Shown here piece after piece: positions 1 through 64,000 of a DNA stretch of 64,000 nt. The DNA is taken from the NCBI RefSeq assembly GCF_022846255.1, contig NZ_AP025682.1; one strand, given 5' to 3'. The position numbers and the translations under genes were made by a program. The notes under the pieces are model-generated. The model did no database searches, had not been told where the DNA came from, and worked only from the letters and a program-made list of their open reading frames with translations. This DNA comes from Escherichia coli. GTDB lineage: Bacteria > Pseudomonadota > Gammaproteobacteria > Enterobacterales > Enterobacteriaceae. How positions within the stretch are numbered: the first letter of the stretch is position 1; each line of letters opens with the position of its first letter.

Positions 1-1115
1 TGCGGTGTGCGGGTTTTCTCGCTCCATTCCATCGCCTGGTGACCGCCGTCGTAACAGGAAATATAACAGCGTCCACAGCCAACACATTTATCAAGATTGA
101 TATGGGGATAGACAATATAACTGCGGTCTAAATCTTCCGCCGGGACAATATTGTGATTCGCCAGACCCACCATCTCCTGCAACGAATCAAACCCTTGATC
201 GGCGAGATAATGCGACAACCCGCTTGCCATATCTTCCACTATCCGATACCCGTACTGCATAATGCCGGTGGTCACCTGCAACGTTGCTGCGCCGAGCAAT
301 AAAAACTCCGCCGCATCTTCCCAGGTTTCAATGCCGCCGATACCGCTGATCGGGAAATCGTGCAGTTCTGGATGGGTGCGCATTTGCTGAATAAAGCGTA
401 GGGCGATCGGTTTTACCGCTTTACCGGAATATCCGGAAATACTCGATTTACCGTTAACGATCGGCATACCAATTTTCTGATTAAGATCGATATTGGTGAT
501 GGATTTAACGGTGTTAATCGCCGCAATGCCATCTGCGCCGCCGCGCTTCGCCGCCAGCGCCACTTCGCACATATCACCAATATTCGGCGTCATCTTCGCC
601 AGCATTGGCAGCGTGGAACCACGTTTTACTGCCCGACAATATTTTTCTACCAGCTCCGGGCTTTGCCCGACATCGCTACCCATCGCATGAGAAGTCATTT
701 GCGGACAGGAGAAGTTACACTCGATCATATCCGCGCCAGCTTCTTGCACCAGACGCGCCAGCTCTTCCCATTGCTGCTCATTTTCGCCCATGATTGAAGC
801 GATCAATACTTTGTCCGGATAATCTTCTTTCAGCCGACGCAGGGCGGCCAGATTCTCTTCCAACGGATGTTCAGCAATCTGCTCCATATTTTTGAAGCCG
901 ATAAAACCGGTATCTTCTTTCACCAGATGATCAAAACGCGGCGAGACTTCGTTGGCGATAAAAAAACCGATCGTTTTAAACACCACGCCGCCCCAACCTG
1001 TGTCGTAGGCTTTGGCACACATCTCATAGCAGTTGCCTACCGGTGAAGAAGAAAGGCAGAACGGGTTAGGAAACTTCACGCCGCAAAAGGTAATCGAAAG
1101 ATCTTTCGTTAACAT
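1..1115 (-). CDS. preA: NAD-dependent dihydropyrimidine dehydrogenase subunit PreA (N-terminal portion; C-terminus lies beyond window start)
   Basis: Minus-strand frame opens with ATG at complement 1113-1115 ([19 protein letters not shown]...) and stays open to position 1; start overlaps preT stop (ATGTTAA). Recognised as PreA/YeiA. Confidence 0.85.
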
Positions 1116-2347
1116 GAGCAAGCTCCCTCTAAATAGTGATGAATCGCCTCGGCGGCTTCTTTCCCGGTTTTCACTGCATAGACCACGGTTTTGTCACCCT
1201 CAACAATATCGCCAGCAGCAAAGACTTGCGGGTCGCGGGTCTGGTAATTTTGCGTTTCGATGGTGTTACGCTGCGGCTCTAACTCCGCAAAGGCATCCAG
1301 TCTGGCATGCTGACCGATGGCGAGAATAATTTTATCTGCCGCCATCGTCAGTTCGCCCGGTAACCGTACATGCTTAAACGTGACTTTATTGCCTTCCACG
1401 GCTACTGGTGTAAATCCATCGATGATCGAAACGCCCAGCTCTCTGGCGCTGGTAAACTCTTTTTCGCTTGCCGGAAACTCATCTAACTCTTCACGCGCTA
1501 CGCAGGTTACCGCCTGACAGCCGAGAACTTTCAGCGTGCTGGCTACGTCCATCGCGACATCACCGCCGCCGATAATTAATGCACTTTGTGGAATGCTGAT
1601 ATCGCCTTGCGCCTGTCGTGCACGTTGCAGGAAGTCTACGGCAATCTCAACGTCGCTATGCTCAAACAGCGATAACCCGGAACCGCTCGATAACCCTACG
1701 GTGACCAGTACCGCGCGGTTTTCCGCTTTCAGCTGCTCCAGGGTGAGTGTTTTACCGATTTCGTTATTGCACTTAATGGTCACGCCCATTTTTTCTATAC
1801 GGGCGATTTCTGCATCCAGCACCGATTGCGGTAACCGGAATTGCGGAATGCCGTTACGCAACCAGCCACCGGGTTGTGCTTCTTTCTCATAGATCGTGAC
1901 GTCATAACCCTGGTTTGTCAGCGTCACACTGGCCTGCAATCCGGCAGGACCTGCGCCAATAATGGCGACTTTGCCGAGCGTTTTAGTACCGGGCAGATAA
2001 ATTTCCATCCCAGTTTGTTGTTCAAAATCAGTAACAAAACGCTGTAAGCGACCGATATCAATGGGAGCATCAACACCGGCACGTGTACAACCGCTTTGGC
2101 ATAATTTCTCCGTCGGGCACACTCTGGCACAAACGGCACCGAGGGCATTATTTTCGCGAATTGTCTCGGCAGCGCCTTTAAAATTACGAAAGTAGATTGA
2201 GCGAATAAATTTCCCCGGATCGGTCTGTGCCGGGCAAGCCTGACTACAGGGAGCGTCATGACATAATAAACAGCGAGAGGCTTCTTTAATCGCCAGTAAA
2301 GGCGTAAAAGCCGGAGTGAGTTCATCCAGATAATTTTGTTGCGGCAT
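1109..2347 (-). CDS. preT: Dihydropyrimidine dehydrogenase subunit PreT (FAD/NAD-binding, 412 aa)
   Basis: ORF track 1109..2347; translation [14 protein letters not shown]... recognised as PreT/YeiT; Rossmann GxGxxG (IIGAGPAG) visible. Confidence 0.92.
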
Positions 2348-2540
2348 GTGATCTTCCTTAATGCTATGAGTAATTAAGGCGAACGCTAAATAAATATTGC
2401 GTGCTGATATTAAGGCTATGCGCGTGGGGAAATTTAAACTGTGAAAGGATTCACAAATAGCTGCGGTTCAGAATGTGATATCCGCAGCTTATTGAGTGAA
2501 GTAATAATTATTCTCAATAATTAACAGAAAAGGGAAAATA

Positions 2541-4536
<1,996 letters not shown>

Positions 4537-4595
4537 GGCGTTGCCTCATAATCATGTAATGGGATAACAGTTTACGAACCCGTTATGGCTTTATA

Positions 4596-4661
4596 TGTGA
4601 TCTGAATCTCATTAATTATGCAACGCGTGAAACTTACATCAAAAATGCGCGACGCATCGCA
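4596..4661 (-). promoter_or_regulatory. cdd promoter region with two CRP-like sites about 50 bp apart (CytR/CRP-type nucleoside promoter)
   Basis: Plus-strand tgtgatctgaatctca (about 4596-4611) and tgcgcgacgcatcgca (about 4646-4661), both TGTGA-N6-TCACA-like, upstream of the cdd ATG. Confidence 0.55.
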
Positions 4662-4665
4662 AATT

Positions 4666-5792
<1,127 letters not shown>

Positions 5793-5994
5793 TTAATTCG
5801 TAAAACGTGCTACCGATCACATTAAGAAATCAGCGCTTATTTTTTCGCTCCCCGGTATTACGCAATGCGCAGCGAACTCAGGCATACATCAAGCATAGAG
5901 AGGGATTGCAGTTTGCAGCAATCCCTCTTTGCAGACCTTTAATCCGTTGACCGGAGGCGCTAACATAGCGCCTCATTTTTTTGCGGGTGATGAT

Positions 5995-6945
5995 ATGCGT
6001 GTGTTACTGGCTCCGATGGAGGGTGTACTTGACTCTCTGGTGCGGGAATTACTGACCGAAGTTAACGACTACGATCTGTGCATCACCGAGTTTGTCCGCG
6101 TGGTGGATCAACTGCTGCCAGTAAAAGTCTTTCATCGCATTTGCCCTGAGCTACAAAATGCCAGCCGGACACCATCCGGTACGCTGGTGCGCGTGCAGTT
6201 GTTAGGGCAGTTCCCACAGTGGCTGGCAGAGAATGCCGCCCGTGCGGTGGAGTTAGGTTCCTGGGGCGTGGATCTTAACTGCGGCTGCCCGTCGAAAACG
6301 GTTAACGGTAGCGGTGGTGGGGCAACGTTACTGAAAGATCCTGAACTCATCTACCAGGGTGCAAAAGCGATGCGCGAAGCTGTACCGGCGCATTTGCCTG
6401 TCAGCGTAAAAGTGCGTCTGGGCTGGGACAGCGGTGAGAAGAAATTTGAAATCGCCGATGCGGTGAAACAGGCTGGCGCTACGGAGCTGGTAGTACATGG
6501 GCGGACAAAAGAGCAGGGTTACCGCGCGGAACATATTGACTGGCAGGCGATTGGCGAGATTCGCCAGCGGCTTAATATTCCGGTGATTGCCAACGGTGAA
6601 ATCTGGGACAGGCAGAGTGCGCAACAATGCATGGCGATCAGCGGCTGCGACGCAGTGATGATTGGTCGCGGGGCGCTCAATATTCCCAACCTGAGCCGGG
6701 TAGTAAAATATAACGAACCGCGAATGCCGTGGCCGGAGGTGGTTGCTTTGCTGCAAAAATATACCCGTCTGGAAAAGCAGGGCGATACCGGGTTATATCA
6801 CGTTGCGCGGATTAAACAGTGGTTGAGTTATTTGCGTAAAGAATACGATGAAGCAACGGAATTATTTCAGCATGTTCGGGTGTTGAATAATTCCCCTGAT
6901 ATTGCAAGGGCTATTCAGGCAATTGATATCGATAAGCTGCGATAA
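5995..6945 (+). CDS. dusC: tRNA-dihydrouridine synthase C
   Basis: ORF track 5929..6945; start placed at [10 protein letters not shown] (5995); Dus-family TIM-barrel motifs (DLNCGCP) visible. Confidence 0.9.
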
Positions 6946-7332
6946 TAGTGGAATCGCAGTTTATCAGAGACAATGAATCGCTTATTCAGCTTCATCATCT
7001 TGTTGCGCTCCTTTCATGAGCTAAGCCACATATTGCCACTGGCGCAAGGAGCGCGCAGGGGGAGGACAATCGCCTCCTCCCCCTGCACCCCCGGGCTCTG
7101 GCGAACAAAATCGCCGCTGCGCGGTACCTTCAGCTTATCCCCTTCGTCTACCGGGTCGGGCGCGAGGTAACGTCCTTGTAAGACGCGCCCTCAGCCCACA
7201 TCCATGTGGGCTGCCCCGGCCTTCGGGGAACGCTTCAGCGATTTTGACGCCACCAACACCGGAGCTGTTTGCAAATCAAGTACACAAAATATCTAGTTCC
7301 TGACCTGACAACTTATATGCCATATCTGATTT

Positions 7333-7416
7333 TTAAAATATCATCTTAAATACGCCAGTCACCACCAGTAGCCCAATCAGGAAAATAATCAATACAGCCC
7401 AGAGTATAATTTTCAT
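7333..7416 (-). CDS. yohP: Small membrane protein YohP (27 aa)
   Basis: Reverse complement of 7333..7416 translates MKIILWAVLIIFLIGLLVVTGVFKMIF*, a single TM helix recalled as the K-12 small protein YohP; below the ORF-track size cutoff. Confidence 0.7.
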   Translation of the reverse strand: MKIILWAVLIIFLIGLLVVTGVFKMIF

Positions 7417-7639
7417 TGGCGTTCCTTTATTTGTGAGTGCTGAATAAGTATAGGAAAAAACGAAGCCCTTTGCCGTTATCCATAAACGATTAAGATAAAT
7501 CGGAAGATATCATTCACTTAGTGTATATTTTTCTGGATATGTCGTTTTATTGCTACTGATGTATTGCCACGCGAAACTAAAAAATATATCGCAACACACG
7601 GTAATCTCCGCGCACCTTTTCTTACCTGATTATTCCCCC

Positions 7640-9076
7640 ATGAATCGTGATTCCTTTTATCCCGCCATCGCCTGTTTTCCGCTGTTACTGATGCTGGCCG
7701 GGTGTGCGCCTATGCATGAAACCCGCCAGGCGTTAAGCCAGCAAACGCCCGCTGCACAAGTTGACACCGCATTACCCACGGCGCTGAAAAATGGTTGGCC
7801 AGACAGCCAATGGTGGCTGGAGTATCACGATAATCAACTCACTTCCTTAATTAACAATGCACTACAGAACGCACCGGATATGCAGGTGGCTGAACAGCGC
7901 ATTCAGCTAGCTGAAGCCCAGGCGAAGGCAATTGCTACTCAGGATGGTCCGCAGATCGACTTTTCTGCGGATATGGAGCGGCAAAAAATGTCGGCAGAAG
8001 GCTTAATGGGGCCGTTTGCTCTGAACGATCCGGCCGCAGGTACGACCGGTCCGTGGTACACCAACGGAACTTTTGGCTTAACGGCGGGCTGGCATCTCGA
8101 TATCTGGGGAAAGAATCGGGCGGAGGTTACTGCCCGCCTGGGTACGGTTAAAGCACGGGCGGCGGAACGCGAGCAAACCCGCCAATTGCTGGCTGGCAGC
8201 GTAGCCCGCCTGTACTGGGAGTGGCAAACCCAGGCGGCGTTAAACACGGTCTTGCAGCAAATAGAAAAAGAGCAGAACACCATTATCGCGACCGATCGCC
8301 AGCTATATCAGAACGGGATTACTTCTTCAGTTGAAGGTGTGGAAACCGATATTAATGCCAGCAAAACCCGGCAGCAGCTCAACGATGTCGCGGGGAAAAT
8401 GAAAATTATTGAGGCACGGTTAAGCGCACTTACAAATAACCAGACAAAGTCATTGAAGCTTAAACCGGTCGCGTTGCCGAAAGTGGCAAGCCAGCTTCCT
8501 GATGAACTGGGGTACTCCTTACTGGCCCGGCGGGCAGATTTGCAGGCGGCGCACTGGTACGTTGAGTCATCGCTAAGCACCATTGATGCGGCAAAAGCGG
8601 CATTTTATCCTGACATCAACCTGATGGCCTTCCTGCAACAGGATGCGTTGCACTTAAGCGATCTGTTCCGTCATTCCGCGCAGCAAATGGGCGTTACGGC
8701 AGGCCTGACGCTACCCATTTTCGATAGTGGTCGTCTTAACGCCAATCTCGATATCGCAAAAGCCGAAAGCAACTTGTCTATCGCCAGCTACAACAAAGCG
8801 GTGGTTGAAGCGGTGAATGACGTGGCGCGGGCAGCCAGTCAGGTTCAGACACTTGCGGAGAAAAACCAGCATCAGGCGCAAATTGAGCGCGATGCCTTGC
8901 GTGTGGTAGGTCTTGCGCAGGCGCGCTTTAACGCGGGCATCATTGCTGGTTCCCGCGTCAGCGAAGCCAGAATCCCGGCGCTGCGTGAGCGGGCCAATGG
9001 CCTGTTATTGCAAGGGCAGTGGCTGGATGCTTCCATTCAACTCACTGGTGCGTTGGGCGGGGGTTACAAACGCTGA
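7640..9076 (+). CDS. mdtQ: Outer-membrane efflux lipoprotein MdtQ (OprM/TolC family), apparently intact (478 aa)
   Basis: ORF track 7550..9076; start placed at MNRDSFYPAIACFPLLLMLAGC (7640), a lipobox; single uninterrupted frame. Confidence 0.85.
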   Translation: MNRDSFYPAIACFPLLLMLAGCAPMHETRQALSQQTPAAQVDTALPTALKNGWPDSQWWLEYHDNQLTSLINNALQNAPDMQVAEQRIQLAEAQAKAIATQDGPQIDFSADMERQKMSAEGLMGPFALNDPAAGTTGPWYTNGTFGLTAGWHLDIWGKNRAEVTARLGTVKARAAEREQTRQLLAGSVARLYWEWQTQAALNTVLQQIEKEQNTIIATDRQLYQNGITSSVEGVETDINASKTRQQLNDVAGKMKIIEARLSALTNNQTKSLKLKPVALPKVASQLPDELGYSLLARRADLQAAHWYVESSLSTIDAAKAAFYPDINLMAFLQQDALHLSDLFRHSAQQMGVTAGLTLPIFDSGRLNANLDIAKAESNLSIASYNKAVVEAVNDVARAASQVQTLAEKNQHQAQIERDALRVVGLAQARFNAGIIAGSRVSEARIPALRERANGLLLQGQWLDASIQLTGALGGGYKR

Positions 9077-9128
9077 TGATATGCGCCTTCTATACTTAAC
9101 GTTTATTCAGCGTTAAGTGGAGAACTCG

Positions 9129-9890
9129 ATGGCACAGGTTGCGATTATTACCGCCTCCGATTCGGGGATCGGCAAAGAGTGCGCGTTATTACTGGCGCAG
9201 CAGGGGTTTGATATTGGCATTACCTGGCACTCAGATGAAGAAGGGGCAAAAGATACCGCGCGTGAGGTAGTTAGCCACGGCGTACGTGCGGAGATCGTGC
9301 AGCTGGATCTCGGTAAACTGCCAGAAGGTGCGCAGGCGCTGGAGAAACTCATTCAACGGCTGGGGCGTATTGATGTGCTGGTGAATAATGCGGGCGCAAT
9401 GACCAAAGCGCCGTTTCTTGATATGGCTTTCGATGAGTGGCGCAAGATTTTTACCGTTGATGTCGATGGTGCATTTTTATGCTCACAAATTGCGGCCCGC
9501 CAGATGGTGAAACAAGGGCAGGGCGGTCGCATCATCAACATTACGTCGGTACATGAACATACGCCGCTGCCGGATGCCAGCGCTTACACAGCCGCTAAAC
9601 ATGCGCTCGGCGGGTTAACCAAAACGATGGCGCTGGAGCTGGTCAGGCATAAGATTTTGGTGAACGCAGTCGCGCCTGGGGCGATCGCCACGCCAATGAA
9701 TGGCATGGATGACAGCGACGTGAAGCCCGACGCGGAGCCTTCGATTCCTCTGCGGCGTTTTGGCGCAACGCATGAGATTGCCAGCCTGGTAGCGTGGCTG
9801 TGCTCAGAGGGCGCAAATTACACCACCGGGCAGTCGTTGATAGTGGATGGCGGCTTTATGTTGGCGAATCCGCAGTTCAACCCAGAATAG
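9129..9890 (+). CDS. yohF: Short-chain dehydrogenase/reductase YohF (253 aa)
   Basis: ORF track 9117..9890; start at MAQVAIITASDSGIGK; SDR cofactor motif and YxxxK catalytic motif (YTAAK) present. Confidence 0.88.
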   Translation: MAQVAIITASDSGIGKECALLLAQQGFDIGITWHSDEEGAKDTAREVVSHGVRAEIVQLDLGKLPEGAQALEKLIQRLGRIDVLVNNAGAMTKAPFLDMAFDEWRKIFTVDVDGAFLCSQIAARQMVKQGQGGRIINITSVHEHTPLPDASAYTAAKHALGGLTKTMALELVRHKILVNAVAPGAIATPMNGMDDSDVKPDAEPSIPLRRFGATHEIASLVAWLCSEGANYTTGQSLIVDGGFMLANPQFNPE

Positions 9891-9930
9891 CGCAGTGAGG
9901 TGCGTGGTTATTTCAATGGGTAAAATTTTG

Positions 9931-10008
9931 GTAGGCATGATAAGACGCACAAGCGTCGCATCAGGCATGGTGCACCGGATGTCGGATGCGGCGCGAACGC
10001 CTTACCCA
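9931..10008. repeat. BIME-like pair of REP elements
   Basis: gtaggcatgataagacgcacaagcgtcgcatcaggcat and cggatgtcggatgcggcgcgaacgccttaccc between convergent yohF and yohD. Confidence 0.6.
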
Positions 10009-10019
10009 GGGCAATGGTT

Positions 10020-10598
10020 TTACGCCTGATGATCCGGCTTTTTCTTCCCGCGCCGTTTCAGCCACCAGCGCACGCCCACCACCAGAACCACGACCAGAAT
10101 CAACCAGACCCAGTGCTTCAAATGCTGGTCGAGATTGTGCAACCACGGCGCAATCACCTGACCACCAGCGTAACCAATAGTGGTAAAAATCAACGCCCAG
10201 GCAAATGCGCCGAGAATATTCAGCGGCAGAAAGATTTTCGGCGGCAGCTGGCTGGCACCAATCAGCGTCGGGCCAATCACCCGAAAGCCATACATAAAGC
10301 GCGTACCAATGACAAACAGATACGGATGGCGTTGGATAAGTTTCTGCGCCCGCTCAATTTTATCCTGATGTTTCGAGAAACGGCGTAACAGCTTGCCGCC
10401 AAAGCGCCGCCCGCACAGATAAAGCACCTGGTCGCCAATCATGCCGCCAAGCGCCACAGAAAGTACCACCAGCGGGAACTTTAATAGCCCCTGATGTGCC
10501 GCAACGCCTCCCAGCAAAGTCACGGTTTCACCTTCCGCCAGGCTACCGATCACCAGCGCGGCATAACCATATTGTGAGATGAGTGTATTGAGATCCAT
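10020..10598 (-). CDS. yohD: DedA-family inner-membrane protein YohD (192 aa)
   Basis: ORF track 10020..10634; start placed at MDLNTLISQYG (10598). Confidence 0.85.
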   Translation of the reverse strand: MDLNTLISQYGYAALVIGSLAEGETVTLLGGVAAHQGLLKFPLVVLSVALGGMIGDQVLYLCGRRFGGKLLRRFSKHQDKIERAQKLIQRHPYLFVIGTRFMYGFRVIGPTLIGASQLPPKIFLPLNILGAFAWALIFTTIGYAGGQVIAPWLHNLDQHLKHWVWLILVVVLVVGVRWWLKRRGKKKPDHQA

Positions 10599-10767
10599 AG
10601 GACAGTCTGTCTCCCTTTGCTTGCCTGTAAGCATACACCCTGTGAATCATTCACGCTGAAAAAGGACGTACATCAGACGGTGCAAATTACATGAGTGAAC
10701 AAAAAATAATCACAAGCTGACTTATACTTGAACTGTCAGGTTCATGAACTCACAACAAGGGGGCGGT

Positions 10768-11355
10768 ATGAGCCATGTCTGGGGTCTGTTTTCCCATCCC
10801 GATCGTGAAATGCAGGTGATTAATCGTGAAAACGAAACGATTTCTCACCATTACACCCACCACGTTTTGCTGATGGCGGCGATTCCGGTGATTTGCGCCT
10901 TCATTGGCACTACACAGATTGGCTGGAATTTTGGCGATGGCACTATCCTGAAGTTATCCTGGTTTACCGGACTGGCGCTGGCTGTCTTGTTTTACGGCGT
11001 TATGCTCGCTGGGGTCGCGGTGATGGGGCGGGTCATCTGGTGGATGGCGCGCAATTACCCGCAGCGTCCGTCACTTGCGCACTGCATGGTCTTCGCGGGC
11101 TACGTTGCAACTCCGCTGTTTTTAAGCGGTCTGGTGGCGCTTTACCCGCTGGTCTGGTTGTGTGCGCTGGTCGGCACGGTGGCGCTGTTTTACACCGGCT
11201 ACCTGCTGTATCTCGGTATTCCGAGCTTCCTGAATATCAACAAAGAGGAAGGCCTTAGCTTCTCCAGTTCGACACTGGCGATAGGCGTGCTGGTGCTGGA
11301 AGTGCTGCTCGCCCTTACCGTTATACTATGGGGCTACGGTTATCGTTTGTTCTAG
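10768..11355 (+). CDS. yohC: Yip1-family inner-membrane protein YohC (195 aa)
   Basis: ORF track 10744..11355; start at MSHVWGLFSHP (10768). Confidence 0.85.
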   Translation: MSHVWGLFSHPDREMQVINRENETISHHYTHHVLLMAAIPVICAFIGTTQIGWNFGDGTILKLSWFTGLALAVLFYGVMLAGVAVMGRVIWWMARNYPQRPSLAHCMVFAGYVATPLFLSGLVALYPLVWLCALVGTVALFYTGYLLYLGIPSFLNINKEEGLSFSSSTLAIGVLVLEVLLALTVILWGYGYRLF

Positions 11356-11528
11356 AAAGTTCTTTTGCGCTGCATTGCTGGCGTAAATGTCAGCAATGCA
11401 GCATTTCCTCACGATTCTTCTTTGACGATCGCACTTTTTGCTCGTTATGATGGCGTCGCTAGCCTCAGTAAATCCTTACTCCGGCGGTGCGCAACCCGTG
11501 CGCGTGAACCACTATCTGAATGCTCATC

Positions 11529-12461
11529 ATGCCGAAATTTCGAGTTTCTTTATTTAGCCTGGCCCTGATGCTGGCTGTGCCTTTTGCACCGCAGGCCGTT
11601 GCGAAAACGGCAGCCGCTACCACCGCGTCACAACCGGAAATTGCCTCCGGTAGCGCGATGATTGTTGATCTGAATACCAACAAAGTGATCTATTCGAACC
11701 ACCCGGATCTGGTGCGTCCGATTGCGTCTATCAGCAAATTAATGACCGCGATGGTTGTGCTGGATGCACGACTGCCGCTGGATGAAAAACTAAAAGTGGA
11801 TATCAGCCAGACGCCGGAGATGAAAGGGGTCTATTCGCGCGTACGACTGAACAGCGAAATCAGCCGTAAAGATATGCTGTTGCTGGCGCTGATGTCTTCA
11901 GAAAACCGCGCGGCGGCAAGCCTTGCGCACCATTATCCCGGTGGTTACAAAGCCTTTATTAAGGCGATGAATGCGAAAGCGAAATCGCTCGGAATGAACA
12001 ACACGCGCTTTGTTGAACCAACCGGATTGTCGGTGCATAACGTTTCAACCGCCCGTGACTTAACCAAACTACTTATTGCCAGCAAACAATATCCGTTGAT
12101 CGGGCAGTTAAGTACTACCCGGGAAGATATGGCAACCTTCTCTAACCCGACGTATACGCTGCCGTTTCGCAATACTAACCATCTGGTGTATCGTGATAAC
12201 TGGAATATTCAGTTAACCAAAACCGGTTTTACCAATGCGGCGGGCCATTGTCTGGTGATGCGCACGGTTATCAATAATAAACCGGTGGCGCTGGTAGTGA
12301 TGGACGCGTTTGGCAAATATACCCATTTTGCCGATGCCAGCCGCCTGCGTACCTGGATTGAAACCGGTAAAGTGATGCCTGTTCCGGCAGCAGCGTTGAG
12401 CTATAAAAAACAAAAAGCCGCCCAAATGGCGGCGGCGGGGCAGACGGCGCAGAACGATTAA
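11529..12461 (+). CDS. pbpG: D-alanyl-D-alanine endopeptidase PBP7
   Basis: ORF track 11520..12461; signal peptide; SxxK active-site motif (ASISKLMTA); recognised as PbpG. Confidence 0.9.
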
Positions 12462-12499
12462 ATGAATGACGGATGGCGATACTCTGCCATCCGTAATTA

Positions 12500-14215
12500 T
12501 TACTCCACTTCCTGCCAGTTTTTCCGCTTACTGGTTTTACCGATCCCCGGATTCATACTGTTGGTCGGATCGTTCTCGCGATAAAACTTCTGCAACGTCT
12601 CCGGTGCTTTATACAAATGACCGACGTTATGTTCGGCAGGGTATTGCGCGCCGCGCTGCTGTAGCAGTTCCAGCATCTGTTCTTTCAACGCATGCACATC
12701 CACGCCTTTTTTAACGATGTAATCCTGATGGAAGACATAGCACATAAAATGGCCGTAATAGAGCTTGTGCACCAGCTGGCAGTCGATCTCCGGCGGTAAA
12801 TGCTCATACCACTCGGTGTCGTTACGCCGCAGAGCGATATCCAGTGCCAGAATGTCTTCGACTTCATCGGAATGCACCGCCTGATAACGAATTGCTGCGC
12901 CCGCAGCGGCGAAACGGTGTAAAAACGCTTTGCTGCCTTCCTCCGGCGTACAGACAAAGAAATCGCCTTCGGCCTGTTTGAAATAATCCACCAGCCACGA
13001 TTTGGCTTCACCGACGCCATCGCCCGCCATTTTTAACAGCAGATGATGTTCGTATTTATCGCGCCAGTTTTTCATGCGCGGCGGTAAATGGCTGGGGAAC
13101 AGGTGACCGAATTTTTGCATCGCACGGTCGGTAAAATGCGGACGGAAGAATTTCACTTTCTCCAGCATCGCATCGGTGCGCCCCTTGAGATTAAAGAAGA
13201 ACGGCATCTTGTCGGTGCCTAACTTATCAATCATCAGGAAGGTGTCTTTGCCGTATTTTTCCGCTATATCGTAGATATCCCGGTGCATATATTCCCCGGC
13301 AACCGGCAGATTTTCGAAATTAGCCAGAATATGACGGCGGATTTCGGTCAGTACTTCCGGCTGGTTGGTGCCGATATAAAACACCTGCTGATTTTTTTCC
13401 GCTTCGAAGGTATCAAGACGAACCGCAAAGACGGCCAGTTTTCCGGCGCAACCGGAGGATTCAAACAGGCGATCCGGGTCGGCGTTATAACGTGCGGGCG
13501 TGTCGGCTTCAATATCACGAACGCGGTGGACATAGTCATAATCGTGGGCGTGACGGCCATCGTGGCGCACATCGTCATCTTTGATGCGATCGTCATCCAG
13601 CTTGCTAAGGATCTGCTCCGGCGTTTCGCCCAGATCAATCCCCAGATGGTTCACCAGCGTCAGTTTGCCATCTTCATTTATACGCGCGAATAATGACATT
13701 TCGGTATACGCCGGGCCACGTTGCACCAGCGAGCCGCCCGAGTTGTTACAAATACCGCCGATGACCGATGCGCCTATACACGATGATCCAATCACTGAGT
13801 GCGGTTCGCGTCCCAGCGGTTTGAGGGCTTTTTCCAGTGAATAGAGCGTGGTGCCCGGATAGGCCAGCACTTGTTCGCCCTTGCCGAGAACGTGCAGCTT
13901 GTCGAGACGCAGGGTGCTGATGATCACGATATCGCGATCATAATCGTTACCGTTTGGCGTCGATCCTTCGGTCAGGCCTGTATTGGCAGCCTGCATCAGA
14001 ATAATTTTGTCAGCGGTGACGCAGGCTTTCAGCACCCGCCACAATTCCAGTAGTGAGCCAGGGAAAACGACAGCCAGCGCGTCGCCCTGACCAGAACGGA
14101 AGCCCTTGCGATAGCGGGCCGTTTTGGCGGGATCGGTGAGCAGGTGTGAATGACCGACCAGACGGGCAAGTTCATTCAAAAAGGCTTTATTATCAGTTGT
14201 TGTCATGGAAGACAT
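12500..14215 (-). CDS. dld: FAD-dependent D-lactate dehydrogenase (571 aa)
   Basis: ORF track 12500..14248; start at MSSMTTTDNKAF (14215); recognised as Dld. Confidence 0.92.
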   Translation of the reverse strand: MSSMTTTDNKAFLNELARLVGHSHLLTDPAKTARYRKGFRSGQGDALAVVFPGSLLELWRVLKACVTADKIILMQAANTGLTEGSTPNGNDYDRDIVIISTLRLDKLHVLGKGEQVLAYPGTTLYSLEKALKPLGREPHSVIGSSCIGASVIGGICNNSGGSLVQRGPAYTEMSLFARINEDGKLTLVNHLGIDLGETPEQILSKLDDDRIKDDDVRHDGRHAHDYDYVHRVRDIEADTPARYNADPDRLFESSGCAGKLAVFAVRLDTFEAEKNQQVFYIGTNQPEVLTEIRRHILANFENLPVAGEYMHRDIYDIAEKYGKDTFLMIDKLGTDKMPFFFNLKGRTDAMLEKVKFFRPHFTDRAMQKFGHLFPSHLPPRMKNWRDKYEHHLLLKMAGDGVGEAKSWLVDYFKQAEGDFFVCTPEEGSKAFLHRFAAAGAAIRYQAVHSDEVEDILALDIALRRNDTEWYEHLPPEIDCQLVHKLYYGHFMCYVFHQDYIVKKGVDVHALKEQMLELLQQRGAQYPAEHNVGHLYKAPETLQKFYRENDPTNSMNPGIGKTSKRKNWQEVE

Positions 14216-14410
14216 TTTCCACTCCTTGTGGTGGCGAAAAAATATCACAAACTAGAATAGCGCCTTGTATGACAATTCAGCGAGTGAATATTTTGAAAAT
14301 TCAGACAATAAACTGAGCATTCTTTTTCTCTCTCCATCATGCTTATGGCAAACTACGGTTTTTGCACCATTTTCGCTGCCACGTCGGGCAACAAAGGAAG
14401 AAAAATCCAT

Positions 14411-16708
14411 ATGAAATGGCTATGTTCAGTAGGAATCGCGGTGAGTCTGGCCCTGCAGCCAGCACTGGCGGATGATTTATTCGGCAACCATCCATTAACG
14501 CCCGAAGCGCGGGATGCGTTCGTCACCGAACTGCTTAAGAAAATGACAGTTGATGAGAAAATTGGTCAGCTGCGCTTAATCAGCGTCGGCCCGGATAACC
14601 CGAAAGAGGCGATCCGCGAGATGATCAAAGACGGTCAGGTTGGGGCGATTTTCAACACCGTAACCCGTCAGGATATCCGCGCCATGCAGGATCAGGTGAT
14701 GGAATTAAGCCGCCTGAAAATTCCTCTTTTCTTTGCTTACGACGTGCTGCACGGTCAGCGCACGGTGTTCCCGATTAGTCTCGGTCTGGCCTCGTCTTTT
14801 AACCTCGATGCGGTGAAAACAGTCGGGCGTGTCTCTGCTTATGAAGCGGCAGATGATGGCCTGAATATGACCTGGGCACCGATGGTCGATGTCTCGCGCG
14901 ATCCGCGCTGGGGACGTGCTTCCGAAGGTTTTGGCGAAGATACGTATCTCACCTCAATAATGGGCAAAACCATGGTGGAAGCGATGCAGGGTAAAAGCCC
15001 GGCAGAACGCTACTCAGTGATGACCAGCGTCAAACACTTTGCCGCTTATGGCGCGGTAGAAGGCGGTAAAGAGTACAACACCGTCGATATGAGTCCGCAG
15101 CGCCTGTTTAATGATTATATGCCGCCGTACAAAGCGGGGCTGGACGCAGGTAGCGGTGCGGTGATGGTGGCGCTGAACTCGCTGAACGGCACGCCAGCCA
15201 CCTCCGATTCCTGGCTGCTGAAAGATGTTCTGCGCGACCAGTGGGGCTTTAAAGGCATCACTGTTTCCGATCACGGTGCAATCAAAGAGCTGATTAAACA
15301 TGGCACGGCGGCAGACCCGGAAGATGCGGTGCGCGTGGCGCTGAAATCCGGAATCAACATGAGCATGAGCGACGAGTACTACTCGAAGTATCTGCCTGGG
15401 TTGATCAAATCCGGCAAAGTGACGATGGCAGAGCTGGACGATGCTGCCCGCCATGTACTGAACGTTAAATATGATATGGGATTGTTTAACGACCCATACA
15501 GCCATTTGGGGCCGAAAGAGTCTGACCCGGTGGATACCAATGCCGAAAGCCGCCTGCACCGTAAAGAAGCGCGTGAAGTGGCGCGCGAAAGCCTGGTGTT
15601 GCTGAAAAACCGTCTCGAAACGCTGCCGCTGAAAAAATCTGCAACCATTGCGGTGGTTGGCCCGCTGGCAGACAGCAAGCGTGACGTGATGGGAAGCTGG
15701 TCGGCAGCAGGTGTCGCCGATCAATCTGTTACTGTGCTAACAGGGATTAAAAACGCCGTCGGTGAGAACGGTAAAGTGCTGTATGCCAAAGGGGCGAACG
15801 TTACCAGTGACAAAGGCATTATCGATTTCCTGAATCAGTATGAAGAAGCGGTCAAAGTCGATCCGCGTTCGCCGCAAGAGATGATTGATGAAGCGGTGCA
15901 AACCGCGAAACAATCTGATGTGGTGGTGGCTGTAGTCGGTGAAGCACAGGGGATGGCGCACGAGGCTTCCAGCCGTACCGATATCACTATTCCGCAAAGC
16001 CAACGTGACTTGATTGCGGCGCTGAAAGCCACCGGTAAACCGCTGGTGCTGGTGCTGATGAATGGGCGTCCGCTGGCGCTGGTGAAAGAAGATCAGCAGG
16101 CTGATGCGATTCTGGAAACCTGGTTTGCGGGGACTGAAGGGGGGAATGCGATTGCCGATGTGTTGTTTGGCGATTATAACCCGTCCGGCAAGCTGCCGAT
16201 GTCCTTCCCGCGTTCTGTCGGGCAGATCCCTGTGTACTACAGCCATCTGAATACCGGGCGTCCGTATAATGCCGACAAGCCGAACAAATACACTTCGCGT
16301 TATTTTGATGAAGCTAACGGGGCGCTTTATCCGTTCGGCTATGGTCTGAGCTACACCACTTTCACCGTCTCTGATGTGAAACTTTCCGCGCCGACCATGA
16401 AGCGTGACGGCAAAGTGACCGCCAGTGTGCAGGTGACGAACACCGGTAAGCGCGAAGGGGCGACGGTAGTGCAGATGTACTTGCAGGATGTGACGGCTTC
16501 CATGAGTCGTCCGGTGAAGCAGCTGAAAGGCTTTGAGAAAATCACCCTGAAACCGGGCGAAACTCAGACCGTCAGCTTCCCGATTGATATCGAGGCGCTG
16601 AAGTTCTGGAATCAACAGATGAAATATGACGCCGAGCCTGGCAAGTTTAATGTCTTTATCGGCACTGATTCCGCACGCGTTAAGAAAGGCGAGTTTGAGT
16701 TGCTGTAA
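14411..16708 (+). CDS. bglX: Periplasmic beta-glucosidase (GH3), 765 aa
   Basis: ORF track 14339..16708; start at MKWLCSVGIAVSLALQPALA (signal peptide); recognised as BglX. Confidence 0.92.
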   Translation: MKWLCSVGIAVSLALQPALADDLFGNHPLTPEARDAFVTELLKKMTVDEKIGQLRLISVGPDNPKEAIREMIKDGQVGAIFNTVTRQDIRAMQDQVMELSRLKIPLFFAYDVLHGQRTVFPISLGLASSFNLDAVKTVGRVSAYEAADDGLNMTWAPMVDVSRDPRWGRASEGFGEDTYLTSIMGKTMVEAMQGKSPAERYSVMTSVKHFAAYGAVEGGKEYNTVDMSPQRLFNDYMPPYKAGLDAGSGAVMVALNSLNGTPATSDSWLLKDVLRDQWGFKGITVSDHGAIKELIKHGTAADPEDAVRVALKSGINMSMSDEYYSKYLPGLIKSGKVTMAELDDAARHVLNVKYDMGLFNDPYSHLGPKESDPVDTNAESRLHRKEAREVARESLVLLKNRLETLPLKKSATIAVVGPLADSKRDVMGSWSAAGVADQSVTVLTGIKNAVGENGKVLYAKGANVTSDKGIIDFLNQYEEAVKVDPRSPQEMIDEAVQTAKQSDVVVAVVGEAQGMAHEASSRTDITIPQSQRDLIAALKATGKPLVLVLMNGRPLALVKEDQQADAILETWFAGTEGGNAIADVLFGDYNPSGKLPMSFPRSVGQIPVYYSHLNTGRPYNADKPNKYTSRYFDEANGALYPFGYGLSYTTFTVSDVKLSAPTMKRDGKVTASVQVTNTGKREGATVVQMYLQDVTASMSRPVKQLKGFEKITLKPGETQTVSFPIDIEALKFWNQQMKYDAEPGKFNVFIGTDSARVKKGEFELL

Positions 16709-16717
16709 TGCTTTAGT

Positions 16718-16750
16718 AAGGGCGCGACGTCTGCGCCCTTTAAGTATTTA
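16718..16750 (+). terminator. Putative intrinsic terminator after bglX
   Basis: GC-rich stem aagggcgc/gcgccctt with 7-nt loop, followed by ttaagtattta. Confidence 0.45.
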
Positions 16751-16856
16751 TCTGATTCTGCAACTGAATCCTTCCGCTCAGGCTAACCCCGCCATTATCA
16801 ACTATGCTTTTCTCTTAATTCGCTGAAAACAACAGTAAAAGAATGAGGAAAGCATC

Positions 16857-17774
16857 ATGCCACTCTCAAAGGTCTGGGCAGGTTCACTGGTTTTGTTGGC
16901 AGCCGTGAGCCTGCCGCTACAGGCGGCTTCCCCCGTTAAGGTTGGTTCAAAAATCGATACGGAAGGCGCGCTGCTCGGCAATATCATTTTGCAGGTGCTG
17001 GAAAGTCACGGCGTTCCTACGGTAAATAAAGTGCAACTGGGAACGACTCCCGTAGTGCGCGGGGCGATCACTTCTGGCGAGCTGGATATCTATCCGGAAT
17101 ATACTGGCAATGGCGCGTTTTTCTTTAAAGATGAAAACGATACGGCATGGAAAAACGCGCAGCAAGGCTATGAGAAAGTCAAAAAACTCGATGCAGAGCA
17201 AAACAAGTTAATCTGGCTGACGCCCGCGCCTGCAAATAACACCTGGACCATCGCCGTGCGTCAGGATGTGGCAGAGAAAAACAAACTCACTTCGCTTGCC
17301 GAGCTGAGTCGTTATCTGAAAGAGGGCGGCAACTTCAAACTGGCAGCCTCGGCAGAGTTTATCGAACGTGCCGATGCCTTACCCGCGTTTGAAAAAGCCT
17401 ATGGCTTTAAGCTCGGTCAGGATCAGTTGCTGTCACTGGCCGGTGGTGACACGGCGGTGACGATCAAAGCCGCTGCCCAGCAAACTTCTGGTGTTAATGC
17501 CGCAATGGCTTACGGCACCGACGGCCCGGTTGCGGCGCTGGGGCTGCAAACCTTAAGCGATCCGCAAGGCGTGCAACCTATCTACGCGCCTGCGCCAGTG
17601 GTGCGTGAGTCGGTGCTGAAAGAGTATCCGCAAATAGCACAGTGGCTACAGCCAGTCTTCGCCAGCCTCGATGAAAAAACATTGCAGCAGCTGAATGCCA
17701 GCATTGCAGTGGAAGGACTGGATGCCAAAAAAGTGGCAGCCGACTACCTGAAACAAAAAGGGTGGACGAAGTAA
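16857..17774 (+). CDS. osmF: Periplasmic substrate-binding protein OsmF (YehZ) of the YehZYXW ABC transporter
   Basis: ORF track 16857..17774; signal peptide; recognised; first gene of a four-gene ABC operon. Confidence 0.9.
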   Translation: MPLSKVWAGSLVLLAAVSLPLQAASPVKVGSKIDTEGALLGNIILQVLESHGVPTVNKVQLGTTPVVRGAITSGELDIYPEYTGNGAFFFKDENDTAWKNAQQGYEKVKKLDAEQNKLIWLTPAPANNTWTIAVRQDVAEKNKLTSLAELSRYLKEGGNFKLAASAEFIERADALPAFEKAYGFKLGQDQLLSLAGGDTAVTIKAAAQQTSGVNAAMAYGTDGPVAALGLQTLSDPQGVQPIYAPAPVVRESVLKEYPQIAQWLQPVFASLDEKTLQQLNASIAVEGLDAKKVAADYLKQKGWTK

Positions 17775-17780
17775 TTTCCC

Positions 17781-18938
17781 GTGACTTATCTACGTATTAA
17801 TCCTGTTCTGGCGCTGCTGCTGTTGCTGACGGCAATCGCAGCGGCGCTGCCGTTTATCAGTTACGCACCTAATCGTTTAGTTTCGGGTGAGGGGCGTCAT
17901 CTCTGGCAGCTGTGGCCGCAAACTCTCTGGATGCTGGTGGGCGTTGGTTGCGCCTGGCTGACAGCCTGTTTTATTCCCGCTAAAAAAGGCAGCATTTTTG
18001 CACTCATTCTGGCGCAATTCGTCTTCGTATTGCTGGTGTGGGGAGCTGGAAAGGCGGCGACACAACTGGCGCAAAATGGCAGTGCGCTGGCGCGTACCAG
18101 CCTCGGCAGTGGTTTCTGGCTGGCTGCGGCGCTGGCACTGCTGGCCTGTAGCGATGCCATCCGCCGAATCTCCACGCATCCGCTGTGGCGCTGGTTGTTG
18201 CATATGCAGATTGCCATTATTCCGCTGTGGTTGCTGTACTCCGGCACGCTTAACGATCTCTCGTTAATGAAAGAATACGCCAACCGTCAGGATGTGTTTG
18301 ACGACGCGCTGGCACAACATCTGACGTTGCTGTTTGGTGCGGTGCTGCCTGCGTTAGTGATTGGTGTGCCGTTGGGCATCTGGTGCTACTTTTCCACCGC
18401 GCGGCAGGGGGCGATTTTTTCTCTGCTGAATGTCATTCAGACCGTGCCTTCGATAGCGCTCTTTGGCCTGTTGATTGCGCCGCTTGCCGCGCTGGTTACG
18501 GCCTTTCCGTGGCTGGGAACGCTCGGCATAGCAGGAACCGGAATGACACCCGCACTGATTGCACTGGTGCTCTATGCCCTGTTACCGCTGGTGCGCGGCG
18601 TAGTAGTCGGCTTGAACCAGATCCCGCGCGATGTGCTGGAGAGCGCCAGAGCGATGGGGATGAGCGGGACGCAGCGTTTCCTGCATGTTCAGTTACCGCT
18701 GGCGTTACCGGTATTTCTGCGCAGCCTGCGGGTGGTGATGGTGCAAACCGTTGGCATGGCGGTGATTGCGGCGTTAATCGGCGCAGGCGGTTTTGGTGCG
18801 CTGGTTTTTCAGGGGCTGTTAAGCAGTGCCATTGATTTAGTGTTGCTGGGGGTGATCCCGGTAATTGTTCTGGCGGTGCTTACCGACGCGCTGTTCGATT
18901 TGCTTATCGCACTGCTGAAGGTGAAACGTAATGATTGA
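17781..18938 (+). CDS. yehY: ABC transporter permease YehY (GTG start)
   Basis: ORF track 17781..18938; polytopic permease; overlaps yehX start. Confidence 0.88.
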
Positions 18939-19857
18939 ATTTAGCCATGTCAGCAAACTGATCGGCGCACAAAAAGCCGTTAACGATCTCAATCTCAATT
19001 TTCAGGAAGGGAGTTTTTCGGTGCTGATTGGCACATCTGGCTCCGGCAAATCCACCACCCTGAAAATGATTAATCGCCTGGTGGAGCATGACAGCGGCGT
19101 GATCCGCTTTGCCGGAGAAGAAATTCGTTCGCTGCCAGTGCTGGAGCTGCGCCGCCGGATGGGCTATGCCATTCAATCTATTGGCCTGTTTCCCCACTGG
19201 AGCGTGGCGCAAAACATTGCCACCGTGCCGCAATTACAAAAATGGTCGCGGGCGCGGATCGACGATCGTATCGACGAATTAATGGCGCTGCTGGGGCTGG
19301 AGCCGGATTTGCGTGAGCGTTATCCGCATCAGCTTTCCGGCGGTCAGCAGCAACGTGTGGGAGTGGCCCGCGCGCTGGCTGCCGATCCGCAAGTCTTGCT
19401 GATGGATGAGCCATTCGGCGCACTGGACCCGGTAACGCGTGGCGCGTTGCAACAAGAGATGACGCGCATTCACCGTTTGCTGGGGCGCACTATTGTGCTG
19501 GTCACTCATGATATTGATGAGGCGCTACGGCTGGCAGAACATCTGGTATTGATGGATCACGGTGAAGTGGTGCAGCAGGGCAATCCGCTGACGATGCTGA
19601 CTCGTCCGGCGAATGATTTTGTTCGCCAGTTTTTTGGACGTAGTGAACTGGGTGTGCATCTGCTTTCGTTACGTAGCGTGGCGGATTACGTGCGCCGTGA
19701 AGAACGGGCTGAAGGTGAGGCACTGGAAGAAAGGATGACGCTACGCGATGCGCTCTCCCTGTTTGTTGTGCGGGGATGCGAAGTGCTGCCGGTGGTGAAC
19801 ACGCAGGGGCAGCCTTGCGGCACACTGCATTTTCAGGATCTACTGGTGGAGGCGTGA
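18931..19857 (+). CDS. yehX: ABC transporter ATP-binding protein YehX
   Basis: ORF track 18931..19857; Walker [13 protein letters not shown] signature LSGGQQQR, Walker B LLMDEP. Confidence 0.92.
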
Positions 19858-19861
19858 GTGT

Positions 19862-20593
19862 ATGAAGATGTTGCGCGATCCGCTCTTCTGGCTCATTGCT
19901 CTGTTTGTGGTGCTGATTTTCTGGCTACCCTATAGCCAGCCGCTGTTCGGTGCTTTATTTCCGCAGCTGCCACGGCCCGTTTATCAGCAAGAAAGTTTTG
20001 CAGCTCTGGCGCTGGCTCATTTCTGGCTGGTGGGGATCTCAAGTTTGTTTGCTGTAATTATCGGCGTTGGTGCCGGAGTTGCCGTCACTCGCCCGTGGGG
20101 AGCAGCGTTTCGCCCGATGGTAGAAACCATTGCCGCCGTTGGGCAGACTTTTCCACCTGTAGCGGTGCTGGCGATTGCCGTTCCGGTGATGGGGTTTGGT
20201 CTGCAACCGGCGATTATCGCGCTGATCCTTTACGGCGTGCTACCCATCTTGCAGGCGACACTTGCCGGGCTGGGAGCGATTGATGCCAGCGTGACAGAAG
20301 TTGCGAAAGGTATGGGAATGAGTCGTGGTCAGCGACTGCGTAAGGTCGAGCTACCGCTGGCGGCTCCGGTGATTCTGGCGGGCGTGCGAACTTCGGTGAT
20401 TATCAACATTGGTACGGCGACGATCGCCTCAACGGTAGGGGCCAGCACGCTGGGTACGCCGATCATCATCGGGCTTAGCGGATTTAATACCGCGTATGTG
20501 ATCCAGGGGGCGTTACTGGTGGCACTGGCGGCGATCATCGCAGACCGCCTGTTTGAAAGGCTGGTGCAGGCGTTCAGCCAGCACGCAAAATAA
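19862..20593 (+). CDS. yehW: ABC transporter permease YehW
   Basis: ORF track 19862..20593; membrane permease. Confidence 0.88.
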
Positions 20594-20681
20594 AGGTATA
20601 ACCTGCGAGCATGACGCCACCAATTCCGCCTAACGCCATAAACAGGAACAGGGCGATGACCCCAATTTTAGCTATGCGCAT
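20574..20681 (-). CDS. yohO: Small membrane protein YohO (35 aa)
   Basis: Reverse complement of 20574..20681 translates [35 protein letters not shown]; recalled as the K-12 small protein YohO; 3' end overlaps yehW 3' end by about 20 bp. Confidence 0.65.
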
Positions 20682-20740
20682 AATGCACTCCTTATGTTAA
20701 CGAAAGGATTGTACAGTAAAGCGCATTTGTTAACGAATCA

Positions 20741-21472
20741 TTAAATGCCGAGTGGGAAAATATCATGGCCTTGTTCCTGCCAACTGGTGAGTTGCTGCTG
20801 TTGGGCAGAGGTTCGATTTTCACCGCACCACACCAGCAATGTACGGCCTTCGAACAGTTCAGGGCGTAGTTGATTGAGCGAGTGAGCGAGGACATCAATG
20901 CGCCATCCTTGTTGACTGGCAATCCAGCCCTCCAGCCACAGACGGGTGGTATCGTGAATATTCCAGCCAACCACCAGCGCATCTTTACCCTGTTTTTTAC
21001 GTGCCGAAGCCAGACAAATGGCGATGTAGTTGATCAGTACGCCGTCGAGGATCGCCAGCAGCGCCTGGAGAGTCGGTTGTTGGCACTGAAGCCGTCGGCG
21101 CAGAGGAATAAACAGATGTGTGGTGAGTGTCTGGGCGGGGTAATCCTGACCGCGCTCTTTGATCCACGTTCGCAGGCTATGCAGATTGCCGCTTTGCAGG
21201 TAAGTCAGTAATGTTTCTTGCTGATCGCGCCAGCCGTTCTGCACATCAACATTTTCATTACTGAGCAGCATTTTTACTTTGCTGACCTGCACGCCGTTGT
21301 CGATCCAGCGTTTGATCTCGCGGATCCGGTCAATATCGGCATCGTTGAACAGCCGATGACCGCCGTCTGTCCGTTGTGGTTTCAGCAATCCGTAACGCCT
21401 CTGCCACGCGCGTAACGTGACAGGGTTAATATCACAAAGCAACGCCACTTCACCAATTGTGTAAAGCGCCAT
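20741..21472 (-). CDS. mlrA: MerR-family transcriptional regulator MlrA (csgD activator)
   Basis: ORF track 20741..21472; N-terminal MerR HTH (MALYTIGEVALLCDINPVTLRAWQRRYGLL). Confidence 0.9.
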   Translation of the reverse strand: MALYTIGEVALLCDINPVTLRAWQRRYGLLKPQRTDGGHRLFNDADIDRIREIKRWIDNGVQVSKVKMLLSNENVDVQNGWRDQQETLLTYLQSGNLHSLRTWIKERGQDYPAQTLTTHLFIPLRRRLQCQQPTLQALLAILDGVLINYIAICLASARKKQGKDALVVGWNIHDTTRLWLEGWIASQQGWRIDVLAHSLNQLRPELFEGRTLLVWCGENRTSAQQQQLTSWQEQGHDIFPLGI

Positions 21473-21693
21473 CGTCTCACCCTTGCTCGCGAGGTCCCGG
21501 TTTAACTTTAGACGCAGTTTTGCGAACCAGGTAGTTTTGCCCGTTTTTTGTGCATCTATAGGGTGATTTTATTTTTGCCAGGCGATTTTGAGTGATCGTA
21601 CTCACGAATTCTCATTTTTCTGCAAGAGTTCAAAGAAAGTTAAACGCAAGCAATGTATGTTACGCGTTTTAAAGGGAAGTGTGGTTTGCGGGT

Positions 21694-23379
21694 ATGTACG
21701 ATTTTAATCTGGTGTTGCTGCTGCTTCAGCAGATGTGCGTTTTTTTAGTCATTGCGTGGTTAATGAGTAAAACGCCATTATTCATACCGTTAATGCAGGT
21801 CACGGTTCGTCTGCCGCATAAATTTCTCTGCTACATCGTCTTTTCCATCTTCTGCATCATGGGCACCTGGTTTGGGTTGCACATTGACGATTCTATTGCC
21901 AATACCCGTGCGATAGGTGCGGTAATGGGCGGCTTACTCGGCGGTCCGGTCGTCGGTGGGCTGGTTGGTCTGACCGGCGGGTTACATCGATATTCGATGG
22001 GGGGCATGACCGCGCTAAGTTGCATGATCTCGACCATCGTTGAAGGATTGCTCGGCGGCCTGGTACACAGCATCCTGATCCGTCGCGGGCGCACTGATAA
22101 AGTCTTTAACCCCATTACCGCCGGTGCCGTCACGTTCGTCGCTGAAATGGTGCAAATGTTGATCATCCTGGCGATCGCCCGACCTTATGAAGATGCGGTG
22201 CGTCTGGTGAGTAATATTGCTGCGCCAATGATGGTCACCAATACCGTCGGCGCGGCACTGTTTATGCGTATATTGCTCGATAAACGCGCGATGTTTGAAA
22301 AATACACTTCGGCTTTTTCTGCCACTGCGCTGAAAGTGGCGGCCTCGACGGAAGGCATTTTGCGCCAGGGGTTTAACGAAGTGAACAGCATGAAAGTGGC
22401 ACAGGTGCTGTATCAGGAGCTGGATATTGGTGCAGTCGCGATTACCGATCGAGAGAAATTGCTGGCCTTTACCGGAATTGGTGACGACCACCATTTACCC
22501 GGCAAACCAATTTCTTCGACTTATACCTTAAAAGCGATTGAAACCGGTGAAGTGGTCTACGCTGATGGCAACGAAGTGCCTTACCGTTGCTCTTTGCATC
22601 CGCAATGCAAACTGGGGTCGACGCTGGTCATTCCGTTGCGTGGTGAAAATCAGCGAGTGATGGGTACCATCAAATTGTATGAAGCCAAAAACCGTTTATT
22701 CAGTTCAATCAACCGCACGCTGGGCGAGGGGATTGCGCAACTGCTTTCGGCGCAGATCCTCGCCGGGCAATATGAGCGGCAAAAAGCGATGCTCACCCAG
22801 TCAGAGATCAAACTGCTTCACGCCCAGGTGAATCCCCATTTTTTGTTTAATGCGCTTAACACCATTAAAGCGGTGATCCGCCGCGACAGCGAACAGGCCA
22901 GCCAGCTGGTGCAGTATCTTTCTACTTTTTTCCGCAAAAACTTAAAGCGGCCTTCGGAGTTTGTTACTCTCGCCGACGAAATTGAACATGTGAACGCTTA
23001 TCTGCAAATTGAAAAGGCGCGCTTCCAGTCGCGGTTGCAGGTCAACATTGCTATTCCGCAAGAATTATCCCAGCAGCAATTGCCCGCGTTTACCCTGCAA
23101 CCGATAGTGGAAAACGCCATTAAACATGGGACATCACAACTGCTGGATACAGGGCGAGTGGCAATCAGCGCCCGACGTGAGGGGCAACATTTGATGCTGG
23201 AGATCGAAGACAATGCCGGTTTGTATCAACCGGTAACCAATGCCAGTGGGCTGGGGATGAATCTGGTGGATAAGCGTTTACGTGAACGGTTTGGCGATGA
23301 CTATGGGATAAGCGTCGCCTGTGAGCCTGATAGTTACACCCGAATAACGTTACGACTACCATGGAGGGACGAGGCATGA
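21694..23379 (+). CDS. btsS: LytS-type sensor histidine kinase BtsS (YehU), 561 aa
   Basis: ORF track 21679..23379; start at [11 protein letters not shown]; N-terminal membrane domain and C-terminal kinase domain. Confidence 0.9.
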
Positions 23380-24095
23380 TTAAAGTCTTAATTGTCGATG
23401 ATGAACCGTTAGCACGGGAGAACCTGCGCGTATTTTTGCAGGAGCAGAGCGATATTGAAATCGTTGGAGAGTGTTCAAACGCCGTAGAAGGGATCGGCGC
23501 GGTGCATAAACTGCGCCCGGATGTGCTGTTTCTCGATATCCAGATGCCGCGCATCAGTGGTCTGGAAATGGTGGGGATGCTCGACCCGGAACATCGCCCG
23601 TATATTGTTTTTCTCACCGCGTTTGACGAATACGCCATTAAAGCCTTTGAAGAACATGCCTTTGATTATCTGCTGAAGCCAATTGATGAAGCGCGACTGG
23701 AGAAAACGCTGGCGCGATTGCGTCAGGAGCGCAGCAAGCAGGATGTTTCGCTGTTACCGGAAAATCAACAGGCGCTGAAATTTATCCCTTGTACGGGGCA
23801 TAGTCGGATTTATTTGCTGCAAATGAAAGATGTGGCATTTGTCAGCAGTCGGATGAGCGGTGTCTACGTGACCAGTCACGAAGGGAAAGAGGGCTTTACC
23901 GAACTGACATTACGTACCCTGGAAAGTCGTACACCACTACTGCGCTGCCATCGTCAGTATCTGGTTAACCTCGCGCATTTACAGGAGATCCGTCTGGAAG
24001 ATAACGGCCAGGCCGAGTTGATTTTGCGTAATGGCTTAACCGTGCCGGTCAGCCGCCGTTATCTGAAAAGCTTAAAAGAGGCGATTGGCCTGTAA
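23376..24095 (+). CDS. btsR: LytTR-family response regulator BtsR (YehT), 239 aa
   Basis: ORF track 23361..24095; start at [16 protein letters not shown] (receiver domain); ATGA overlap with btsS stop. Confidence 0.9.
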
Positions 24096-24141
24096 AAGAC
24101 TGCTAAAATGGCTTTTTGCCTCATCAACACCTGAAGGCCTC

Positions 24142-24612
24142 ATGCTAAGTAACGATATTCTGCGCAGCGTGCGCTACATTTTGAAAGCCAATAATAATGA
24201 CCTGGTGCGTATTCTGGCGCTGGGTAATGTCGAAGCCACCGCGGAACAGATCGCCGTCTGGCTACGTAAAGAAGACGAAGAGGGTTTTCAGCGTTGTCCG
24301 GACATTGTTTTGTCTTCATTCCTCAATGGCCTGATTTATGAAAAACGCGGCAAGGATGAGTCTGCTCCGGCACTGGAGCCGGAACGTCGCATTAATAACA
24401 ACATCGTGCTGAAAAAATTACGCATCGCGTTTTCGCTTAAAACCGATGACATTCTGGCAATCCTCACCGAACAGCAGTTCCGCGTTTCGATGCCGGAAAT
24501 TACGGCGATGATGCGTGCACCGGATCATAAAAACTTCCGCGAATGCGGCGATCAATTTTTACGGTATTTTCTGCGTGGACTGGCAGCGCGCCAGCATGTG
24601 AAGAAAAGCTAA
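24142..24612 (+). CDS. yehS: DUF1456-family protein YehS (156 aa)
   Basis: ORF track 24085..24612; start at MLSNDILRSVRY (24142). Confidence 0.85.
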   Translation: MLSNDILRSVRYILKANNNDLVRILALGNVEATAEQIAVWLRKEDEEGFQRCPDIVLSSFLNGLIYEKRGKDESAPALEPERRINNNIVLKKLRIAFSLKTDDILAILTEQQFRVSMPEITAMMRAPDHKNFRECGDQFLRYFLRGLAARQHVKKS

Positions 24613-24621
24613 GACGGGTAT

Positions 24622-24646
24622 GGCGGCCATGCGAAACATGGCCGCC
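24622..24646. terminator. Hairpin shared by convergent yehS and yehR (putative bidirectional terminator)
   Basis: Perfect 10-bp stem ggcggccatg / catggccgcc with 5-nt loop cgaaa, lying between the two stop codons. Confidence 0.5.
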
Positions 24647-24652
24647 GACAGA

Positions 24653-25114
24653 TTATTTCACTTCTTTAAAACCAGCGGCTTTCATCACCAGTTCCATTTG
24701 CGCCATAGTGATACCTTTTTTGGCATCTTCAGCAGAAACGTTGATTCCTGAAATACCCTGCAGGGCTTTAAAATCCACTTTTTCCATATCAATAGTCACG
24801 TTTTCCTGCGCGTAGGTATCGGTATAGGTTAATTTTTCTTCAACACCTGCGATGTTTTTGTATTTGGCGCTTAACGGCTCAAGTGTCCTGGCGGCATCTT
24901 CTTTGGTGGTTGCACCAATGGAGGCAAATTGAATTTTGGTTTCAGAAGATTGCTTAAGCACCTTGTCACCTTTGTAGACATAGGTAATGGCAATTTCAGT
25001 GCCGTTCAGATTGGCGCTGAATTTCTTTGATTCTTCTTTGTCACCGCAGCCAGCAAGAGAGAAAACCAGAACAGATGCAACAACAAGGGAAAACAGCTTA
25101 TTGAAAGCCTTCAT
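24653..25114 (-). CDS. yehR: Lipoprotein YehR (DUF1307), 153 aa
   Basis: ORF track 24653..25126; start at MKAFNKLFSLVVASVLVFSLAGC (lipobox). Confidence 0.85.
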   Translation of the reverse strand: MKAFNKLFSLVVASVLVFSLAGCGDKEESKKFSANLNGTEIAITYVYKGDKVLKQSSETKIQFASIGATTKEDAARTLEPLSAKYKNIAGVEEKLTYTDTYAQENVTIDMEKVDFKALQGISGINVSAEDAKKGITMAQMELVMKAAGFKEVK

Positions 25115-25238
25115 GTAAAACTCCATTTTATTTAATCAAGGAACTGGTGACTCTCACCAGGGGCTATATAGGATATGCCTAATACTGTGGCGTGAGCAGT
25201 CCGGAACAGGAGTAGAACTCTTAATAAAAAGCACTATT

Positions 25239-27242
25239 TCATCCTTGTTGCTGAAGCATGGGGAATAATTGTTCGCAAAGCAAAACACCGTTATTCATTG
25301 CTTCTACCCGTGCCTCGCTTTCTGTATTACGAAATTGTCCCAACACATGTGCCAGCCGATAAAAACCCACCGCGGTGAGGTCATTCGCCAGCAACTCTGC
25401 CTGACCAATAGCACTCTGTTCCTGATAGCGCCAGCCGTTATGGAGCAGTTGAATAAGTAACGCCTGGCAGCGCATCAGCAACTGATGAGCGGTAGACGGC
25501 ACAGGCAGAACGCTGGCAGAAGGTAGCGGTGCCACAGGCGCAGTTTCTGCGTCCAGCGCCCAGGCGCGGGTTTTTGTCATCATCACCCGTGGTTCCAGTG
25601 TTAATTGCCCCTCTACAAAACTGACAAAGCCAGAAACCAGGCTCACGGGGTCGTCTGTTTGTTGCAAAAGCGCCGCCATGCGTTCAACGGCAAAAGGAGA
25701 ACAGGCAGATGCCGGAAGGGATAACGTCAGCACATTATCTTCCCCTTCGCCGCTGATTACCTGCGCATCCAGTGTCTGGCGGCTGCTATCCCAACCGAGC
25801 GAAATACACTCCGCTACCGGCAGAATAAATAAGTTATCGACCTGGTTGAGTGGTCGTATGCAGGCGGGGGGACGCTGGCGTAAATATTCCCGCAAAGCCA
25901 CAATGCCCGGCTGGCGCAACGGCGCGCTCAACATTAGCCAGGCGTCTGGCGACAGTGGAACAACGCCACTCAAGCGGTTACGGGTCGCGAACAGCAGCTC
26001 GCAATCGGCACTGCGTTTTGCAGCTTGTGAAACAATTTGCCCACCTGCCAGTGCGCCAGCCTGAAAACTAAACAGCCGACGCGTCGCTGCCGGTGAGTTT
26101 TCCTGTTCGCTTCTCTGCCAACTACGCGAAAGATGCAAAATACTTCCTGTGTCGGGATCGGTAAACCAGATGCGTAAACCATACTGCTCAATATCCTGCC
26201 AGCAACGCATACCTAAAGACACCAGCCGCAGATGATCAAGTTTTGCTTCTCCGGCAATACCAGCGCCAACGACCGTGCGCCACGGCATGGGAGGAACTTC
26301 ACCGATACTGTCGCGTCGCGCCATCTCTTGTACGCAATTTAATCGACTGTTTAATGCCGCAAGCTGACGTAAGCATTCTCCGGCATGGTAGTGGCTGGCA
26401 CGGGCGTGGAAGGCATCAACACTGGCGCGCAATTGCCGTAGCGATTCACTCACCCATCGCCAGTTGCAGCGTTCCGCCGCTTGCTGCGCGCGACTGAAAG
26501 CGGCCTCGTAATGGATTGGCGGTTGACTTATCCCGCCCAGCCATAATGCCTGGCTTAATTGCTGAACATATTGACGACACGTTTTGCCTTCTTCGCTGGC
26601 AAACGGATCATCAGATGATGTGGCGTGTTCACTGCGCATCTGCCAGATTAAATGAGTAAATTCCGCTTGCTGAGTTTTGGCCTCGACGAAGGCCTGCACA
26701 GCCAGTACGACATGTTCGCAAAGTGTGCCTTCAATGCAATCACAGCGTGCGAAGCGAATGCTGCTGCGGGAATAAAAACGCACATCGCTCATCGGTAATC
26801 GGGCAGAGGGAATTTCGCCAGGCGCACAGAACAACTCAATGGTGATGCCTTTAGCGACCAGCGCCTGCGCGCGTTTGCGGGTGGCATCGGGCAAGGTAGC
26901 CAGTTCTTTCAGCCAGATTGCCGGATCCCACTCTTCTTCTTTTTTTTCCGTAGGCTGGGCGGTGGCACAAAGTCGTTGATAACTTAACACCAGCATCACG
27001 CGATGACGGCACATGCCGCTGGCCCCGCAGGTGCACTGAGCCTCTTTCAGTGCCTGACTGTTCGCCAGCTGTGTACGGACACCGTCACTGAAAGTGGCGA
27101 TTAAAGCGCCGTTCTCATGGCTGATCTCCGGGACGTTGCCATTTTCCAGTTCCTTAAGGCTGCGCTTAACAAAACCGGCATTGCTTAACGCCGTCAGTGC
27201 CTGTGGTGTCAGTTCTAATAATTCCGGACGTAGTGAATTCAT
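25239..27242 (-). CDS. yehQ: SWIM-zinc-finger protein YehQ (last gene of yehLMPQ)
   Basis: ORF track 25239..27266; start placed at Met overlapping the yehP stop (ATGA); two CxCx5CxH SWIM motifs (CTCGASGMCRH, CDCIEGTLCEH). Exact start uncertain. Confidence 0.8.
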   Translation of the reverse strand: MNSLRPELLELTPQALTALSNAGFVKRSLKELENGNVPEISHENGALIATFSDGVRTQLANSQALKEAQCTCGASGMCRHRVMLVLSYQRLCATAQPTEKKEEEWDPAIWLKELATLPDATRKRAQALVAKGITIELFCAPGEIPSARLPMSDVRFYSRSSIRFARCDCIEGTLCEHVVLAVQAFVEAKTQQAEFTHLIWQMRSEHATSSDDPFASEEGKTCRQYVQQLSQALWLGGISQPPIHYEAAFSRAQQAAERCNWRWVSESLRQLRASVDAFHARASHYHAGECLRQLAALNSRLNCVQEMARRDSIGEVPPMPWRTVVGAGIAGEAKLDHLRLVSLGMRCWQDIEQYGLRIWFTDPDTGSILHLSRSWQRSEQENSPAATRRLFSFQAGALAGGQIVSQAAKRSADCELLFATRNRLSGVVPLSPDAWLMLSAPLRQPGIVALREYLRQRPPACIRPLNQVDNLFILPVAECISLGWDSSRQTLDAQVISGEGEDNVLTLSLPASACSPFAVERMAALLQQTDDPVSLVSGFVSFVEGQLTLEPRVMMTKTRAWALDAETAPVAPLPSASVLPVPSTAHQLLMRCQALLIQLLHNGWRYQEQSAIGQAELLANDLTAVGFYRLAHVLGQFRNTESEARVEAMNNGVLLCEQLFPMLQQQG

Positions 27243-28375
27243 GACTGAAGATTCTCCGCAAGCCATGATGCCAGCTCGCCCGGTGTCATGGCGGCTATTT
27301 GTGCGCCGACATTTACCAGCGCCTGGGCCGTATCGTGGTCATAGCAAGGTGTTGCGCTGCTATCGAGCGCCGCCAGTCCCAGCACTTTGATGCCGCTCTG
27401 GACACACTTTTTCACCTGATGCGTCAGCAATGATGATGACCCACCTTCATAAAAATCGCTCACGAGAATAATGACACTTTTTGCAGGTTGTTCAATAAGT
27501 TGCCGACCATACTCCACGGCACTGGCGATATTGGTCCCGCCGCCCAGTTGTACTTTCATTAATAACTCTACCGGATCGGCAACGTCTGCCGTGAGATCAA
27601 CCACGCTGGTGTCAAAAGCGACCAGATGGGTACGAATGCCGGGTAACTGCCATAAACAGGCCGCCATCACTGCGGAGTGGATCACCGAATCAACCATCGA
27701 TCCGCTTTGATCAACCAGTAGGACCAGTTGCCATTGTTCGCTATGGCGTTTAATGCGGCTGTTAAAGCGGGGGGATTCGATATACAACTTGCCGTGTTGC
27801 GGGTGCCAGTGTTGCAGGTTGGCGCGCAGAGTACTTTTGAAATCAAAGTTTCGCGCCAGTGAAATAAATGAGCGGCGACGGCGATCGCGTACTCCAGAAA
27901 AAGCCTGACGAACTTCCTTTGCCAGTCGCGCCATAATCTCTTCAACAACCTGGTGCACTATCCGGCGGGCGGCAGCCAGTACTTCGGGATTCATCAGATG
28001 TTTGGCGTGCAAAACGGCGCGTAGCAGGCTTTCAGAAGGCTGCATACGTTCCAGCACGTCGAGATTCGTCACCACATCTTCAATGCCGTAGCGCAGCACG
28101 GCATCGCTTTCCAGCCGCTCGATCACCCGTTGCGGAAACAGCGTGTGAATGCTGTTGATCCACTCAGGGGTGGTGAGATTTGAACGACCTAATCCACCGT
28201 AACGTTCACCACGCTGGAGCCGTTCAGGATCGCGCCCATACAGCCACTCCAGCGCGTGGTCTATCTGCCGGGCGTTGTCATCCAGCCCACAAAGCGTCGT
28301 TTCTGCCGCTTCGCCAAGAATTAATCGCCAGCGTTGTAGCTCACGGGTGGTCAGAAGATCGTTCAGTTCAGACAT
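27239..28375 (-). CDS. yehP: von Willebrand factor A (VWA) domain protein YehP (378 aa)
   Basis: ORF track 27239..28603; start at MSELNDLLTTRELQRW; MIDAS DxSxS motif (LVDQSGSM). Confidence 0.88.
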   Translation of the reverse strand: MSELNDLLTTRELQRWRLILGEAAETTLCGLDDNARQIDHALEWLYGRDPERLQRGERYGGLGRSNLTTPEWINSIHTLFPQRVIERLESDAVLRYGIEDVVTNLDVLERMQPSESLLRAVLHAKHLMNPEVLAAARRIVHQVVEEIMARLAKEVRQAFSGVRDRRRRSFISLARNFDFKSTLRANLQHWHPQHGKLYIESPRFNSRIKRHSEQWQLVLLVDQSGSMVDSVIHSAVMAACLWQLPGIRTHLVAFDTSVVDLTADVADPVELLMKVQLGGGTNIASAVEYGRQLIEQPAKSVIILVSDFYEGGSSSLLTHQVKKCVQSGIKVLGLAALDSSATPCYDHDTAQALVNVGAQIAAMTPGELASWLAENLQS

Positions 28376-30646
28376 GGAAAACTCCCCAGTGTTGCAGCGA
28401 TGCCAGTGCCTGCTGTTCGAGTTGTTGATGATGTGCAATGTCTTGTGGTGGACAATGCAACGGCATTTGCAGTGCCGAAACGGGAAGTTGCACCAGTTGA
28501 TAATGCTCAAGCACCTGATGTGCCAGCGTCCCGCGTTCTCGTGGTGGTAGCCAGGCCATCGCCGCGCGTAAATCGGGCAGGGCATTGATAAAATCGGCAT
28601 CACTCAGTTGATTTAAATGACTGCTGAAACCGGCGATAAATACCGGCTGACAGGCCAGTTGATGACGGGCTAATGCCAGCAAACCGTGCAGCGCCTCGCC
28701 GGATTGTGCCGGGGATAACTGCGCCAGCATCGTCAGCGCCGTTTCGGCACTGGCGTTGGGATGTTCCAGACGCATCAGTGCGCCAAGAGTCGCGCCGCGA
28801 TCCAGCGCCGGGGCATGAATCGCCTGACTGCGGCGCTCCAGTAAGGCTACTGCCGCAGAAAGCGAAACGCCGGGTAAATTAACGCCGCTATGTAGATCGC
28901 GCAGGATATGGCAAAGCGCCTGCCAGCTATGCAGGTGAGTGTGAAACTCCTTTTCATCCGGTCTGCCGTTGGATTCACATAGCCAGAGTGTGCGATCGAT
29001 AGCCGCGCATAACGTCGTCTGTAATATCTGCGCGCCTTGCATACCGCTAATTTCATCCAGCCGCCATAAGGCATATAGCACTTCCAGCGCCTGGCCCATT
29101 TCGGCGAATTGATTTTCCTGGGCGATTAATAATGTGAGTTGCTCCAGTAATTGTTGACTGAAGGACGCCAGACCCGCTAACGCCGCCTGGCTAAGACATG
29201 TGGTGATACTGCCGATTCCACCCGCGTCCAGCATATCGGCTTCTAATTTATTGCGTGCGGCTTCCTGGAGTGTGGCACCAAAGCAGGCGGCCTCAATTAA
29301 TGCCGCATGTTGCTAAGCGGGCGGGTTAATTTCCAGCGTTCTTCACCGTTGCCTGCAAGTGTCAGTGTGCTTCCCTGCTGGCGTACAATCCCTGGGATCT
29401 CCAGTATTGCCAGCCGATGTAACACCTGACTTTGCGCTAGTCCATTGGGGGTAAAGCGATTTAAGGTAAGCTCCGCCGGAAGAGAGATTGCGGTACGTTC
29501 CAGTTCGCAGGTGACATCTTTTGGCAGAGGCGGTTGTGGCGTAGAAGGGGCAAGTTTACCGAATCCGTCACCCGCTAATGTGTCTATCAACGTTAGCAGA
29601 ATCGGATCGGTATCGGGATGAATAACGCCGCGATAGCTCCACGGCAACGGCGCATTCAGGGCTTCTTTAATCAGCGATCCTGCTATGGCATCCAGCCAGT
29701 CAGTGCGTAACGGTAGTGTATGACCGCGCAACTGTGCCAGTGCCATCGCATGCAGATGAGCGGCAGCCATATCCGCGGTCGAAGCAGGCAACTTGTGCTG
29801 GCGCAAACGGGTGAGAACCGTTTTTAGCAATTGTTCTCCCGTCTGCTGTAAGCCCCACTGCCAGCACCAGTTTTGCCAGACCGGGGCAGGCATTCCTGAA
29901 AGGTATCCTGCCAGCACATCAAGGCGCTTTTCACTGTAGGGGGTGAGATAACAACCTGTAACGGCATCTGCCAGCGACGGCAATTCTGGCGTGTTAATTA
30001 CCTGCGGACATTCGCGCCACATTTTTGCCAGTGCCGGAGCGTGCCAGCCACCGCAGACAACTAACACGTCGCCATTATTTTGCTGCATCGCCCATGTAAT
30101 CCAGCGGGCCATAAAGGCTTCGCGCTGACGATTGAGAGCATCTCCGGGGGAGTCGCCCCGCAGTTGGGCAAAATAGTGCGCCAGTGCAGAGGGTAATGCA
30201 GTTTGCTGGCTTTCATCTTCGAACAAGTGATCCCACAGGGTGTCGCTGTTATCCATGCGGGTGGCACGCAGCAGCAAGGTCTGGCTTTCCTCTTGCGTAT
30301 CAGGCGAATCGTCCTCTTCTTCACTCTGCGCCCAGCAAGGCAAATCGATGAAGTAAGTTTGTGCCTGAATACGACGAGCGGCTTGTAGCGCCTGCCACTC
30401 CGGCGAAAATTCAGCATATGGCGTCCAGGCACCACGCCCGGGGGCTGCACCGTCCTGATACTGGCAATAACTGTAAATAGCTACCGGAAGCTGGTGGGCT
30501 AAAAACAGTTCGTCTACCCGGTCATTAAAATCAGCCGGGCCTTCAATCAACACGTATCGTGGCCGCTGGCTTTCGATTAACGATTTCACCAGCCGGGCGC
30601 AGGCCGGACTATGATGCCGGATGCCGACAATTAACGGCTCGCTCAT
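28368..30646 (-). pseudogene. yehM: yehM, split into two overlapping reading frames by an apparent 1-nt frameshift near 29300-29312
   Basis: N-terminal frame (ORF track 29297..30814, yehM start MSEPLIVGIRHHSPA at 30646) ends at a stop at 29297-29299; C-terminal frame (ORF track 28368..29234) is open upstream to about 29312. Span is 2279 nt, one short of the 2280 expected for the 759-aa protein. Confidence 0.7.
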
Positions 30647-30656
30647 GCATCTTTCC

Positions 30657-31745
30657 TCACGGCAGGCGGTGGCGGGCTTGATAATAAGCCTGCCAGTGAG
30701 CTTCTTTATGTGTGGCGACTCGCTGTTCGAAGTAACGGCGCAGACGAGCGCGATCTTCTTCGTTATCTTTGACGATGGTTCCGGCAATACAGTCCACCAG
30801 ATCGGCTGGCTCACCTGCGCGATTCGCTAAAAACCAGGCGCGGACGCCCACTGCGTGGGCCACGTTCACGGCTTCAGCGGTGGACATAATTGCCGTCAGG
30901 GTATCCATTGACGTTTTCTTTTCGCCGTTGGCACGCAGATCGCGGAAGGTGCGGACCAGTAACTCCAGTACCGCGTCAGGCACTTTATGCGGAATACCGC
31001 TATGGGCCAGCAAACGCGCCGAAGCACTGGCGACCAGTTCCAGCTCCTGGGCGAAATCCATAATCGGAAAGACGGTTTCAAAATCGAAGCGACGCTTTAG
31101 CGCGGCACTCATCTCATTGACGCCGCGATCGCGTGTATTGGCAGTGGCAATAATATTAAAGCCTTCCCGCGCATAGAGCTGACTGGCTTCACCGGTGAGT
31201 TCCGGCACCGTCATCACCCTGTCAGAAAGCATACCTAACAGACAGTCTTGTACTTCCAGCGGTGTACGCGTTATCTCTTCAAAACGGACGATTTTGCCGT
31301 CGCGCATTCCCTGGTAAAGCGGGGCAGGGACCAGTGCTTCCGTTGACGGACCATGGTTGATAAGCAGGGCGTAGTTCCAGCCGTACTTGATTTGATCTTC
31401 GGTGGTAGATGCGCCGCCCTGGATGGTTAACCCGGCATCGCCGCTAATAGCGGTTGCCAGTAATTCAGACAGGAGAGATTTTGCGGTGCCAGGTTCCCCC
31501 ACCAACATCAAACCGCGCCCGGTGGCAAGAGTGACTAACATACGTTCGACAGCGGAGGGACTAATCACCACTTTACGGCTAATATTTTGCGCGCTATCGC
31601 CAAGGATAAAAGCACGGGCCGCAGGCAAACTTAACTGCCAACCGGGCGGGCAAGGTGCGTGATCATTTTGTTTTAATTTTGCCAGTTCATCGGCGTATAA
31701 CACAGCGGCAGGCGGACGCTGCAGATGATTATTCTGCGGTGACAT
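30657..31745 (-). CDS. yehL: MoxR-type AAA+ ATPase YehL (362 aa)
   Basis: ORF track 30657..31811; start at MSPQNNHLQRPP (31745); Walker A GEPGTAKS; MoxR-like architecture. Confidence 0.88.
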   Translation of the reverse strand: MSPQNNHLQRPPAAVLYADELAKLKQNDHAPCPPGWQLSLPAARAFILGDSAQNISRKVVISPSAVERMLVTLATGRGLMLVGEPGTAKSLLSELLATAISGDAGLTIQGGASTTEDQIKYGWNYALLINHGPSTEALVPAPLYQGMRDGKIVRFEEITRTPLEVQDCLLGMLSDRVMTVPELTGEASQLYAREGFNIIATANTRDRGVNEMSAALKRRFDFETVFPIMDFAQELELVASASARLLAHSGIPHKVPDAVLELLVRTFRDLRANGEKKTSMDTLTAIMSTAEAVNVAHAVGVRAWFLANRAGEPADLVDCIAGTIVKDNEEDRARLRRYFEQRVATHKEAHWQAYYQARHRLP

Positions 31746-31854
31746 ATATTCATCCCTGAAATGTATTAATGAAATAAACGATATTTTACGCGCAATAAAT
31801 GTTTGCCGCATTAGTTGTTTGAGCGAAAAATATCTGGAAAGCAGATCACAGTAA

Positions 31855-31939
31855 ATAAAAAAACCTGCTGGTGAGGCAGGTTCTTTTATTTACTATTTTC
31901 AGGCCTAACACCACAGCCTGTGCAACATCGTGTTCCAAC
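31855..31939 (-). ncRNA. Candidate antitoxin small RNA (OrzO-like), about 85 nt
   Basis: Minus-strand sigma70-like promoter (-35 TTGCAA at 31969-31974, 17-nt spacer, -10 TATAAT as complement of 31946-31951); intrinsic terminator (7-bp stem 31862-31868/31876-31882 followed by a U-run on the minus strand); 5' segment complementary to 32086-32105 of the toxin 5' UTR. Confidence 0.5.
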
Positions 31940-31945
31940 GAACGA

Positions 31946-31996
31946 ATTATAACCACGGCTGGACCCCGTTGCAATTAAGATAATGAGATTTATAAT
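31946..31996. promoter_or_regulatory. Divergent back-to-back promoters sharing one palindromic -35 hexamer (TTGCAA)
   Basis: Plus strand: TTGCAA (31969-31974), 16-nt spacer, TATAAT (31991-31996), predicted TSS about 32001-32004. Minus strand: the same TTGCAA read in reverse, 17-nt spacer, TATAAT (complement of 31946-31951). Confidence 0.5.
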
Positions 31997-32177
31997 CCAG
32001 ACCGTTGGGACGTTGCGCCGGATCGAACCTATTTCAAGTCCTGGCTACCGGACGGGTGGTGCTGCAGGTGGTGCCCTGATCCGGAGTGCAACATCGTGGT
32101 CCAACATACGTAAACCAGTATCGACAGGCAGTGTAAGGGTAAGGTGCTGGTGTTGCGCTCCTTAATAAGGAGAGCGG

Positions 32178-32267
32178 ATGGACACGCTGACACAAAAGTT
32201 AACCGTGCTCATTGCTGTACTGGAGCTATTAGTGGCTCTGTTACGGTTGATTGATTTGTTGAAGTAA
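32178..32267 (+). CDS. zorO: 29-aa hydrophobic type I toxin candidate (ZorO-like / TisB-like)
   Basis: ATG at 32178 preceded by SD TAAGGAGA (32166-32173); product MDTLTQKLTVLIAVLELLVALLRLIDLLK is a single amphipathic/hydrophobic helix with a basic C-terminus; predicted 5' UTR of about 174 nt; own terminator follows. Gene name assigned from memory of the Zor-Orz family, not verified. Confidence 0.6.
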   Translation: MDTLTQKLTVLIAVLELLVALLRLIDLLK

Positions 32268-32290
32268 CGGGCAAATTGAAACGCATCTAA

Positions 32291-32319
32291 GGGGGAATAC
32301 CGTTTCCCCCTTTAATAAA
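32291..32319 (+). terminator. Intrinsic terminator of the small toxin gene
   Basis: ggggga-ataccgtt-tccccc hairpin followed by tttaataaa. Confidence 0.6.
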
Positions 32320-32507
32320 GCTATACTCGCCATACTTCAAGTTGCATATGCTGCGACTTGAAGTATGATGAGTATATTATTCTATTTCTTGGTTGAATAT
32401 ATTCTGTAGTTCACAATTAAAAATTGCTATTACAGTTTCATGTGATTCACCTCGTAATTTCCGCTCATCAATAAACTCATCTCTTGTATAAATCAACGCA
32501 TCATTTA

Positions 32508-32693
32508 TTAGTGGTCGGCATCTTCTCGATCACGTTGATGAAATGTTGGATGTAGCCGGAATCGTTCCAGTCGATAGACGGAACCTGTAAATAATTCAGA
32601 GAATTTATGGATCTCAAGTCTGAAGGAAAACGGATCTTCAGGAGCAGGAACCTCATAATCGTAAATAGCAACCAGCTCTTTTTGCACGATCAT
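32508..32693 (-). CDS. Hypothetical small protein (61 aa); possibly a remnant or variant of the yehK-position gene
   Basis: ORF track 32508..32693; a 15-codon ATG-initiated frame immediately downstream of the yehI stop runs into it out of frame; no recognisable domain. Confidence 0.3.
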   Translation of the reverse strand: MIVQKELVAIYDYEVPAPEDPFSFRLEIHKFSELFTGSVYRLERFRLHPTFHQRDREDADH

Positions 32694-32753
32694 CGCTTTT
32701 CCCGGTGGTAGGTCGTGTTGATAACGGGCAGTTGCATCACTGCCCGCTGTGTT

Positions 32754-35700
32754 TTAATGGAAAATAACGTCGGGTGCGCTTAACGCTTCACTCAAATCAA
32801 ACACATCAAGTTCGGCAAAAGTGACGGATTTATTGTCACGGTAAACCCGAAGAGAACGGAAGCTCATTAGCGCTTTGCTATCAACATTGTAGTGGTTAAA
32901 GCCGGGTGAAAACTTAAGGACCAGCCGGTACGCACCTAAGTCATAGACAAATGCGTCCTCATAGCCTGACTCCCAGCCTTTGTATCGCATTCCCATAAGT
33001 TGACCAACGGTAGCGGATTTACCTTCCCAGCGAGTCAGGCTGTTACTGGCTGACTCGTCAGGTGTGAGCAGCACCGTGCGCCGCGCCAACTGGCGAAAAG
33101 GCGGCATAATTTCGTAATCGGCAAAAAGCTGTGCAAATTCACTGCGCATTTCTGCTGCCATTTCTAACGGGTGGGCAATGCCAATCAGAGCATCTGCAGG
33201 CAGGTCAATGGACTCATCTTGTGCATTGCAGAACTCCCCCTCTGCGGCCACACGAAAGGCGTTGAGTAAACGACGCGGTTCATTTGCCGGATAAACCCCC
33301 CATATTAATCGCTGGGTAACCAGGCGGGTAAAGGGATGATTAACAAACAGAGAATGAAAATCTGCCAGCGACCAGCGTCGGGTGGTGCGCAGGGCAGTTT
33401 CAAGACGCGGGAGCAGGTTTTTGCTCACCTGAGAGGCATCTTTTTTTAGCCCTTTTAGTCGGGCCAGTGCCTCGGGGGCTTTCAGTTGATCGTCATCGGC
33501 GCGCAACCGGGGAACGCTTTTCTGGCGAACGTTTTGTTGATCGTAGATAACCGGGTTGAGGTTTTCATCGAAGCGAACGGTAAATTGCCGTGGACCAAAA
33601 TCAAAAATCAACGCCTGCGGATCATCAAGACCCAGTGTTGGGACTAATCTGTCCGCTAACTCTTCCTGGCTTAGCCCGCGATTTTCTGCGACCACCTGAA
33701 GAAATTCCGCCGCGTTATCACGTAAGGAGCGGGATTTCGCCCGTTGGGATATATGGTGCAGCTGTATCAGCGCCATATCATTATTCATCAGGGTAAGGAT
33801 GTTCAGGCCACTGACAGCACGGGCAGATTTGCCTTCTTGTGGCCAGGCGAGGATCTGTGTCGTCAGATCCCGAGCCGTGCTTTCGTCACCAAAGAGACTT
33901 AACGCCAGAAATGCCCAGTTGTCTTTTGCGGGGGCTCCAGCTTGTTGCCATGCGGTGAAAAGATCCCAGGCAAAAGCTGCCAGCGTTTGCGGCTGGCAAA
34001 ACGTTTTCAGCTGTTCCAGTCCGCCATAAAAACGTCCGCCCTGGGTAAAGCGCAGCATTTCGCCGATAATTTCCAGAGCGTCATCGGTAACAGGCTGATT
34101 ATTCTTGATAAGGCGCGGCCTGGACCACATTGCCGGATGCCAGAAATCAGGAGCTTTTGGAATACGTGCCGGGTAAATTTCTATTGGACCCAGTTTAAGT
34201 AATTGCTCCAGGGCAGGCCATACATCTGTACGCTGCCAGCGGTTTGCCACGGTTTGCAGTAATTCGCCATGCCCTTGTTCATACAGTAAACGCAGGGCAA
34301 GTAATGCAGCTTCGCTATTATCGCTGGGTTTTGTAAAGACAAGAGGGATAAGTGCAGTAGCCGTATGTTCCGGCCATTGTAAAATCCACTGGCGAGCCAG
34401 ATCACGCTGCGCCGCGAAACGTCGCCAGACGCGGGCAACGGGCAGGGCCAGTTCTGTTGCGCCGAAATTTAAAATTAACGGAAATGTTTCTTTTGGATGA
34501 TGTGAAAAAGCCAATAACAGGCCAGGTAATGTATCCAACCCGAGGATACTGAGAAAATAGTCCTCACCCGCGAACAGATGCTTTTTCTCATTGATACGCA
34601 GCCAGAAAGTCAAAGCCATCTCACGCGGCAACTGTGCCAATAAATACAGGTTCCAGACACTCTTTTCCGGACGATAACGTGAGTAGCTATCATTTTCCCA
34701 GGTGTTAATTAACGCTTCAACGTCGCCGGAACGAAGCGCCTGTTCGGCTGATTTTGCTTCCGTGGAGTGCCAGCCATTGTTGATTTCCTCTACTCTGCGC
34801 GGGGAGTAATGCCACTGACCCACTAATGATTTGCGCGCCGCATCCAGTTTGCCGGGCAGTATATAATTCCGGAACAGCCATACATCATCCCCAAAACCTA
34901 GCTCCTGTAGTACAACTCGACCACTTTTTCGTTCCATGCGTTCCGTAAAAGATCCCGTGCTGAAATAACGGGCAGACTCTGTGGCGGCAAGTCTCTCTCG
35001 TTCGCCTGGTTGCCAGCGGGCTTTGGGCGCTAATTCAAGAGGCACTAAATCAAGGCGCAGCAATGCCGTTTTTTTCTTACCTCGCCACGGTGGAGAAACA
35101 AGTATTTCTGGCAGGTCGTTGCTATGAGTACTCTCGAAAGCAAGTTTTGGCGATGCCGATAAATAACCATTCACCACTGCCTGGGCTTGTGTACTTAAGC
35201 ACGGCATCACCTCTTCTGCCAGTTGTGGCTGCGATGCCATCAGCGTTTGTAACAGCGTATGCCAGTATTCATCACGTGCTTTTTGCTGTGCAGGCAGCTT
35301 TTTGTCTTCGATGATGGGATAACCAGGGCGCGCAGGGGGGGCTTTTAACGCCAGCAGTTCTGCCAGTGCGGCGAGCGTCGCATGGGGGAAGTTTTTACTG
35401 TATTTAGCCACACGTTGCAGGCTGGGTTTGTTTTTATCAGCCACCAGTAGCAAGGTGCGGATGACTTGCGGATGGTTAATTTGTACCAGCAGACTGCCGC
35501 AATCTTCTTTATGTGCATACATCGAGAGGCGCGGAACGGCTGCCAGTCCTTGTTCGCGCAAAAGGGCAGCGCAGGCCGCGTAGCCGAAGTGGTTTTCATG
35601 CGACATGTAGCTGGCTTCTCGATCGCTAAATATATCCTGGCTCCAGTAACGTGCGAGTTCTTTCACCGCCTTAGGGTCATCAGCAACAACTTTTAACCAC

Positions 35701-36386
35701 TCTTTTGAGCGAAAATGAGTTTGCGAACATTCAAGGCTTACCAGCTCGTTGGCGATTTCGGGTTTTTCCGGGAGGTTCAGAGCAATAAAAGGGCGGCGAA
35801 CTTTGGTTATTCCTGGCAGTGCGGCAATGAGTTTGTCGGCGCAACGCTGCCAGCAGGTTTCCTCTGCCAGAGAGAGATGCTTACGTAATCGGAGATCGAA
35901 TTCGTTATAGGTTTCTGAGCGATAACCATAGCCATAGTCCTCGTTCTGATACTGCAATGTTACTACCAGAGGATCACTCTCATAACACCGTACAATAAAC
36001 TGGCGTGCAATCACCACCTCAGTTGCATATTCCAGCCCCTCTTGTTGGACGATTTCGTCGAGCAACTGTTGGCTATCATTTTGCGCGATACAGGCTAGCG
36101 CCGCCATTGTCCGGGCCGTGATTGAGGGTTTGTGTTCGCCGATCAAGTTGATGGCCTGCGTGATGGCGGACTGCCACTCCAGTGAAAAGTTTTCATAACG
36201 CCAGACAATGTTTTTTTTCTTCTCTGCTTTTTGTAGCAATTCATCACCCAGTGTCTGAATGATGCTTTCAGTGATAACAGGCACCGGTTCGCCTGGCCAA
36301 TTGCGATGGCTGAGTGGTGTTTTGCCTTTTTTATATTTAAGTTCCAGTTGGGCGTTATCCGCCAGCCACGGTAATTCCTTGTCCAT
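32754..36386 (-). CDS. yehI: Large uncharacterised protein YehI (1210 aa), paralog of MolR
   Basis: ORF track 32754..36386; shares multiple sequence blocks with the adjacent MolR ORF (for example FxLRLRKHLSLAEE and LPEKPEIA). Confidence 0.85.
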   Translation of the reverse strand: MDKELPWLADNAQLELKYKKGKTPLSHRNWPGEPVPVITESIIQTLGDELLQKAEKKKNIVWRYENFSLEWQSAITQAINLIGEHKPSITARTMAALACIAQNDSQQLLDEIVQQEGLEYATEVVIARQFIVRCYESDPLVVTLQYQNEDYGYGYRSETYNEFDLRLRKHLSLAEETCWQRCADKLIAALPGITKVRRPFIALNLPEKPEIANELVSLECSQTHFRSKEWLKVVADDPKAVKELARYWSQDIFSDREASYMSHENHFGYAACAALLREQGLAAVPRLSMYAHKEDCGSLLVQINHPQVIRTLLLVADKNKPSLQRVAKYSKNFPHATLAALAELLALKAPPARPGYPIIEDKKLPAQQKARDEYWHTLLQTLMASQPQLAEEVMPCLSTQAQAVVNGYLSASPKLAFESTHSNDLPEILVSPPWRGKKKTALLRLDLVPLELAPKARWQPGERERLAATESARYFSTGSFTERMERKSGRVVLQELGFGDDVWLFRNYILPGKLDAARKSLVGQWHYSPRRVEEINNGWHSTEAKSAEQALRSGDVEALINTWENDSYSRYRPEKSVWNLYLLAQLPREMALTFWLRINEKKHLFAGEDYFLSILGLDTLPGLLLAFSHHPKETFPLILNFGATELALPVARVWRRFAAQRDLARQWILQWPEHTATALIPLVFTKPSDNSEAALLALRLLYEQGHGELLQTVANRWQRTDVWPALEQLLKLGPIEIYPARIPKAPDFWHPAMWSRPRLIKNNQPVTDDALEIIGEMLRFTQGGRFYGGLEQLKTFCQPQTLAAFAWDLFTAWQQAGAPAKDNWAFLALSLFGDESTARDLTTQILAWPQEGKSARAVSGLNILTLMNNDMALIQLHHISQRAKSRSLRDNAAEFLQVVAENRGLSQEELADRLVPTLGLDDPQALIFDFGPRQFTVRFDENLNPVIYDQQNVRQKSVPRLRADDDQLKAPEALARLKGLKKDASQVSKNLLPRLETALRTTRRWSLADFHSLFVNHPFTRLVTQRLIWGVYPANEPRRLLNAFRVAAEGEFCNAQDESIDLPADALIGIAHPLEMAAEMRSEFAQLFADYEIMPPFRQLARRTVLLTPDESASNSLTRWEGKSATVGQLMGMRYKGWESGYEDAFVYDLGAYRLVLKFSPGFNHYNVDSKALMSFRSLRVYRDNKSVTFAELDVFDLSEALSAPDVIFH

Positions 36387-36395
36387 GCTCTTTCC

Positions 36396-39300
36396 TTATT
36401 CAAACAGGGCTTCAATATCGTTAATTAGCTCGCTGGCGGTGATGGCATCGAGTACGGAGAACTGCGCTTCCTGTGTTGAATTACTCCCCCAGCCATAGCT
36501 TTCCGCTTTGCCTTCCCATAGCCACAGCTTGCTTAAGAGTTGCTCGGCACTCAGTTCGGCTGGCGACATGCCTACCGCAAAACCTTCATCGATTTCCATG
36601 ATTAACGACCAGCGGCCCAGGGGGTTGATCATCCAGCCGATCCAGCCAGCATCCTGCGGGGTGCCCTTTATCCAGCCTTTATTCGCCAGCCCCATTATCC
36701 GACCACTCGGGCATTTTCTGCCTGTCCAGCGTGTCAGTTCGCTGGCGTTGCGCTCGGCTTCTGTCAGCGCGTAACTGTTACGATCAAGCTGGCGGAACGG
36801 TGGTAACAGTTCGTAGTCGGCAAAAAGCTGCCCGAAGGCGGCAGCATCCGTCGGTGATATTTCCAGAACGTGAGGAATACCAATAGAGATATCGCCTTCC
36901 GGCAGGGTGAAAAGATCATCGTCAGCGGTGCTGTAGCTGTTATCTTCCGCTACGCGAAAGCAAGCCAGTAGCTGGTTTTCGGCGCTATAAACGCCCCAAA
37001 TCAGACGGCGGGTTAAGTGGCGGACCAGCGGATGCTCAACCAGGAAGAGCTGAAAGTTTTCCGGTGACCAGCGGCGACGCAGGCACATGGCGGATTCCAG
37101 CCTTGCTACCTGCTGGGCGGCGACGGTACGCGCATCTTTTTTCAGCAATTTGTAGCGGTTAACAGCATCGTTCGCCTGTGATTCATCATCGCTTTTGTTT
37201 GGTTTGGGCAGGTCTTTCAGACGACTGCCGGAAGCGTCACGCACAAACGGTTTTAAGGTTTCATCAAAGCTGACGGTGAACTGGCGTGGGCCGAAATCCA
37301 GCAACAACGAACCATTATCATCCAGACCGAGATCCGGTGCTAACCGATCTTCAAGCTCCGCCACCGTGAGTTCGCGGCTCTCGGCAATGTCGGCAATTTT
37401 TTCTTTTGCCCGCTCCTGTAATGCTTTGAATTTCAGTTTCTGGGCGATGCCGTTAAGCTGCATCAGGGCGATATCACTACCGATAGCAGCGAGAATATCC
37501 AACCCGACGGTGGCGCGTTTATGCTGGGATTCACCAGGCCAGGCGCGAATCAAAGGCGTCAGTTTGCGGGCGGTGTCATCGTTACCGAGAACGCCTAACG
37601 CAGTGAACGCCCAACTCTCTTTCGACGGCGCGCCAGCGGTCTGCCAGGCGGTAAACAGATCCCAGGCAAATTCAGCCAGTGAGTCGGCGGTACAGGCATC
37701 TTTCACCTGCAATAATCCCGGATACAGCGCCTCCTCCTGATGGAAGCGGAGCATTTCACCGAGGTGCTGGAGTGCGCTATCGGGCAGTGATTGGGCGTTT
37801 GCTTTTAATACCGGGCGGTTCCAGAGCGATGGCTGATAAAAGGCCGGAAGAGTGGGGATTTTTGTCGGGTGATTATCTAAGGGATCGAGCGCAAGCAGAG
37901 CGTTCACCGCGTCTGTTACTTCCGGCTGGTTATAACGCCGGGCGATTTCTTGCAGTAATGGCTGATGACCGTTTTCGGTAAGCATACGCAAGGCAGCGCG
38001 GGCGTTATCCTGGGCTTCACCGGCTTTGCCGAGCGCCGCAGGCAGCAGGCCGGTAATGGCGTGTTCCGGGTATTTCAGCAGCCAGATACGGGCATCTTGT
38101 CGTAGGGTTTTGAGTTTGTTGAAGGCGCGGGCGACGGCAGGTGCCAGCTCACTCGCTGCGAAGTAATTCGTTATGGGCAAGGCTTCCTGTGGATAGCGTG
38201 CAAGTGAGTTTACTAACCCAGGTAATCCTTTGAGTCCAAAATGTAACATGGCGTATTCGGTATCGGTATGCGGAGATAGAGTAAGGGCATTCCATGCTCT
38301 TACTGCTTTCTCCAGCGGCAATGTTGTCAAAATCCCCAAATGCCAATAATGCCCGGTAGGTGAATGAAACACCTTAAATTCACTTATTAAAGTTGAATAA
38401 TCTTCATTTAGCCATGCCTCAACTACCGCTTCGGGAGCTTTAATATATGTACCAGCGATCCGTCGTTGAAAACCCATCCTTGCCAACAGATTGGCAGTAC
38501 TTTCTTCATGACTAACCGTGATGTGTTTTGAATACCAGATATATTTCGCCAAAAGTTGATTACTGATTTCTTCTGTCAGATAACTGATTGGCTCAATACC
38601 TAATGGTGCTAAATCAAGCACTGGAATCGGCGATTTTTTCTTTTTCGAAAGCCATGGTGGGGAGACTACTATGACCGGCAGTAGATCGGCGCTGGCATGG
38701 TTTGAGGGCTGTGTCAGTTGTTGCTGGCATGATTTCAGCACTGCAACTGCGGGTGTCGAAAGCCAGGGAATGACCTGTTCTGCTAGTGTCGGTTGCGAGA
38801 TAAGCATCGTCATTAGCATAATGCGCCAACTATTCTCTTCTTTTTGCACTAGAAGTTCCGCCAGTGCTGCCAGTGCTGCGTGTGGGAACGCAGCGCAGGC
38901 TTTCGTCATTCGATCGTGACAGCGTTTAGTATGCCCGGCTACACGTATAAGCAGTGTTAATGCGAATGGATGATTGATATGACGCAACACATCGGCGCAG
39001 TAGTCACTTGCGACATAGGGAGCAAATCGGGGCAGGGCCGCAACACCTTGCTCCTGTAATACGGTGGCTGACCATATCGCACCACAATAGTAATCATCAA
39101 AAATGGCATATGGCTCGTGATATTTTTCTAATGAGGCAAGAATGTGCTCATCAGTCGCCACTATTTTTAGCCACTCAAGCGAGGGTAATTTCTTTTGCCC
39201 CAGTAGACGCTGGGCAATTTCATGTGCAATTTCTGGTTTTTCGGGTAATAACAAAGCAATTAATGGTTGCCGCCATTCTGGAATATGTGGAACTGCGGCA

Positions 39301-40190
39301 ATAAGTTTTTGTGCACATTTTTGCCAGAGAGACTCTTCCGCCAGTGATAAATGTTTACGTAGGCGTAATTCAAAGCTGGAATATTGCTGCAAATAATCAG
39401 GTGAAATGCCAGACGACAGGAAAACAATATTATTGTTGACATAATCCCATTCAATAGATATTTGTTGAAGATGTATTATTACATCAGTAGCATATTCCAG
39501 ACCGCCTTCCTGAATAATCTGATCCATAACATCCTCACGCTCTTTATATCTCGTGCAGTGCAGTTCAAGTGCCGCGAGTACAGCCATTACCGGTGATGGT
39601 AATTTTGTCGTTTTCGGGCTGTTAATCAGATCGATCGCCTGAGCGATGAAGTTTTGCCACTCTAAAGTACAGGCGCTGAAGTCAAATGTAGCTGTTTTGT
39701 TATCCCGTTGCGACACGCCACAGGCTAAGCGACGTAACTGGGTTAATTTATCTACAGGTGTAACAGGATCTCCGGGAAAGCGGCGATGGCTTAAGGTGGT
39801 GGGTACGACTTCAAGCGGAAAAACGACAGCAATATCTTTTGCCAGCCACGGTAAAATAACGTCTGTATTTTTGTCAGCCACGTAGATTTCTGGTGTAACT
39901 GAGGGCTGTTCCTGAATGATGGTAGAAAAGTCAGATAATTCGAGAGTTTTCGTTACCGTTCGAGTATGTTTCGATGTAGCATTCTCCGCTTGTTCCACAT
40001 ACCCCTTTTTCGTTTTCTCCGCAATCAGCTTGAGTTCCGCTTTTTCCGCCGCCGCAGCATCTGCAAAGCTTTTTACCTGACTTTGCCCGTTGGTGCCGAC
40101 TTTGCCCCAACTGATATTCAGTTCGTTTCCCTGCTGCTCCACCGCCCAGAATTTATGTGATTTTTCGTCCTGAAAGATAAAGTGTCTCAT
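36396..40190 (-). CDS. molR: MolR-like large protein with N-terminal WGR domain (1264 aa), apparently intact
   Basis: ORF track 36396..40190; N-terminus KFWAVEQQGNELNISWGKVGTNGQSQVKSF...KGYVE fits the WGR domain signature; single uninterrupted frame. Confidence 0.8.
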   Translation of the reverse strand: MRHFIFQDEKSHKFWAVEQQGNELNISWGKVGTNGQSQVKSFADAAAAEKAELKLIAEKTKKGYVEQAENATSKHTRTVTKTLELSDFSTIIQEQPSVTPEIYVADKNTDVILPWLAKDIAVVFPLEVVPTTLSHRRFPGDPVTPVDKLTQLRRLACGVSQRDNKTATFDFSACTLEWQNFIAQAIDLINSPKTTKLPSPVMAVLAALELHCTRYKEREDVMDQIIQEGGLEYATDVIIHLQQISIEWDYVNNNIVFLSSGISPDYLQQYSSFELRLRKHLSLAEESLWQKCAQKLIAAVPHIPEWRQPLIALLLPEKPEIAHEIAQRLLGQKKLPSLEWLKIVATDEHILASLEKYHEPYAIFDDYYCGAIWSATVLQEQGVAALPRFAPYVASDYCADVLRHINHPFALTLLIRVAGHTKRCHDRMTKACAAFPHAALAALAELLVQKEENSWRIMLMTMLISQPTLAEQVIPWLSTPAVAVLKSCQQQLTQPSNHASADLLPVIVVSPPWLSKKKKSPIPVLDLAPLGIEPISYLTEEISNQLLAKYIWYSKHITVSHEESTANLLARMGFQRRIAGTYIKAPEAVVEAWLNEDYSTLISEFKVFHSPTGHYWHLGILTTLPLEKAVRAWNALTLSPHTDTEYAMLHFGLKGLPGLVNSLARYPQEALPITNYFAASELAPAVARAFNKLKTLRQDARIWLLKYPEHAITGLLPAALGKAGEAQDNARAALRMLTENGHQPLLQEIARRYNQPEVTDAVNALLALDPLDNHPTKIPTLPAFYQPSLWNRPVLKANAQSLPDSALQHLGEMLRFHQEEALYPGLLQVKDACTADSLAEFAWDLFTAWQTAGAPSKESWAFTALGVLGNDDTARKLTPLIRAWPGESQHKRATVGLDILAAIGSDIALMQLNGIAQKLKFKALQERAKEKIADIAESRELTVAELEDRLAPDLGLDDNGSLLLDFGPRQFTVSFDETLKPFVRDASGSRLKDLPKPNKSDDESQANDAVNRYKLLKKDARTVAAQQVARLESAMCLRRRWSPENFQLFLVEHPLVRHLTRRLIWGVYSAENQLLACFRVAEDNSYSTADDDLFTLPEGDISIGIPHVLEISPTDAAAFGQLFADYELLPPFRQLDRNSYALTEAERNASELTRWTGRKCPSGRIMGLANKGWIKGTPQDAGWIGWMINPLGRWSLIMEIDEGFAVGMSPAELSAEQLLSKLWLWEGKAESYGWGSNSTQEAQFSVLDAITASELINDIEALFE

Positions 40191-40289
40191 TCTGCATCCC
40201 TGTAATTTTATCCAGTTGAATGCAGATGCTATCAGTATTTATGCGGGTTAGAGAGAGACAAAATCGCAAGAAAACAACTTTAGGAATTT

Positions 40290-40321
40290 ATAAAGAAAAG
40301 GCGCTGTCGATACAGCGCCTT
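40290..40321 (-). terminator. Putative metG terminator
   Basis: Hairpin aaggcgctg-tcgata-cagcgcctt just downstream of the metG stop on the minus strand, followed by a T-rich tract on that strand. Confidence 0.5.
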
Positions 40322-40330
40322 GAAAGGAGA

Positions 40331-42364
40331 TTATTTCACCTGATGACCCGGTTTAGCACCAGCATCCGGACTTAGCAGGAAAATATCTTTCCCGCCAGGA
40401 CCGGCAGCCATCACCATGCCTTCGGAGATACCGAAGCGCATTTTACGTGGTGCCAGGTTAGCCACCATAATGGTGTGACGACCAATTAGTGCCTGCGGAT
40501 CCGGGTAAGCAGAACGAATGCCGGAGAAGACATTGCGTTTTTCACCGCCGAGATCCAGCGTCAGGCGCAGCAGTTTGTCAGAACCTTCAACAAACTCTGC
40601 GTTTTCGATCAGCGCCACGCGCAGGTCAACTTTGGCGAAGTCGTCAAAGGTGATGGTTTCCTGAATCGGATCATCTGCCAGTGGGCCAGTAACTGGCGCG
40701 GCAGCTGCTTTCACTTCTTCTTTAGACGCTTCCACCAGTGCTTCAACCTGCTTCATATCGATGCGGTTATACAGCGCTTTGAACGGATTCACTTTGTGGC
40801 CCAGCAGCGGTTGCTGGATACCATCCCAGGTCAGTTCTGTATTGAGGAATGCTTCTGCGCGCTCGGTCAGTTTCGGCAGTACCGGCTTCAGGTAAGTCAT
40901 CAGCACGCGGAACAGGTTTATGCCCATTGAGCAAATTGCCTGCAGGTCGGCATCGCGGCCTTCCTGTTTTGCCACCACCCACGGAGCCTGTTCATCGACA
41001 TAGCGGTTAGCCAGATCAGCCAGCGCCATGATTTCGCGTACTGCTTTACCAAATTCGCGGCTTTCCCACGCCTCACCAATCACTTCAGCGGCATCAGTGA
41101 AGGTTTTGTACAACTGCGGGTCAGCCAGTTCGCTTGCCAGCACGCCGTCAAAACGCTTGTTGATAAAGCCCGCATTACGAGAGGCCAGGTTAACCACTTT
41201 GTTAACGATATCGGCATTCACGCGCTGAACGAAATCTTCCAGGTTGAGATCGATATCATCAATGCGCGAAGAGAGTTTCGCAGTGTAGTAGTAACGCAGG
41301 CTGTCGGCGTCAAAATGATTCAGCCAGGTGCTGGCCTTAATAAAGGTACCGCGAGACTTAGACATCTTCGCGCCGTTCACCGTCACATAGCCATGAACAA
41401 ACAGGTTGGTCGGCTTGCGGAAGTTGCTGCCTTCCAGCATTGCTGGCCAGAACAGGCTGTGGAAGTAAACAATATCTTTACCGATGAAGTGGTACAGCTC
41501 GGCGGTGGAGTCTTTCTTCCAGTATTCATCGAAGCTTACGCTGTCGCCGCGCTTGTCGCACAGATTCTTGAAAGAACCCATATAGCCAATCGGCGCATCC
41601 AGCCAGACGTAGAAATATTTACCCGGCGCGTTCGGAATTTCAAAACCGAAGTACGGCGCGTCGCGGGAGATATCCCATTGTTGCAGGCCAGATTCAAACC
41701 ACTCCTGCATTTTGTTTGCCACCTGCTCCTGCAACGCACCGCTGCGGGTCCATGCCTGCAGCATTTCGCTGAAAGAGGGCAGATCAAAGAAGAAGTGTTC
41801 AGAATCACGCATTACCGGGGTAGCGCCAGAAACCACCGATTTCGGCTCGATCAGTTCAGTCGGGCTGTAGGTCGCGCCGCAGACTTCGCAGTTATCGCCG
41901 TATTGATCCGGGGATTTACATTTCGGGCAGGTGCCTTTTACAAAACGGTCCGGCAGGAACATGCCTTTTTCCGGATCGTACAGCTGAGAGATGGTGCGGT
42001 TTTTAATAAAACCGTTTTCTTTCAGGCGAGAGTAGATAAGTTCTGACAACTGGCGGTTCTCTTCGCTGTGCGTCGAGTGATAGTTGTCATAGCTGATGTT
42101 AAAGCCTGCGAAATCAGTCTGATGCTCCTGACTCATTTCGCCAATCATCTGCTCCGGAGTGATACCAAGCTGCTGAGCTTTCAACATGATTGGTGTACCG
42201 TGGGCATCGTCGGCGCAGATGAAGTTGACCTCGTGGCCGCGCATTCGCTGGTAACGGACCCAGACATCAGCCTGGATGTGCTCCAGCATATGGCCGAGGT
42301 GGATTGAGCCGTTAGCGTACGGCAGTGCGCACGTCACCAGAATTTTCTTCGCGACTTGAGTCAT
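40331..42364 (-). CDS. metG: Methionyl-tRNA synthetase (677 aa)
   Basis: ORF track 40331..42373; start at [25 protein letters not shown] (HIGH motif); KMSKS present. Confidence 0.95.
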
Positions 42365-42495
42365 AGTAGGCATTACTTCTTAATAGTGAAAAGGGGTTAG
42401 ATAGTACCAAATGGGAAAATGTTAAGTAAGTACTTCTCTATATTCTTCAGGTAAACTATCAACTGATGGTTTATCTATACAAAAAAGGAGTCGGG

Positions 42496-43605
42496 ATGAA
42501 CGAACAATCCCAGGCCAAATCACCAGAAGCCTTGCGCGCAATGGTCGCCGGGACACTGGCCAATTTTCAGCACCCAACCCTGAAGCATAACCTCACAACG
42601 CTGAAAGCGTTGCACCATGTCGCCTGGATGGACGACACGCTGCATGTGGAACTGGTTATGCCATTCGTCTGGCATAGCGCGTTCGAAGAGTTAAAAGAGC
42701 AATGTAGCGCCGAACTGCTGCGCATCACCGGAGCGAAAGCTATCGACTGGAAACTGTCGCATAACATAGCCACTCTGAAACGCGTGAAGAATCAGCCGGG
42801 AATTAACGGCGTGAAGAACATTATCGCGGTCAGTTCCGGTAAAGGTGGCGTGGGTAAATCCTCCACGGCGGTAAACCTGGCGTTGGCACTGGCGGCGGAA
42901 GGGGCGAAAGTCGGCATTCTGGACGCCGATATCTACGGCCCATCAATCCCTACCATGCTGGGCGCAGAAAATCAGCGTCCAACTTCGCCGGACGGTACCC
43001 ATATGGCACCGATTATGTCTCATGGCCTGGCAACTAATTCAATTGGTTATCTGGTGACAGACGACAATGCGATGGTGTGGCGTGGCCCAATGGCGAGCAA
43101 GGCGTTAATGCAAATGTTGCAGGAAACCTTGTGGCCGGATCTCGACTATCTGGTGCTTGATATGCCGCCAGGTACCGGTGACATTCAATTGACATTGGCA
43201 CAAAACATTCCAGTAACCGGTGCAGTCGTGGTCACCACCCCGCAGGACATCGCGTTGATCGATGCGAAAAAAGGCATTGTGATGTTCGAGAAAGTCGAAG
43301 TTCCGGTGCTCGGTATTGTCGAGAACATGAGTGTGCATATTTGCAGTAACTGTGGTCACCATGAACCGATTTTCGGTACCGGTGGTGCAGAGAAACTGGC
43401 CGAGAAATACCACACGCAGCTGCTGGGGCAGATGCCGTTACACATCTCCTTACGTGAGGATCTCGATAAAGGCACGCCAACGGTTATCAGCCGTCCTGAG
43501 AGCGAATTTACCGCTATCTACCGCCAGCTGGCTGACCGCGTTGCAGCTCAGCTCTACTGGCAGGGTGAAGTCATTCCAGGCGAGATTTCCTTCCGCGCGG
43601 TCTGA
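42496..43605 (+). CDS. apbC: Fe-S cluster carrier P-loop NTPase ApbC/Mrp (369 aa)
   Basis: ORF track 42466..43605; start at MNEQSQAKSP; deviant Walker A SGKGGVGKSS; CxxC motif (CSNCGHH). Confidence 0.92.
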   Translation: MNEQSQAKSPEALRAMVAGTLANFQHPTLKHNLTTLKALHHVAWMDDTLHVELVMPFVWHSAFEELKEQCSAELLRITGAKAIDWKLSHNIATLKRVKNQPGINGVKNIIAVSSGKGGVGKSSTAVNLALALAAEGAKVGILDADIYGPSIPTMLGAENQRPTSPDGTHMAPIMSHGLATNSIGYLVTDDNAMVWRGPMASKALMQMLQETLWPDLDYLVLDMPPGTGDIQLTLAQNIPVTGAVVVTTPQDIALIDAKKGIVMFEKVEVPVLGIVENMSVHICSNCGHHEPIFGTGGAEKLAEKYHTQLLGQMPLHISLREDLDKGTPTVISRPESEFTAIYRQLADRVAAQLYWQGEVIPGEISFRAV

Positions 43606-43635
43606 CGCGTATTAACCATTCTGGTTATTCTTCAT

Positions 43636-43676
43636 ACACCGCAGAGATGTTACATTGATGCGGTGTATTTGTTTTT
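43636..43676 (+). terminator. Intrinsic terminator after apbC
   Basis: Stem acaccgca/tgcggtgt followed by atttgttttt. Confidence 0.55.
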
Positions 43677-43867
43677 GCAACATTAATGAACACTTATTTA
43701 ATGCTGCGAATATTCTGCGGACCTTCGTCCGAAACTCTACAAAGTCGATTGATCGTACCGGCGATGCTTCATTATCATCCTTCGTGGCTGTGTAGTGGAT
43801 GTACAGCTATAGTTTGTTATGCACTCATTCTTTCCAGGCATAACCTTTACTACAGGGATAACGTTCA

Positions 43868-44149
43868 ATGAATAAGTACTGGCTGTCAGGAATTATTTTT
43901 CTTGCCTATGGATTGGCTTCTCCCGCGTTCTCTTCAGAAACTGCCACATTAACGATTAATGGTAGGATCAGTCCCCCGACATGCAGTATGGCTATGGTTA
44001 ATGGTCAACCTCAACAGCATTGTGGTCAGTTAACGTATAATGTTGATACCCGTCATCAGGTTTCTTCGCCAGTTAAAGGTGTAACGACGGAAGTGATTGC
44101 TGCAGATAGCGATAGCAAACGTCGAATCGTGTTAAATCGCTACGATTAA
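43868..44149 (+). CDS. yehE: Small secreted protein YehE (93 aa)
   Basis: ORF track 43868..44149; signal peptide; upstream of the yeh fimbrial genes. Confidence 0.8.
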   Translation: MNKYWLSGIIFLAYGLASPAFSSETATLTINGRISPPTCSMAMVNGQPQQHCGQLTYNVDTRHQVSSPVKGVTTEVIAADSDSKRRIVLNRYD

Positions 44150-44179
44150 TTTGCCACCCTGGTTTAATTGGATTTAGAA

Positions 44180-44217
44180 AGCTTAAATCATTTACGTGAA
44201 TGATTTAAGCTTTTTTA
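44180..44217 (+). terminator. Intrinsic terminator after yehE
   Basis: Perfect 13-bp inverted repeat agcttaaatcatt / aatgatttaagct with 6-nt loop, followed by a T-run. Confidence 0.6.
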
Positions 44218-44440
44218 TTGATATTAATAATACCATTTATAGAAATCTACATTAATTAATAGATTTGATAAATATTTAATGTGCTTAAGTATTTGTTGTG
44301 TTTATATTGCAATGGTTAATTTGCTTTAAATCAATAAAACAATGTGTTTACATTGCGGCAACTTTTTGGGTGTGAGAAATTTGTTTCCAAGAGATACAGA
44401 CTCTTAACAACCAAAAATAGATTTTATTAAGGAGCATATT

Positions 44441-44983
44441 ATGAAACGTTCAATTATTGCTGCCGCTGTTTTTTCTTCTTTTTTTATGAGCGCTGGGGTA
44501 TTTGCCGCAGACGTTGATACCGGAACATTAACCATTAAAGGGAATATTGCAGAATCTCCGTGTAAATTCGAAGCAGGTGGCGATTCAGTAAGTATTAATA
44601 TGCCAACTGTACCAACTACGGTCTTTGAAGGTAAAGCTAAATACTCGACCTATGATGGTGCAGTCGGTGTAACCAGCAGCATGTTAAAAATTAGCTGTCC
44701 GAAAGAAGTTGCTGGTGTAAAACTCTCGTTGATTACCAACGATAAAATAACCGGAAACGATAAGGCGATAGCCAGTAGCAACGATACCGTGGGGTATTAT
44801 CTCTATTTAGGTGATAACAGCGATGTCCTGGATGTTTCTGCACCTTTCAACATCGAGAGTTATAAAACAGCGGACGGTCAATATGCTATTCCGTTTAAAG
44901 CAAAATACCTGAAGCTGACAGATAATTCAGTGCAATCAGGTGATGTGTTATCTTCTCTGGTTATGCGTGTGGCGCAGGATTAA
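44441..44983 (+). CDS. yehD: Fimbrial major subunit YehD (chaperone-usher pilus)
   Basis: ORF track 44441..44983; signal peptide; fimbrial subunit features; AT-rich upstream region. Confidence 0.88.
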   Translation: MKRSIIAAAVFSSFFMSAGVFAADVDTGTLTIKGNIAESPCKFEAGGDSVSINMPTVPTTVFEGKAKYSTYDGAVGVTSSMLKISCPKEVAGVKLSLITNDKITGNDKAIASSNDTVGYYLYLGDNSDVLDVSAPFNIESYKTADGQYAIPFKAKYLKLTDNSVQSGDVLSSLVMRVAQD

Positions 44984-45019
44984 TAAATAAAATTATAAAT
45001 TTTCCCAGGTAATAAACAT

Positions 45020-45050
45020 GGCCGCTATCCCCATGGCGGCCTTTTAATTT
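45020..45050 (+). terminator. Hairpin plus T-tract between yehD and yehC (partial terminator/attenuator)
   Basis: ggccgc...gcggcc stem followed by ttttaattt. Confidence 0.45.
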
Positions 45051-45063
45051 AAGAGGCATTAAG

Positions 45064-45738
45064 ATGAAAGGATTATTTGCTTTACTCATTTCTTCTATGG
45101 TCCTTCCTGCACATGCCGGTATTGTTATCTACGGGACGCGTATTATTTACCCGGCAGAAAATAAAGAAGTGATGGTGCAGTTGATGAATCAGGGAAACCG
45201 TTCTTCGCTGCTGCAGGCGTGGATTGATGATGGCGATACGTCGTTACCACCAGAAAAAATTCAGGTTCCTTTCATGTTAACGCCACCAGTGGCAAAAATA
45301 GGGGCAAATTCCGGGCAGCAAGTAAAAATTAAAATTATGCCGAATAAACTACCCACTAATAAAGAGAGTATTTTTTATCTGAATGTTCTGGATATTCCAC
45401 CAAATAGTCCAGAACAAGAAGGTAAGAATGCACTGAAGTTTGCGATGCAAAACAGAATTAAGTTGTTTTACCGGCCAGCGGGTATTGCTCCGGTAAATAA
45501 AGTGACCTTTAAAAAGTTACTGGTAAATCGCAGTGGCAATGGATTGGTGATAAAAAATGACTCAGCTAATTGGGTGACGATTTCGGATGTCAAAGCTAAT
45601 AATGTTAAAGTCAATTATGAAACTATTATGATTGCCCCCTTAGAAAGTCAGAGTGTTAATGTCAAAAGTAATAATGCAAATAACTGGCATCTGACCATTA
45701 TCGATGACCATGGCAATTATATTAGTGACAAAATTTAA
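45064..45738 (+). CDS. yehC: Periplasmic pilus chaperone YehC (PapD-like)
   Basis: ORF track 45064..45738; signal peptide; PapD-like N-terminus. Confidence 0.88.
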   Translation: MKGLFALLISSMVLPAHAGIVIYGTRIIYPAENKEVMVQLMNQGNRSSLLQAWIDDGDTSLPPEKIQVPFMLTPPVAKIGANSGQQVKIKIMPNKLPTNKESIFYLNVLDIPPNSPEQEGKNALKFAMQNRIKLFYRPAGIAPVNKVTFKKLLVNRSGNGLVIKNDSANWVTISDVKANNVKVNYETIMIAPLESQSVNVKSNNANNWHLTIIDDHGNYISDKI

Positions 45739-45753
45739 TTGCAGGAGCTGCCT

Positions 45754-48234
45754 ATGTTGAGAATGACCCCACTTGCATCAGCAATCGTAGCGTTATTGAT
45801 CGGCATTGAAGCTTATGCAGCTGAAGAAACCTTTGATACCCATTTCATGATAGGTGGAATGAAAGACCAGCAGGTTTCAAATATTCGTCTTGAAGATAAT
45901 CAGCCCTTGCCGGGGCAGTATGACATCGATATTTATGTCAATAAGCAATGGCGTGGGAAATATGAGATCTTTGTTAAAGACAACCCGCAAGAAACATGTT
46001 TATCAAGGGAAATGATCAAGCGGTTAGGCATTAATACCGATAGCTTTGCCAGCGGTAAGCAATGTTTAACATTTAAGCAACTTATTCAGGGCGGGAGCTA
46101 TACCTGGGATATCGGAGTTTTTCGTCTCGATTTCAGTGTCCCGCAGGCCTGGGTGGAAGAGCTGGAAAGTGGCTATGTTCCACCGGAAAACTGGGAGCGG
46201 GGTATTAATGCGTTTTATACCTCTTATTATGTGAGTCAGTATTACAGCGATTATAAAGCGTCCGGTAATAGCAAGAGTACATATGTACGTTTTAACAGCG
46301 GGTTAAATTTATTGGGGTGGCAACTGCATTCTGATGCCAGTTTCAGTAAAACAAATAACAATCCAGGGGGGTGGAAAAGCAATACCCTGTATCTGGAACG
46401 TGGATTTGCCCAACTTCTCGGCACGCTTCGTGTGGGTGATATGTACACATCAAGCGATATTTTTGATTCTGTTCGCTTCAGCGGTGTGCGGTTGTTTCGT
46501 GATATGCAGATGTTGCCTAACTCGAAACAAAATTTTACGCCACGGGTGCAGGGGATTGCTCAGAGTAACGCGCTGGTAACTATTGAACAGAATGGTTTTG
46601 TGGTTTATCAGAAAGAGGTTCCTCCTGGCCCGTTTGCGATTACAGATTTGCAGTTGGCCGGAGGTGGAGCAGATCTTGATATCAGCGTGAAAGAGGCGGA
46701 CGGTTCGGTAACCACCTATCTGGTGCCTTATGCAGCGGTACCAAATATGCTGCAACCCGGCGTGTCGAAATATGATTTTGCGGCGGGTCGTAGCCATATT
46801 GAAGGGGCGAGCAAACAAAGTGATTTTGTCCAGGCGGGTCATCAGTATGGTTTTAATAACTTATTAACGCTGTATGGTGGCTCGATGGTCGCGAATAATT
46901 ATTACGCGTTCACTTTGGGGACTGGCTGGAATACACGCATTGGTGCCATTTCCGTCGATGCCACGAAGTCGCATAGTAAACAAGACAACGGCGATGTGTT
47001 TGACGGGCAAAGTTATCAAATTGCCTACAACAAATTTGTGAGCCAAACGTCGACACGTTTTGGTCTGGCGGCCTGGCGTTATTCGTCGCGTGATTATCGG
47101 ACATTTAATGATCACGTATGGGCAAACAATAAAGATAATTATCGCCGTGATGAAAACGATATCTATGACATTGCCGATTATTACCAGAACGATTTTGGCC
47201 GTAAAAATAGCTTCTCTGCCAATATGAGTCAGTCATTGCCAGAAGGCTGGGGTTCTGTGTCCTTAAGTACGTTATGGCGAGATTACTGGGGGCGTAGCGG
47301 CAGCAGTAAGGATTATCAGTTGAGTTATTCCAACAACCTGCGAAGGATAAGCTATACCCTCGCGGCAAGCCATGCTTATGACGAGAATCATCATGAAGAG
47401 AAACGTTTTAATATTTTTATATCGATTCCCTTTGATTGGGGTGATGACGTTACGACGCCTCGTCGGCAAATATATATGTCTAACTCAACGACGTTTGATG
47501 ATCAGGGGGTTGCCTCAAATAATACGGGATTATCAGGAACCGTTGGAAGCCGGGATCAGTTTAACTATGGGGTCAACCTGAGTTATCAGTATCAGGGAAA
47601 TGAAACGACAGCTGGGGCGAATTTAACCTGGAACGCGCCGGTTGCGACAGTGAATGGCAGTTATAGTCAGTCGAGTGCTTATCGACAGGCTGGAGCCAGT
47701 GTTTCAGGGGGCATTGTCGCCTGGTCGGGTGGCGTTAATCTGGCAAACCGTCTTTCTGAAACGTTTGCTGTGATGAATGCGCCAGGAATTAAAGATGCTT
47801 ATGTCAATGGGCAAAAATATCGCACAACAAACCGTAATGGAGTGGTGGTATACGACGGAATGACACCTTATCGGGAAAATTACCTGATGTTGGATGTGTC
47901 ACAAAGCGATAGCGAAGCAGAATTACGTGGCAACCGGAAAATTGCCGCCCCTTATCGCGGCGCGGTTGTACTGGTTAATTTTGATACCGATCAGCGCAAG
48001 CCATGGTTTATAAAAGCATTAAGAGCGGATGGGCAACCATTAACGTTTGGTTATGAAGTCAATGATATCCATGGTCATAATATTGGTGTTGTCGGCCAGG
48101 GAAGCCAGTTATTTATTCGCACCAATGAAGTACCGCCATCGGTTAATGTGGCAATTGATAAGCAACAAGGGCTTTCATGCACAATCACCTTCGGTAAAGA
48201 GATTGATGAAAGTAAAAATTATATTTGCCAGTAA
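45754..48234 (+). CDS. yehB: Outer-membrane fimbrial usher YehB (826 aa)
   Basis: ORF track 45739..48234; start at MLRMTPLASAIVALL; size and composition typical of ushers. Confidence 0.9.
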   Translation: MLRMTPLASAIVALLIGIEAYAAEETFDTHFMIGGMKDQQVSNIRLEDNQPLPGQYDIDIYVNKQWRGKYEIFVKDNPQETCLSREMIKRLGINTDSFASGKQCLTFKQLIQGGSYTWDIGVFRLDFSVPQAWVEELESGYVPPENWERGINAFYTSYYVSQYYSDYKASGNSKSTYVRFNSGLNLLGWQLHSDASFSKTNNNPGGWKSNTLYLERGFAQLLGTLRVGDMYTSSDIFDSVRFSGVRLFRDMQMLPNSKQNFTPRVQGIAQSNALVTIEQNGFVVYQKEVPPGPFAITDLQLAGGGADLDISVKEADGSVTTYLVPYAAVPNMLQPGVSKYDFAAGRSHIEGASKQSDFVQAGHQYGFNNLLTLYGGSMVANNYYAFTLGTGWNTRIGAISVDATKSHSKQDNGDVFDGQSYQIAYNKFVSQTSTRFGLAAWRYSSRDYRTFNDHVWANNKDNYRRDENDIYDIADYYQNDFGRKNSFSANMSQSLPEGWGSVSLSTLWRDYWGRSGSSKDYQLSYSNNLRRISYTLAASHAYDENHHEEKRFNIFISIPFDWGDDVTTPRRQIYMSNSTTFDDQGVASNNTGLSGTVGSRDQFNYGVNLSYQYQGNETTAGANLTWNAPVATVNGSYSQSSAYRQAGASVSGGIVAWSGGVNLANRLSETFAVMNAPGIKDAYVNGQKYRTTNRNGVVVYDGMTPYRENYLMLDVSQSDSEAELRGNRKIAAPYRGAVVLVNFDTDQRKPWFIKALRADGQPLTFGYEVNDIHGHNIGVVGQGSQLFIRTNEVPPSVNVAIDKQQGLSCTITFGKEIDESKNYICQ

Positions 48235-48249
48235 TAGTCAGGTGGTTCT

Positions 48250-49284
48250 ATGGAAATTCGCATAATGCTATTTATAGTAATGATGATGGTTATGCCTGTG
48301 AGCTATGCGGCATGTTATAGTGAGTTATCTGTTCAGCACAATTTGGTTGTTCAGGGGGATTTTGCACTTACTCAAACACAAATGGCGACCTATGAGCATA
48401 ATTTTAATGATTCGTCATGCGTGAGTACAAATACTATCACACCTATGAGCCCGTCGGATATTATTGTTGGACTTTATAACGATACCATTAAATTAAATTT
48501 ACATTTTGAATGGACCAATAAAAACAACATTACGTTGTCAAATAATCAGACCAGTTTCACCAGTGGTTATTCGGTGACGGTGACACCTGCGGCCAGTAAT
48601 GCAAAAGTGAATGTTTCTGCGGGGGGCGGGGGTTCAGTGATGATTAATGGAGTTGCGACATTATCCAGTGCTTCATCATCGACACGCGGGAGTGCCGCAG
48701 TACAATTTCTACTGTGTTTATTAGGTGGTAAGTCATGGGATGCATGTGTAAATAGCTACAGAAATGCATTGGCACAAAATGCAGGTGTCTATTCCTTTAA
48801 TCTGACATTGTCATACAACCCGATAACCACAACCTGCAAACCGGACGATTTATTAATTACGTTAGAGAGTATTCCCGTTTCACAATTACCAGCCACAGGT
48901 AACAAAACAACAATAAATAGTAAAAAAGGGGATATTATTCTGCGTTGTAAAAATTTATTAGGTCAACAAAATCAAACATCACGGAAAATGCAGGTGTATT
49001 TATCAAGTTCTGATTTGTTAGCCGGCAGTAACACGATCCTGAAAGGTGCAGAAGATAATGGAGTCGGATTTATGCTTGAAAGCAATAGTTCGCCAGTCAC
49101 ATTTTTAAATATCACTGATAACAGCAAAGGGTACACAAATTTAAAAGAAATTGCGGCGAAGTCAAAAATTACAGATACAACGGTCTCAATTCCAGTAACT
49201 GCCAGTTACTATGTTTATGATAAAAATAAAGTAAAATCTGGTGCAATACAGGCAACCGCATTAATCAACGTGAAATACGACTAA
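48250..49284 (+). CDS. yehA: Fimbrial adhesin-like protein YehA (344 aa)
   Basis: ORF track 48250..49284; signal peptide; AT-rich, Asn/Ser/Thr-rich tip-adhesin-like protein. Confidence 0.85.
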   Translation: MEIRIMLFIVMMMVMPVSYAACYSELSVQHNLVVQGDFALTQTQMATYEHNFNDSSCVSTNTITPMSPSDIIVGLYNDTIKLNLHFEWTNKNNITLSNNQTSFTSGYSVTVTPAASNAKVNVSAGGGGSVMINGVATLSSASSSTRGSAAVQFLLCLLGGKSWDACVNSYRNALAQNAGVYSFNLTLSYNPITTTCKPDDLLITLESIPVSQLPATGNKTTINSKKGDIILRCKNLLGQQNQTSRKMQVYLSSSDLLAGSNTILKGAEDNGVGFMLESNSSPVTFLNITDNSKGYTNLKEIAAKSKITDTTVSIPVTASYYVYDKNKVKSGAIQATALINVKYD

Positions 49285-49340
49285 TAACAAGCAAGACGAG
49301 CAAGTGGCTAATAATAAAAAATAACAAGGTGTCTGCATTT

Positions 49341-49367
49341 CCCCCTCATGATGAGGGGGCTTTTTTT
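49341..49367 (+). terminator. Intrinsic terminator after yehA
   Basis: ccccctcat-g-atgaggggg palindrome followed by c and seven T. Confidence 0.7.
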
Positions 49368-49704
49368 AGCGATGATAAAAAATCTCACCGTCGTAGGCTT
49401 TAATGATTTTACCGTCGGTGTCGCTGATCAACACGTACGCGCCACCCATATAGGTCCAGTGCGTCCCGGCATCAGGCGCGGGCAGGTTACGTAACTGCCA
49501 CTGCTTAATGTTGTACTCATCGGTACGGTACATTTCTGGTACGGTGTCACCTGGTTTGAAATGCTTAAAGTCAGCAATGAAACTGCTTAACTCATACTTA
49601 GAAATTCCCGAGGTATTGGTCGAACCCGCGGTGGCTGGTGCGGCCCAGGCGGCACTGGTAACCAGCAAAAGCGCACCCAGCAACATCTTATTTTTAATGG
49701 TCAT
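49366..49704 (-). CDS. rcnB: Periplasmic nickel/cobalt homeostasis protein RcnB (112 aa)
   Basis: ORF track 49366..49884; start at MTIKNKMLLGALLLVTSAAWA (signal peptide). Confidence 0.85.
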   Translation of the reverse strand: MTIKNKMLLGALLLVTSAAWAAPATAGSTNTSGISKYELSSFIADFKHFKPGDTVPEMYRTDEYNIKQWQLRNLPAPDAGTHWTYMGGAYVLISDTDGKIIKAYDGEIFYHR

Positions 49705-49922
49705 AAACTCTCCACTTTGGGGATCTGTAATATCAGTCGCATATCTTTCCTGCCATACAATATAACTGACAAGCGATATTTTGTTAGTGATCCCATGATT
49801 TCGTAAAAAGTGTAAATGAAAGGATGCCCTAAAAGCATCCTTAGCGAGCAGAGAGTCAGCGGAAATAGCTGATTTAAGAATCATCCTGGGCTGAAGATAA
49901 CATGCAAGCCTAAAGGATTGAG

Positions 49923-50747
49923 TTATCGCATTATGCCCATGAAGCCATGTACGCCCATATACACACCAACTAAGCCAATCAACAGACTGGAAAAATAGGG
50001 AGCGCGTTTAGCGAGAGTGTTAAATCCGCTCCAGCGTTTTGCGACCTGCTGAACGCTGATTGCTGCGCCAACGCCTACGGTGACAAGCGTTAACGCCAGG
50101 CCGAGGCTGAAACTGACGACCAGTGTTGCGCCCAGTGTCAGGGCTTTCAACTGAATGCAAATCAACAGCACGGTAATTGCTGCCGGGCAGGGGATAAGGC
50201 CACCGGTTAAGCCAAATAGCAAAATTTGCCAGTTGGTGACCTCTCTACCATCAAAGCGTCGTTTAATGTCATTGGCATGGGCTCGTGCATGGGCATCCTG
50301 ATACTCGCCATGTTCGTGATGGTGATGATGTCCATGGTCGTGGTGATCTTCGTGATCGTGGTGATGATGCTCATGATCATGCTCGTGCATATTCTCCAGC
50401 CAGTTGCGTTCGCCGCGCCAGGTACGCCAGAACATCCAGAACGCGGTGCTAATAATGATCACTGCGGAAATCAACTGGAGCCACGGTTCTGCTGATTGAG
50501 CAGTAAAGCGTTTGCTGATCACCATCCCGCCAAAGGCAATTAACCAGACCACTGCGGTATGCGAAATAGTTGCTGCCAGTCCGAGCATCACCGCCTGTTT
50601 AATGGTGCCTTTGATGGCGATGATAAACGCCGCCATCATCGCTTTTGAGTGCCCCGGTTCCAGGCCATGAAGCGCACCAAGTAAGATGGCGCTGGGGATG
50701 AAGAACCAGGCGTTTCCTTGCTGAAGAAGTGTTGTAAATTCGGTCAT
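49923..50747 (-). CDS. rcnA: Nickel/cobalt efflux protein RcnA (274 aa) with His-rich loop
   Basis: ORF track 49923..50747; His/Asp/Glu-rich loop HEHDHEHHHHDHEDHHDHGHHHHHEHGE. Confidence 0.92.
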   Translation of the reverse strand: MTEFTTLLQQGNAWFFIPSAILLGALHGLEPGHSKAMMAAFIIAIKGTIKQAVMLGLAATISHTAVVWLIAFGGMVISKRFTAQSAEPWLQLISAVIIISTAFWMFWRTWRGERNWLENMHEHDHEHHHHDHEDHHDHGHHHHHEHGEYQDAHARAHANDIKRRFDGREVTNWQILLFGLTGGLIPCPAAITVLLICIQLKALTLGATLVVSFSLGLALTLVTVGVGAAISVQQVAKRWSGFNTLAKRAPYFSSLLIGLVGVYMGVHGFMGIMR

Positions 50748-50784
50748 GATAATAATTCTTAGTATTAATTCGGCAATCTGATTC

Positions 50785-50819
50785 TACTCCCCCCCAGTAC
50801 CTGATACTACCCCCCAGTA
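50785..50819. promoter_or_regulatory. Tandem RcnR operator sites (TACT-G6-N-AGTA type) in the rcnA-rcnR divergent promoter region
   Basis: tactcccccccagta (50785-50799) and tactaccccccagta (50805-50819); reverse complements read TACT-G7-AGTA and TACT-G6-T-AGTA. Confidence 0.7.
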
Positions 50820-50867
50820 GATTAATAGTGCTATGATTTTTCATATTCTTGTTAACCAGGTGTTGCC

Positions 50868-51140
50868 ATGTCTCATACAATCCGTGATAAACAGAAACTG
50901 AAAGCGCGTGCCAGTAAGATTCAGGGCCAGGTCGTGGCGCTCAAGAAAATGCTCGACGAGCCGCACGAATGCGCTGCAGTTTTACAACAGATTGCTGCTA
51001 TCCGTGGCGCGGTGAACGGTCTGATGCGGGAAGTGATTAAAGGTCATCTGACGGAACACATCGTTCACCAGGGGGATGAGCTAAAACGTGAAGAAGATCT
51101 GGATGTCGTTCTGAAGGTGCTGGATTCATATATCAAATAA
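50868..51140 (+). CDS. rcnR: Ni/Co-responsive repressor RcnR (CsoR/RcnR family, 90 aa)
   Basis: ORF track 50868..51140; [21 protein letters not shown]... Confidence 0.92.
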
Positions 51141-51235
51141 TTTATTAACGCGATTGTAAAACTGCCGTTTTTCCTCGTTTACAACGCGTGCGCTGGACAT
51201 TACCATCCTCCTTTGCGATTTATCATCGCAACCAA

Positions 51236-51362
51236 ACGACTCGGGGTGCCCTTCTGCGTGAAGGCTGAGAAATACCCGTATCACCTGATCTGGATAATGC
51301 CAGCGTAGGGAAGTCACGGACCACCAGGTCATTGCTTCTTCACGTTATGGCAGGAGCAAACT
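51236..51362 (+). ncRNA. TPP (THI-box) riboswitch in the thiM leader
   Basis: Conserved THI-element segments ggggtgccc...ctgagaaatacccgtatcacctgatctggataatgccagcgtaggga immediately upstream of the thiM start, with the SD caggagcaaa in the expression platform. Confidence 0.8.
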
Positions 51363-52151
51363 ATGCAAGTCGACCTGCTGAGTTCAGCGCAATCTGCGCA
51401 CGCGTTACACCTTTTTCACCAACATTCCCCTCTTGTGCACTGTATGACCAACGATGTGGTGCAAACCTTTACTGCCAATACCTTGCTGGCGCTCGGTGCA
51501 TCGCCAGCGATGGTTATCGAAACCGAAGAAGCCAGTCAGTTTGCGGCTATCGCCAGTGCGTTGCTGATTAACGTTGGCACACTGACGCAGCCACGAGCGC
51601 AAGCGATGAGTGCTGCCGTTGAGCAAGCAACACGATCACAAACGCCCTGGACGCTTGATCCGGTTGCGGTTGGTGCGCTCGATTATCGCCGCCGTTTTTG
51701 TGTGGAACTTCTGTCCCATAAGCCAACCGCCATACGTGGTAATGCTTCGGAAATCATGGCATTAGCTGGCGTTGCTAATGGTGGACGGGGAGTGGATACC
51801 ACTGATGCCGCAGCTAACGCGATACCCGCTGCACAAACACTGGCACGGGAAACTGGCGCAATCGTCGTGGTCACTGGCGAGGTGGATTATGTTACCGATG
51901 GACATCGTATCATTGGCATTCACGGTGGCGATCCGTTAATGACCAAAGTGGTAGGAACTGGCTGTGCACTATCGGCGGTTGTCGCTGCCTGTTGTGCGCT
52001 ACCAGGCGATACGCTGGAAAATATCGCATCTGCCTGTCACTGGATGAAACAAGCCGGAGAACGCGCAGTCGCCAGAAGCGAGGGGCCAGGTAGTTTTGTT
52101 CCACATTTCCTTGATGCGCTCTGGCAATTGGCGCAGGAGGTGCAGGCATGA
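51363..52151 (+). CDS. thiM: Hydroxyethylthiazole kinase
   Basis: ORF track 51363..52151; recognised as ThiM (262 aa). Confidence 0.92.
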
Positions 52152-52948
52152 AACGAATTAACGCTCTGACGATTGCCGGTACTGATCCGAGTGGTGGTGC
52201 GGGGATTCAGGCCGATCTTAAAACCTTCTCGGCACTTGGCGCTTATGGTTGCTCAGTGATTACTGCACTAGTGGCGCAAAATACCCGTGGCGTACAGTCG
52301 GTGTATCGCATTGAGCTTGATTTTGTCGCCGCCCAGCTCGATTCGGTGTTCAGCGATGTGCGAATCGACACCACTAAAATCGGTATGTTGGCGGAAACCG
52401 ATATTGTTGAAGCGGTGGCAGAACGGTTGCAACGTTATCAGATCCAAAACGTGGTACTCGACACCGTTATGCTGGCAAAAAGCGGCGACCCGCTGCTTTC
52501 ACCTTCGGCAGTTGCCACGCTACGCAGTCGATTATTGCCACAGGTTTCATTAATAACGCCAAACTTGCCCGAAGCAGCCGCCTTGCTCGACGCGCCACAC
52601 GCGCGCACCGAACAGGAAATGCTGGAACAAGGGCGATCGCTGTTGGCGATGGGCTGTGGCGCAGTGCTAATGAAAGGTGGTCATCTGGATGATGAGCAAA
52701 GCCCGGACTGGCTGTTTACCCGCGAGGGTGAACAACGGTTTACCGCACAGCGCATTATGACCAAAAACACTCACGGCACTGGTTGTACGCTCTCTGCGGC
52801 GTTGGCTGCACTGCGCCCGCGCCATACAAACTGGGCTGACACCGTACAGGAGGCAAAAAGCTGGCTTTCATCGGCGTTAGCCCAGGCCGACACGCTGGAA
52901 GTTGGTCACGGTATTGGTCCGGTTCACCACTTCCACGCCTGGTGGTGA
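52148..52948 (+). CDS. thiD: Hydroxymethylpyrimidine/phosphomethylpyrimidine kinase
   Basis: ORF track 52148..52948; ATGA overlap with thiM; recognised as ThiD (266 aa). Confidence 0.92.
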
Positions 52949-53003
52949 GCACCGTACTATAGCTGCTTTGGTTATTGTCAGCCTTTGGCACTGACATTCA
53001 GGG

Positions 53004-53834
53004 ATGAAACCAATGCAGCTAAGAATCACCAGTCGAAAAAAACTCATCGCTTTATTATGCGCTCTTGGGCTAATATCCATCGTTGCGATTCATCCGCGTC
53101 AGACGGTGAATTTTTTCTATTCGACAGCAGTTCAGATTAAAGACTACATCCACTTCTACGGTTATCGCCCGGTTAAATCTTTCGCTATTCGCATTCCTGC
53201 CAGTTACACCATTCACGGAATAGATGTTTCGCGCTGGCAGGAACGGATCGACTGGCAGCGGGTGGCAAAAATGCGCGATAACGGTATTCGCTTACAATTT
53301 GCCTTTATTAAGGCGACGGAAGGCGAAAAGCTGGTGGACCCCTATTTTTCGCGTAACTGGCAACTAAGCCGCGAAAATGGCCTGCTGCGCGGGGCGTATC
53401 ATTATTTTTCCCCGTCGGTATCCGCTTCAGTTCAGGCGCGATTATTTCTGCAAACGGTGGATTTCTCACAAGGCGATTTCCCTGCGGTACTGGACGTAGA
53501 AGAGCGAGGAAAATTATCGGCAAAAGAATTACGCAAGCGGGTAAGTCAGTGGCTAAAAATGGTCGAAAAACGTACGGGAAAAAAGCCAATTATTTACTCA
53601 GGAGCCGTTTTTTATCACACCAATCTGGCGGGCTATTTCAATGAATATCCGTGGTGGGTGGCTCACTATTATCAACGTCGCCCGGACAATGACGGCATGG
53701 CCTGGCGCTTCTGGCAGCATTCCGACCGTGGGCAGGTCGATGGCATTAATGGTCCGGTGGATTTTAATGTGTTTAATGGCACAGAGGAGGAGTTGAGGGA
53801 TTCGTTGATGGGATTAAAGAAACGCCTTAAATAA
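53004..53834 (+). CDS. yegX: GH25 lysozyme-family glycosyl hydrolase YegX
   Basis: ORF track 53004..53834 (alternative start at 53013, MQLRITSRKK); GH25 motifs (GIDVSRWQERIDW, FAFIKATEG). Confidence 0.85.
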   Translation: MKPMQLRITSRKKLIALLCALGLISIVAIHPRQTVNFFYSTAVQIKDYIHFYGYRPVKSFAIRIPASYTIHGIDVSRWQERIDWQRVAKMRDNGIRLQFAFIKATEGEKLVDPYFSRNWQLSRENGLLRGAYHYFSPSVSASVQARLFLQTVDFSQGDFPAVLDVEERGKLSAKELRKRVSQWLKMVEKRTGKKPIIYSGAVFYHTNLAGYFNEYPWWVAHYYQRRPDNDGMAWRFWQHSDRGQVDGINGPVDFNVFNGTEEELRDSLMGLKKRLK

Positions 53835-53881
53835 GAAGCAGTGATATACTCCTACCAGACTCCCCGGCAGGAAAAAGACAA

Positions 53882-54628
53882 ATGGAACAAGCGCATACCC
53901 AGCTGATTGCCCAACTGAACGAGCGTATTTTAGCGGCGGATAACACGCCGCTTTATATTAAGTTTGCCGAAACGGTAAAAAATGCCGTGCGCAACGGGGT
54001 GCTGGAGCATGGCAATATTTTGCCCGGTGAGCGTGATTTAAGTCAGTTAACCGGCGTTTCGCGCATTACGGTGCGCAAGGCGATGCAGGCGCTGGAAGAA
54101 GAGGGCGTGGTGACGCGTTCGCGTGGTTACGGCACGCAGATCAACAACATCTTCGAATACTCGTTGAAAGAAGCGCGAGGTTTTTCTCAGCAGGTGGTAT
54201 TGCGCGGGAAAAAGCCCGATACGCTATGGGTTAACAAGCGTGTCGTGAAATGTCCCGAAGAAGTCGCGCAGCAGCTGGCGGTCGAAGCAGGAAGTAATGT
54301 CTTTTTGCTTAAGCGTATTCGCTATGTCGATGAAGAGGCGGTATCGATTGAGGAATCGTGGGTTCCGGCGCATTTAATTCATGATGTTGATGCCATCGGA
54401 ATTTCTCTTTATGACTACTTCCGCAGCCAGCACATTTACCCACAACGTACGCGTTCCCGCGTTAGCGCCCGGATGCCGGATGCCGAGTTTCAGTCACATA
54501 TTCAGTTAGATAGCAAAGTACCGGTGCTGGTGATCAAGCAAGTGGCGCTTGACCAACAGCAACGGCCTATTGAGTACAGCATCAGCCACTGTCGCAGCGA
54601 TCTATACGTTTTTGTGTGCGAGGAGTAG
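53882..54628 (+). CDS. yegW: GntR/HutC-family transcriptional regulator YegW
   Basis: ORF track 53882..54628; N-terminal wHTH (ILPGERDLSQLTGVSRITVRKAM) and UTRA-like C-terminus. Confidence 0.88.
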   Translation: MEQAHTQLIAQLNERILAADNTPLYIKFAETVKNAVRNGVLEHGNILPGERDLSQLTGVSRITVRKAMQALEEEGVVTRSRGYGTQINNIFEYSLKEARGFSQQVVLRGKKPDTLWVNKRVVKCPEEVAQQLAVEAGSNVFLLKRIRYVDEEAVSIEESWVPAHLIHDVDAIGISLYDYFRSQHIYPQRTRSRVSARMPDAEFQSHIQLDSKVPVLVIKQVALDQQQRPIEYSISHCRSDLYVFVCEE

Positions 54629-55567
54629 TTCCTCGCGCGTTGGCGCACAATCACCGCCCCGATGCCCGACAACCCACGACGCCACTGCATTGCCCAGTAA
54701 TACGGCATCCGCCAGTGGCAGACCAGAGGCCAGCCCGGCAAGTACGCCGCCGGCATGACTGTCGCCCGCCCCAATGGTGTCTACAACTTGCGTTGGAAAT
54801 GCCGGAATGCAGCCAGAAGCGTCGTTGCTGAAATACCATGCGCCCTCTTTATCGAGACGAACGATCAACGGCGCGGCAAATTTCTCCTGCCATTGCTTGC
54901 CTAGTGTTGTTATCTCTGCGGATAGAGCAAAACGTTCGGCGGCAATCTCAGCCTCCTGACGATTGAGTGATACTAAAGGTCGACAGGCCATGATCCGCGC
55001 CAGTAATGCATCCTGGATATCGCCAATACGTGGGCCAAAATCGATAAACGGCGTCACGTCTTGCAGCTTTTCCAGCCATTCCACTAACAATTCGCCGCAG
55101 GGCGAGGCCAGTTGATAACCGGAAAAATAGAGCAGGCTGCCAGGTGCAACGGTTAATCGCGCCAACCATTGGCGATTCCACTGATTTTCCACACCGCTGA
55201 ATGACATAAAAGTGCGTTCGCCATCAGGCTCAACCAGCGCCAGACACCAGCCGTTATCATCTTCGGCGTTATCGATCAGGCTGATTAAGTCCTCTTTTGC
55301 CATCCGGTTGCGAATAATCTCCGCCCACACCCCCTGACCGAGCGGCAAGGCATTACCCGCTTCGATGCCGAGGCGCTTTAATGCCACGGCAATATTCAGT
55401 GCACAGCCGCCAACGTTAACGCTCTGCTGTTTCAGTTCGATATCGCACCCACGCCAGGGGAGGGCATAAGCGTCGGCGATCACATCAATGACCGCCGCGC
55501 CGACGACCATCACCGGCTGACGCGTGGTTAATTCAGGCAGCAGCGTGTGTAATCGAGCGCTGCTCAT
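54602..55567 (-). CDS. yegV: PfkB-family carbohydrate/nucleoside kinase YegV
   Basis: ORF track 54602..55567; ribokinase-like motifs (DTIGAGDSHAGG). Confidence 0.85.
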   Translation of the reverse strand: MSSARLHTLLPELTTRQPVMVVGAAVIDVIADAYALPWRGCDIELKQQSVNVGGCALNIAVALKRLGIEAGNALPLGQGVWAEIIRNRMAKEDLISLIDNAEDDNGWCLALVEPDGERTFMSFSGVENQWNRQWLARLTVAPGSLLYFSGYQLASPCGELLVEWLEKLQDVTPFIDFGPRIGDIQDALLARIMACRPLVSLNRQEAEIAAERFALSAEITTLGKQWQEKFAAPLIVRLDKEGAWYFSNDASGCIPAFPTQVVDTIGAGDSHAGGVLAGLASGLPLADAVLLGNAVASWVVGHRGGDCAPTREELLLAHKNV

Positions 55568-56568
55568 ACCGCCTCCCGTTGTTGGCGATACTTCGCCAGC
55601 GCTGTGGCATAGCGGTTGAAATCAAGCTGATTTACTGCATCCAGTTCCGCCTTTAACGCAGGATCGATAGCGTTAACGCCATGCAACGCGCCACAAATTG
55701 CCGTCGCCATAGCACCGATGGTGTCTGTGTCGCCGCCAAGGTTAGCGCAAAGGACGGCGCAACGGTTCGGATCGGTTTGTGCCAGTTCAACCAGCGCAAT
55801 GGCACACGGCACGGACTCAATGGTGCTGGTGCCTGCGCCAACGACCTGATAAAGCTGTTCGCTGGCGGATTCGGTGCCGTCGGCATTGCGCACTATTTTC
55901 AGCGCAATCTCCAGACGTGCCGCCAGTGAGGCGCTGAAGGTAGTGATGCGTTTTTGTTGAGCATGTCGCGCAATTGAGGGCAGTGAATCAACAATCGCTG
56001 ACCAGCTTTCTCCGTCAATGGCACGAGAAATCGCCCATGCGATGACTACCGCCCCCGCAACCGCCAGATCGGATTTATGGGTCGGGCTGGAGGCCAGCGC
56101 CACATCATCAATAAAAGAGTCAATATCGCGCGCCGGAAGCAAACAACCTAATGGCGAGACGCGCATCGCTGCGCCGTTGGTCACGCCGTTATTTTCCAGT
56201 TCAGCAACGGGTTTACCGTCGCGAATGGCGTTAAGCGCAATCTTCGAGGTCGGACCTAGTACGTTTTTGTTAAAGGCGTCGAAACGCAGCGCCCAGTCGA
56301 GAATATTACGCCCAATCAGATCCGGATCGATCTTGCCTTCACGTTCCAGTAACGCATCCGCCAGACACAGCGCCATCGAGGTATCGTCGGTGAATTCGGC
56401 GCGGTTAAAATAACAGGCTGCGTTATTCTCCTTTGGCCCAGGCAGAAAACGGTCAATCCAGCCAAAGTGTGCTTTAACGCGGCTGCGTGGCCAAAGCTCG
56501 GAGGGCATCCCCATCGCATCCCCTAACGCCTGCCCATAAAGAGCACCGAGAATACGTTCTGTTTTCAT
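55564..56568 (-). CDS. yegU: ADP-ribosylglycohydrolase-family protein YegU
   Basis: ORF track 55564..56568; overlaps yegV start and yegT stop by 4 bp each. Confidence 0.85.
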   Translation of the reverse strand: MKTERILGALYGQALGDAMGMPSELWPRSRVKAHFGWIDRFLPGPKENNAACYFNRAEFTDDTSMALCLADALLEREGKIDPDLIGRNILDWALRFDAFNKNVLGPTSKIALNAIRDGKPVAELENNGVTNGAAMRVSPLGCLLPARDIDSFIDDVALASSPTHKSDLAVAGAVVIAWAISRAIDGESWSAIVDSLPSIARHAQQKRITTFSASLAARLEIALKIVRNADGTESASEQLYQVVGAGTSTIESVPCAIALVELAQTDPNRCAVLCANLGGDTDTIGAMATAICGALHGVNAIDPALKAELDAVNQLDFNRYATALAKYRQQREAV

Positions 56569-57842
56569 TTAACTTCCCCTTGTGTCAACGCAATATCGCG
56601 ATCATCGACCTTGATAGCCGTAATTTCGTTGTCGGATTCGCGGAAAAAAATCATGAACAGCACGGCGATAATGGCAATCATCACCGCGCCGAAAGTCCAC
56701 ATCCCGGCCCAGTTGAAAGTCAGTCCGTTTACCGGTTCCTGATAAGCGAACATCTTTTCCATCATCACACCGCCAAGACGATAGCCGAGCAAACTGCCGA
56801 AGCCCTGGCAGCAGAGCGTGATCAGCCCCTGCGCAGCGGTACGCATATGCACGGGGGCTTTTTTATCGACATAGATGTAAGCGGTAACGTAGTAAAAATC
56901 GTAACTTACGCCGTGCAGCAAAATGCCGAGGAACAGTAACGCGTAGGTGAAATATTCATCCGCACTACCGTAAATAAAGAAGCCATAGCGGATCGCAGCG
57001 GTGACCAGACCAAGCAACAATACCTTTTTGATACCAAAGCGTTTGGTAAAAAACGGCAATGCCAGCATAAAGAAGATTTCAGAGAACTGGCCGAGCGTCA
57101 TCCAGCCAGTGGCGTTTTTCATGCCAACTTCGGTCAGATAACCGTTGGCAAAGATGTAATAGAACGCCAGTGGCATCGCAAACAGGAATGAACAGAAGAA
57201 AAAGACGAGGAAGTTCTTATCGCGCAGCAGGATCAGCGCATCCAGGCCGAGCATGACTTTAATATCCATTTTGCCGGTGCTTTTTGGTGGCGTGTCGGGC
57301 AGGAAAAACGCAAACACACCAAGCAGAGCAGAACTTCCGGCGGTAATCAGCAGCGGGATGTTAGTCGGAGAGATATCGGCATAACCCAGCATTTGCGGCA
57401 AAAATCCACATGCCAGACCGGAGGCAATCCAGCCGATAGTGCCCATCACACGAATGCGTGGGAAATCACGCTCCACATCCGGCACGTTGGCAAAAGCGAT
57501 ACTGTTAGTCAGCGCAATGGTCGGCATATAGGTTAGCGAGTAGGCCAGCAGTAACGGGAAGAACCCGGCAAAAGTGGTTTGTTGCGCGGCGAAATACATC
57601 AGCACCGCACCAGCGAACATCAATACCGCCAGCACTTTCTGCGCCGAGAAAAAGCGGTCAGTGATGGAGCCAACCAGAATCGGCGACAGGATCGCCGCAA
57701 TGGCGGTACAGGCATACGACCAGCCAATTTCTCCGGCACTAAAACCGCTTTTACTTAACCACAACCACAATGGCACAAACCACGCGCCCCAGATAAACCA
57801 TTCAACAAACATCATGAACGACAGCTTTGCTGTTGTTTTCAT
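56565..57842 (-). CDS. yegT: MFS nucleoside-type transporter YegT
   Basis: ORF track 56565..57842; 12-TM MFS-like protein. Confidence 0.85.
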   Translation of the reverse strand: MKTTAKLSFMMFVEWFIWGAWFVPLWLWLSKSGFSAGEIGWSYACTAIAAILSPILVGSITDRFFSAQKVLAVLMFAGAVLMYFAAQQTTFAGFFPLLLAYSLTYMPTIALTNSIAFANVPDVERDFPRIRVMGTIGWIASGLACGFLPQMLGYADISPTNIPLLITAGSSALLGVFAFFLPDTPPKSTGKMDIKVMLGLDALILLRDKNFLVFFFCSFLFAMPLAFYYIFANGYLTEVGMKNATGWMTLGQFSEIFFMLALPFFTKRFGIKKVLLLGLVTAAIRYGFFIYGSADEYFTYALLFLGILLHGVSYDFYYVTAYIYVDKKAPVHMRTAAQGLITLCCQGFGSLLGYRLGGVMMEKMFAYQEPVNGLTFNWAGMWTFGAVMIAIIAVLFMIFFRESDNEITAIKVDDRDIALTQGEVK

Positions 57843-58098
57843 CTTTTAATTCCTTCATGACAGGTAATGTAAGGTACGCGATGACAATACCACTTAGTAA
57901 TACCTTTTAAATACCTTTGCGGTGAAAACTTGACCGCGGTAACATTTTTTCTGATGAATCGAGCCAACAGAAAACGCTGAAAAAACATCCAAAAGATGGA
58001 AAAACTCGCCCGTAACGACCAGGATTATGATTGCCCGCAAAAGGCGGGCCAGGACAATCCATAGCCGATATCCAATCGGAATTTACGGGAGCATAGTA

Positions 58099-59151
58099 AT
58101 GACAGATATTGCGCAGTTGCTTGGCAAAGACGCCGACAACCTTTTACAGCACCGTTGTATGACTATTCCTTCTGACCAGCTTTATCTCCCCGGACATGAC
58201 TACGTAGACCGCGTGATGATTGACAATAATCGCCCGCCAGCGGTGTTACGTAATATGCAGACGTTGTACAACACCGGGCGTCTGGCTGGCACAGGATATC
58301 TTTCTATTCTGCCGGTTGACCAGGGCGTTGAGCACTCTGCCGGAGCTTCATTTGCCGCTAACCCGCTCTACTTTGACCCGAAAAACATTGTTGAACTGGC
58401 GATCGAAGCGGGCTGTAACTGTGTGGCGTCAACTTACGGCGTGCTGGCATCGGTATCGCGGCGTTACGCGCATCGCATTCCATTCCTCGTCAAACTTAAT
58501 CACAACGAGACGCTAAGTTACCCGAATACCTACGATCAAACGCTGTATGCCAGCGTGGAGCAGGCGTTCAATATGGGCGCGGTGGCGGTTGGTGCGACTA
58601 TCTATTTTGGCTCGGAAGAGTCACGTCGCCAGATTGAAGAAATTTCTGCGGCTTTTGAACGTGCGCACGAGCTGGGCATGGTGACAGTGCTGTGGGCCTA
58701 TTTGCGTAACTCCGCCTTTAAGAAAGATGGCGTTGATTACCATGTTTCCGCCGACCTGACTGGTCAGGCGAACCATCTGGCGGCAACCATAGGTGCAGAT
58801 ATCGTCAAACAAAAAATGGCGGAAAATAACGGCGGCTATAAAGCGATTAATTACGGTTATACCGACGATCGAGTCTACAGCAAACTGACCAGTGAAAACC
58901 CGATTGACCTGGTGCGTTATCAGTTAGCTAACTGCTATATGGGCCGGGCCGGGTTGATAAACTCCGGCGGTGCTGCAGGCGGTGAAACTGACCTCAGCGA
59001 TGCAGTGCGTACTGCGGTTATCAACAAACGCGCAGGCGGAATGGGGCTGATTCTTGGACGTAAGGCGTTCAAGAAATCGATGGCTGACGGCGTGAAACTG
59101 ATTAACGCCGTGCAGGACGTTTATCTCGATAGCAAAATTACTATCGCCTGA
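58099..59151 (+). CDS. fbaB: Class I fructose-bisphosphate aldolase (350 aa)
   Basis: ORF track 58027..59151; start at [16 protein letters not shown] (58099); recognised as FbaB. Confidence 0.92.
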
Positions 59152-59178
59152 TGCGCTTCATACGAACAGCACTACCCC

Positions 59179-59214
59179 GTAGGCCGGAAAAGGCGTTAAC
59201 GCCACATCCGGCAT
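59179..59214. repeat. REP element downstream of fbaB
   Basis: gtaggccggaaaaggcgttaacgccacatccggcat matches the REP consensus family. Confidence 0.6.
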
Positions 59215-59235
59215 AAAACCACGCGTACTTTGTTA

Positions 59236-59263
59236 CGGCTTCCCCCGGGAGGCCGTTTTTTTT
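59236..59263 (+). terminator. Intrinsic terminator after fbaB/REP
   Basis: ggcttccc-cc-gggaggcc hairpin followed by g and eight T. Confidence 0.65.
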
Positions 59264-59325
59264 GCCTTTCATTCCTCGAACAATTTTCACATTATCGTTT
59301 TTGTGATCGTTATCTCGACATTTAA

Positions 59326-61525
<2,200 letters not shown>

Positions 61526-61534
61526 GGACGGTAT

Positions 61535-61987
61535 ATGACTAACCTGTTTGTTCGTAGCGGAATTTCTTTTGTCGATCGTAGCGAAGTTTTAACCCATATC
61601 GGTAATGAGATGCTCGCGAAAGGTGTGGTTCATGATACCTGGCCACAGGCATTAATTACCAGAGAAGCAGAATTCCCTACCGGGATAATGCTTGAGCAGC
61701 ACGCCATTGCAATACCGCATTGTGAGGCGATTCATGCTAAGTCGTCAGCCATTTATCTGTTAAGGCCAACAAATAAAGTTCATTTTCAGCAAGCGGATGA
61801 TGATAACGACGTGGCGGTATCGTTGGTTATTGCGTTGATTGTGGAAAATCCGCAGCAGCAATTGAAACTTTTACGCTGTTTATTTGGCAAGTTACAACAG
61901 CCCGATATCGTCGAGACACTAATCACTCTTCCTGAAACCCAGTTAAAGGAATACTTCACAAAGTATGTTTTAGATTCAGACGAATAA
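61535..61987 (+). CDS. gatA: Galactitol PTS enzyme IIA
   Basis: ORF track 61535..61987; 150 aa; synteny in the gat operon. Confidence 0.9.
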   Translation: MTNLFVRSGISFVDRSEVLTHIGNEMLAKGVVHDTWPQALITREAEFPTGIMLEQHAIAIPHCEAIHAKSSAIYLLRPTNKVHFQQADDDNDVAVSLVIALIVENPQQQLKLLRCLFGKLQQPDIVETLITLPETQLKEYFTKYVLDSDE

Positions 61988-62017
61988 ATCCCTCTGTAAC
62001 AATAAAAAGGACTATTT

Positions 62018-62302
62018 ATGAAACGCAAGATTATTGTCGCTTGCGGAGGCGCGGTTGCGACCTCTACGATGGCGGCGGAAGAAATTAAAGAGTTGTGTCA
62101 GAGTCATAATATTCCTGTTGAATTAATCCAGTGTCGGGTTAATGAAATAGAAACCTATATGGATGGCGTGCATTTGATATGCACCACTGCCAGGGTGGAT
62201 CGTAGTTTTGGCAATATTCCGTTAGTTCACGGCATGCCTTTTGTTTCTGGTGTCGGTATCGAAGCATTACAAAATAAAATTCTGACTATCTTACAGGGGT
62301 GA
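62018..62302 (+). CDS. gatB: Galactitol PTS enzyme IIB
   Basis: ORF track 62018..62302; 94 aa; N-terminal Cys ([11 protein letters not shown]). Confidence 0.9.
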
Positions 62303-62305
62303 CCT

Positions 62306-63661
62306 ATGTTTTCAGAAGTCATGCGTTATATTCTCGACCTCGGCCCTACGGTGATGCTGCCGATTGTCATCATTATTTTTTCTAAAATATTAGGCATGAA
62401 GGCAGGCGATTGCTTTAAAGCGGGTCTGCATATCGGGATTGGCTTTGTTGGCATTGGCCTTGTGATTGGCTTAATGCTGGATTCCATTGGCCCGGCGGCG
62501 AAAGCGATGGCGGAAAATTTCGACCTGAATCTGCATGTGGTCGATGTCGGCTGGCCGGGCTCTTCACCCATGACCTGGGCGTCGCAAATTGCGCTGGTGG
62601 CGATTCCGATTGCGATTCTGGTTAACGTGGCGATGTTACTGACCCGTATGACGCGGGTGGTAAATGTTGATATCTGGAATATCTGGCATATGACCTTCAC
62701 CGGCGCGTTGCTGCATCTGGCAACCGGTTCATGGATGATAGGGATGGCGGGTGTGGTTATTCACGCGGCGTTTGTTTATAAACTCGGCGACTGGTTTGCC
62801 CGCGATACCCGAAATTTCTTTGAGCTGGAAGGAATTGCTATTCCGCACGGTACATCGGCGTATCTGGGGCCGATAGCGGTGCTGGTGGATGCTATCATCG
62901 AGAAAATCCCAGGGGTTAACCGTATTAAATTTAGTGCCGACGATATCCAGCGCAAATTTGGTCCTTTTGGCGAGCCCGTCACCGTGGGTTTTGTGATGGG
63001 ACTGATTATCGGCATCCTCGCGGGTTACGATGTCAAAGGTGTATTGCAGCTGGCGGTAAAAACGGCGGCAGTTATGCTGCTGATGCCACGGGTGATTAAA
63101 CCCATCATGGATGGTTTAACGCCCATCGCTAAGCAGGCCCGTAGTCGTTTACAGGCGAAGTTCGGCGGTCAGGAGTTCCTGATTGGCCTTGATCCGGCGT
63201 TGCTGCTGGGACATACGGCGGTGGTATCGGCAAGCCTGATTTTTATTCCACTCACCATTTTAATTGCTGTTTGTGTGCCGGGTAATCAGGTGCTGCCGTT
63301 TGGCGACCTTGCCACCATCGGCTTCTTTGTGGTGATGGCGGTCGCGGTGCATCGTGGAAATCTGTTCCGCACCTTAATTTCGGGTGTCATCATTATGAGC
63401 ATCACCCTGTGGATCGCGACGCAAACTATTGGTTTGCACACCCAACTGGCGGCTAATGCGGGCGCGTTAAAAGCCGGGGGTATGGTGGCTTCAATGGATC
63501 AGGGCGGTTCTCCCATTACCTGGTTACTGATTCAGGTTTTCTCCCCGCAAAATATTCCCGGTTTCATTGTTATCGGCGCAATTTATCTTACCGGTATTTT
63601 CATGACCTGGCGTAGAGCGCGTGGCTTTATTAAACAAGAGAAAGCCGTTCTCGCAGAATAA
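62306..63661 (+). CDS. gatC: Galactitol PTS enzyme IIC permease
   Basis: ORF track 62306..63661; polytopic membrane protein, 451 aa. Confidence 0.92.
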   Translation: MFSEVMRYILDLGPTVMLPIVIIIFSKILGMKAGDCFKAGLHIGIGFVGIGLVIGLMLDSIGPAAKAMAENFDLNLHVVDVGWPGSSPMTWASQIALVAIPIAILVNVAMLLTRMTRVVNVDIWNIWHMTFTGALLHLATGSWMIGMAGVVIHAAFVYKLGDWFARDTRNFFELEGIAIPHGTSAYLGPIAVLVDAIIEKIPGVNRIKFSADDIQRKFGPFGEPVTVGFVMGLIIGILAGYDVKGVLQLAVKTAAVMLLMPRVIKPIMDGLTPIAKQARSRLQAKFGGQEFLIGLDPALLLGHTAVVSASLIFIPLTILIAVCVPGNQVLPFGDLATIGFFVVMAVAVHRGNLFRTLISGVIIMSITLWIATQTIGLHTQLAANAGALKAGGMVASMDQGGSPITWLLIQVFSPQNIPGFIVIGAIYLTGIFMTWRRARGFIKQEKAVLAE

Positions 63662-63708
63662 TTTTTACCTGAGGGGGAGGTTATCCCCCTTAACAATCAG
63701 GAGTTTTT

Positions 63709-64000
63709 ATGAAATCAGTGGTGAATGATACTGATGGTATCGTGCGCGTAGCAGAAAGCGTCATTCCTGAAATTAAACATCAGGATGAGGTGCGGGTAAA
63801 AATTGCCAGCTCGGGCTTATGTGGTTCCGATTTACCCAGGATATTTAAAAATGGTGCACATTATTATCCAATAACGTTAGGCCATGAATTTAGTGGCTAT
63901 ATTGATGCGGTGGGATCCGGTGTTGATGATTTACACCCCGGCGATGCGGTTGCCTGTGTGCCGTTATTACCCTGTTTTACTTGTCCAGAGTGTCTGAAAG
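63709..64000 (+). CDS. gatD: Galactitol-1-phosphate 5-dehydrogenase GatD (N-terminal portion; continues beyond window end)
   Basis: ATG at 63709 after SD caggag; MKSVVNDTDGIVRVAE...; zinc-ADH motif GHEFSGY; frame open to window end. Confidence 0.85.
   Translation, partial: MKSVVNDTDGIVRVAESVIPEIKHQDEVRVKIASSGLCGSDLPRIFKNGAHYYPITLGHEFSGYIDAVGSGVDDLHPGDAVACVPLLPCFTCPECLK

What the first reader, a model, noticed from the sequence alone, without database searches (positions are those of the whole stretch)
4596..4661. Tandem CRP-like sites in the cdd promoter
Two TGTGA-N6-TCACA-like half-site pairs about 50 bp apart (tgtgatctgaatctca and tgcgcgacgcatcgca) match the layout expected for a CytR/CRP co-regulated nucleoside catabolic promoter. 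Expected biology; included as an explained regulatory signal.
Basis: partly seen in the sequence, partly recalled or inferred. Interest (0 to 1): 0.2.

Follow-up and report, generated by a model that had tools for sequence, protein, structure and literature searches.

The report
Known CRP/CytR sites of cdd promoter

Summary
Both quoted 16-mers are at the stated coordinates, 4596-4611 and 4646-4661, and their centres are exactly 50 bp apart. They lie in the 129-bp yohK-cdd intergenic region of an E. coli chromosome.

This makes 4596-4611 the promoter-proximal site and 4646-4661 the distal one.

I built a CRP matrix from 105 published ChIP-seq sites, leaving the cdd sites out.
- The proximal site scores 14.9 bits, the best of 63,985 positions in the window.
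- The distal site scores 6.5 bits and ranks 52nd, which is no better than chance taken alone.

The distal site is supported by other evidence:
- In 80 Enterobacteriaceae species, a partner site sits 50-53 bp upstream of the proximal site in 78.
- The half-sites are 86-98% conserved, against 50-67% for the spacers.
- A published CRP ChIP-seq peak at cdd lists exactly these two 16-mers.

Between the sites lie CytR-type octamer repeats, GTTTCACG-C-GTTGCATA. A second distal register 2 bp further upstream also scores positive, as the literature describes. A conserved -10 hexamer, TAAACT, puts the sites near -41.5 and -91.5.

The feature is already known and of low interest.

The parts
4596..4611 (-). 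Proximal CRP site (CRP-1 in the literature). On the cdd strand it reads TGAGATTCAGATCACA. The centre at 4603.5 corresponds to about -41.5.
   Evidence: It scores 14.87 bits and is the best position in the window. It is present in all 80 Enterobacteriaceae loci, with a median score of 14.1 bits. Its half-sites are 92% and 98% conserved against 50% for the spacer. The same 16-mer is listed under a CRP ChIP-seq peak at cdd.
4646..4661 (-). Distal, weak CRP site. On the cdd strand it reads TGCGATGCGTCGCGCA. The centre at 4653.5 is 50 bp upstream of CRP-1, at about -91.5.
   Evidence: It scores 6.45 bits, rank 52 in the window. The partner spacing is 50 bp in 62, 51 in 9, 52 in 8 and 53 in 1 of 80 distinct upstream sequences. 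Its half-sites are 93% and 86% conserved against 67% for the spacer. The same 16-mer is listed under the cdd ChIP-seq peak.
4648..4663 (-). Second distal CRP register, 2 bp further upstream, at about -93.5. On the cdd strand it reads TTTGCGATGCGTCGCG.
   Evidence: It scores 4.48 bits. This register scores above 3 bits in 47 of the 62 sequences with 50-bp spacing. PMC3454398 states that two cdd CRP operators overlap by 20 bp and are shifted by 2 bp.
4617..4633 (-). Putative CytR operator: direct octamer repeats GTTTCACG (4633-4626), a 1-bp spacer C, and GTTGCATA (4624-4617).
   Evidence: The sequence is read. GTTGCATA matches the published octamer GTTGCATT at 7 of 8 positions, and GTTTCACG at 5 of 8. 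The literature describes direct repeats with a 1-bp spacer at cdd. The proximal octamer is 91% conserved and the distal one 63%. Binding was not tested here.
4569..4574 (-). Inferred -10 hexamer TAAACT. It implies a transcription start near 4562 and a leader of about 25 nt.
   Evidence: The hexamer is 91% conserved, with some invariant positions. It lies 29-34 bp downstream of the CRP-1 centre, which is class II geometry. The start site was not mapped here and the consensus promoter scan did not find this promoter.
4544..4547 (-). Shine-Dalgarno sequence GAGG of cdd.
   Evidence: It is invariant in the 12-species alignment.
3652..4536 (-). cdd coding sequence (cytidine deaminase, 294 aa), the regulated gene.
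   Evidence: The ORF is, and RefSeq annotates the matching gene as cdd.
4666..5361 (-). yohK coding sequence, the upstream neighbour. Its stop codon is 2 bp from the -93.5 register and 4 bp from the -91.5 16-mer.
   Evidence: The ORF is, and RefSeq annotates the matching gene as yohK.

Best explanation
This is the regulatory region of the E. coli cdd promoter (cddP), read on the minus strand.

Activation: cAMP-CRP binds a strong site centred near -41.5 (4596-4611), which stands in for the missing -35 element and activates RNA polymerase in the class II manner. A second CRP dimer binds a weak distal target near -91.5/-93.5 (4646-4663) and adds a class I type contribution.

Repression: the CytR repressor binds the octamer repeats between the sites (4617-4633). 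It also contacts both CRP dimers, forming a CRP-CytR-CRP complex that blocks activation (anti-activation). Cytidine bound to CytR dissolves this cooperativity, so cdd is expressed when glucose is scarce and nucleosides are available.

Shown here: the motifs, their scores, the 50-bp spacing, the conserved -10 hexamer, and conservation of the arrangement in 80 species.

Taken from the literature: binding of CRP and CytR, anti-activation, and relief by cytidine.

Inferred: the transcription start near 4562, and therefore the -41.5 and -91.5 labels.
For: - Locus identity.
- Site scores: the proximal site is the best CRP-matrix hit in the window, and both the distal site and the register 2 bp upstream score positive.
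- Chance: about 0.006 for a site this good falling at 47-53 bp from the proximal site.
- Comparative: in 80 Enterobacteriaceae loci the proximal site is always present, and the distal partner is at 50-53 bp in 78.
- Footprint: half-sites, the GTTGCAT octamer and TAAACT are 86-98% conserved, while spacers and flanks are 50-67%.
- In vivo binding: a CRP ChIP-seq peak at cdd in ETEC H10407 lists both 16-mers (PMC4287617).
- Regulon membership: cdd is an experimentally shown CytR regulon member with three CRP sites, two of them shifted by 2 bp. It has direct CytR repeats with a 1-bp spacer, and CRP binds the proximal site more strongly (PMC3454398).
- Spacing criterion: 49-53 bp is the range used to recognise CytR anti-activated promoters (PMC4581735).
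Against: - The distal site alone is statistically indistinguishable from background: rank 52, with 52 positions this good observed against 49 expected.
- The transcription start was not verified with the tools. The primary footprinting papers (Holst et al. 1992 EMBO J; Holt & Senear 2010 Biochemistry) could not be read, so the -41/-91/-93 labels rest on the conserved -10 hexamer and on my memory of those papers.
- ChIP-seq resolution cannot separate two sites 50 bp apart, so the peak proves CRP occupancy of the region, not of each motif.
- The CytR octamers are short, degenerate matches with no statistical weight on their own.
Confidence: 0.95

Rival explanations
1. Only the proximal motif is a real CRP site. 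The distal TGCGA-N6-GCGCA palindrome is a chance match, or is conserved for some other reason, and plays no part in CRP/CytR control.
For: The distal site scores only 6.45 bits, below the 10th percentile of ChIP-seq sites. The window holds as many sites this good as chance predicts. ChIP-seq cannot resolve two sites 50 bp apart.
Against: A partner site lies at a fixed 50-53 bp in 78 of 80 species. The half-sites are conserved while the 6-bp spacer drifts. In the Klebsiella/Raoultella group the same position holds a near-consensus TGTGA-N6-TCACA scoring 15-20 bits. The literature reports CRP sites flanking the CytR operator at cdd, with two CRP sites taking part in activation.
Confidence: 0.03
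2. The distal palindrome followed by TTTTT is the intrinsic terminator of the upstream yohJK operon, either mainly or in addition to being a CRP site.
For: The consensus scan reports two terminator-like hits at 4661-4644 on the minus strand, against 0.5 expected in shuffles. The element starts 4 bp after the yohK stop codon.
Against: The hairpin is weak and no better than shuffled sequence: -6.0 kcal/mol with z = -0.03 for the 31-nt stretch, and z = +1.33 for the 56-nt stretch. Orthologous stretches also fold poorly, at -3.8 and -5.4 kcal/mol. Any CRP palindrome forms a small hairpin, and the T run is also part of the 22-bp CRP consensus flank. The half-sites are conserved while the centre varies, which fits protein recognition.
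Confidence: 0.07
3. The sigma-70-like element TTGATG-16-CATAAT (4642-4615, minus strand) is a second, CRP-independent cdd promoter, and the motifs act on it.
For: It is the only hit of the consensus promoter scan, matching 9 of 12 positions.
Against: The scan finds 1 hit against 0.5 expected by chance. CATAAT is not conserved: it reads GCACAC or GCATTA in other genera. A transcription start there would fall inside the CRP-1 site.
Confidence: 0.02

Closest known systems
E. coli K-12 cddP (cdd promoter; Holst et al. 1992 EMBO J 11:3635; Holt & Senear 2010 Biochemistry 49:432)
   Same: It is the same locus. The intergenic sequence differs from MG1655 by 2 SNPs, at window 4634 and 4584, neither within the CRP 16-mers, the octamers or the -10 hexamer. 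The layout is also the same: a strong proximal CRP site, an overlapping distal pair, and CytR direct repeats.
   Different: There is no functional difference. The window comes from a non-K-12 E. coli strain, and its A at 4634, next to the distal octamer, is the state seen in most other genera.
deoP2, udpP, tsx-p2 and nupG promoters (other CytR regulon promoters with tandem CRP sites)
   Same: They share tandem CRP sites about 50 bp apart flanking a CytR operator, CRP activation, and CytR anti-activation relieved by cytidine.
   Different: At most of these promoters the distal CRP site is the stronger one and the CytR octamers are inverted repeats. At cdd the proximal site is the stronger, the octamers are direct repeats with a 1-bp spacer, and the distal target offers two registers 2 bp apart (scores).
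CRP-S sites (Sxy-dependent CRP sites with TGCGA cores; Cameron & Redfield 2006, PMC1635313)
   Same: The distal cdd site has C at position 6 of both half-sites (TGCGA and TGCGC). This is the feature said to make CRP binding depend on a partner protein.
   Different: cdd is not a competence gene. Its partner protein is CytR, which has a DNA operator of its own, and no Sxy dependence is reported for it.

Membership tests
CRP (cAMP receptor protein) binding site | Match to the symmetric 16-bp core TGTGA-N6-TCACA, or to a CRP matrix, at the level of real sites | tested here: met
   The proximal site 4596-4611 matches 9 of 10 core positions and scores 14.87 bits, above the median (13.0) of 105 ChIP-seq sites. 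It is rank 1 in the window.
CRP (cAMP receptor protein) binding site | The same criterion applied to the distal site 4646-4661 | tested here: inconclusive
   It matches 7 of 10 core positions and scores 6.45 bits. This is below the 10th percentile of the training sites (8.13) but above their minimum (1.46), and is at chance level in the window.
CRP (cAMP receptor protein) binding site | Activating position relative to the transcription start (class II about -41.5; class I about -61.5 to -93.5) | tested here: inconclusive
   The start was not mapped here. The conserved TAAACT hexamer at 4574-4569 gives -41.5 and -91.5/-93.5. This agrees with the genome-wide modes of about -40.5 and -92.5 in PMC4287617.
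CRP (cAMP receptor protein) binding site | Occupancy by CRP in vivo or in vitro | not testable with these tools
   From the literature only: a ChIP-seq peak at cdd in ETEC H10407 with both 16-mers, and footprints cited in PMC3454398.
CRP (cAMP receptor protein) binding site | Conservation of the half-sites with a free spacer in orthologous promoters | tested here: met
   Across 80 loci the half-sites are 86-98% conserved and the spacers 50-67%.
CytR/CRP co-regulated (CytR regulon) promoter | Two CRP sites with centres 49-53 bp apart | tested here: met
   The spacing is 50 bp in the window. Across 80 species it is 50 (62), 51 (9), 52 (8) and 53 (1). The criterion comes from PMC4581735.
CytR/CRP co-regulated (CytR regulon) promoter | CytR octamer repeats (GTTGCATT-like) between the CRP sites, no more than 5 nt from a CRP operator | tested here: met
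   GTTTCACG-C-GTTGCATA lies at 4633-4617, 5 nt from the CRP-1 16-mer. The proximal octamer is 91% conserved. The match is by consensus only and has no statistical weight alone.
CytR/CRP co-regulated (CytR regulon) promoter | The downstream gene acts in nucleoside uptake or catabolism | tested here: met
   The gene is cdd, cytidine/deoxycytidine deaminase.
CytR/CRP co-regulated (CytR regulon) promoter | Repression by CytR that depends on CRP and is relieved by cytidine | not testable with these tools
   From the literature only.
Intrinsic (Rho-independent) terminator, for the distal palindrome | A stable G+C-rich hairpin followed by a U tract | tested here: not met
   The fold is -6.0 kcal/mol with z = -0.03, and z = +1.33 in the wider context. 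It passes only the loose pattern scan.
CRP-S (Sxy-dependent) site, for the distal site | C (or G) at position 6 of the half-sites; Sxy dependence; a competence gene downstream | tested here: inconclusive
   C6 is present in both half-sites. Sxy dependence cannot be tested here. The downstream gene is not a competence gene.

The most novel reading that the evidence does not exclude
The distal cdd site carries the CRP-S signature, C at position 6 of both half-sites, and this is conserved in most genera. It might therefore be occupied by CRP only with a partner protein. That partner might be not only CytR but also Sxy/TfoX, which would tie cytidine catabolism to the competence and nucleotide-scavenging response. 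The same position in the Klebsiella/Raoultella group has instead become a strong, partner-independent CRP site with 51-52 bp spacing, which would imply a different regulatory logic in that group.
Probability: 0.05. Interest if true: 0.3.

Novelty: already known. Interest (0 to 1): 0.07.

Why it matters
It matters little as a discovery, because cddP has been a model promoter for CRP/CytR combinatorial control since about 1990. It is useful as a calibration point for the scan. The first-stage reader recognised a true regulatory signal from raw sequence. The case also shows that a functional weak CRP site, here 6.5 bits, cannot be separated from background by motif score alone. It needs spacing, conservation or binding data.

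Tried and rejected
- Consensus counting with mismatches showed no enrichment in the window, so it cannot validate either site. I replaced it with a matrix built from ChIP-seq sites.
- The generic sigma-70 scan missed the real promoter, as expected for a class II CRP-dependent promoter with no -35 element. Its only hit, TTGATG-16-CATAAT, is not conserved.
- I rejected the terminator reading of the distal palindrome because the hairpins are weak, with z about 0.
- I tried to read the primary footprinting papers and related CytR papers, but none is held: Holst 1992 (PMC556823), Holt & Senear 2010, PMC38352 and PMC1169813.
- Searches for other texts giving the cdd site positions or the transcription start found nothing usable.
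- The supplement of PMC3454398 holds only figure captions.
- A candidate CRP site between the two main sites (4628-4643, 6.07 bits, centre about -73.5) scores above 3 bits at the equivalent position in only a minority of the 80 species. I did not count it as a site.

Full report
**What is in the sequence.** Their centres, 4603.5 and 4653.5, are 50 bp apart.

The surrounding ORFs identify the locus. A 294-aa ORF on the minus strand (4536 down to 3652) is cytidine deaminase. A 231-aa ORF on the minus strand ending at 4666 is YohK. A 301-bp stretch spanning the region is 99.7% identical to many complete E. coli genomes, which annotate these genes as cdd and yohK. It is present in 5,424 of 5,426 genomes. 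Compared with K-12 MG1655, the intergenic region has two SNPs, neither inside a quoted motif.

The motifs therefore lie in the 129-bp yohK-cdd intergenic region, upstream of cdd. The site at 4646-4661 is the distal one (TGCGATGCGTCGCGCA).

**Is it more than chance?** Counting consensus matches does not help. The window holds 18 matches to TGTGA-N6-TCACA with up to 2 mismatches, against 25.7 expected. With up to 3 mismatches it holds 190 against 214 expected. The distal site has 3 mismatches.

I therefore built a symmetric log-odds matrix from the 105 other CRP 16-mers in Table 1 of a ChIP-seq study of ETEC H10407 (PMC4287617). The two cdd entries were left out. I scanned the whole window with it.

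| Site | Score (bits) | Rank of 63,985 | Comparison |
|---|---|---|---|
| Proximal, 4596-4611 | 14.87 | 1 | Training median 13.0 |
| Distal, 4646-4661 | 6.45 | 52 | Training 10th percentile 8.13 |
| Distal register 2 bp upstream, 4648-4663 | 4.48 | 126 | - |

First-order Markov simulations of the window give 0.225 hits per window as good as the proximal site. They give 49 hits as good as the distal site, against 52 observed. The chance of a site that good falling 47-53 bp from the proximal site is about 0.006.

**Comparative evidence.** A scan of one genome per species with the Cdd protein returned 80 Enterobacteriaceae loci, from Escherichia albertii to Cedecea, Buttiauxella and Tenebrionibacter.
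- Every locus has a high-scoring CRP site 65-82 bp upstream of the cdd start codon (67.5 bp in the window), with a median score of 14.1 bits.
- The best partner site lies 50 bp upstream in 62 sequences, 51 in 9, 52 in 8 and 53 in 1. Only two loci have a partner below 3 bits.

In an alignment of the 80 distinct upstream sequences, conservation is concentrated on the recognised bases. The table gives the fraction of sequences identical to the window.

| Element | Conservation |
|---|---|
| Proximal half-sites | 0.92 and 0.98 |
| Proximal 6-bp spacer | 0.50 |
| Distal half-sites | 0.93 and 0.86 |
| Distal spacer | 0.67 |
| GTTGCATA, 4624-4617 | 0.91 |
| TAAACT, 4574-4569 | 0.91 |
| Intervening segments | 0.63-0.66 |

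A 12-species alignment shows the same pattern. Conserved half-sites around a drifting centre indicate recognition by a protein rather than a conserved RNA hairpin.

**Promoter anatomy.** All features below are on the minus strand.
- TAAACT is the only conserved -10-like hexamer, and it lies 29-34 bp downstream of the proximal CRP centre.
- Taking it as -12 to -7 puts the transcription start near 4562. The proximal site then sits at -41.5 (class II, replacing a -35 element) and the distal site at -91.5, with the alternative register at -93.5.
- The consensus promoter scan did not find this promoter, as expected when there is no -35 element.
- Between the CRP sites lies GTTTCACG-C-GTTGCATA (4633-4617). 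These are two direct octamers related to the CytR half-site GTTGCATT, with a 1-bp spacer, ending 5 nt from the proximal CRP 16-mer.

**Literature.** Sernova & Gelfand (PMC3454398) summarise the experimental work.
- cdd is one of nine genes shown to be regulated by CytR.
- Its promoter has three CRP operators, two of which overlap by 20 bp and are shifted by 2 bp.
- CRP binds the proximal operator more strongly, unlike at other CytR promoters.
- The CytR operator is a direct repeat with a 1-bp spacer, and the arrangement is conserved in 14 genomes.

All of this matches what I found independently: the proximal site is much the stronger, there are two positive distal registers 2 bp apart, and the octamers are direct repeats.

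Haycocks et al. (PMC4287617) list a high-confidence CRP ChIP-seq peak at cdd with exactly these two 16-mers. They also report that CRP sites cluster about 40.5 and 92.5 bp upstream of transcription starts. Watve et al. (PMC4581735) use two CRP sites 49-53 bp apart as the signature of CytR anti-activated promoters.

The primary footprinting papers (Holst et al. 1992; Holt & Senear 2010) are not held. From memory, they place the sites at -41, -91 and -93 and describe CRP shifting between the two distal registers when CytR joins the complex. I could not verify this here.

**Mechanism.** cAMP-CRP at -41.5 and at the distal target activates RNA polymerase synergistically. CytR binds its weak operator and both CRP dimers cooperatively, which blocks activation. 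Cytidine bound to CytR breaks the cooperativity. The motif layout, spacing and conservation are shown here. Binding and regulation come from the literature. The transcription start is inferred.

**Rivals.** The distal palindrome followed by TTTTT passes a loose terminator pattern scan and starts just after the yohK stop codon. The hairpin is weak and no better than shuffled sequence: -6.0 kcal/mol with z = -0.03 for the short stretch, and z = +1.33 in the wider context. The orthologous stretches also fold poorly. A minor terminator role in addition cannot be excluded. The sigma-70-like TTGATG-16-CATAAT at 4642-4615 is a single hit against 0.5 expected, and it is not conserved.

**Verdict.** The feature is the already known CRP/CytR control region of cdd. 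Its main value is as a correctly explained signal and as an example of a functional CRP site that motif score alone would miss.

Noticed in passing
window 2440-2455: TGTGAAAGGATTCACA is a perfect TGTGA-N6-TCACA core scoring 12.1 bits. It lies in the yeiS-preT intergenic region, with its centre 100.5 bp upstream of the preT start codon (2347, minus strand). It is not among the 111 high-confidence CRP ChIP-seq peaks of PMC4287617.
   Followed up: partly
window 5806-5821: CGTGCTACCGATCACA is the second-best CRP-matrix hit in the window, at 13.76 bits. It lies in the divergent yohJ/dusC intergenic region, about 57.5 bp upstream of the K-12-annotated yohJ start codon (5756, minus strand). It is also absent from the ChIP-seq table.
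   Followed up: partly
L036, L041, L043, L044, L046, L051, L053, L054 (about 118-120 bp upstream of cdd): In this group (mostly Klebsiella and Raoultella), the distal cdd CRP site is a near-consensus TGTGA-N6-TCACA scoring 15-20 bits. It is stronger than the proximal site and sits at 51-52 bp spacing. In Escherichia, Citrobacter and Enterobacter the distal site is the weak TGCGA-N6-GCGCA at 50 bp.
   Followed up: partly
window 4646-4661: Both half-sites of the distal site have C at position 6 (TGCGA and TGCGC). This is the 'CRP-S' signature that Cameron & Redfield link to partner-dependent CRP binding. No report of Sxy acting on cdd was found.
   Followed up: partly
window 4634 and 4584: These are the two SNPs relative to K-12 MG1655 in the cdd regulatory region. 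On the cdd strand they are A versus T next to the distal CytR octamer, and T versus C between CRP-1 and the -10 hexamer. At 4634 the window carries the base seen in most other genera.
   Followed up: partly
window 4615-4642 (minus strand): The sigma-70-like element TTGATG-16-CATAAT overlaps the CytR operator. It is not conserved outside Escherichia and is probably a chance match.
   Followed up: yes

Follow-up and report, generated by a model that had tools for sequence, protein, structure and literature searches.

The window analysed here, a stretch of 64,000 nucleotides of Escherichia coli DNA (contig NZ_AP025682.1), contains a cluster of GC-rich hairpins between dusC and yohP, two convergent genes. 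The genes and the repeat at this locus are the following.

5995-6945, plus strand: dusC (yohI), as annotated by RefSeq in strain E2865, where the stretch is identical; convergent, with no terminator before the repeat
6939-7330, no strand assigned: allelic segment that differs between orientation alleles and begins inside the last dusC codons
6991-7294, minus strand (proposed RNA sense): TRIP1c repeat, the stretch common to other TRIP1 copies; the megablast places span 46-349 of the query 6946-7332
7333-7416, minus strand: yohP, a 27-aa membrane protein; convergent, and its read-through would yield the proposed RNA-sense strand
7640-9076, plus strand: mdtQ (yohG), from the annotation

The hairpin cluster between dusC and yohP is TRIP1c, a member of the TRIP1 family of intergenic repeats. 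It lies between yohI/dusC and yohG/mdtQ, the position given for TRIP1c in the definition of the type-specific TRIP1 loci (PMC10888264), and positions 6985-7256 aligned with the TRIP1c of K-12 (5107-5377 of the K-12 region L003; genome coordinates 2229122-2229394 in PMC10888264) with 89% identity over 272 bp and with the flanks inverted. The homologous E. coli copies, located at aqpZ-lysO, at putP-efeU and in the dusC-yohP spacer of K-12, correspond to the TRIP1a, TRIP1b and TRIP1c loci of the same work; the present TRIP1c and the TRIP1a of K-12 share about 91% identity over 304 bp, and TRIP1b matches the left and right parts of the present copy. TRIP1 (TRIP1a-e) was described by Rudd (1999, Res Microbiol) and then by Li et al. 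(2024, Genes 15:236), with 6,725 genomes surveyed (PMC10888264), and the family agrees with the present element in locus, length class (~270 bp), GC richness and predicted "double-Y" fold. The published TRIP1 work covers E. coli only and assigns no function; homologues in other genera, covariation, TwoAYGGAY and CsrA-type loops do not figure in it. The element is already known, and its link to TwoAYGGAY and CsrA is a new and testable lead. As a genome feature TRIP1c is ordinary, a catalogued repeat with both orientations at its locus already on record, each in about half of the E. coli genomes (PMC10888264).

In complete E. coli genomes TRIP1 was located at 17,478 places, in 5,425 of the 5,426 genomes, with a range of 1-8 places per genome and a median of 3. 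The preliminary description of this DNA, which had proposed such a copy-number search, offered an unclassified repeat family as one possibility; it is indeed a repeat family, but one already classified, as TRIP1, and the opposite case of single-copy, ordinary intergenic DNA does not apply to a sequence that is multi-copy in E. coli. Inside the window, nhmmer detected a single copy (7261-7083, minus strand, E 5.6e-48), and a second copy was found neither by blastn nor by nhmmer in the 64 kb. The family extends across the Enterobacteriaceae, including Klebsiella, Enterobacter, Leclercia and Silvania, which is new here; a K. pneumoniae record has up to 13 places and E. asburiae 11 or more. Most of the plasmid matches inspected carry chromosomal genes, which suggests that those records are mislabelled chromosomal sequence.

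All four palindromes listed in the preliminary description are present in the sequence, roughly where it placed them. The first (GCAGGGGGAGGA / TCCTCCCCCTGC, 7055-7066 / 7075-7086) has a perfect stem of 12 bp and not 11, the second (GGGCGCG / CGCGCCC, 7158-7164 / 7184-7190) has 7 bp as described, and the third (CAGCCCACAT / ATGTGGGCTG, 7192-7201 / 7204-7213) has a stem of 10 bp and not 9. The fourth (CCCCG / CGGGG within 7214-7228) is real in this copy, with 5 bp only; it was discarded as a conserved structure because it is not kept in the family and competes with the conserved closing stem 7151-7155 / 7215-7219. Two structures had been overlooked: a 9-bp hairpin (GCGCTCCTT / AAGGAGCGC, 7005-7013 / 7046-7054), whose counterpart is GCGCTCCC / GGGAGCGC in Klebsiella and CGTTCAC / GTGAACG in Enterobacter, and a long-range stem (7106-7121 / 7231-7246) that encloses the second to fourth hairpins. 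Flanking T-tracts had been described as lacking, in agreement with the absence of terminator-like sites within 6850-7560. The distinction from REP sequences was also borne out: the REP-derived Rfam model naRNA4 matched REPs in the K-12 region (L003 2389-2466 and 8730-8767) and not the TRIP1c element, which does not conform to the REP consensus. The Rfam scan at gathering thresholds returned no family for the element; sub-threshold microRNA and snoRNA matches on the 12-bp hairpin were set aside as GC-hairpin noise.

The hairpins are real and the element folds far above chance. Minimum free energies for the 316-nt element were -148.7 (minus strand, z -5.1) and -129.0 kcal/mol (plus strand, z -4.7), and on either strand none of 100 shuffled sequences folded as well. 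The structural features, with the minus strand read as RNA where a strand is given, are the following.

7005-7054, no strand assigned: hairpin GCGCTCCTT...AAGGAGCGC, 9-bp stem and 32-nt loop region
7055-7086, no strand assigned: GC-rich hairpin, 12-bp perfect stem and 8-nt loop
7089-7106, no strand assigned: direct repeat CCCCGGGCTCTGGCGAAC, with its partner CCCCGGCCTTCGGGGAAC at 7214-7231, 125 bp away
7100-7251, minus strand: TwoAYGGAY-like domain, outer stem 7100-7103/7248-7251 plus 7107-7114/7238-7245 around a three-way junction
7114-7124, minus strand: side hairpin CCGC-TGC-GCGG in the 3′ strand of the outer stem (helix 13, columns 183-186 / 191-194)
7128-7134, minus strand: 3′ arm of the tandem G.A-mismatch helix (RNA GCUGAAG), pairing with 7231-7240 (RNA CGCUGAAGCG)
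7151-7155, minus strand: closing stem CCGGG of the three-way junction, pairing with CCCGG at 7215-7219 (helix 8, nearly invariant)
7158-7190, minus strand: hairpin 2, loop region UUACAAGGACGU (ACAAGGACGT at 7179-7170)
7192-7213, minus strand: hairpin 1, loop ACAUGGAUGU (7207-7198)

A consensus structure was obtained with RNAalifold on the core, the whole-element alignment being unreliable outside it, and covariation was evaluated on 101 copies from more than 10 genera. In the 51-pair core consensus 91.7% of the cells were paired, against 80% in shuffles and ~40% in slid controls; compensatory changes were present in 32 of the 51 pairs, and the observed values were reached by none of 500 shuffles. 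In hairpin 1 the stem covaries at columns 71/86, 72/85 and 74/83; in the inner stem of hairpin 2, A-U is replaced by G-C in 27 sequences, and the side hairpin shows double changes from C-G to U-A in 17. The tandem-G.A helix (helices 3 and 4) presents all four pair combinations (columns 32/177, C-G 47 and U-A 38; columns 35/173, G-C 52 and A-U 41). The 7055-7086 hairpin also changes in a compensatory manner, from GAGGA/TCCTC to GCGGC/GCCGC in K-12 and with the basal G-C becoming A-T in Klebsiella. There is strong support, then, for a core fold that compensatory changes have preserved in many enterobacterial genera, and this conserved secondary structure fits the structured RNA that had been proposed as another possibility. 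Read on the minus strand, the consensus pairs contain 72 G.U against 30 A.C, and the RNAalifold energy is -116.3 for this strand against -103.9 for the plus strand; with these values the family reads as one kept for a specific fold on the minus strand of the window.

The best Rfam match in the window was TwoAYGGAY (RF01731, 7108-7247 minus, 27.7 bits, E 0.088), below the gathering cut-off of 43. Sub-threshold scores were also obtained for the K-12 copies (30.6-30.9), for those of other genera (26.6-30.6) and for a divergent enterobacterial subfamily (32.7-37.8), and 43 bits were reached by no scored copy. In most other copies no known bacterial RNA family besides TwoAYGGAY was matched, and every TwoAYGGAY match fell on the strand of the proposed RNA sense. 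In both TwoAYGGAY and the TRIP1 core a closing stem encloses hairpin 1 and then a longer hairpin 2 that has an internal loop, the two being joined by a short linker of purines; they also share terminal loops of the form A-Y/R-GGA-Y, a long outer P1 stem and a tandem-G.A helix. The outer stem of TRIP1c pairs 7100-7114 with 7238-7251, and its helix CYGARGC / GCYGARG covaries on both G.A sides; tandem GAs have been noted for TwoAYGGAY (PMC4333381). The loop of hairpin 1, AUGGAU, fits the AYGGAY definition and that of hairpin 2, AAGGAC (AGGGAU in K-12), has R at position 2, while Enterobacter copies have the loops AUGGAU and AUGGAC; the TwoAYGGAY alignment of Weinberg itself includes the variants AGGGAC and AGGGAU (PMC2864571). 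TwoAYGGAY is a multi-copy genomic repeat in gamma-proteobacteria and Clostridia, as TRIP1 is a genomic repeat. The two differ in that TRIP1 has two extra GC hairpins on its 3′ side, and in that the published gamma-proteobacterial TwoAYGGAY members are AT-rich Psychromonas sequences, unlike the GC-rich TRIP1.

On the minus strand each terminal loop contains ACA-N-GGA-YGU, the core of the CsrA SELEX sequence, at a distance of 28 nt from the other. The motif ACANGGAYGT has only two matches in the 64-kb window, ACAUGGAUGU and UUACAAGGACGU, and these are the loops of the two covarying hairpins. A spacing of 28 nt between two GGA sites suits dual-site binding by a CsrA dimer. In the SELEX consensus for CsrA, RUACARGGAUGU, ACA and GGA do not vary and the GGA lies in the loop of a hairpin (PMC4347634); both loops of TRIP1c match its core and place GGA in the same way. 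The GGA of hairpin 2, which the search pattern did not demand, is kept in ~97% of the 101 copies, and both loops, that of hairpin 1 included, retain GGA in copies that the pattern played no part in retrieving. Rfam places TwoAYGGAY in clan CL00106, which we take to be the Csr/Rsm sRNA clan. Binding of CsrA has been proposed for TwoAYGGAY (PMC4333381). Docking of CsrA on the two loops is plausible. TRIP1 resembles CsrB, CsrC, McaS and RsmY/Z in having GGA in short hairpin loops, the SELEX core ACA-R-GGA-UGU and a dimer-suited spacing; it differs from CsrB in having two or three sites against about 20, and from the CsrA/RsmA-binding sRNAs in having no dedicated promoter-driven sRNA gene.

With respect to genomic context, 65 enterobacterial copies could be classified, 38 of them between convergent genes, 12 tandem-sense, 13 tandem-antisense and 2 divergent; the copies are found at the 3′ ends of genes and show no preferred orientation. 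At the TRIP1a and TRIP1c loci the copies group according to their orientation and not according to their locus. At the dusC-yohP locus the homology with the K-12 flanks stops at 6938 and resumes at 7331, and TRIP1c lies in the orientation opposite to that of K-12 relative to dusC and yohP. No promoter-like site facing the element was detected. A literature search found no transcript, 3′-end or binding evidence for the element and no paper pairing yohP with Term-seq, and the eLife 2021 supplement has no entry for these genes.

Taking into account this context and the conserved fold, we propose, with about an even chance of being right, that TRIP1c is an old, immobile, MITE-like structured repeat which acts as a 3′ structure in read-through RNA and carries a bipartite dock for CsrA. 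The analysis establishes what the element is, how many copies exist, the conserved structure, the strand asymmetry, the genomic context and the motif matches; we infer transcription of the element, a 3′-end role and CsrA binding. From 5′ to 3′ on the minus strand the RNA would form a long outer stem with the tandem-G.A helix and the side hairpin around the three-way junction, whose two hairpins would both expose C-A-N-G-G-A-Y-G in their loops, followed by two further GC-rich hairpins. The element fills the spacer of convergent dusC and yohP. Both genes lack an intrinsic terminator, so transcripts running on from yohP would carry the sense RNA as a yohP 3′ UTR and those running on from dusC its complement. 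Today the effect would most likely be REP-like, a very stable RNA 3′ structure blocking 3′ exonucleases, and the same structure would insulate the two convergent transcripts; the two GGA loops would add a bipartite docking site for a CsrA dimer. REP elements stabilise upstream mRNA. TRIP1 is like REP/BIME in being made of GC-rich extragenic palindromes at gene 3′ ends in either orientation, but it has no sequence similarity to them, is much longer and more complex, is low in copy number and lacks a GTAG motif of the RAYT type.

The alternative that survives best, possible though we would not bet on it, is that TRIP1 is nothing but a selfish MITE, now a fossil and of no use to its host, its stems and GGA/TCC loops reflecting the needs of a mobilising enzyme. 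Such an enzyme would have read single-stranded DNA hairpins or an RNA intermediate, and the E. coli copies would be dead relics tolerating gene 3′ ends, a view to which we likewise grant a minority chance. TRIP1 resembles MITEs (ERIC/IRU and Firmicutes elements) in being small, non-coding, structured and intergenic, with a copy number that varies between genomes, and very much so between genera. The Firmicutes elements with the same core architecture (L088-L095) are MITEs of ~276 bp, bounded by 20-bp terminal inverted repeats with TA at their flanks, and their counterpart of the closing stem, AAGGGG / CCCCUU, is in the same place; with nhmmer profiles made without the search pattern their homology with TRIP1 was not significant (E above 1, with four matches at the expected position), so only architectural similarity is claimed. 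The long outer stem also points in this direction, a resemblance to terminal inverted repeats having been remarked for that of TwoAYGGAY (Weinberg et al. 2010, PMC2864571), as do the avoidance of promoter regions and the lack of orientation bias.

Decay is consistent with the fossil as well: the E. coli copies decay by internal deletions between short direct repeats. The repeats CCCCGGGCTCTGGCGAAC / CCCCGGCCTTCGGGGAAC bracket the stretch missing from TRIP1b, a 125-bp internal deletion (PMC10888264) whose junction is seen in L006, and the core is also deleted in alleles L132 and L133. In a spread sample of 40 of 5,424 genomes the aqpZ-lysO spans measured 787, 776, 749, 706 and 613 bp, the short alleles being internal deletions, with no empty-site (presence/absence) polymorphism. 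Against a MITE stand the features that the enterobacterial TRIP1 lacks: no terminal inverted repeats or flanking direct repeats were found at the ends of 6939-7330 or 6991-7294, the sole part of TRIP1c resembling an inverted repeat being its internal outer stem, and the enterobacterial family yielded no empty site, target duplication or partner transposase, nor did the sampled E. coli show insertion polymorphism. The preliminary description had suggested a degraded mobile-element end; on these grounds TRIP1c is not the end of any known mobile element, and in E. coli it behaves as a fixed, decaying resident. A search of 50,697 phage records turned up no carrier. Two E. coli loci each harbour the repeat in either orientation, so that it keeps no constant direction with respect to replication, which argues against an IS200/IS605- or RAYT-like mechanism on the lagging-strand template. 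Finally, the identity of the loops with the CsrA consensus would have to be a coincidence.

That identity also supports another reading, in which a CsrA-binding RNA module is the primary selected function and works as a portable sponge or cis-regulator. The mRNA reading through (yohP here, dusC in K-12) would gain a high-affinity bipartite site and the copies would jointly titrate CsrA; both propositions seem to us doubtful. GGA is kept in both loops while the stems covary, the same proposal has been made for TwoAYGGAY (PMC4333381), and the preference for convergent spacers would guarantee sense-strand transcription from one side. On the other hand, and against our own proposal as well, the 1-5 copies of E. 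coli are too few for a CsrB-like sponge effect; the frequent deletion of the core in E. coli (TRIP1b, L132, L133) argues against strong selection at each locus; and the orientation in tandem contexts is random (12 against 13), so that many copies would not be transcribed in the sense direction. In the gene-level CsrA CLIP and expression tables (Potts et al. 2017), from which intergenic and multi-mapping reads may be dropped, dusC and ybjE are given as "No" and not significant, and experimental support is absent from the literature even for TwoAYGGAY. A broader version, also rather unlikely in our judgement, would make the TRIP1 core a divergent GC-rich enterobacterial branch of TwoAYGGAY, a portable bipartite dock for one CsrA dimer that settles between convergent genes. 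If so, read-through transcripts would come under Csr control (yohP here, dusC in K-12) or CsrA would be titrated, and the orientation polymorphism would switch the neighbour affected.

We consider improbable a role at the DNA level, as a cruciform or recombinogenic sequence or a nucleoid-protein site, with no RNA function. The element is GC-rich with perfect palindromes, its orientation does not matter, and 156 chromosomal rearrangements between TRIP1 copies, one of them a 1.3-Mb inversion, have been reported (PMC10888264); rearrangements, however, follow from any dispersed repeat and do not point to a function. Double-stranded cruciforms would not be expected to show more G.U than A.C or a strand asymmetry of 12-20 kcal/mol, and it is on one strand that the loop sequence is conserved.

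An invertible DNA switch (phase variation) is very improbable and close to refuted. It is suggested by two loci, dusC-yohP and aqpZ-lysO, at which the repeat lies in either direction between conserved flanks, and by the roughly even division of E. coli between the two TRIP1c orientations (PMC10888264). The alleles of opposite orientation are 89-92% identical in the core (8-11% different) and have non-homologous spacers outside it, and a simple inversion was rejected on these grounds; nor are there boundary inverted repeats or a nearby recombinase gene. Least credible of all is a hidden small protein or type I toxin-antitoxin gene (AAAGGAG and AUGAUG, 7013-6996 minus, sequestered by an anti-SD hairpin), in which a strong SD-like sequence 8 nt before AUGAUG pairs with GCGCUCCUU. 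Conservation is lacking in both parts of this SD/anti-SD leader or small ORF, which was rejected on that account: the ORF leaves the repeat and encodes 27 aa here against 9 aa and 3 aa in two K-12 copies, and in the SD-like arm Enterobacter has GTGAACG in place of AAGGAGCGC. The substitutions, besides, are compensatory in stems and not codon-periodic.

The interest of TRIP1c remains because TRIP1 and TwoAYGGAY both lack a known function and the present analysis links the two, turning a catalogued repeat into a concrete CsrA hypothesis that can be tested cheaply in E. coli K-12. If CsrA binding is true, TwoAYGGAY-type RNAs would have their first function, and TRIP1 would exemplify a dispersed repeat distributing binding sites of a global regulator. 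Natural controls exist for such experiments in the two orientation alleles and the several core-deletion alleles.

The convergent genes dusC (5995-6945, plus strand) and yohP (7333-7416, minus strand) are separated by a 387-bp spacer of the E. coli chromosome which holds the hairpin cluster. The four palindromes claimed by the preliminary description were all present in the sequence, and it had overlooked a further hairpin and a long-range stem.

7055-7066 with 7075-7086: palindrome 1, 12 bp
7158-7164 with 7184-7190: palindrome 2, 7 bp
7192-7201 with 7204-7213: palindrome 3, 10 bp
within 7214-7228: palindrome 4, 5 bp, weak
7005-7013 with 7046-7054: extra hairpin
7106-7121 with 7231-7246: extra long-range stem

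Folding of the 316-nt element gave -148.7 kcal/mol (z -5.1) for the minus strand and -129.0 (z -4.7) for the plus strand, and none of 100 shuffles folded as stably. Between 6850 and 7560 there were no terminator-like sites; the one promoter-like match there, a number within chance expectation, is not directed at the element.

The copy number was checked by megablast with 6946-7332 as query. The segment proved to be multi-copy and not single-copy, with 17,478 places in 5,425 of 5,426 complete E. coli genomes (median 3 and maximum 8 places per genome), and the stretch common to these copies was 6991-7294. K-12 carries copies at aqpZ-lysO (the TRIP1a locus) and between dusC and yohP (TRIP1c), together with a shortened one at putP-efeU (TRIP1b). 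The description of TRIP1 goes back to Rudd (1999). A survey of 6,725 genomes published by Li et al. in 2024 reported a prevalence of 96% with 0-5 copies per genome, added types TRIP1d and TRIP1e, predicted a "double-Y" RNA fold and documented rearrangements between copies, as well as both orientations at the a and c loci (2,952 forward and 2,789 reverse for TRIP1c) (PMC10888264). In the comparison with K-12, flanks and element aligned on opposite strands, the element with 89% identity. Considering the match with the published loci and the two known orientations, the hairpin cluster is TRIP1c, reversed relative to K-12. The element itself is thus already known: the earlier suggestion of an unclassified repeat family was correct as to the repeat family, which had, however, been classified as TRIP1.

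The fold of the minus strand is composed, 5' to 3', of the following parts.

7251-7238 with 7114-7100, minus: outer stem
7240-7231 (RNA CGCUGAAGCG) with 7134-7128 (GCUGAAG), minus: tandem G.A mismatch helix
7219-7215 with 7155-7151, minus: closing stem
7213-7192, minus: hairpin 1, loop ACAUGGAUGU
between hairpins 1 and 2, minus: GA linker
7190-7158, minus: hairpin 2, loop region UUACAAGGACGU
7124-7114, minus: small side hairpin
7086-7055, minus: 12-bp GC hairpin, 3' of the domain
7054-7005, minus: last hairpin, 3' of the 12-bp GC hairpin

The part absent from TRIP1b is framed exactly by two direct repeats, 7089-7106 and 7214-7231, which lie 125 bp from each other.

The top Rfam match of TRIP1c was TwoAYGGAY (RF01731), which was also the only known bacterial RNA family matched on most other copies, always on the strand that corresponds to the minus strand of the window. 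The scores were 27.7 bits for TRIP1c in the window, 30.6-30.9 for the K-12 copies, 26.6-30.6 in other genera and 32.7-37.8, the highest of all, in a divergent subfamily; no scored copy reached the gathering score of 43 bits. The TRIP1 core shares with this family the order closing stem, hairpin 1, purine linker and longer hairpin 2, the A-N-GGA-Y loops, the long P1 stem (Weinberg's supplement) and the tandem G.A pairs (PMC4333381), and loop variants resembling those of TRIP1 (AGGGAU and AGGGAC) occur in Weinberg's TwoAYGGAY alignment. We call the core TwoAYGGAY-like, short of membership.

The family extends well beyond E. coli. Distant blastn recovered Klebsiella copies with 80-84% identity, at up to 13 places in one record, and a pattern based on hairpin 1, run over 100,044 species genomes, matched at least 120 loci. 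Among the matches listed, about 100 were true copies and about 12 looked random (rough chance estimate, 8); the true copies were from Escherichia, Klebsiella, Enterobacter (at least 11 in E. asburiae), Leclercia, Silvania, Pseudescherichia, Pseudocitrobacter, Raoultella, Atlantibacter and others. In the alignment of 101 core copies, with the RNAalifold consensus taken from 86 enterobacterial rows, standard pairs occupied 91.7% of cells vs 80.0% after shuffling and 37-43% with partners slid. Both sides had changed in 32 of 51 consensus pairs, and none of 500 shuffles matched any observed measure. The pairs on either side of the tandem G.A showed all four combinations of C-G/U-A and G-C/A-U. The pattern itself imposed GGA on hairpin 1; nevertheless, both loops carried GGA in 19 further copies retrieved by nhmmer without it, members of the divergent subfamily among them, and the GGA of hairpin 2, never imposed by the search, was kept in about 97% of the 101 copies. 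This covariation bears out the conserved structure implied by the structured RNA that the preliminary description offered as one option, so that its interpretation was partly right overall.

Several variants were observed. A divergent subfamily copy lies head-to-head beside a canonical one, 36-144 bp off, at four loci in three genomes: Leclercia sp. 29361 (twice), Enterobacter quasihormaechei and one Enterobacteriaceae isolate (L054 2016-2387, L096 1541-2023, L120 6901-7310, L122 12699-13075). In one copy (L076 47-234) hairpin 1 is tandemly duplicated. A recurrent variant (L018, L037, L078, L130) has the 3' half after GAGGACAAAA replaced, in L018, L078 and L130 by a segment bearing another GGA-loop hairpin (CCCCAAGGAUGGGG). 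Hairpin-1 pattern matches in contigs of Desulfacinum, Sporobacter, "Proteobacteria" and Bacillus assemblies (L021, L023, L071, L124) did not differ from copies of Klebsiella, Enterobacter or Escherichia type and probably reflect enterobacterial contamination.

The best-supported reading is that TRIP1 is an ancient, MITE-like structured repeat which has lost its mobility in E. coli and whose family was selected for the fold of one strand. A repeat of about 276 bp, with nine copies in MAGs of Syntrophomonadaceae and Syntrophothermus (L088-L095, L072), has a TRIP1-type core layout, with two GGA-loop hairpins arranged as in TRIP1 and TwoAYGGAY. This repeat is a genuine MITE, bounded by 20-bp terminal inverted repeats (TAGTTGCCCCTGAAAAACTC) with TA on either side, and no autonomous partner was present in the DNA analysed. 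Its similarity to TRIP1 was not significant once the search pattern was excluded, and therefore the likeness is one of layout and not of demonstrated descent. In E. coli TRIP1 no terminal inverted repeats, target duplication or empty site were found, and 50,697 phage records contained no TRIP1c-like DNA. In a spread sample of genomes the aqpZ-lysO span was 787, 776, 749, 706 or 613 bp; in the short alleles, a deletion between short direct repeats has removed the core. Several independent internal-deletion alleles lack the TwoAYGGAY-like core (L132 290-625, L133 290-720, and the TRIP1b locus, L006 2880-3060); they are bracketed by CCGGGG..CCGGGG, by TCGG(G)CG..TCGGCG and, giving TRIP1b, by the 18-nt repeat with 125-bp spacing. 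We regard a purely selfish relic as a tentative, rather unlikely alternative.

Neighbours could be called for 65 enterobacterial copies (38 convergent, 12 tandem-sense, 13 tandem-antisense, 2 divergent), from which it follows that the family settles at gene 3' ends, avoiding promoters and without preference of orientation. In a convergent spacer, transcription from one of the two flanks yields the sense strand whichever way the element lies. Neither dusC nor yohP has a terminator, and read-through from both into TRIP1c would be expected, placing it in the yohP 3' UTR as sense and in the dusC 3' UTR as antisense. From this context, such very stable hairpins may work like REP elements, holding back 3' exonucleases and serving as insulators.

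SELEX gave RUACARGGAUGU as the CsrA consensus, in which ACA and GGA do not vary and the GGA sits in a hairpin loop (PMC4347634). The K-12 copy loop UUACAGGGAUGU agrees with this consensus at 11 of 12 positions. In the window the loops are ACAUGGAUGU (hairpin 1) and UUACAAGGACGU (hairpin 2), and ACANGGAYGT matched only twice in the 64 kb, in these two loops, 28 nt apart. CsrA binding was proposed for TwoAYGGAY on the same grounds (PMC4333381). We predict that CsrA would, rather probably, bind the two loops of TRIP1c in vitro; that this docking matters physiologically is doubtful. In the tables of Potts et al. 2017, which are compiled by gene and may omit intergenic or repeat-derived reads, dusC and ybjE were neither bound nor changed, and a primarily CsrA-directed module is unlikely. 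The link of TRIP1 with TwoAYGGAY and the CsrA-type loops constitute a new lead, directly testable in K-12.

A role at the DNA level would be indifferent to strand and seems improbable: consensus pairs included 72 G.U vs 30 A.C (12 of the latter at the loop-closing position), and the minus strand was favoured by the RNAalifold energy (-116.3 vs -103.9) and likewise by single-sequence energy.

An invertible switch would account for the two orientations and is very improbable. A simple flip between alleles was rejected, since the cores differ by 8-11% and the spacers are unrelated (the aqpZ terminator, for example, is found in one orientation allele only). Copies group by orientation class, not by locus (6991-7294, L003 5107-5377, L005 2001-2274, L001 2501-2803): TRIP1c of the window differs from that of K-12 at 27 of 254 positions and from a reversed TRIP1a allele at 15. 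The genome type of the window pairs forward TRIP1a with reversed TRIP1c. A hidden small ORF, suggested by a minus-strand AAAGGAG followed after 8 nt by AUGAUG and 27 codons (7013-6915), is hardly credible, as it continues beyond the repeat into the 3' end of dusC, is unconserved (9 and 3 codons in the K-12 copies) and its SD-like sequence, paired within the 7005-7054 hairpin, is absent from Enterobacter.

Some observations concern the neighbourhood. The boundary of the allelic segment (6939) falls within the final dusC codons, the C-terminus being ...IDIDKLR* in the window strain and ...IDIEKL* in K-12. A 13-bp hairpin, GATAAGCTGCGAT / ATCGCAGTTTATC, spans the dusC stop codon (6931-6965), and its first arm includes GATAAGCTG, the same sequence as the conserved repeat motif GAUAAGCUG (7139-7131, minus). 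In the K-12 region, Peptidase-S11 RNA in the pbpG leader (RF03039, 72.8 bits, L003 876-956) and REP-derived naRNA4 matches (L003 2389-2466 and 8730-8767) are unrelated to TRIP1c. Finally, mdtQ (7640-9076), a pseudogene in K-12 MG1655, is intact in the window; the identical strain E2865 has it annotated as multidrug resistance outer membrane protein MdtQ.

Follow-up and report, generated by a model that had tools for sequence, protein, structure and literature searches.

Our results identify, practically beyond doubt, the minus-strand reading frame at positions 7333-7416 of a 64,000-nucleotide stretch of Escherichia coli DNA (contig NZ_AP025682.1, hereafter the window) as yohP, a gene encoding a real membrane protein. 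This gene is already known, annotated and experimentally characterised, and in itself it brings no novelty. The explanation that we favour, and that we consider very probable, is that yohP stands on its own as a gene and encodes a single-pass inner-membrane protein of 27 residues with a depolarising role. We propose that YohP would accumulate in the inner membrane and there cause a sub-lethal drop in membrane potential, and that the lowered potential would push the cell into a protected state of low metabolism. That depolarisation and metabolic silencing are the native role of the protein seems reasonably likely to us, this role being in part extrapolated to native levels; we hold the mechanism with less assurance than the identity of the gene because the effects were seen on premature expression from a plasmid.

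The features of the locus, and those of the other small genes of the window, are collected in Table 1. With its 27 aa, yohP lies under the 60-aa default minimum of the ORF listing, and the same ORF, with its ATG start at 7416-7414 of the minus strand, is present in the list made with a 20-aa minimum. The product forms one transmembrane helix; K2 and K24 flank this helix, G15 and G21 lie within it, and the IGLLVVTGV motif, which includes G15, is present. Mean hydropathy was scanned over all 698 ORFs of 20-50 aa found in the six frames of the window, and the yohP ORF ranked first of the 698 (GRAVY 2.47, z = 3.96; population mean -0.15, sd 0.66). An ATG start together with a Shine-Dalgarno (SD) match of at least 5 nt was found in just three of the 15 top-ranking ORFs, namely YohP, YohO and ZorO. 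An earlier reading of the letters, here called the sequence-only reading, had described a hydrophobic 27-aa ORF on the minus strand at this place and had named it yohP; the coordinates, the translation and the first rank in hydropathy bear out the description, and the name agrees with the RefSeq annotation and with the matches to the family models NF011345 and PF25659.

Table 1. Position and properties of the features of the window discussed in the text
Feature	Coordinates	Strand	Remarks
yohP CDS	7333..7416	minus	27 codons and TAA stop (stop within the coordinates); product MKIILWAVLIIFLIGLLVVTGVFKMIF
Shine-Dalgarno AAGGA	7423..7427 (7427-7423)	minus	6 nt before the yohP ATG; read from the sequence
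yohP 5' UTR, ~25 nt	7417..7441	minus	extent predicted from the position of the -10
Putative sigma-S-type -10, C-TATACT	7447..7453	minus	-13 C at 7453; hexamer 7452-7447
dusC	5995-6945	+	on one side of yohP and convergent with it (RefSeq annotation)
mdtQ	7640-9076	+	on the other side of yohP and divergent from it; intact 478-aa ORF
Dispersed repeat, 272 bp	6985..7256		between the convergent dusC and yohP; TwoAYGGAY-like core 7247-7108, minus
yohO	20574-20681	minus	35 aa; NF010225 at 80.1 bits
zorO (the 'toxin candidate')	32178-32267	+	29 aa; strong SD; upstream region ~31880-32177

The yohP gene was reportedly first found in 2008, and Hemm 2008 and Hemm 2010 are said to be its discovery papers. 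In RefSeq the ORF of the window is named yohP and its product 'small membrane protein YohP' (WP_000691708.1), a protein annotated also in K-12 NEB 5-alpha; the gene is b4679 in MG1655. YohP scores 67.3 bits with the NCBIfam equivalog NF011345 (cutoff 58; residues 1-27 of 27) and 50.6 bits with Pfam PF25659 (cutoff 27), again over its full length. The position of yohP, downstream of and convergent with dusC and between this gene and mdtQ, is the one expected for the family in Escherichia, Citrobacter and Salmonella, and the same organisation is given in PMC12719787. The protein of K-12 is identical over its 27 residues and occupies the same dusC-mdtQ position, and promoter, SD and ORF together share 99.7% identity with the window over 309 nt. 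A 901-bp query around yohP matched the chromosomes of many O26 and O103 strains of E. coli at 100% identity. Of 5426 complete E. coli genomes, 5421 gave a match to a 161-bp query covering gene and promoter, and in 5343 of them the identity was at least 99%. The exact protein is recorded under the name YohP on at least 1000 contigs, and relatives carrying this name occur in Yersinia, Pantoea, Rouxiella and Izhakiella.

How far is the reading frame kept outside E. coli? The search for orthologs was anchored on DusC and covered 80 loci, one genome per species, in which yohP was sought within 4 kb of dusC. An intact ortholog, always convergent with dusC, was present in 22 of the 80 loci, a figure that covers yohP near dusC (within 4 kb) and not whole genomes. 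These 22 loci belong to eight genera, since they come from Escherichia, Citrobacter, Salmonella, Enterobacter quasihormaechei, Lelliottia, Franconibacter, Rahnella and Yersinia. The coding comparison was made with the window and 21 of the 22 ortholog loci, which gave 19 distinct coding sequences. In every copy compared the gene is 27 codons long, while its stop codon may be TAA, TAG or TGA; among the 27 codons, first, second and third positions vary at 14, 3 and 25 sites, respectively. The dN/dS ratio is about 0.02-0.05 (Nei-Gojobori, against Citrobacter, Salmonella and Enterobacter), with synonymous sites near saturation, and the residues that are invariant in the 22 sequences include K2, W6, G15, G21 and K24. 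Because the length is fixed at 27 codons, third positions vary and dN/dS is low, we conclude that yohP encodes a translated protein under selection. The sequence-only reading had named conservation of the frame and the expression of tagged fusions as ways of checking its proposal. The first gives a frame kept under strong purifying selection across Enterobacterales, and for the second, products made from the native locus have been published both for E. coli (PMC12719787) and for Salmonella (PMC5437024). That 7333-7416 might be a hydrophobic ORF arisen by chance in U-rich intergenic DNA is suggested by its very short length and by the ease with which T-rich sequence yields hydrophobic ORFs, but conservation, family models and published expression all contradict this idea, to which we give next to no probability; the pattern of variation by codon position and the published tagged expression exclude it.

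Conservation is not universal. In the type strain of E. albertii (NBRC 107761; locus L005, 1090-1388) some 410 bp, corresponding to 7061-7471 of the window, have been cleanly deleted and both flanks remain; the yohP ORF is lost together with its SD and -10 box, and so is the greater part of the downstream repeat. In several species of Citrobacter (loci L009, L010, L013 and L019) dusC and mdtQ are present with no yohP beside them, and Klebsiella, Serratia and Pectobacterium are among the genera that have no yohP near dusC. As judged from these sequences, yohP is dispensable in some lineages, namely E. albertii and several Citrobacter.

The control region was studied in an upstream alignment of 16 orthologous yohP regions. 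Here the intergenic DNA diverges fast, and the SD and the -10 motif stay in place: a purine-rich GGA/GGAG block occupies the SD position in all 16 regions, in Escherichia, Citrobacter and Salmonella the motif CCTATACTTA recurs some 30 nt before the ATG, and the -10 variants CTACACT, CTATACT or CTATAGT are found in Enterobacter, Lelliottia, Rahnella and Yersinia. There is no recognisable -35 upstream of the yohP -10. A C at -13 followed by TATACT, with no recognisable -35, is the classic -10 preferred by sigma-S. Similarly, small sigma-S-dependent genes of the yohP class in Salmonella have canonical sigma-S -10 features and no conservation of the -35 (PMC5437024). Thus, the C-TATACT box is a putative sigma-S-type -10 that would act on yohP in the strain of the window, and a promoter of this type was missed by the promoter scan because the scan demands a -35 match. 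The estimate of about 25 nt for the 5' UTR follows from placing the transcription start some 6-8 nt downstream of the -10. The 5' UTR and ORF fold less stably than dinucleotide shuffles (z = +2.1), the SD is unpaired in the predicted fold of the mRNA, and U makes up 40% of the ORF compared with 25% of the window; from such predictions, the yohP mRNA is short, U-rich and unstructured. Intrinsic terminators were scanned for on both strands from dusC to mdtQ, and none was predicted.

Published work on expression fits a promoter of this kind. In Salmonella, 3xFLAG-YohP is abundant in stationary phase and nearly undetectable in an rpoS mutant (PMC5437024). In E. coli, chromosomal SPA-tagged YohP, expressed from its own promoter, increases between early and late stationary phase, and it also accumulates in minimal medium and when oxygen is limiting; the induction by SDS/EDTA and H2O2 that had been reported earlier was not reproduced (PMC12719787). 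The Salmonella transcript had first been catalogued as a non-coding sRNA, STnc1330 (PMC5437024), and since it is short, abundant and sigma-S-dependent, it might be asked whether it acts chiefly as a base-pairing sRNA in which the ORF is secondary. We hold this to be most improbable. Variation affects 25/27 third positions against 3/27 second positions, and synonymous sites close to saturation with amino acids kept indicate a constraint at the level of the protein and not of the RNA. Furthermore, the YohP protein has been detected in both E. coli and Salmonella, the predicted fold is weaker than random, and in an Rfam search no family covered the region of the yohP transcript.

As a protein, then, YohP has been followed to its place in the cell. 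It is found in the inner-membrane fraction, resists carbonate extraction and is oriented mainly N-out/C-in; its dimers withstand SDS and depend on G15 (PMC7549839), and stable dimers are abolished by the K24E change (PMC12542507). Two routes of insertion have been described. The signal recognition particle (SRP) recognises YohP post-translationally and, with FtsY, hands it to SecYEG or YidC (PMC7549839). In addition, the yohP mRNA associates with the membrane without any need for translation, by virtue of its uracil content and structure, and YohP translated from membrane-bound mRNA inserts in an SRP-independent manner (PMC10066597).

Production of YohP leads to a sub-lethal loss of membrane potential (PMC12542507, PMC12719787), to nucleoid condensation (PMC12542507), to a psp response with induction of PspA and PspC and to raised (p)ppGpp (PMC12719787), and to more cardiolipin, lower membrane fluidity and reduced protein synthesis (PMC12542507, PMC12719787). 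These effects come mostly from premature plasmid expression in exponential phase (PMC12719787). Cells deleted for yohP tolerate ciprofloxacin and oxidative stress less well, and they show few proteome changes and no growth phenotype under inducing conditions (PMC12719787). The published E. coli experiments were done in K-12, whose YohP is identical to that of the window, and the 3' flank of yohP differs in the strain of the window. A comparable protein is YncL, of 31 aa, controlled by sigma-S and heat shock and known in Salmonella as STnc1110. Like YohP, it is a single helix under sigma-S control that appears in stationary phase and causes sub-lethal depolarisation and nucleoid condensation; unlike YohP, it is encoded at a different locus outside the window, and the two proteins have no sequence relationship.

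Small hydrophobic inner-membrane peptides that lower the membrane potential are also made by type I toxin-antitoxin systems, of which ZorO and TisB are examples. Could yohP be the toxin of an unrecognised pair of this type, repressed by an antisense RNA? The protein would suit such a role, being small and as hydrophobic as its GRAVY value indicates, and depolarising the membrane and condensing the nucleoid as TisB and ZorO do. On the opposite strand, a promoter-like ATGCCA-16-TATCAT at 7317-7344 (+) would run antisense into the 3' end of yohP, and in the K-12 allele ATGACA-16-TATCAT was seen by eye at the same spacing, with different sequence beyond it. This is the sole site of its kind opposite yohP, but sites like it occur at chance level (1 found, 1.3 expected), and beyond Escherichia the DNA that holds its -35 is not conserved. 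In type I systems the toxin is paired with an antitoxin sRNA, its mRNA carries a long regulatory 5' UTR, and the peptide arrests growth or kills. For zorO a 5' UTR of 174 nt is reported, and in this the mRNAs of type I toxins are unlike that of yohP, whose short leader, weak fold and open SD leave no long occluding UTR. Nor does the physiology agree: YohP has no supported antisense partner, it is abundant at native stationary-phase levels and its effects are sub-lethal, and the deletion makes the cell more, and not less, sensitive to stress. A tblastn search with YohP against plasmid and phage collections gave no match, although matches of such a hydrophobic peptide may be lost to the low-complexity filter. 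Of the traits of a type I pair, yohP thus shows the hydrophobic peptide; neither the antitoxin sRNA nor the occluding 5' UTR was found, and we rejected this membership as very unlikely.

A different proposal is that YohP mainly assists or regulates a larger membrane protein as one of its subunits, and that the depolarisation on overexpression is incidental. According to a passage of PMC12719787, most of the bacterial small membrane proteins that have been characterised act in this way. The outer-membrane channel gene mdtQ divergently adjoins yohP in 18 of the 22 loci, YohP disturbs the oligomerisation of another membrane peptide, magainin-2 (PMC12542507), and the invariant G15 and G21 align on one face of the helix. 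AcrZ, MgtS, MgrB and CydX resemble YohP in size, single-helix architecture and stress-linked expression; they have, however, defined partners that are often genetically linked, whereas the linkage of yohP with mdtQ is not conserved, no partner of YohP has been reported, and its deletion alters few proteins. As to MdtQ itself, it is a protein of the outer membrane and YohP one of the inner membrane; yohP is present without mdtQ in four loci, and 11 close mdtQ relatives have no yohP alongside. In K-12 an intact yohP stands beside an mdtQ pseudogene, frameshifted where the window has an intact ORF of 478 aa. We therefore rejected YohP as an accessory subunit of MdtQ, as conserved co-occurrence with the partner gene fails and the two genes are decoupled both ways; the wider proposal of a subunit of some larger membrane protein is quite unlikely in our view.

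The sequence-only reading had also suggested that the window carries at least three very small membrane proteins, and this holds, YohP, YohO and ZorO all being identified. In the related strain E2865, RefSeq places yohO next to mlrA and yehW, and the 3' end of yohO runs some 20 bp into the convergent yehW. The product of the 29-aa ORF, MDTLTQKLTVLIAVLELLVALLRLIDLLK, has the same sequence as the synthetic ZorO peptide of PMC6669753, and NCBIfam has no model for ZorO. The gap of 1.2 kb between yehK and yehL of E2865, which matches zorO by coordinate mapping, is free of any RefSeq annotation, and the alignment of this strain suggests a tandem duplication of about 500 bp at zorO, where the window has a single copy. 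We also observed that yehR, at about 25000 in the window, is free of the IS66 insertion that splits it in E2865 (locus L085, 22575-24865). The window itself represents a different strain from the references that are 100% identical around yohP, and elsewhere it is 94-98% identical to E2865.

The region 3' of yohP is occupied by a repeat of 272 bp, and here the window and K-12 part ways. From mdtQ up to and including the yohP stop codon the two share 99.7% identity, and they diverge directly after it, the K-12 copy of the repeat (locus L082, 1089-1359) lying in the opposite orientation with 88.6% identity. As a consequence of orientation, the strand of the repeat motif is sense to yohP in the window and sense to dusC in K-12. 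The arrangement of the window occurs in 1999 complete E. coli genomes (about 37%) and that of K-12 in 3311, and both orientations are found in other Escherichia species too. A simple recent inversion of the repeat was considered and rejected, given that the alleles share 88.6% identity against 99.7% for the flank, that the linkers differ, and that both orientations exist in other Escherichia.

E. coli genomes carry a median of three copies of this repeat, at 17,478 places in total, and among the matches listed it is unannotated; a further copy lies between aqpZ and lysO (locus L084, 1501-1766). The repeat is very strongly structured (fold z = -7.84). Three E. coli copies score 27.7, 30.6 and 30.9 bits with the TwoAYGGAY model (RF01731), below its gathering score of 43. 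The outer stem is present, the AUGGAU loop of hairpin 1 fits AYGGAY, and the loop of hairpin 2 reads AAGGAC or AGGGAU. In an alignment of nine sequences, 15 of the 54 predicted pairs show compensatory changes, most of them contributed by one Lelliottia copy. The repeat may also have a function of its own as an RNA. At one end of it (6915-6998, minus) we noted an AAAGGAG-N8-ATGATGAA that reads outward into the flank, as it does in the aqpZ-lysO copy. The outward ORF has 27 aa in the window (MMKLNKRF...) and runs as MMNQHI-stop at the aqpZ-lysO copy, which indicates that its coding content is not conserved.

With regard to yohP, the repeat probably lies within its 3' region or bounds it. It is conceivable, though we find it rather doubtful, that the repeat serves as part of the yohP 3' UTR, or as a terminator or insulator between yohP and dusC, and that the dosage of YohP differs in this way between the two groups of alleles.

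What do these results mean for small membrane proteins and for YohP? The case of yohP shows that real genes fall below the usual length cutoffs for ORFs, and the combination of hydropathy, ATG start and SD singles out the three true small membrane proteins of the window, YohP, YohO and ZorO. YohP serves as a model substrate for the insertion of small membrane proteins; it has little weight here as a discovery, and its value is one of calibration. The orientation polymorphism of the repeat is the sole part of the locus that was not already described, and it could affect how strongly YohP, with its link to stress tolerance, is expressed. If the dosage of YohP did differ between the repeat allele groups, the depth of the stationary-phase depolarisation, and with it tolerance, could differ between them as well.

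Follow-up and report, generated by a model that had tools for sequence, protein, structure and literature searches.

An intact mdtQ gene for a predicted TolC-family outer-membrane lipoprotein in Escherichia coli and its single-base disruption in K-12

The 64-kb stretch of Escherichia coli DNA analysed here, referred to below as the window, carries an intact copy of mdtQ (formerly yohG), whereas K-12 is a natural mdtQ null that has lost one A from a run of five at codons 50/51. That the gene is mdtQ and is intact is near certain, and that its product is a working outer-membrane channel is likely; the two taken together we hold with good confidence. The intact gene is the species norm, and the result is informative about K-12 and says nothing unusual about the source strain. 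[quoted passage not shown] What is added here is modest: the exact lesion with evidence for a single origin, a census of alleles, an estimate of selection and the operon contexts of related proteins.

Identification of the gene and its product

Positions 7640-9076 on the plus strand form one frame that starts with ATG and runs through 478 codons to a TGA stop (Table 1). From the base composition of the window, the chance of 478 consecutive sense codons is about 1e-10. The N-terminus of the protein reads MNRDSFYPAIACFPLLLMLAGC, followed by APMHE, and is built like a bacterial lipoprotein signal peptide: behind a short charged n-region come a hydrophobic core and then the lipobox L-A-G-C. The earlier note had described a single frame of 478 amino acids with the lipobox LLMLAGC, and both elements are borne out by our reading of the open frame, with LLMLAGC at residues 16-22, and by Cys22 (codon 7703-7705), which is invariant across a family alignment of 111 sequences. 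Cys22 is the predicted acylation site, with Ala23 at the +2 position. According to the Lgt/LspA/Lnt/Lol pathway and the +2 rule, the precursor would leave the cytoplasm via Sec, receive its lipid at Cys22 and lose the signal peptide to signal peptidase II, after which the Lol system would sort it to the outer membrane because the +2 residue is Ala and not Asp.

A mechanically generated list of open reading frames extends the mdtQ frame upstream to a TTG at position 7550, which gives a protein of 508 amino acids and is the start used in some GenBank records. This start would leave 52 residues ahead of the lipobox cysteine. Furthermore, four orthologue loci have in-frame stops upstream of the gene: those of Salmonella, Citrobacter and E. 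albertii and one on a metagenomic contig with 60% identity. Since the upstream frame is closed in all four, the ATG at 7640 is the conserved start and the TTG was rejected.

The assignment to MdtQ is based on several profile models. The NCBIfam equivalog model for MdtQ (NF008524) aligns with residues 1-478 of the protein over profile positions 1-478 of 478, with a score of 1023.9 bits against a cut-off of 650. The Pfam family of outer membrane efflux proteins (OEP, PF02321) matches two stretches with 106 bits, the best of which covers residues 69-266, and the protein passes the model for NodT-type lipoproteins (TIGR01845, TC 1.B.17) with 273.8 bits (cut-off 210). The MdtP model (NF007390) yields 356.1 bits, which is below its curated cut-off of 597, and by these scores MdtQ is a paralogue of MdtP and not a member of the MdtP group. 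The protein is identical to RefSeq WP_001078114.1 from strain 504838 and is found in exactly this form on at least 1000 contigs. At the nucleotide level, the gene is 97.4-99.9% identical to the annotated mdtQ genes in 5423 of 5426 complete E. coli genomes. The gene in the window is an ordinary wild-type mdtQ allele that is not special to the source strain.

Table 1. Positions of mdtQ, its predicted elements and the neighbouring features in the window.
Feature	Position	Strand	Basis
yohP, gene for a small membrane protein of 27 aa, divergent neighbour	7333..7416	-	annotation in strains 504838 and 95-3322; PF25659 in Salmonella
AT-rich divergent yohP/mdtQ intergenic region, presumed mdtQ promoter and 5' UTR	7417..7639	.	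sequence
mdtQ (yohG) coding sequence, 478 aa and stop; outer-membrane factor lipoprotein	7640..9076	+	open reading frame; NCBIfam NF008524; Pfam OEP x2
Lipoprotein signal peptide, residues 1-22, lipobox L-A-G-C (predicted)	7640..7705	+	sequence reading; N-terminus kept in Salmonella, Citrobacter and E. albertii
A5 homopolymer (codons K50/N51), site of the single-base deletion in K-12 (A4)	7787..7791	+	alignment with b2139
First β-hairpin of the predicted barrel (residues 105-116, 139-153), in OEP repeat 1 (69-266)	7952..8098	+	AlphaFold2, Pfam
Second β-hairpin of the predicted barrel (residues 325-336, 348-357), in OEP repeat 2	8612..8710	+	AlphaFold2, Pfam
yohF, SDR-family oxidoreductase, own GGAG ribosome-binding site	9129..9890	+	annotation in related genomes

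Predicted structure

A monomer model was generated with AlphaFold2 from the 111-sequence alignment of diverse homologues, with a mean pLDDT of 88.9 and a pTM of 0.86. The model contains four strands, which are paired in the two hairpins listed in Table 1, and helices of 35-69 residues that form long helical hairpins. A Foldseek comparison of the model with solved structures gave TM-scores of 0.75-0.87 to OprN, VceC, CmeC, CusC, SilC and OprM, and of 0.65-0.70 to TolC. The best match among solved structures in a phmmer search was VceC (1YC9), with an E-value of 1.1e-39 over residues 51-477. MdtQ is thus predicted with confidence to adopt the protomer fold of the outer-membrane factors, with four β-strands, helical hairpins and an equatorial domain. 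The proposal in the earlier note that the frame encodes a full outer-membrane factor of the OprM/TolC family agrees with the Pfam, NCBIfam and phmmer matches, the AlphaFold2 model and the Foldseek comparison.

The lesion in K-12

For the mdtQ gene of MG1655 (b2139 in NC_000913.3, 2227323-2228758, minus strand), the annotation gives a 1436-nt pseudogene, the copies in K-12 derivatives are labelled "frameshifted" in RefSeq, and a paper on YohP refers to the K-12 gene as "the mdtQ pseudogene". We aligned the window with b2139, which is the check that the earlier note had proposed. The alignment located one lesion and showed that the K-12 copy is not intact: the only indel is in the A-run at 7787-7791, where K-12 has one A fewer (A4 rather than A5). 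Past K50 the K-12 frame reads MVGQTANGG..., being shifted at codon 51, and it ends at a stop at codon 70. As read from the sequence, the lesion splits the signal peptide and lipid anchor from the whole channel body. The annotation of b2139 and its 1-bp deletion confirm the pseudogene status that the earlier note had stated. Outside the indel, there are 10 substitutions between the two copies, one of which changes an amino acid (I98V). A second lesion in the K-12 gene was considered and rejected, in that the re-framed sequence is open to the normal stop and carries this one conservative change.

To place the lesion within the species, allele queries were compared with 5426 complete E. coli genomes, any single difference bringing the identity below 99%. 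The mdtQ locus is present in 5423 of the 5426 genomes. An 81-mer with the A5 run of the window matches 3046 of them exactly, and the corresponding 80-mer with the A4 run of K-12 matches 355. Among the A4 matches listed (60 of the 355), all 60 are laboratory derivatives of K-12, and they include MG1655, DH5alpha, C600, J53, DH1 and NCM3722. An 82-mer with six A residues had no exact match among the 5426 genomes. Position 7663 is a C in the window and an A in K-12, and a chimeric query that combined the C with the A4 run also had no exact match in this set; its best matches, 99.5% over 196 bases, were A5 carriers. In the sampled genomes without an exact A5 match, the differences were substitutions across the 81-base span, the exceptions being K-12 derivatives, which span 80 bases. 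The phylogroup A relatives BL21(DE3) and ATCC 8739 have an intact mdtQ. With A4 not found outside the K-12-type background and A6 absent, these sequences speak for a single deletion in the lineage of K-12 and against a slippage-prone switch. We had considered the A-run as a site of recurrent slippage or phase variation and rejected it on the same distribution; moreover, a run of four to five bases is short for slippage. A one-base length difference in strain GZ2408C was also dismissed, as it sits in the upstream spacer and mdtQ of this strain is intact.

Homopolymers such as the lesion site are prone to sequencing errors, and it could be argued that the open frame in the window is an error of assembly or base reading and that the strain in truth has the frameshift of K-12. 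The chance of this is negligible, given that 3046 independent complete genomes contain the exact A5 81-mer, that the other non-K-12 genomes sampled differ from it by substitutions and not indels, that the exact protein recurs on the contigs mentioned above and that systematic errors are hardly expected in a run of only five bases. The statement in the earlier note that mdtQ is "intact here" stands as regards the frame. An intact copy is no distinctive trait of the strain, with the locus in 5423 of 5426 genomes and the A4 form in 355.

Selection on mdtQ

Rates of substitution were estimated by the Nei-Gojobori method with the window allele as the reference. For divergent alleles within E. coli (EC444, APEC O2-211 and O157:H7), the dN/dS ratio was 0.08-0.10, and it was 0.037 for E. 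albertii, 0.065 for Salmonella and 0.058 for Citrobacter. The orthologues in the latter three are syntenic and of full length, 478-479 amino acids. By these estimates, mdtQ is under strong purifying selection. Independent truncations have been described in some isolates of Salmonella Typhi and Paratyphi A (PMC9241588), which implies that the selection is not absolute, and the gene is dispensable in the laboratory, K-12 having no functional copy.

The earlier note had also asked whether this copy carries inactivating substitutions in conserved residues, and we found it free of them. At the 61 columns of the 111-sequence alignment that are conserved in at least 80% of the sequences, MdtQ of the window has the consensus residue in 58. 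The three departures, L222, N266 and Q333, are common to MdtQ of E. albertii, Salmonella and Citrobacter; they are traits of the MdtQ clade rather than peculiarities of the window allele, and were rejected as inactivating changes.

Genomic context and expression signals

The window is collinear with positions 2,236,379-2,172,582 of MG1655 in reverse orientation, with 95.8-97.7% identity over the 64 kb. Together with the 10 substitutions and the indel in mdtQ, this bears out the view that the source strain is not MG1655. Open frames are found in the window for mdtQ, gatC and yehH, and all three copies in K-12 carry lesions. The latter two are the remaining K-12 pseudogenes within the stretch: gatC (62306-63661, plus strand) is a single open frame of 452 codons in the window and stops at codon 311 in K-12, and yehH (36396-39254, minus strand) is a single open frame of 953 codons that stops at codon 645 in K-12. 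From the three intact genes it follows only that the DNA comes from an ordinary E. coli strain outside K-12.

None of the complete E. coli genomes was at least 99% identical over positions 1-25000 of the window, the best being 98.5%. By per-kb mismatch counts, this part of the window is a recombination mosaic. The tract at 7-10 kb, which comprises a repeat, yohP, mdtQ and yohF, has 0-1 differences per kb to strain 504838 and 16-54 per kb to strain 95-3322, and the tracts at 2-6 kb and 22-25 kb follow strain 95-3322. The segment at 19001-21000 (yehX, yehW, yohO and mlrA) is 4.3-6.2% different from all of 95-3322, 504838 and MG1655, far above its neighbours, a pattern that suggests import from a divergent lineage. 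Further along, in the gap between the yehK and yehL counterparts, a segment of about 330 bp (approximately 32037-32370) has no counterpart in MG1655, where the flanks are about 8 bp apart (2204296-2204304).

In the neighbourhood of mdtQ, dusC (+) and a repeat element are followed by yohP (-), mdtQ (+), yohF (+), yohD (-) and yohC (+). The conserved arrangement dusC-yohP-mdtQ-yohF-yohD-yohC-pbpG-dld was found in MG1655 and in strains 504838 and 95-3322. The order around mdtQ is the same in Salmonella; in Citrobacter and the E. albertii locus, mdtQ has no yohF beside it. No gene for an adaptor or transporter was found beside mdtQ in the window or in the Salmonella, Citrobacter and E. albertii loci. 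The gene is an orphan channel gene, and it is described as encoded alone in the 2025 review as well (PMC11762307).

The repeat between the dusC stop (6945) and yohP is about 270 bp long (6985-7256). It matches MG1655 2229106-2229376 in the orientation opposite to its flanks and with an identity of only 88.6%. It is a multi-copy element in E. coli, with a median of 3 places per genome and up to 8, and the whole dusC-yohP spacer in the arrangement of the window is present in only 1999 of 5426 genomes. By position and copy number, the repeat fits TRIP1c (PMC10888264), apparently inverted relative to K-12. On the upstream side of dusC, the Salmonella, Citrobacter and E. albertii loci contain an apparent cluster for gentisate or 3-hydroxybenzoate catabolism, with putative genes for an MFS transporter, a cupin dioxygenase, an FAA hydrolase, a GST-like isomerase and an FAD monooxygenase. 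In the window and in K-12, this side is occupied by yohJK-cdd-sanA.

A promoter scan of the plus strand of the 223 bp upstream of mdtQ did not find a sigma-70 consensus site, and the sequence before the ATG has no Shine-Dalgarno motif. The lack of this motif suggests that expression of mdtQ may be low or conditional. According to the review (PMC11762307), the mdtQ promoter is without experimental confirmation. In the gap of 52 nt between mdtQ and yohF (9076 to 9129), no terminator-like site was found in the scan, and the mdtQ-yohF pairing with an SDR gene recurs in Salmonella and in the 60%-identical metagenomic orthologue. Co-transcription of the two genes is possible from these signals, and it would not be obligatory because yohF is absent beside mdtQ elsewhere.

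Proposed function and alternatives

By analogy with the known channels, three MdtQ protomers would assemble into a 12-stranded β-barrel on a long α-helical periplasmic tunnel, and the tunnel would dock tip-to-tip on a periplasmic adaptor and an inner-membrane transporter, through which substrates would be expelled across the outer membrane. The earlier note had raised the possibility that the strain has a functional additional efflux channel; judged from the intact frame and the purifying selection, it may have one.

To narrow down the type of partner, we surveyed the nearest non-orthologous relatives of MdtQ, with 37-42% identity, of which four had informative contexts. Two of them (P0141 and P0143) are encoded by the last gene of operons with the order Ytca, AaeA-like adaptor, FUSC and outer-membrane factor, which is the layout of mdtNOP in E. 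coli. A third (P0139) is located behind a FUSC gene, and the fourth (P0145) lies between genes for an MFS transporter and an EmrA-like adaptor. Because the operons of the relatives contain FUSC or MFS genes and VceC is the closest solved structure, the likeliest partners would be non-RND pumps of the MdtNO, AaeAB or EmrAB type. This is a lead and not a result, and the partner assignment is much less certain than the identity, the intactness and the channel role. A more specific proposal is that MdtQ in wild E. coli may be a dedicated, TolC-independent channel for non-RND pumps that lack a channel of their own, such as the FUSC-type AaeAB and MFS-type pumps like EmrAB. We consider this rather unlikely. 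If it were true, decades of efflux genetics in K-12 may have overlooked a TolC-independent exit route, because K-12 is a natural mdtQ null.

An intact mdtQ could nonetheless be silent or redundant. As a decaying paralogue of MdtP, it would make no measurable contribution because TolC serves nearly all tripartite pumps of E. coli, and K-12 would show the first step of a loss that is neutral everywhere. The normal growth of K-12 without mdtQ is consistent with this, as are the independent truncations in Salmonella Typhi and Paratyphi A and a gene that has no recognisable promoter or ribosome-binding site and no adjoining partner genes. However, the dN/dS ratios of 0.04-0.10 in E. coli and across four genera are unlike those of neutral sequence, the length has been kept at 478-479 amino acids from E. 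coli to Citrobacter, and the one frequent frameshift at a locus that is otherwise nearly universal is that of K-12. [quoted passage not shown] If the parent of that deletion was a K-12 strain, its mdtQ carried the frameshift at codon 50 beforehand, and the phenotypes would have to be explained otherwise, such as by polarity on yohF or by an effect on yohP. On balance, we judge a silent or redundant gene to be quite unlikely.

Alternatively, MdtQ may have a role other than drug efflux, such as the export of an endogenous metabolite tied to YohF or a function as a general outer-membrane pore. The short gap to yohF with no terminator-like site and the recurrence of the mdtQ-SDR pair in Salmonella and the metagenomic orthologue would fit such a role, and the related FUSC/AaeAB-type systems handle aromatic acids. 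However, the pairing is not obligatory, as seen in Citrobacter and the E. albertii locus. Outer-membrane factors are also not known to act unless an energised partner in the inner membrane works with them, and no gene for such a partner is linked to mdtQ. We give this explanation a low probability, and an outer-membrane channel that serves an efflux pump encoded elsewhere is the reading that we prefer.

We take the TolC-family outer-membrane factors of E. coli to be four, namely TolC, CusC, MdtP and MdtQ. K-12, the reference for efflux in E. coli, is short of one of the four channels of the species through one lost base, and the K-12-based view that TolC is the only channel that matters may not fully transfer to wild and clinical strains.

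Comparison with known systems

The protein is MdtQ/YohG of E. coli (UniProt Q8X659 in O157:H7), whose length it shares and whose gene likewise lies between yohP and yohF. MdtQ has been described as one of three TolC homologues in E. coli, and an AlphaFold model of the O157:H7 protein has been superposed on TolC (PMC11762307). The closest paralogue in E. coli is MdtP (YjcP/SdsP), which is encoded in the mdtNOP operon as its outer-membrane factor and whose profile model matches MdtQ over the full length. Both are NodT-type lipoproteins; unlike mdtP, mdtQ is an orphan with no adjoining adaptor or transporter gene.

VceC of Vibrio cholerae (1YC9), the channel of the MFS-type pump VceCAB, has Foldseek TM-scores of 0.75/0.87 to the MdtQ model, with a sequence identity of only about 26%. 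In contrast to mdtQ, vceC is located in an operon with its own adaptor and pump. The other members of TC 1.B.17 that were compared, OprM, OprN, CusC, CmeC and TolC, have the same protomer architecture as the MdtQ model, with two repeats that each contain a β-hairpin and long helical hairpins. The TM-scores of OprN, CusC and OprM to the model are 0.75-0.85, while the sequence identities of the five proteins to MdtQ are 12-23%. OprM, OprN, CusC and CmeC serve RND pumps, whereas TolC serves many pump classes and is not a lipoprotein.

Follow-up and report, generated by a model that had tools for sequence, protein, structure and literature searches.

Convergent excludons are pairs of opposite-strand neighbors with overlapping transcripts (the Sesto/Lasa concept; Conway 2014; ExcludonFinder 2025). 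Such overlap is the rule among the convergent operons of Escherichia coli, 276 of 370 of which (75%) overlap, by 286 nt on average, and overlap alone is therefore no sign of regulation. Small membrane proteins, for their part, are familiar as modulators of transporters, KdpF, AcrZ, MgtS, and SgrT being examples. A third described class, the overlapping bidirectional terminators (Ju et al. 2019), also concerns genes that converge. The junction between yohO and yehW, which we analyzed in a 64,000-nt stretch of E. coli DNA that we call the window, consists of opposite-strand neighbors with overlapping transcripts and already appears among the 165 convergent excludons of ExcludonFinder (2025), each of which was seen in half or more of 58 RNA-seq samples. 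Its coding overlap, its overlapping RNAs, and the cutting of the resulting double-stranded RNA are all catalogued for E. coli, so that an account of the junction in these terms is already known, correct but ordinary. What we add is the conservation of the overlap across the family together with a simple coding explanation for it, a conserved promoter belonging to yohO itself and carrying an operator-like repeat, and the occurrence of yohO without an adjacent transporter operon.

In the window, the osmF-yehY-yehX-yehW operon (16857..20593, plus strand) comprises osmF (16857..17774), yehY (17781..18938), yehX (18931..19857), and yehW (19862..20593), all on the plus strand and placed by their ORFs and by annotation (RefSeq for yehW, whose transporter function is given by EcoCyc); osmF is a member of the core RpoS regulon. 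Facing the operon is yohO (20574..20681, minus strand), 35 aa followed by a TGA stop and encoding a small membrane protein of the UPF0387/YohO family, with mlrA (20741..21472, minus strand; ORF and annotation) upstream of it on the same strand, and with btsS and btsR on the plus strand coming after these two minus-strand genes. The sequence-only reading had described a 35-aa ORF with a single transmembrane segment, convergent with yehW and having about 20 bp in common with it, and this description holds: the sequence and the ORF list give a shared coding segment of exactly 20 bp (20574..20593, both strands), RefSeq agrees for K-12, and a hydrophobic core together with the family label UPF0387_membrane is consistent with a single transmembrane helix. 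The yehW stop TAA (20591-20593) falls within yohO codons F30-I31, and the yohO stop TGA (20576-20574) falls within yehW codons F-S. As a separate observation on the operon, arrays of YdeO over-expression list osmF, yehY, and yehX as induced and do not list yehW, hinting weakly that the final operon gene behaves differently.

The same arrangement is annotated in other E. coli strains. Window positions 19800-21600 are matched in 5425 of 5426 complete E. coli genomes, RefSeq annotates an identical pair with a 20-bp overlap in E. coli E7-1N7, and K-12 MG1655 likewise has the 20-bp overlap (yohO, 2215657..2215764; yehW, 2215745..2216476). Around the junction, about 2 kb (19700-21800) are colinear with K-12 at 96% identity with no gaps, and the genes, their order, and the overlap are identical to those of K-12 yohO (b4542) and yehW (b2128); the yohO stop is TGA in the window as against TAA in K-12, one yehW codon is altered (F, not L), and there is otherwise no structural difference. 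The transcript and double-stranded RNA data used below were all obtained in E. coli K-12 or Klebsiella and were projected onto the window strain, with w = 20574 - (k - 2215764) converting a K-12 position k to a window position w. The K-12 3' end, Rho zone, nested transcription unit, and double-stranded RNA cluster all project without gaps.

Length by itself is no evidence for a gene of this size, as dozens of ORFs of about 35 codons occur in the ORF list of the window. The case that yohO is a real small membrane protein gene with a promoter of its own rests instead on a family match, purifying selection, a conserved promoter and ribosome-binding site (RBS), and mass spectrometry. Over residues 1-35 of 35, YohO scores 80.1 bits against the curated equivalog NCBIfam NF010225, 'protein YohO', for which the cut-off is 57 bits, and its homologues carry the Pfam label PF27791. 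It has the features of the YohO/UPF0387 family, namely about 35 aa, one hydrophobic helix, and a conserved core, and M1, K5, M15, A16, G19, G22, V23, M24, L25, G27, Y28, and I31 are invariant in the alignment. Within the 29 codons outside the yehW overlap, the median dN/dS is 0.14 over 2531 pairs drawn from 78 distinct sequences, and variability by codon position is 0.15/0.05/0.38. The family is a narrow one, with 37 cluster representatives at E <= 0.001 among 1.84 billion. The protein has been detected by top-down mass spectrometry in ordinary cultures of E. coli, and ribosome-profiling coverage over the ORF is reported in a preprint citing Hemm 2008; yohO is thus expressed, as the sequence-only reading had presupposed.

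The signals for yohO expression lie on the minus strand immediately upstream of the gene. The RBS AAGGAG (20688..20693) stands 6 nt upstream of the ATG, with GGA invariant and the last G of the GGAG core nearly so. The -10 element is TACAAT (20708..20713) here and TATAAT in most genera, and the start site, with the promoter position taken from the Conway data as tabulated in Huang 2020, projects to ~20699-20700, close to a TTAAC motif. In the -10 element, T-A-n-A-n-T is invariant across 63 distinct sequences, and the element is kept in distant relatives without mlrA. Between the mlrA stop and the yohO start, a terminator scan returned no terminator-like site, and read-through from mlrA into yohO is therefore possible. 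The -35 region holds an inverted repeat, TTAATG-N3-CGTTAA (20730..20744, minus strand), which overlaps the mlrA stop codon and is unique within the window (chance expectation, 0.01 matches). Most genera have CATTAA in place of CGTTAA, and a looser motif, TTAAT-N5-RTTAAC, occurs at the equivalent place in 65 of 80 species loci, among them loci in which mlrA was not detected in the fetched flank. Judged by sequence, the repeat looks like an operator, and we treat it as a putative one.

Two further candidates at this promoter were set aside. In several genera, changes that appeared compensatory by eye suggested a hairpin in which the pyrimidine tract after the -10 element masks the RBS, with registers that vary by genus; RNAalifold predicts no pairs for it, and transcription is projected to start only downstream of the tract. 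RNAalifold likewise returned no consensus structure for the yohO 5' region. For an MlrA box, manual comparison found the half-site TGTACAAT, a partner half with only 4 of 8 bases, and TATAAT in other genera, and the resemblance was judged coincidental.

Other observations concern the plus strand here and the mlrA gene. A promoter-like site, ATGACC-17-CATAAT (20656..20684, plus strand), lies within the 5' end of yohO, with a -10 that takes in the complement of the yohO ATG and a start at ~20691. An antisense start site of Thomason et al., U00096.2 2213668(-), agrees with it as tabulated in Huang 2020. RNA from the ~20691 start would overlap the yohO 5' UTR by ~10 nt and enter the 3' end of mlrA in the antisense direction. 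For mlrA itself, the sole 3' end in Term-seq is internal to the ORF, 39 nt in (K-12 2214904, window ~21434, minus strand), directly downstream of a terminator-like hairpin that the scan detected (21468..21446), and may reflect premature termination or attenuation.

Since the coding sequences themselves overlap, every complete mRNA of yohO or yehW is antisense to the other. The sequence-only reading had accordingly expected mRNAs that are antisense at their 3' ends, and the K-12 data (Term-seq, Rho zone, and operon map) show an overlap far longer than 20 nt. In the yohO direction, Term-seq places a 3' end, designated 'primary yohO / antisense yehW', at K-12 2215813(+), which projects to window 20525, 49 nt beyond the yohO stop and 69 nt into the yehW coding sequence. 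Up to this mapped stable end, the yohO 3' UTR (20525..20573, minus strand) lies antisense to codons of yehW, and a GGCGG...CCGCC stem with no U tract precedes the end. The signal of the end is weak: it scores ~900-1100, and strong 3' ends in that table reach tens of thousands or more. A read-through zone within yehW (20343..20524, minus strand) then terminates at a Rho-dependent region antisense to yehW, which peaks at K-12 2215995(+) with a Rho score of 5.64 (p = 9e-16), projecting to window 20343, ~230 nt beyond the yohO stop.

In the opposite direction, the Conway operon map, as given in Huang 2020, ends a 3884-nt operon at U00096.2 2213660, or window ~20699-20700, and the 3' untranslated tail projected for this RNA (20594..20700, plus strand) is antisense over the entire yohO ORF, RBS, and 5' UTR. 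In the same map, again as given in Huang 2020, a 254-nt yohO unit running from ~20700 to ~20445 lies fully inside this opposite-strand transcript. A comparable picture is available from Klebsiella pneumoniae MGH 78578, in which an 800-nt exponential-phase transcript (2810932-2811731) covers 92.4% of yehW, starts ~30 nt upstream of a 37-aa ORF, and contains that ORF, YohO, at 2810962-2811075. The covered fraction corresponds to 682/738, as predicted by the 26-nt overlap of that genus, and the Klebsiella sense operon transcript likewise continues past yohO. Genome-wide, the published K-12 data have in effect carried out the strand-specific 3'-end comparison that the sequence-only reading had suggested, and the transcripts overlap and do not stop short of each other.

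Where the two polymerases stop seems not to be set by a dedicated terminator. The scan found no terminator-like site on the plus strand from the yehW stop to the yohO promoter, a consensus scan found none on either strand between yohO and yehW, and over the wider region it returned 3 hits, equal to the shuffle expectation. Rfam, searched for known RNA families, gives no match in 17000-24500 at E <= 1. After yohO in L084 and L091, the two loci in which the operon is not adjacent, there is likewise no terminator-like site, a finding that carries no weight either way. The yohO 3' region of the window does fold at -30.9 kcal/mol (z = -1.85), with a stem that ends just short of the mapped 3' end. 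As a conserved element, whether a terminator or a protective stem-loop, this structure was rejected, the RNAalifold family consensus being -1.03 kcal/mol with almost no covariation; sequence conservation 3' of yohO tracks the yehW codons. An operon terminator in the yohO-mlrA spacer fared no better, with a fold indistinguishable from shuffled sequence (z = -0.20) and no plus-strand site in the scan. With no terminator-like site between the genes and no conserved structure on the yohO strand, each polymerase would therefore enter the opposite gene, and the pattern agrees with stopping that depends on Rho or on collision, the 3' end being protected locally.

These same results bear on the explanation that most closely competes with regulation, in which the overlap and the overlapping RNAs are a neutral by-product of tight packing and leaky termination, with no measurable effect on output, and are hard to undo. 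Because overlap is the norm for convergent operons, this explanation stays a strong rival, and both the low Term-seq scores of the yohO-direction 3' end and the lack of conserved RNA structure on either side of yohO speak for it; we consider it plausible while stopping short of calling it probable.

Evidence that the two RNAs meet comes from short duplexes captured by p19, which binds the short duplexes made by RNase III. Cluster 173 in Table S1d of Huang 2020, 'yehW yohO' (U00096.2 2213690-2213981; 368 RPM, 194 sense/174 antisense; type 'Full'), includes listed single duplex pairs of ~21 nt and projects, within 2 nt, to window 20378..20670 on both strands, ~292 bp covering yohO and the 3' end of yehW. 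The Lybecker columns for double-stranded RNA are empty for this cluster in Huang's table. The p19 reads drop ~10-fold in an rnc mutant, a figure that is genome-wide rather than specific to yohO-yehW. RNase III processing, which the sequence-only reading had also proposed to check, has in effect been assayed on a genome scale, with a p19 cluster over yohO-yehW and rnc dependence established for the genome as a whole. The place of this duplex among 301 p19 clusters, although p19 catches few convergent 3' regions, counts against a purely neutral by-product, since it means that a share of each RNA is actually broken down. It also counts against neutrality that excludon pairs, as a class, are published as seldom co-expressed in single cells.

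Given these data, our preferred reading is a convergent excludon-type arrangement in which the yohO and operon RNAs enter each other's gene, pair, and are cut by RNase III, with an effect that would be asymmetric, and we lean toward it with restrained confidence. The geometry, the extents of both RNAs, and the short p19-captured duplex fragments of RNase III type are demonstrated, the RNA and duplex data in K-12 or Klebsiella. The uneven YdeO listing of the operon genes adds a weak hint in favor. Against this reading stand the empty Lybecker columns, the weak Term-seq signal, the commonness of overlap among convergent operons, the coding explanation for the conserved overlap given below, and the persistence of yohO in genomes without an adjacent operon. 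If this reading is right, then yohO would be transcribed from its own promoter, possibly supplemented by mlrA read-through, and its RNA would have a stable end ~50 nt into yehW, with part of it going on to a Rho-dependent stop ~230 nt in. The RpoS-dependent operon RNA would cross all of yohO to about the yohO promoter, the two RNAs would pair over roughly 180-290 nt, and RNase III would cut the duplex. The mutual interference that the sequence-only reading allowed for would be asymmetric in what each RNA can reach, as the operon tail would cover the whole of the short yohO mRNA including the RBS, and yohO transcription could harm only the final 70-250 nt of yehW. If the operon tail masks the entire yohO mRNA in this way, then high operon expression, in stationary phase or under osmotic stress, should lower YohO, and we infer that the size of the interference is probably modest.

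A small hydrophobic peptide whose mRNA is covered by antisense RNA also recalls a type I toxin-antitoxin system, in which such a peptide would be restrained by the antisense partner. YohO is 35 aa and hydrophobic, the antisense RNA covers its whole mRNA, and on the opposite strand an antisense start is reported ~10 nt upstream of its ATG; this start, however, is directed away from the yohO coding sequence, and the covering RNA is the operon tail rather than a dedicated small RNA with its own promoter, such as defines a type I system, and has no Rfam family match. YohO is, moreover, detectable in ordinary cultures, and throughout a whole bacterial family its gene is kept in single copy, in synteny, and under purifying selection. 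Toxin loci are patchy and repeated, unlike yohO. We regard a toxin-antitoxin function as extremely improbable.

Whether the overlap is kept for the sake of regulation can be approached by comparison across the family. Using a YehW probe, we fetched 80 species-level Enterobacteriaceae loci, which with the window and the E. coli locus L001 make 82, and a YohO homologue is convergent with and overlaps yehW in 81 of them. The overlap measures 20 nt in 37 loci (Escherichia, Citrobacter, Salmonella, Buttiauxella, and Cedecea), 26 nt in 42 (Enterobacter, Klebsiella, Kosakonia, and Leclercia), and 17 nt in 2. In the 26-nt group (L017, L025, L037, L040, and 38 others, at ~3713..3738), a 6-nt insertion within the shared segment extends both proteins by 2 residues, giving a YohO of 37 aa (...RGGVG) and a YehW of 245 aa (...RHRREQ). 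In one locus, from Citrobacter amalonaticus AUH_CA_2023_1 (L007, ~3787), the yohO match begins at residue 12, with the N-terminal part out of frame or mutated, perhaps through a frameshift or an error in the assembly.

The positions of the two stops offer a simple account of this conservation. The two stops are placed alike in 80 of 80 loci: the TAA or TGA that ends yehW is the reverse complement of nucleotides within a conserved (F/V)-I codon pair of YohO, NTY-ATY, and the yohO stop sits in a YehW codon pair made of a hydrophobic residue followed by S/T/N/K/I. Switches between TAA and TGA correspond to synonymous T/C changes on the opposite strand, and where YehW has leucine at the position of the yohO stop, its codon is CTT or CTC in 57 of 57. 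Purifying selection on each protein thus holds the stop of the other gene in place, and the conserved overlap therefore needs no regulatory explanation; from these sequence patterns, its deep conservation probably comes from coding lock-in and not from selection for regulation. The neutral by-product gains from the same facts, since in all 80 loci each stop lies inside conserved codons of the other gene, and the insertion within the overlap merely added two residues to each protein.

The more distant relatives point in both directions. Overlaps of 20 nt occur both beside mlrA (L082) and in metG-side contexts without mlrA (L093-L095), and in several loci mlrA is undetected in the fetched flank or lies farther away and yohO is still found with yehW. 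Elsewhere a gap takes the place of the overlap, 11 nt in L087/L088 and 0 nt in L089/L090 (4001..4180), in which the most distant YohO homologue, 59 aa with a polar Pro/Ser-rich C-terminal tail, abuts the yehW homologue in another gene neighborhood. Such gaps speak for a neutral by-product; the retention of tail-to-tail adjacency where the coding overlap is missing argues against that explanation.

Persistent adjacency could instead mean shared function, with YohO acting as a subunit or modulator of the OsmF-YehYXW transporter. The gene adjoins yehW whatever its other neighbor, whether mlrA, a metG-side context, a helicase gene, or an EamA-family gene, and both products are inner-membrane proteins, by family labels alone. 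Adjacency is already accounted for by the coding overlap, however, and yohO and the operon genes are convergent, with no co-transcription. In L084 and L091 (both 4001..4108), yohO is kept beside a NUDIX gene or bglX and osmF-yehYXW is not adjacent, and the small gene is therefore retained without a neighboring transporter. Reports of an interaction were not found in the literature, and we think a protein partnership very unlikely.

The most ambitious reading would make the junction a regulatory module of ancient origin, maintained by selection throughout Enterobacterales, that renders YohO and the betaine transporter mutually exclusive, with the RpoS-induced operon tail silencing yohO, exponential-phase yohO transcription trimming yehW, and the inverted repeat serving as the switch. 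We think this unlikely. The more restricted excludon-type arrangement that we prefer would still matter, since an antisense interplay with a measurable effect would link the level of a widely conserved small membrane protein to the expression of a stress-induced betaine transporter. If that effect is real, then yohO-yehW would offer a clean and compact model for convergent excludons, one where a partner has its entire mRNA masked.

Set against known systems, YohO resembles KdpF, AcrZ, MgtS, and SgrT in its size class, its single hydrophobic helix, and its site beside transporter genes, and differs in that yohO is convergent with those genes and survives without the operon alongside. With the overlapping bidirectional terminators (Ju et al. 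2019; RNAP-collision model), the junction shares convergence, the lack of a canonical intrinsic terminator, and the expectation of head-on polymerases. The sites of Ju et al. are described as Rho-independent and as requiring a nascent stem-loop, whereas yohO-yehW has a Rho-dependent zone and no conserved stem-loop, which places it outside that class. The closest likeness is to the convergent excludons, with which it has in common opposite-strand neighbors, overlapping transcripts, and p19-captured duplexes; at yohO-yehW, unlike in those pairs, the coding sequences themselves overlap and the entire transcript of the small gene lies inside the RNA of its partner.

Follow-up and report, generated by a model that had tools for sequence, protein, structure and literature searches.

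A single-copy zor/orz toxin–antitoxin module with a P-type antitoxin RNA between yehL and yehI of Escherichia coli

The interval between yehL and yehI in the window analysed here – the whole 64-kb stretch of E. coli DNA – almost certainly holds a single intact zor/orz type I toxin–antitoxin module, which occupies positions 31857–32313 and is present in one copy. The system is already published and not new, and no feature of the sequence speaks against this identification. An initial annotation of the same DNA had proposed a type I toxin–antitoxin pair of the Zor–Orz kind, with a divergent sRNA that pairs in trans, and had allowed that it might be a known family rather than a novel one; both proposals are borne out, as the match to Rfam family RF02083, a peptide identical to ZorO, the position between yehL and yehI and the 174-nt leader all lead to zor/orz, characterised since 2010.

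The family was found in that year in O157:H7 EDL933, where z3289 and z3290 lie with ~85-nt divergent sRNAs between yehI and yehL and where both Z3289 and Z3290 proved toxic (Fozo 2010). Its mechanism was dissected in 2014 and 2017, and over 2,000 genomes were surveyed in 2024, with the conserved promoter, RBS and ORF elements tabulated over 2,439 loci (Shore 2024; PMC11264685, Table 3). Given this history, the locus has little discovery value. The promoter hexamers, RBS and ORF length of the module are the conserved elements of that table.

In the window, the module is flanked by yehL (minus strand, 30657–31745) and yehI (minus strand, 32754–36386), in the order yehL (−), orz (−), zor (+), yehK pseudogene (−) and yehI (−), with the frameshifted yehK lying between zor and yehI. 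Both the yehI–yehL interval and an sRNA gene divergent from the toxin gene, which characterise the family, are thus found here. The right border is marked by a 55-bp palindrome at 32322–32376, outside the module, which is derived from the ends of ERIC/IRU elements. The feature tables of six RefSeq records list no annotation for the toxin ORF or for the sRNA, and the remaining feature tables compared have an identical gene order. A scan of NCBIfam with the 29-aa peptide returned no family, which means only that NCBIfam has no curated Zor model. With the genes unannotated and such a model lacking, a reader of the raw sequence may well rediscover the module as something new.

Anatomy of the two transcription units

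A promoter scan of 31400–32800 found exactly two sites, back to back and each scoring 10/12 – the very two that the initial annotation had described. The plus-strand promoter is TTGCAA-16-TATAAT (31969–31996) and the minus-strand promoter TTGCAA-17-TATAAT (31974–31946). The -10 element of zor (TATAAT, 31991–31996, plus strand) emerged from both the scan and the comparison of modules, and that of orz (TATAAT, 31946–31951, minus strand) is invariant in 22/22 modules and agrees with Table 3 of PMC11264685. Their -35 element is one and the same: the palindrome TTGCAA at 31969–31974 reads alike on both strands, so the same six base pairs serve both divergent promoters. Across 22 modules, which cover four types of specificity and include three Escherichia species other than E. 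coli, this hexamer is TTGCAA in 21; spacer length never varies among the 22 (17 bp for orz, 16 bp for zor), even as the spacer sequences differ.

On the minus strand, the orz gene – of the OrzP type – measures 83 nt between a putative transcription start site (TSS), the G at 31939, and the last base of the U-tract, 31857, close to the divergent promoter-to-terminator unit of ~85 nt that had been predicted. The Rfam model RF02083 (OrzO-P) matches 31857–31932 (−) over its full length (model positions 1–76 of 76), scoring 99.9 bits where the gathering threshold is 60, with an E-value of 9e-17, and this is its sole match in the 64-kb window. The first 20 nt of the RNA (+1..+20, 31920–31939, minus strand) form a seed that is complementary to the toxin leader and co-varies with its target. 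The gene ends in an intrinsic terminator (31850–31894), a 12-bp GC-rich stem at 31862–31882 followed by U7 on the minus strand. The terminator looks bidirectional, because its stem lies inside a palindrome with 19-nt arms that carries A/T runs on either side. Some weak Rfam matches (Thr/Trp leaders, a miRNA) at this terminator and at the ERIC-like palindrome were set aside as below threshold and due to hairpin shape only.

On the plus strand, a zor TSS placed by homology at 32004 gives a 5' UTR of 174 nt (32004–32177), the length originally estimated, and this start places the AAGGAG motif at +164..+169 and the ATG at +175, exactly the published coordinates (Wen 2017; PMC5397157). The first 28 nt of the leader (32004–32031) correspond to the segment processed off in the published system and, in the predicted fold, pair in cis with the 'exposed after processing' (EAP) region. 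This region was defined as +73..+102 by Wen 2017 (PMC5397157) – who demonstrated Delta-28 processing, EAP opening and the translational block for zorO – and, mapped from that paper and from PMC11264685, it corresponds to 32076–32105 here. Within it, at 32083–32088, lies a standby-like GGAGTG, a conserved motif required for full toxicity (Shore 2024; PMC11264685).

The minimum free energy (MFE) fold of the leader has +1..+22 paired with +73..+102 and the RBS predicted inside a small hairpin, CTCCTT-AAT-AAGGAG, which is consistent with a poorly translated primary transcript. Such structure predictions are given little weight, however, because the whole-leader fold is no more stable than shuffled sequence (z = -0.67) and because the predicted Delta-28 fold frees the RBS, contrary to published probing.

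The toxin ORF (32178–32267, plus strand) starts with ATG and encodes 29 aa plus a stop codon. Its RBS, AAGGAG at 32167–32172, ends 5 nt before the ATG and has the published sequence and position, so the hydrophobic 29-codon ORF with a Shine–Dalgarno sequence described at the outset stands as it was. The encoded peptide, MDTLTQKLTVLIAVLELLVALLRLIDLLK, agrees at every residue with the ZorO peptide that Otsuka et al. synthesised (PMC6669753, section 4.3), which settles the comparison with published toxins that the initial annotation had recommended. Its GRAVY is 1.4, rising to 2.6 for the core of residues 8–25, and its charged residues are D2, K7, E16, R23, D26 and K29. The further claim that the region has no other credible coding capacity is right in so far as a 60-aa ORF at 31983–32165, which begins before the TSS, lacks credibility, although other ORFs do exist. 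The toxin gene had also been credited with a terminator of its own. There is indeed a hairpin of 9 bp at 32289–32312 (−15.3 kcal/mol, z = -1.8), kept in all modules, but it is followed by UUU only and fails a consensus terminator scan, and is better called a weak intrinsic terminator.

Pairing and covariation of the sRNA and the leader

The complement of 31920–31939 pairs with 32086–32105 at 19 of 20 positions, with one A–G mismatch and continuous runs of 13 and 6 – precisely as first reported. Read from the sRNA 5' end, the pattern is 6(1)13, with sRNA +7 and position 32099 as the mismatched bases, and the target corresponds to leader positions +83..+102, 73–92 nt upstream of the zor ATG. Recurrence of this 20-mer with at most three mismatches is expected 0.01 times by chance in the window, and none of 100 shuffles gave two matches to it. 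According to the pairing rule of Wen 2014 and Shore 2024 (PMC11264685), a functional pair has at least 15 continuous or at least 17 discontinuous base pairs with one internal mismatch; the 19 pairs found here exceed the published minimum for the discontinuous class.

These figures come from direct base counting rather than from RNAduplex, the program recommended earlier, which was of partial use: run on the full sRNA and the full mRNA it returned a meaningless long duplex, and with the sRNA 5' end only it recovered the +83..+102 site but extended it implausibly.

Covariation was assessed in 22 modules from 15 loci, namely the window, 11 E. coli genomes, E. whittamii and two other Escherichia species. 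Four types of sRNA 5' end and three types of target occur among them, and cognate partners always pair at 19/20 positions, whereas non-cognate combinations reach 15–18, with longest runs of 7–9. The target lies at +83..+102 in every full module except two: the module L012:2147, with a 172-nt leader, has it at +82..+101, and the O-type copy of E. whittamii, with a 175-nt leader, at +84..+103. Since coordinated changes occur on both partners across these modules, there is good evidence, from sequence comparison, that the pairing is under selection. The single internal mismatch is itself kept at the same position in the P-type and in the third and fourth specificity types, a feature of which no discussion was found in the papers searched.

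Specificity type, distribution and alternative readings

Specificity within the family resides in the V1 triplet at sRNA positions +9..+11, which reads GAA in OrzO and ACG in OrzP (Wen 2014). With +1 at 31939, the V1 triplet of the window is ACG, that of zorP/orzP and not of zorO/orzO. Strain G5295 of O157:H7 carries the locus in tandem and, standing in for EDL933, allows the comparison to be extended along the module. Against its yehL-proximal copy (zorP/orzP) and its yehK-proximal copy (zorO/orzO), respectively, the window shows 0/83 and 17/83 differences in the orz gene (31857–31939), 2/64 and 16/64 in the promoter region (31940–32003), 1/174 and 14/174 in the leader (32004–32177) and 2/90 in each case in the ORF (32178–32267). 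Between the 3' end of orz and the stop codon of zor, overall identity is 98.8% (406/411) to the zorP/orzP copy and 88.1% to the zorO/orzO copy. The implied equation with zorO/orzO therefore survives for the peptide and fails for the sRNA, promoters and leader, which are of the zorP/orzP type by V1 and by identity.

The peptide has Thr at residue 3, as in ZorO, whereas the O157 P copy has Ser3 – the ZorP (T3S) variant of Shore 2024. Past the terminator, the 3' flank matches that of the O157 zorO copy at 76/80 positions and that of the zorP copy at 64/82, and so is like the sequence found downstream of the last copy in O157. Taken together, the ACG triplet, the identities, Thr3 and the last-copy flank identify the locus, by its sequence, as a single copy of the P specificity type with the commonest peptide variant; 25% of genomes have a single copy, and 72.5% of zor ORFs encode the ZorO peptide (Shore 2024; PMC11264685). 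A zorQ/orzQ assignment does not apply, as the peptide has Ala20 where the common variant of that subtype is A20S, and both seed and target differ from those of the third and fourth types (loci L005, L006 and L010). The ORF and flank are a mosaic, with 32184 and 32234 matching the O copy and 32216 and 32226 the P copy. An O/P recombinant of the tandem pair was considered and not adopted: no clean breakpoint can be seen, and several strains have single P-type copies with Thr3.

The module thus resembles zorP/orzP of EDL933 (z3290, sRNA-2) in its place beside yehL, its identical orz gene, its ACG triplet and a target with the same single A–G mismatch. It departs from that pair by Thr3 in place of Ser3, one silent change in the ORF, one change in the leader (+54) and two just upstream of the TSS, and, unlike in O157, it is not followed by a second, zorO/orzO copy, its flank being of the last-copy type. 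The dissected pair, zorO/orzO of EDL933 (z3289, sRNA-1), encodes an identical 29-aa peptide and has a matching architecture, with the same promoter hexamers and spacers, RBS, terminators, EAP position and leader length (174 nt), but it differs in its GAA triplet and in its 18 continuous pairs, one of them G–U, as well as by the overall divergence given above. Because seed and target belong to a different specificity type, cross-repression between the window's pair and zorO/orzO is not expected; a correct subtype name hence matters for predicting cross-talk between copies or for planning rescue in this strain.

Among 5,426 complete E. coli genomes, the leader and ORF are present in 3,399 (63%) and at least the orz part in 5,235 (96%); the difference between the two counts leaves about 34% with orz only, and about 3.5% have neither part. 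These counts agree with Shore 2024. K-12 falls into the orz-only class, and the MG1655 remnant has been published as OrzPmg (Shore 2024): at the same position it keeps an orz gene identical to that of the window, both promoters and ~30 nt at the start of the leader, and a deletion that reaches the right end of the ERIC-like element beside yehK has removed the remainder of the leader together with the target site, the ORF and the terminator. The statement that the system is absent from K-12 at this position thus holds for the toxin only, given what K-12 retains. Beyond E. coli, a scan with one 22-mer of the ORF found only three other species representatives, all Escherichia, in a search by exact match that would miss diverged relatives. 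In E. whittamii, P and O copies are already found in tandem, which indicates that the P/O duplication predates the split of those species.

Some other readings of the locus can be weighed against this picture. Chance alone – a spurious short ORF beside a fortuitous 20-nt repeat – can be dismissed: 42 ORFs of at least 20 aa overlap 31000–33200, and two promoter-like sites are no surprise where shuffles lead one to expect 2.4, yet the rarity of the repeat (0.01 expected), the Rfam E-value of 9e-17 and the conservation of the locus, with compensatory changes, in 3,399/5,426 genomes and three other Escherichia species leave it no room. It is also very improbable that the module is a decaying relic that has lost expression or toxicity, like the neighbouring yehK pseudogene. 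The frameshift in yehK, the deletion hot spot exemplified by the K-12 type and the empty RefSeq annotation in the six records' feature tables would fit decay, but every functional element of the module – promoter hexamers (both -10 elements and the -35), RBS, 29-codon ORF, seed, target and terminators – is intact and identical to the consensus, and the peptide does not differ from ZorO, whose toxicity has been shown by experiment. Equally improbable is that the locus is zorO/orzO proper rather than of the zorP/orzP type, a reading that takes its support from Thr3 in place of Ser3 and from the 3' flank (76/80 against 64/82). It has to contend with the differences from the P and O copies, respectively, in the sRNA (0 against 17), promoter (2 against 16) and leader (1 against 14), with a V1 triplet, ACG instead of GAA, that defines OrzP, with a P-type target to which an O-type sRNA would pair at only 16/20 positions with a longest run of 9, and with published experiments in which OrzP does not repress zorO.

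More substance attaches to the idea that the main job of the sRNA is something other than zor repression, be it the regulation of other mRNAs in trans or of the yehLMPQ operon downstream. About one-third of E. coli genomes keep an expressed orzP and its promoters with neither toxin nor target, and such orz-only genomes are hard to explain if Orz serves solely as an antitoxin; moreover, orz reads in the same direction as yehL and lies ~110 nt upstream of it. Even so, we consider this unlikely, as the sRNA 5' end co-varies with its cognate leader in every complete module, which reveals selection for their pairing, targets other than zor are not known and a strong terminator follows orz; at most, such a job would add to the antitoxin role without replacing it.

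A putative mode of action

For the zor/orz module as preferred here, a P-type toxin–antitoxin pair, the following sequence of events may be proposed. The plus-strand promoter (-35 at 31969–31974, -10 at 31991–31996) would give rise to an mRNA of ~310 nt starting at 32004, in which the first ~22 nt of the leader would pair with +73..+102 and the RBS would sit in a hairpin, leaving the primary transcript poorly translated. Loss of the first 28 nt would expose the EAP region – probably a ribosome standby or loading site – and this would allow translation of the 29-residue hydrophobic peptide, which may then enter the inner membrane and cause depolarisation and ATP depletion. The divergent minus-strand promoter would produce the 83-nt Orz sRNA, whose single-stranded 5' end would pair with +83..+102 and block the standby site, and the resulting duplex would be cut by RNase III, so that no toxin would be made.

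The sequence anatomy, family membership, complementarity and covariation that enter this scheme were observed in the present comparison. The processing step, the standby role, the dependence on RNase III and the toxicity at the membrane are taken from experiments on EDL933 zorO/orzO, for which growth arrest on toxin overproduction and rescue by OrzO, partly through RNase III, have been published, together with inner-membrane localisation, depolarisation, ATP depletion and hydroxyl radical production as effects of Zor; by homology, these properties would carry over to the P-type pair of the window. A search for a direct published test of zorP repression by OrzP found none, the published rescues that were found having used zorO/OrzO. 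The pairing rule and the covariation nonetheless suggest that OrzP represses zor in the P-type pair.

A similar logic is known from tisB/istR-1 and shoB/ohsC, in which the sRNA is likewise divergent and non-overlapping, ~20 nt of complementarity lie far upstream of a sequestered RBS, and the leader is activated by 5' processing and governed by a standby site; these systems nevertheless share no sequence homology with zor/orz and belong to other toxin families. The tisB gene is under SOS control. A LexA box, which would have suggested the same for zor/orz, was looked for in the promoter region and not found, in contrast to tisB.

The palindromic -35 hexamer common to both promoters, of which no discussion was found in the zor/orz papers searched, raises the further possibility, which we regard as doubtful but worth stating, that initiation of zor and of orz might exclude each other on any one copy of the DNA. 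If two RNA polymerases could indeed not occupy the -35 element together, transcriptional competition would be superimposed on the post-transcriptional control, and such competition might explain why the zor promoter stays intact in orz-only genomes.

Divergent promoters and their common −35 element

The promoters of the toxin gene zor (plus strand) and the antitoxin sRNA gene orz (minus strand) have one −35 element in common: the palindrome TTGCAA (31969-31974), whose same six base pairs are read on both strands. Spacer length is constant – 17 bp on the orz side and 16 bp on the zor side in 22/22 of the zor/orz modules compared – while spacer sequence varies, with nine different versions on the orz side and five on the zor side among these 22. 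This arrangement suggests that RNA polymerase binding at the two promoters may be mutually exclusive. We found no discussion of the common zor/orz −35 in the text of the searched papers.

Pairing between Orz and the zor leader

The pairing of Orz with its leader target is interrupted by a single unpaired position at sRNA +7 (window 32099/31926), which is kept in the window's own specificity type (P) as well as in the third and fourth types, with counterparts at three comparison loci (L005, L006 and L010). In the O type, pairing runs continuously through +7, and a G–U pair and an unpaired position are found near the other end instead. This conserved departure from full pairing might modulate repression or cleavage by RNase III.

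The 5′ end of the zor mRNA itself (32004-32025) resembles that of the Orz sRNA (31918-31939, minus strand), as can be seen by comparing GUUGGGACGUUGCGCC... with GUUGGAACACGAUGUUGCAC.... The same segment of the EAP – the region of the zor leader from +73 to +102 that holds the Orz target – can pair with either start, and therefore the 5′ end of the leader appears to be a cis mimic of the antitoxin.

Borders of the module and the K-12 deletion

On the left, orz and yehL point in the same direction, the end of orz lying about 110 nt upstream of the yehL start codon (31745-31857), and the palindrome of the orz terminator (31850-31894) is bordered on either side by A/T runs. Transcription that starts at the strong orz promoter could conceivably continue into yehLMPQ. 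On the right, the convergent genes zor and yehK are separated by a near-perfect palindrome with 25-nt arms (32322-32376; −32.3 kcal/mol, z = −10.4). This palindrome is a member of a dispersed repeat found at a median of five places per E. coli genome, and its arms match the terminal 34 nt of a full ERIC/IRU element at yajO–dxs; that element carries the ERIC2 primer site. The window copy is without the ERIC core. Beyond it, yehK (32377-32693, minus strand) is split into ORFs of 61 and 39 aa, in contrast to the 105-aa protein of O157 and K-12; RefSeq labels the gene frameshifted in the closest strain and several others.

K-12 (2558-2735 of its locus, corresponding to window 31857-32035) still has orz, the promoters of orz and zor, and roughly the first 30 nt of the zor leader. 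The deletion has fused this leader remnant, with nothing in between, to the right end of the ERIC-like element that adjoins yehK. MG1655 derivatives served as ‘zor-orz free’ hosts in earlier papers; the orphan OrzPmg of MG1655 was first reported in 2024 (Shore 2024).

Variant loci and the source genome

In the variant module of E. coli Ecol_743 (L012, from 2147 onward), the leader is 172 nt long, one base being missing at each of two sites, of which one is the loop of the hairpin next to the RBS (TTAAAAGGAG, not TTAATAAGGAG). The BLAST match at L012 exceeds the query by 70 nt, which suggests an insertion near this locus.

Among 5,426 complete E. coli genomes, the best match to the surrounding 20 kb (24000-44000) reaches only 97.4%, compared with 99.8% identity to strain FEX669 over the 601-bp zor/orz segment (31800-32400); because of this disparity, the source genome is apparently either not closely represented among these genomes or mosaic across 24000-44000. 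Elsewhere in the window, further above-threshold Rfam matches are a Peptidase-S11 RNA motif (11444-11524; 72.8 bits) and a TPP riboswitch (51232-51328; 71.2 bits).
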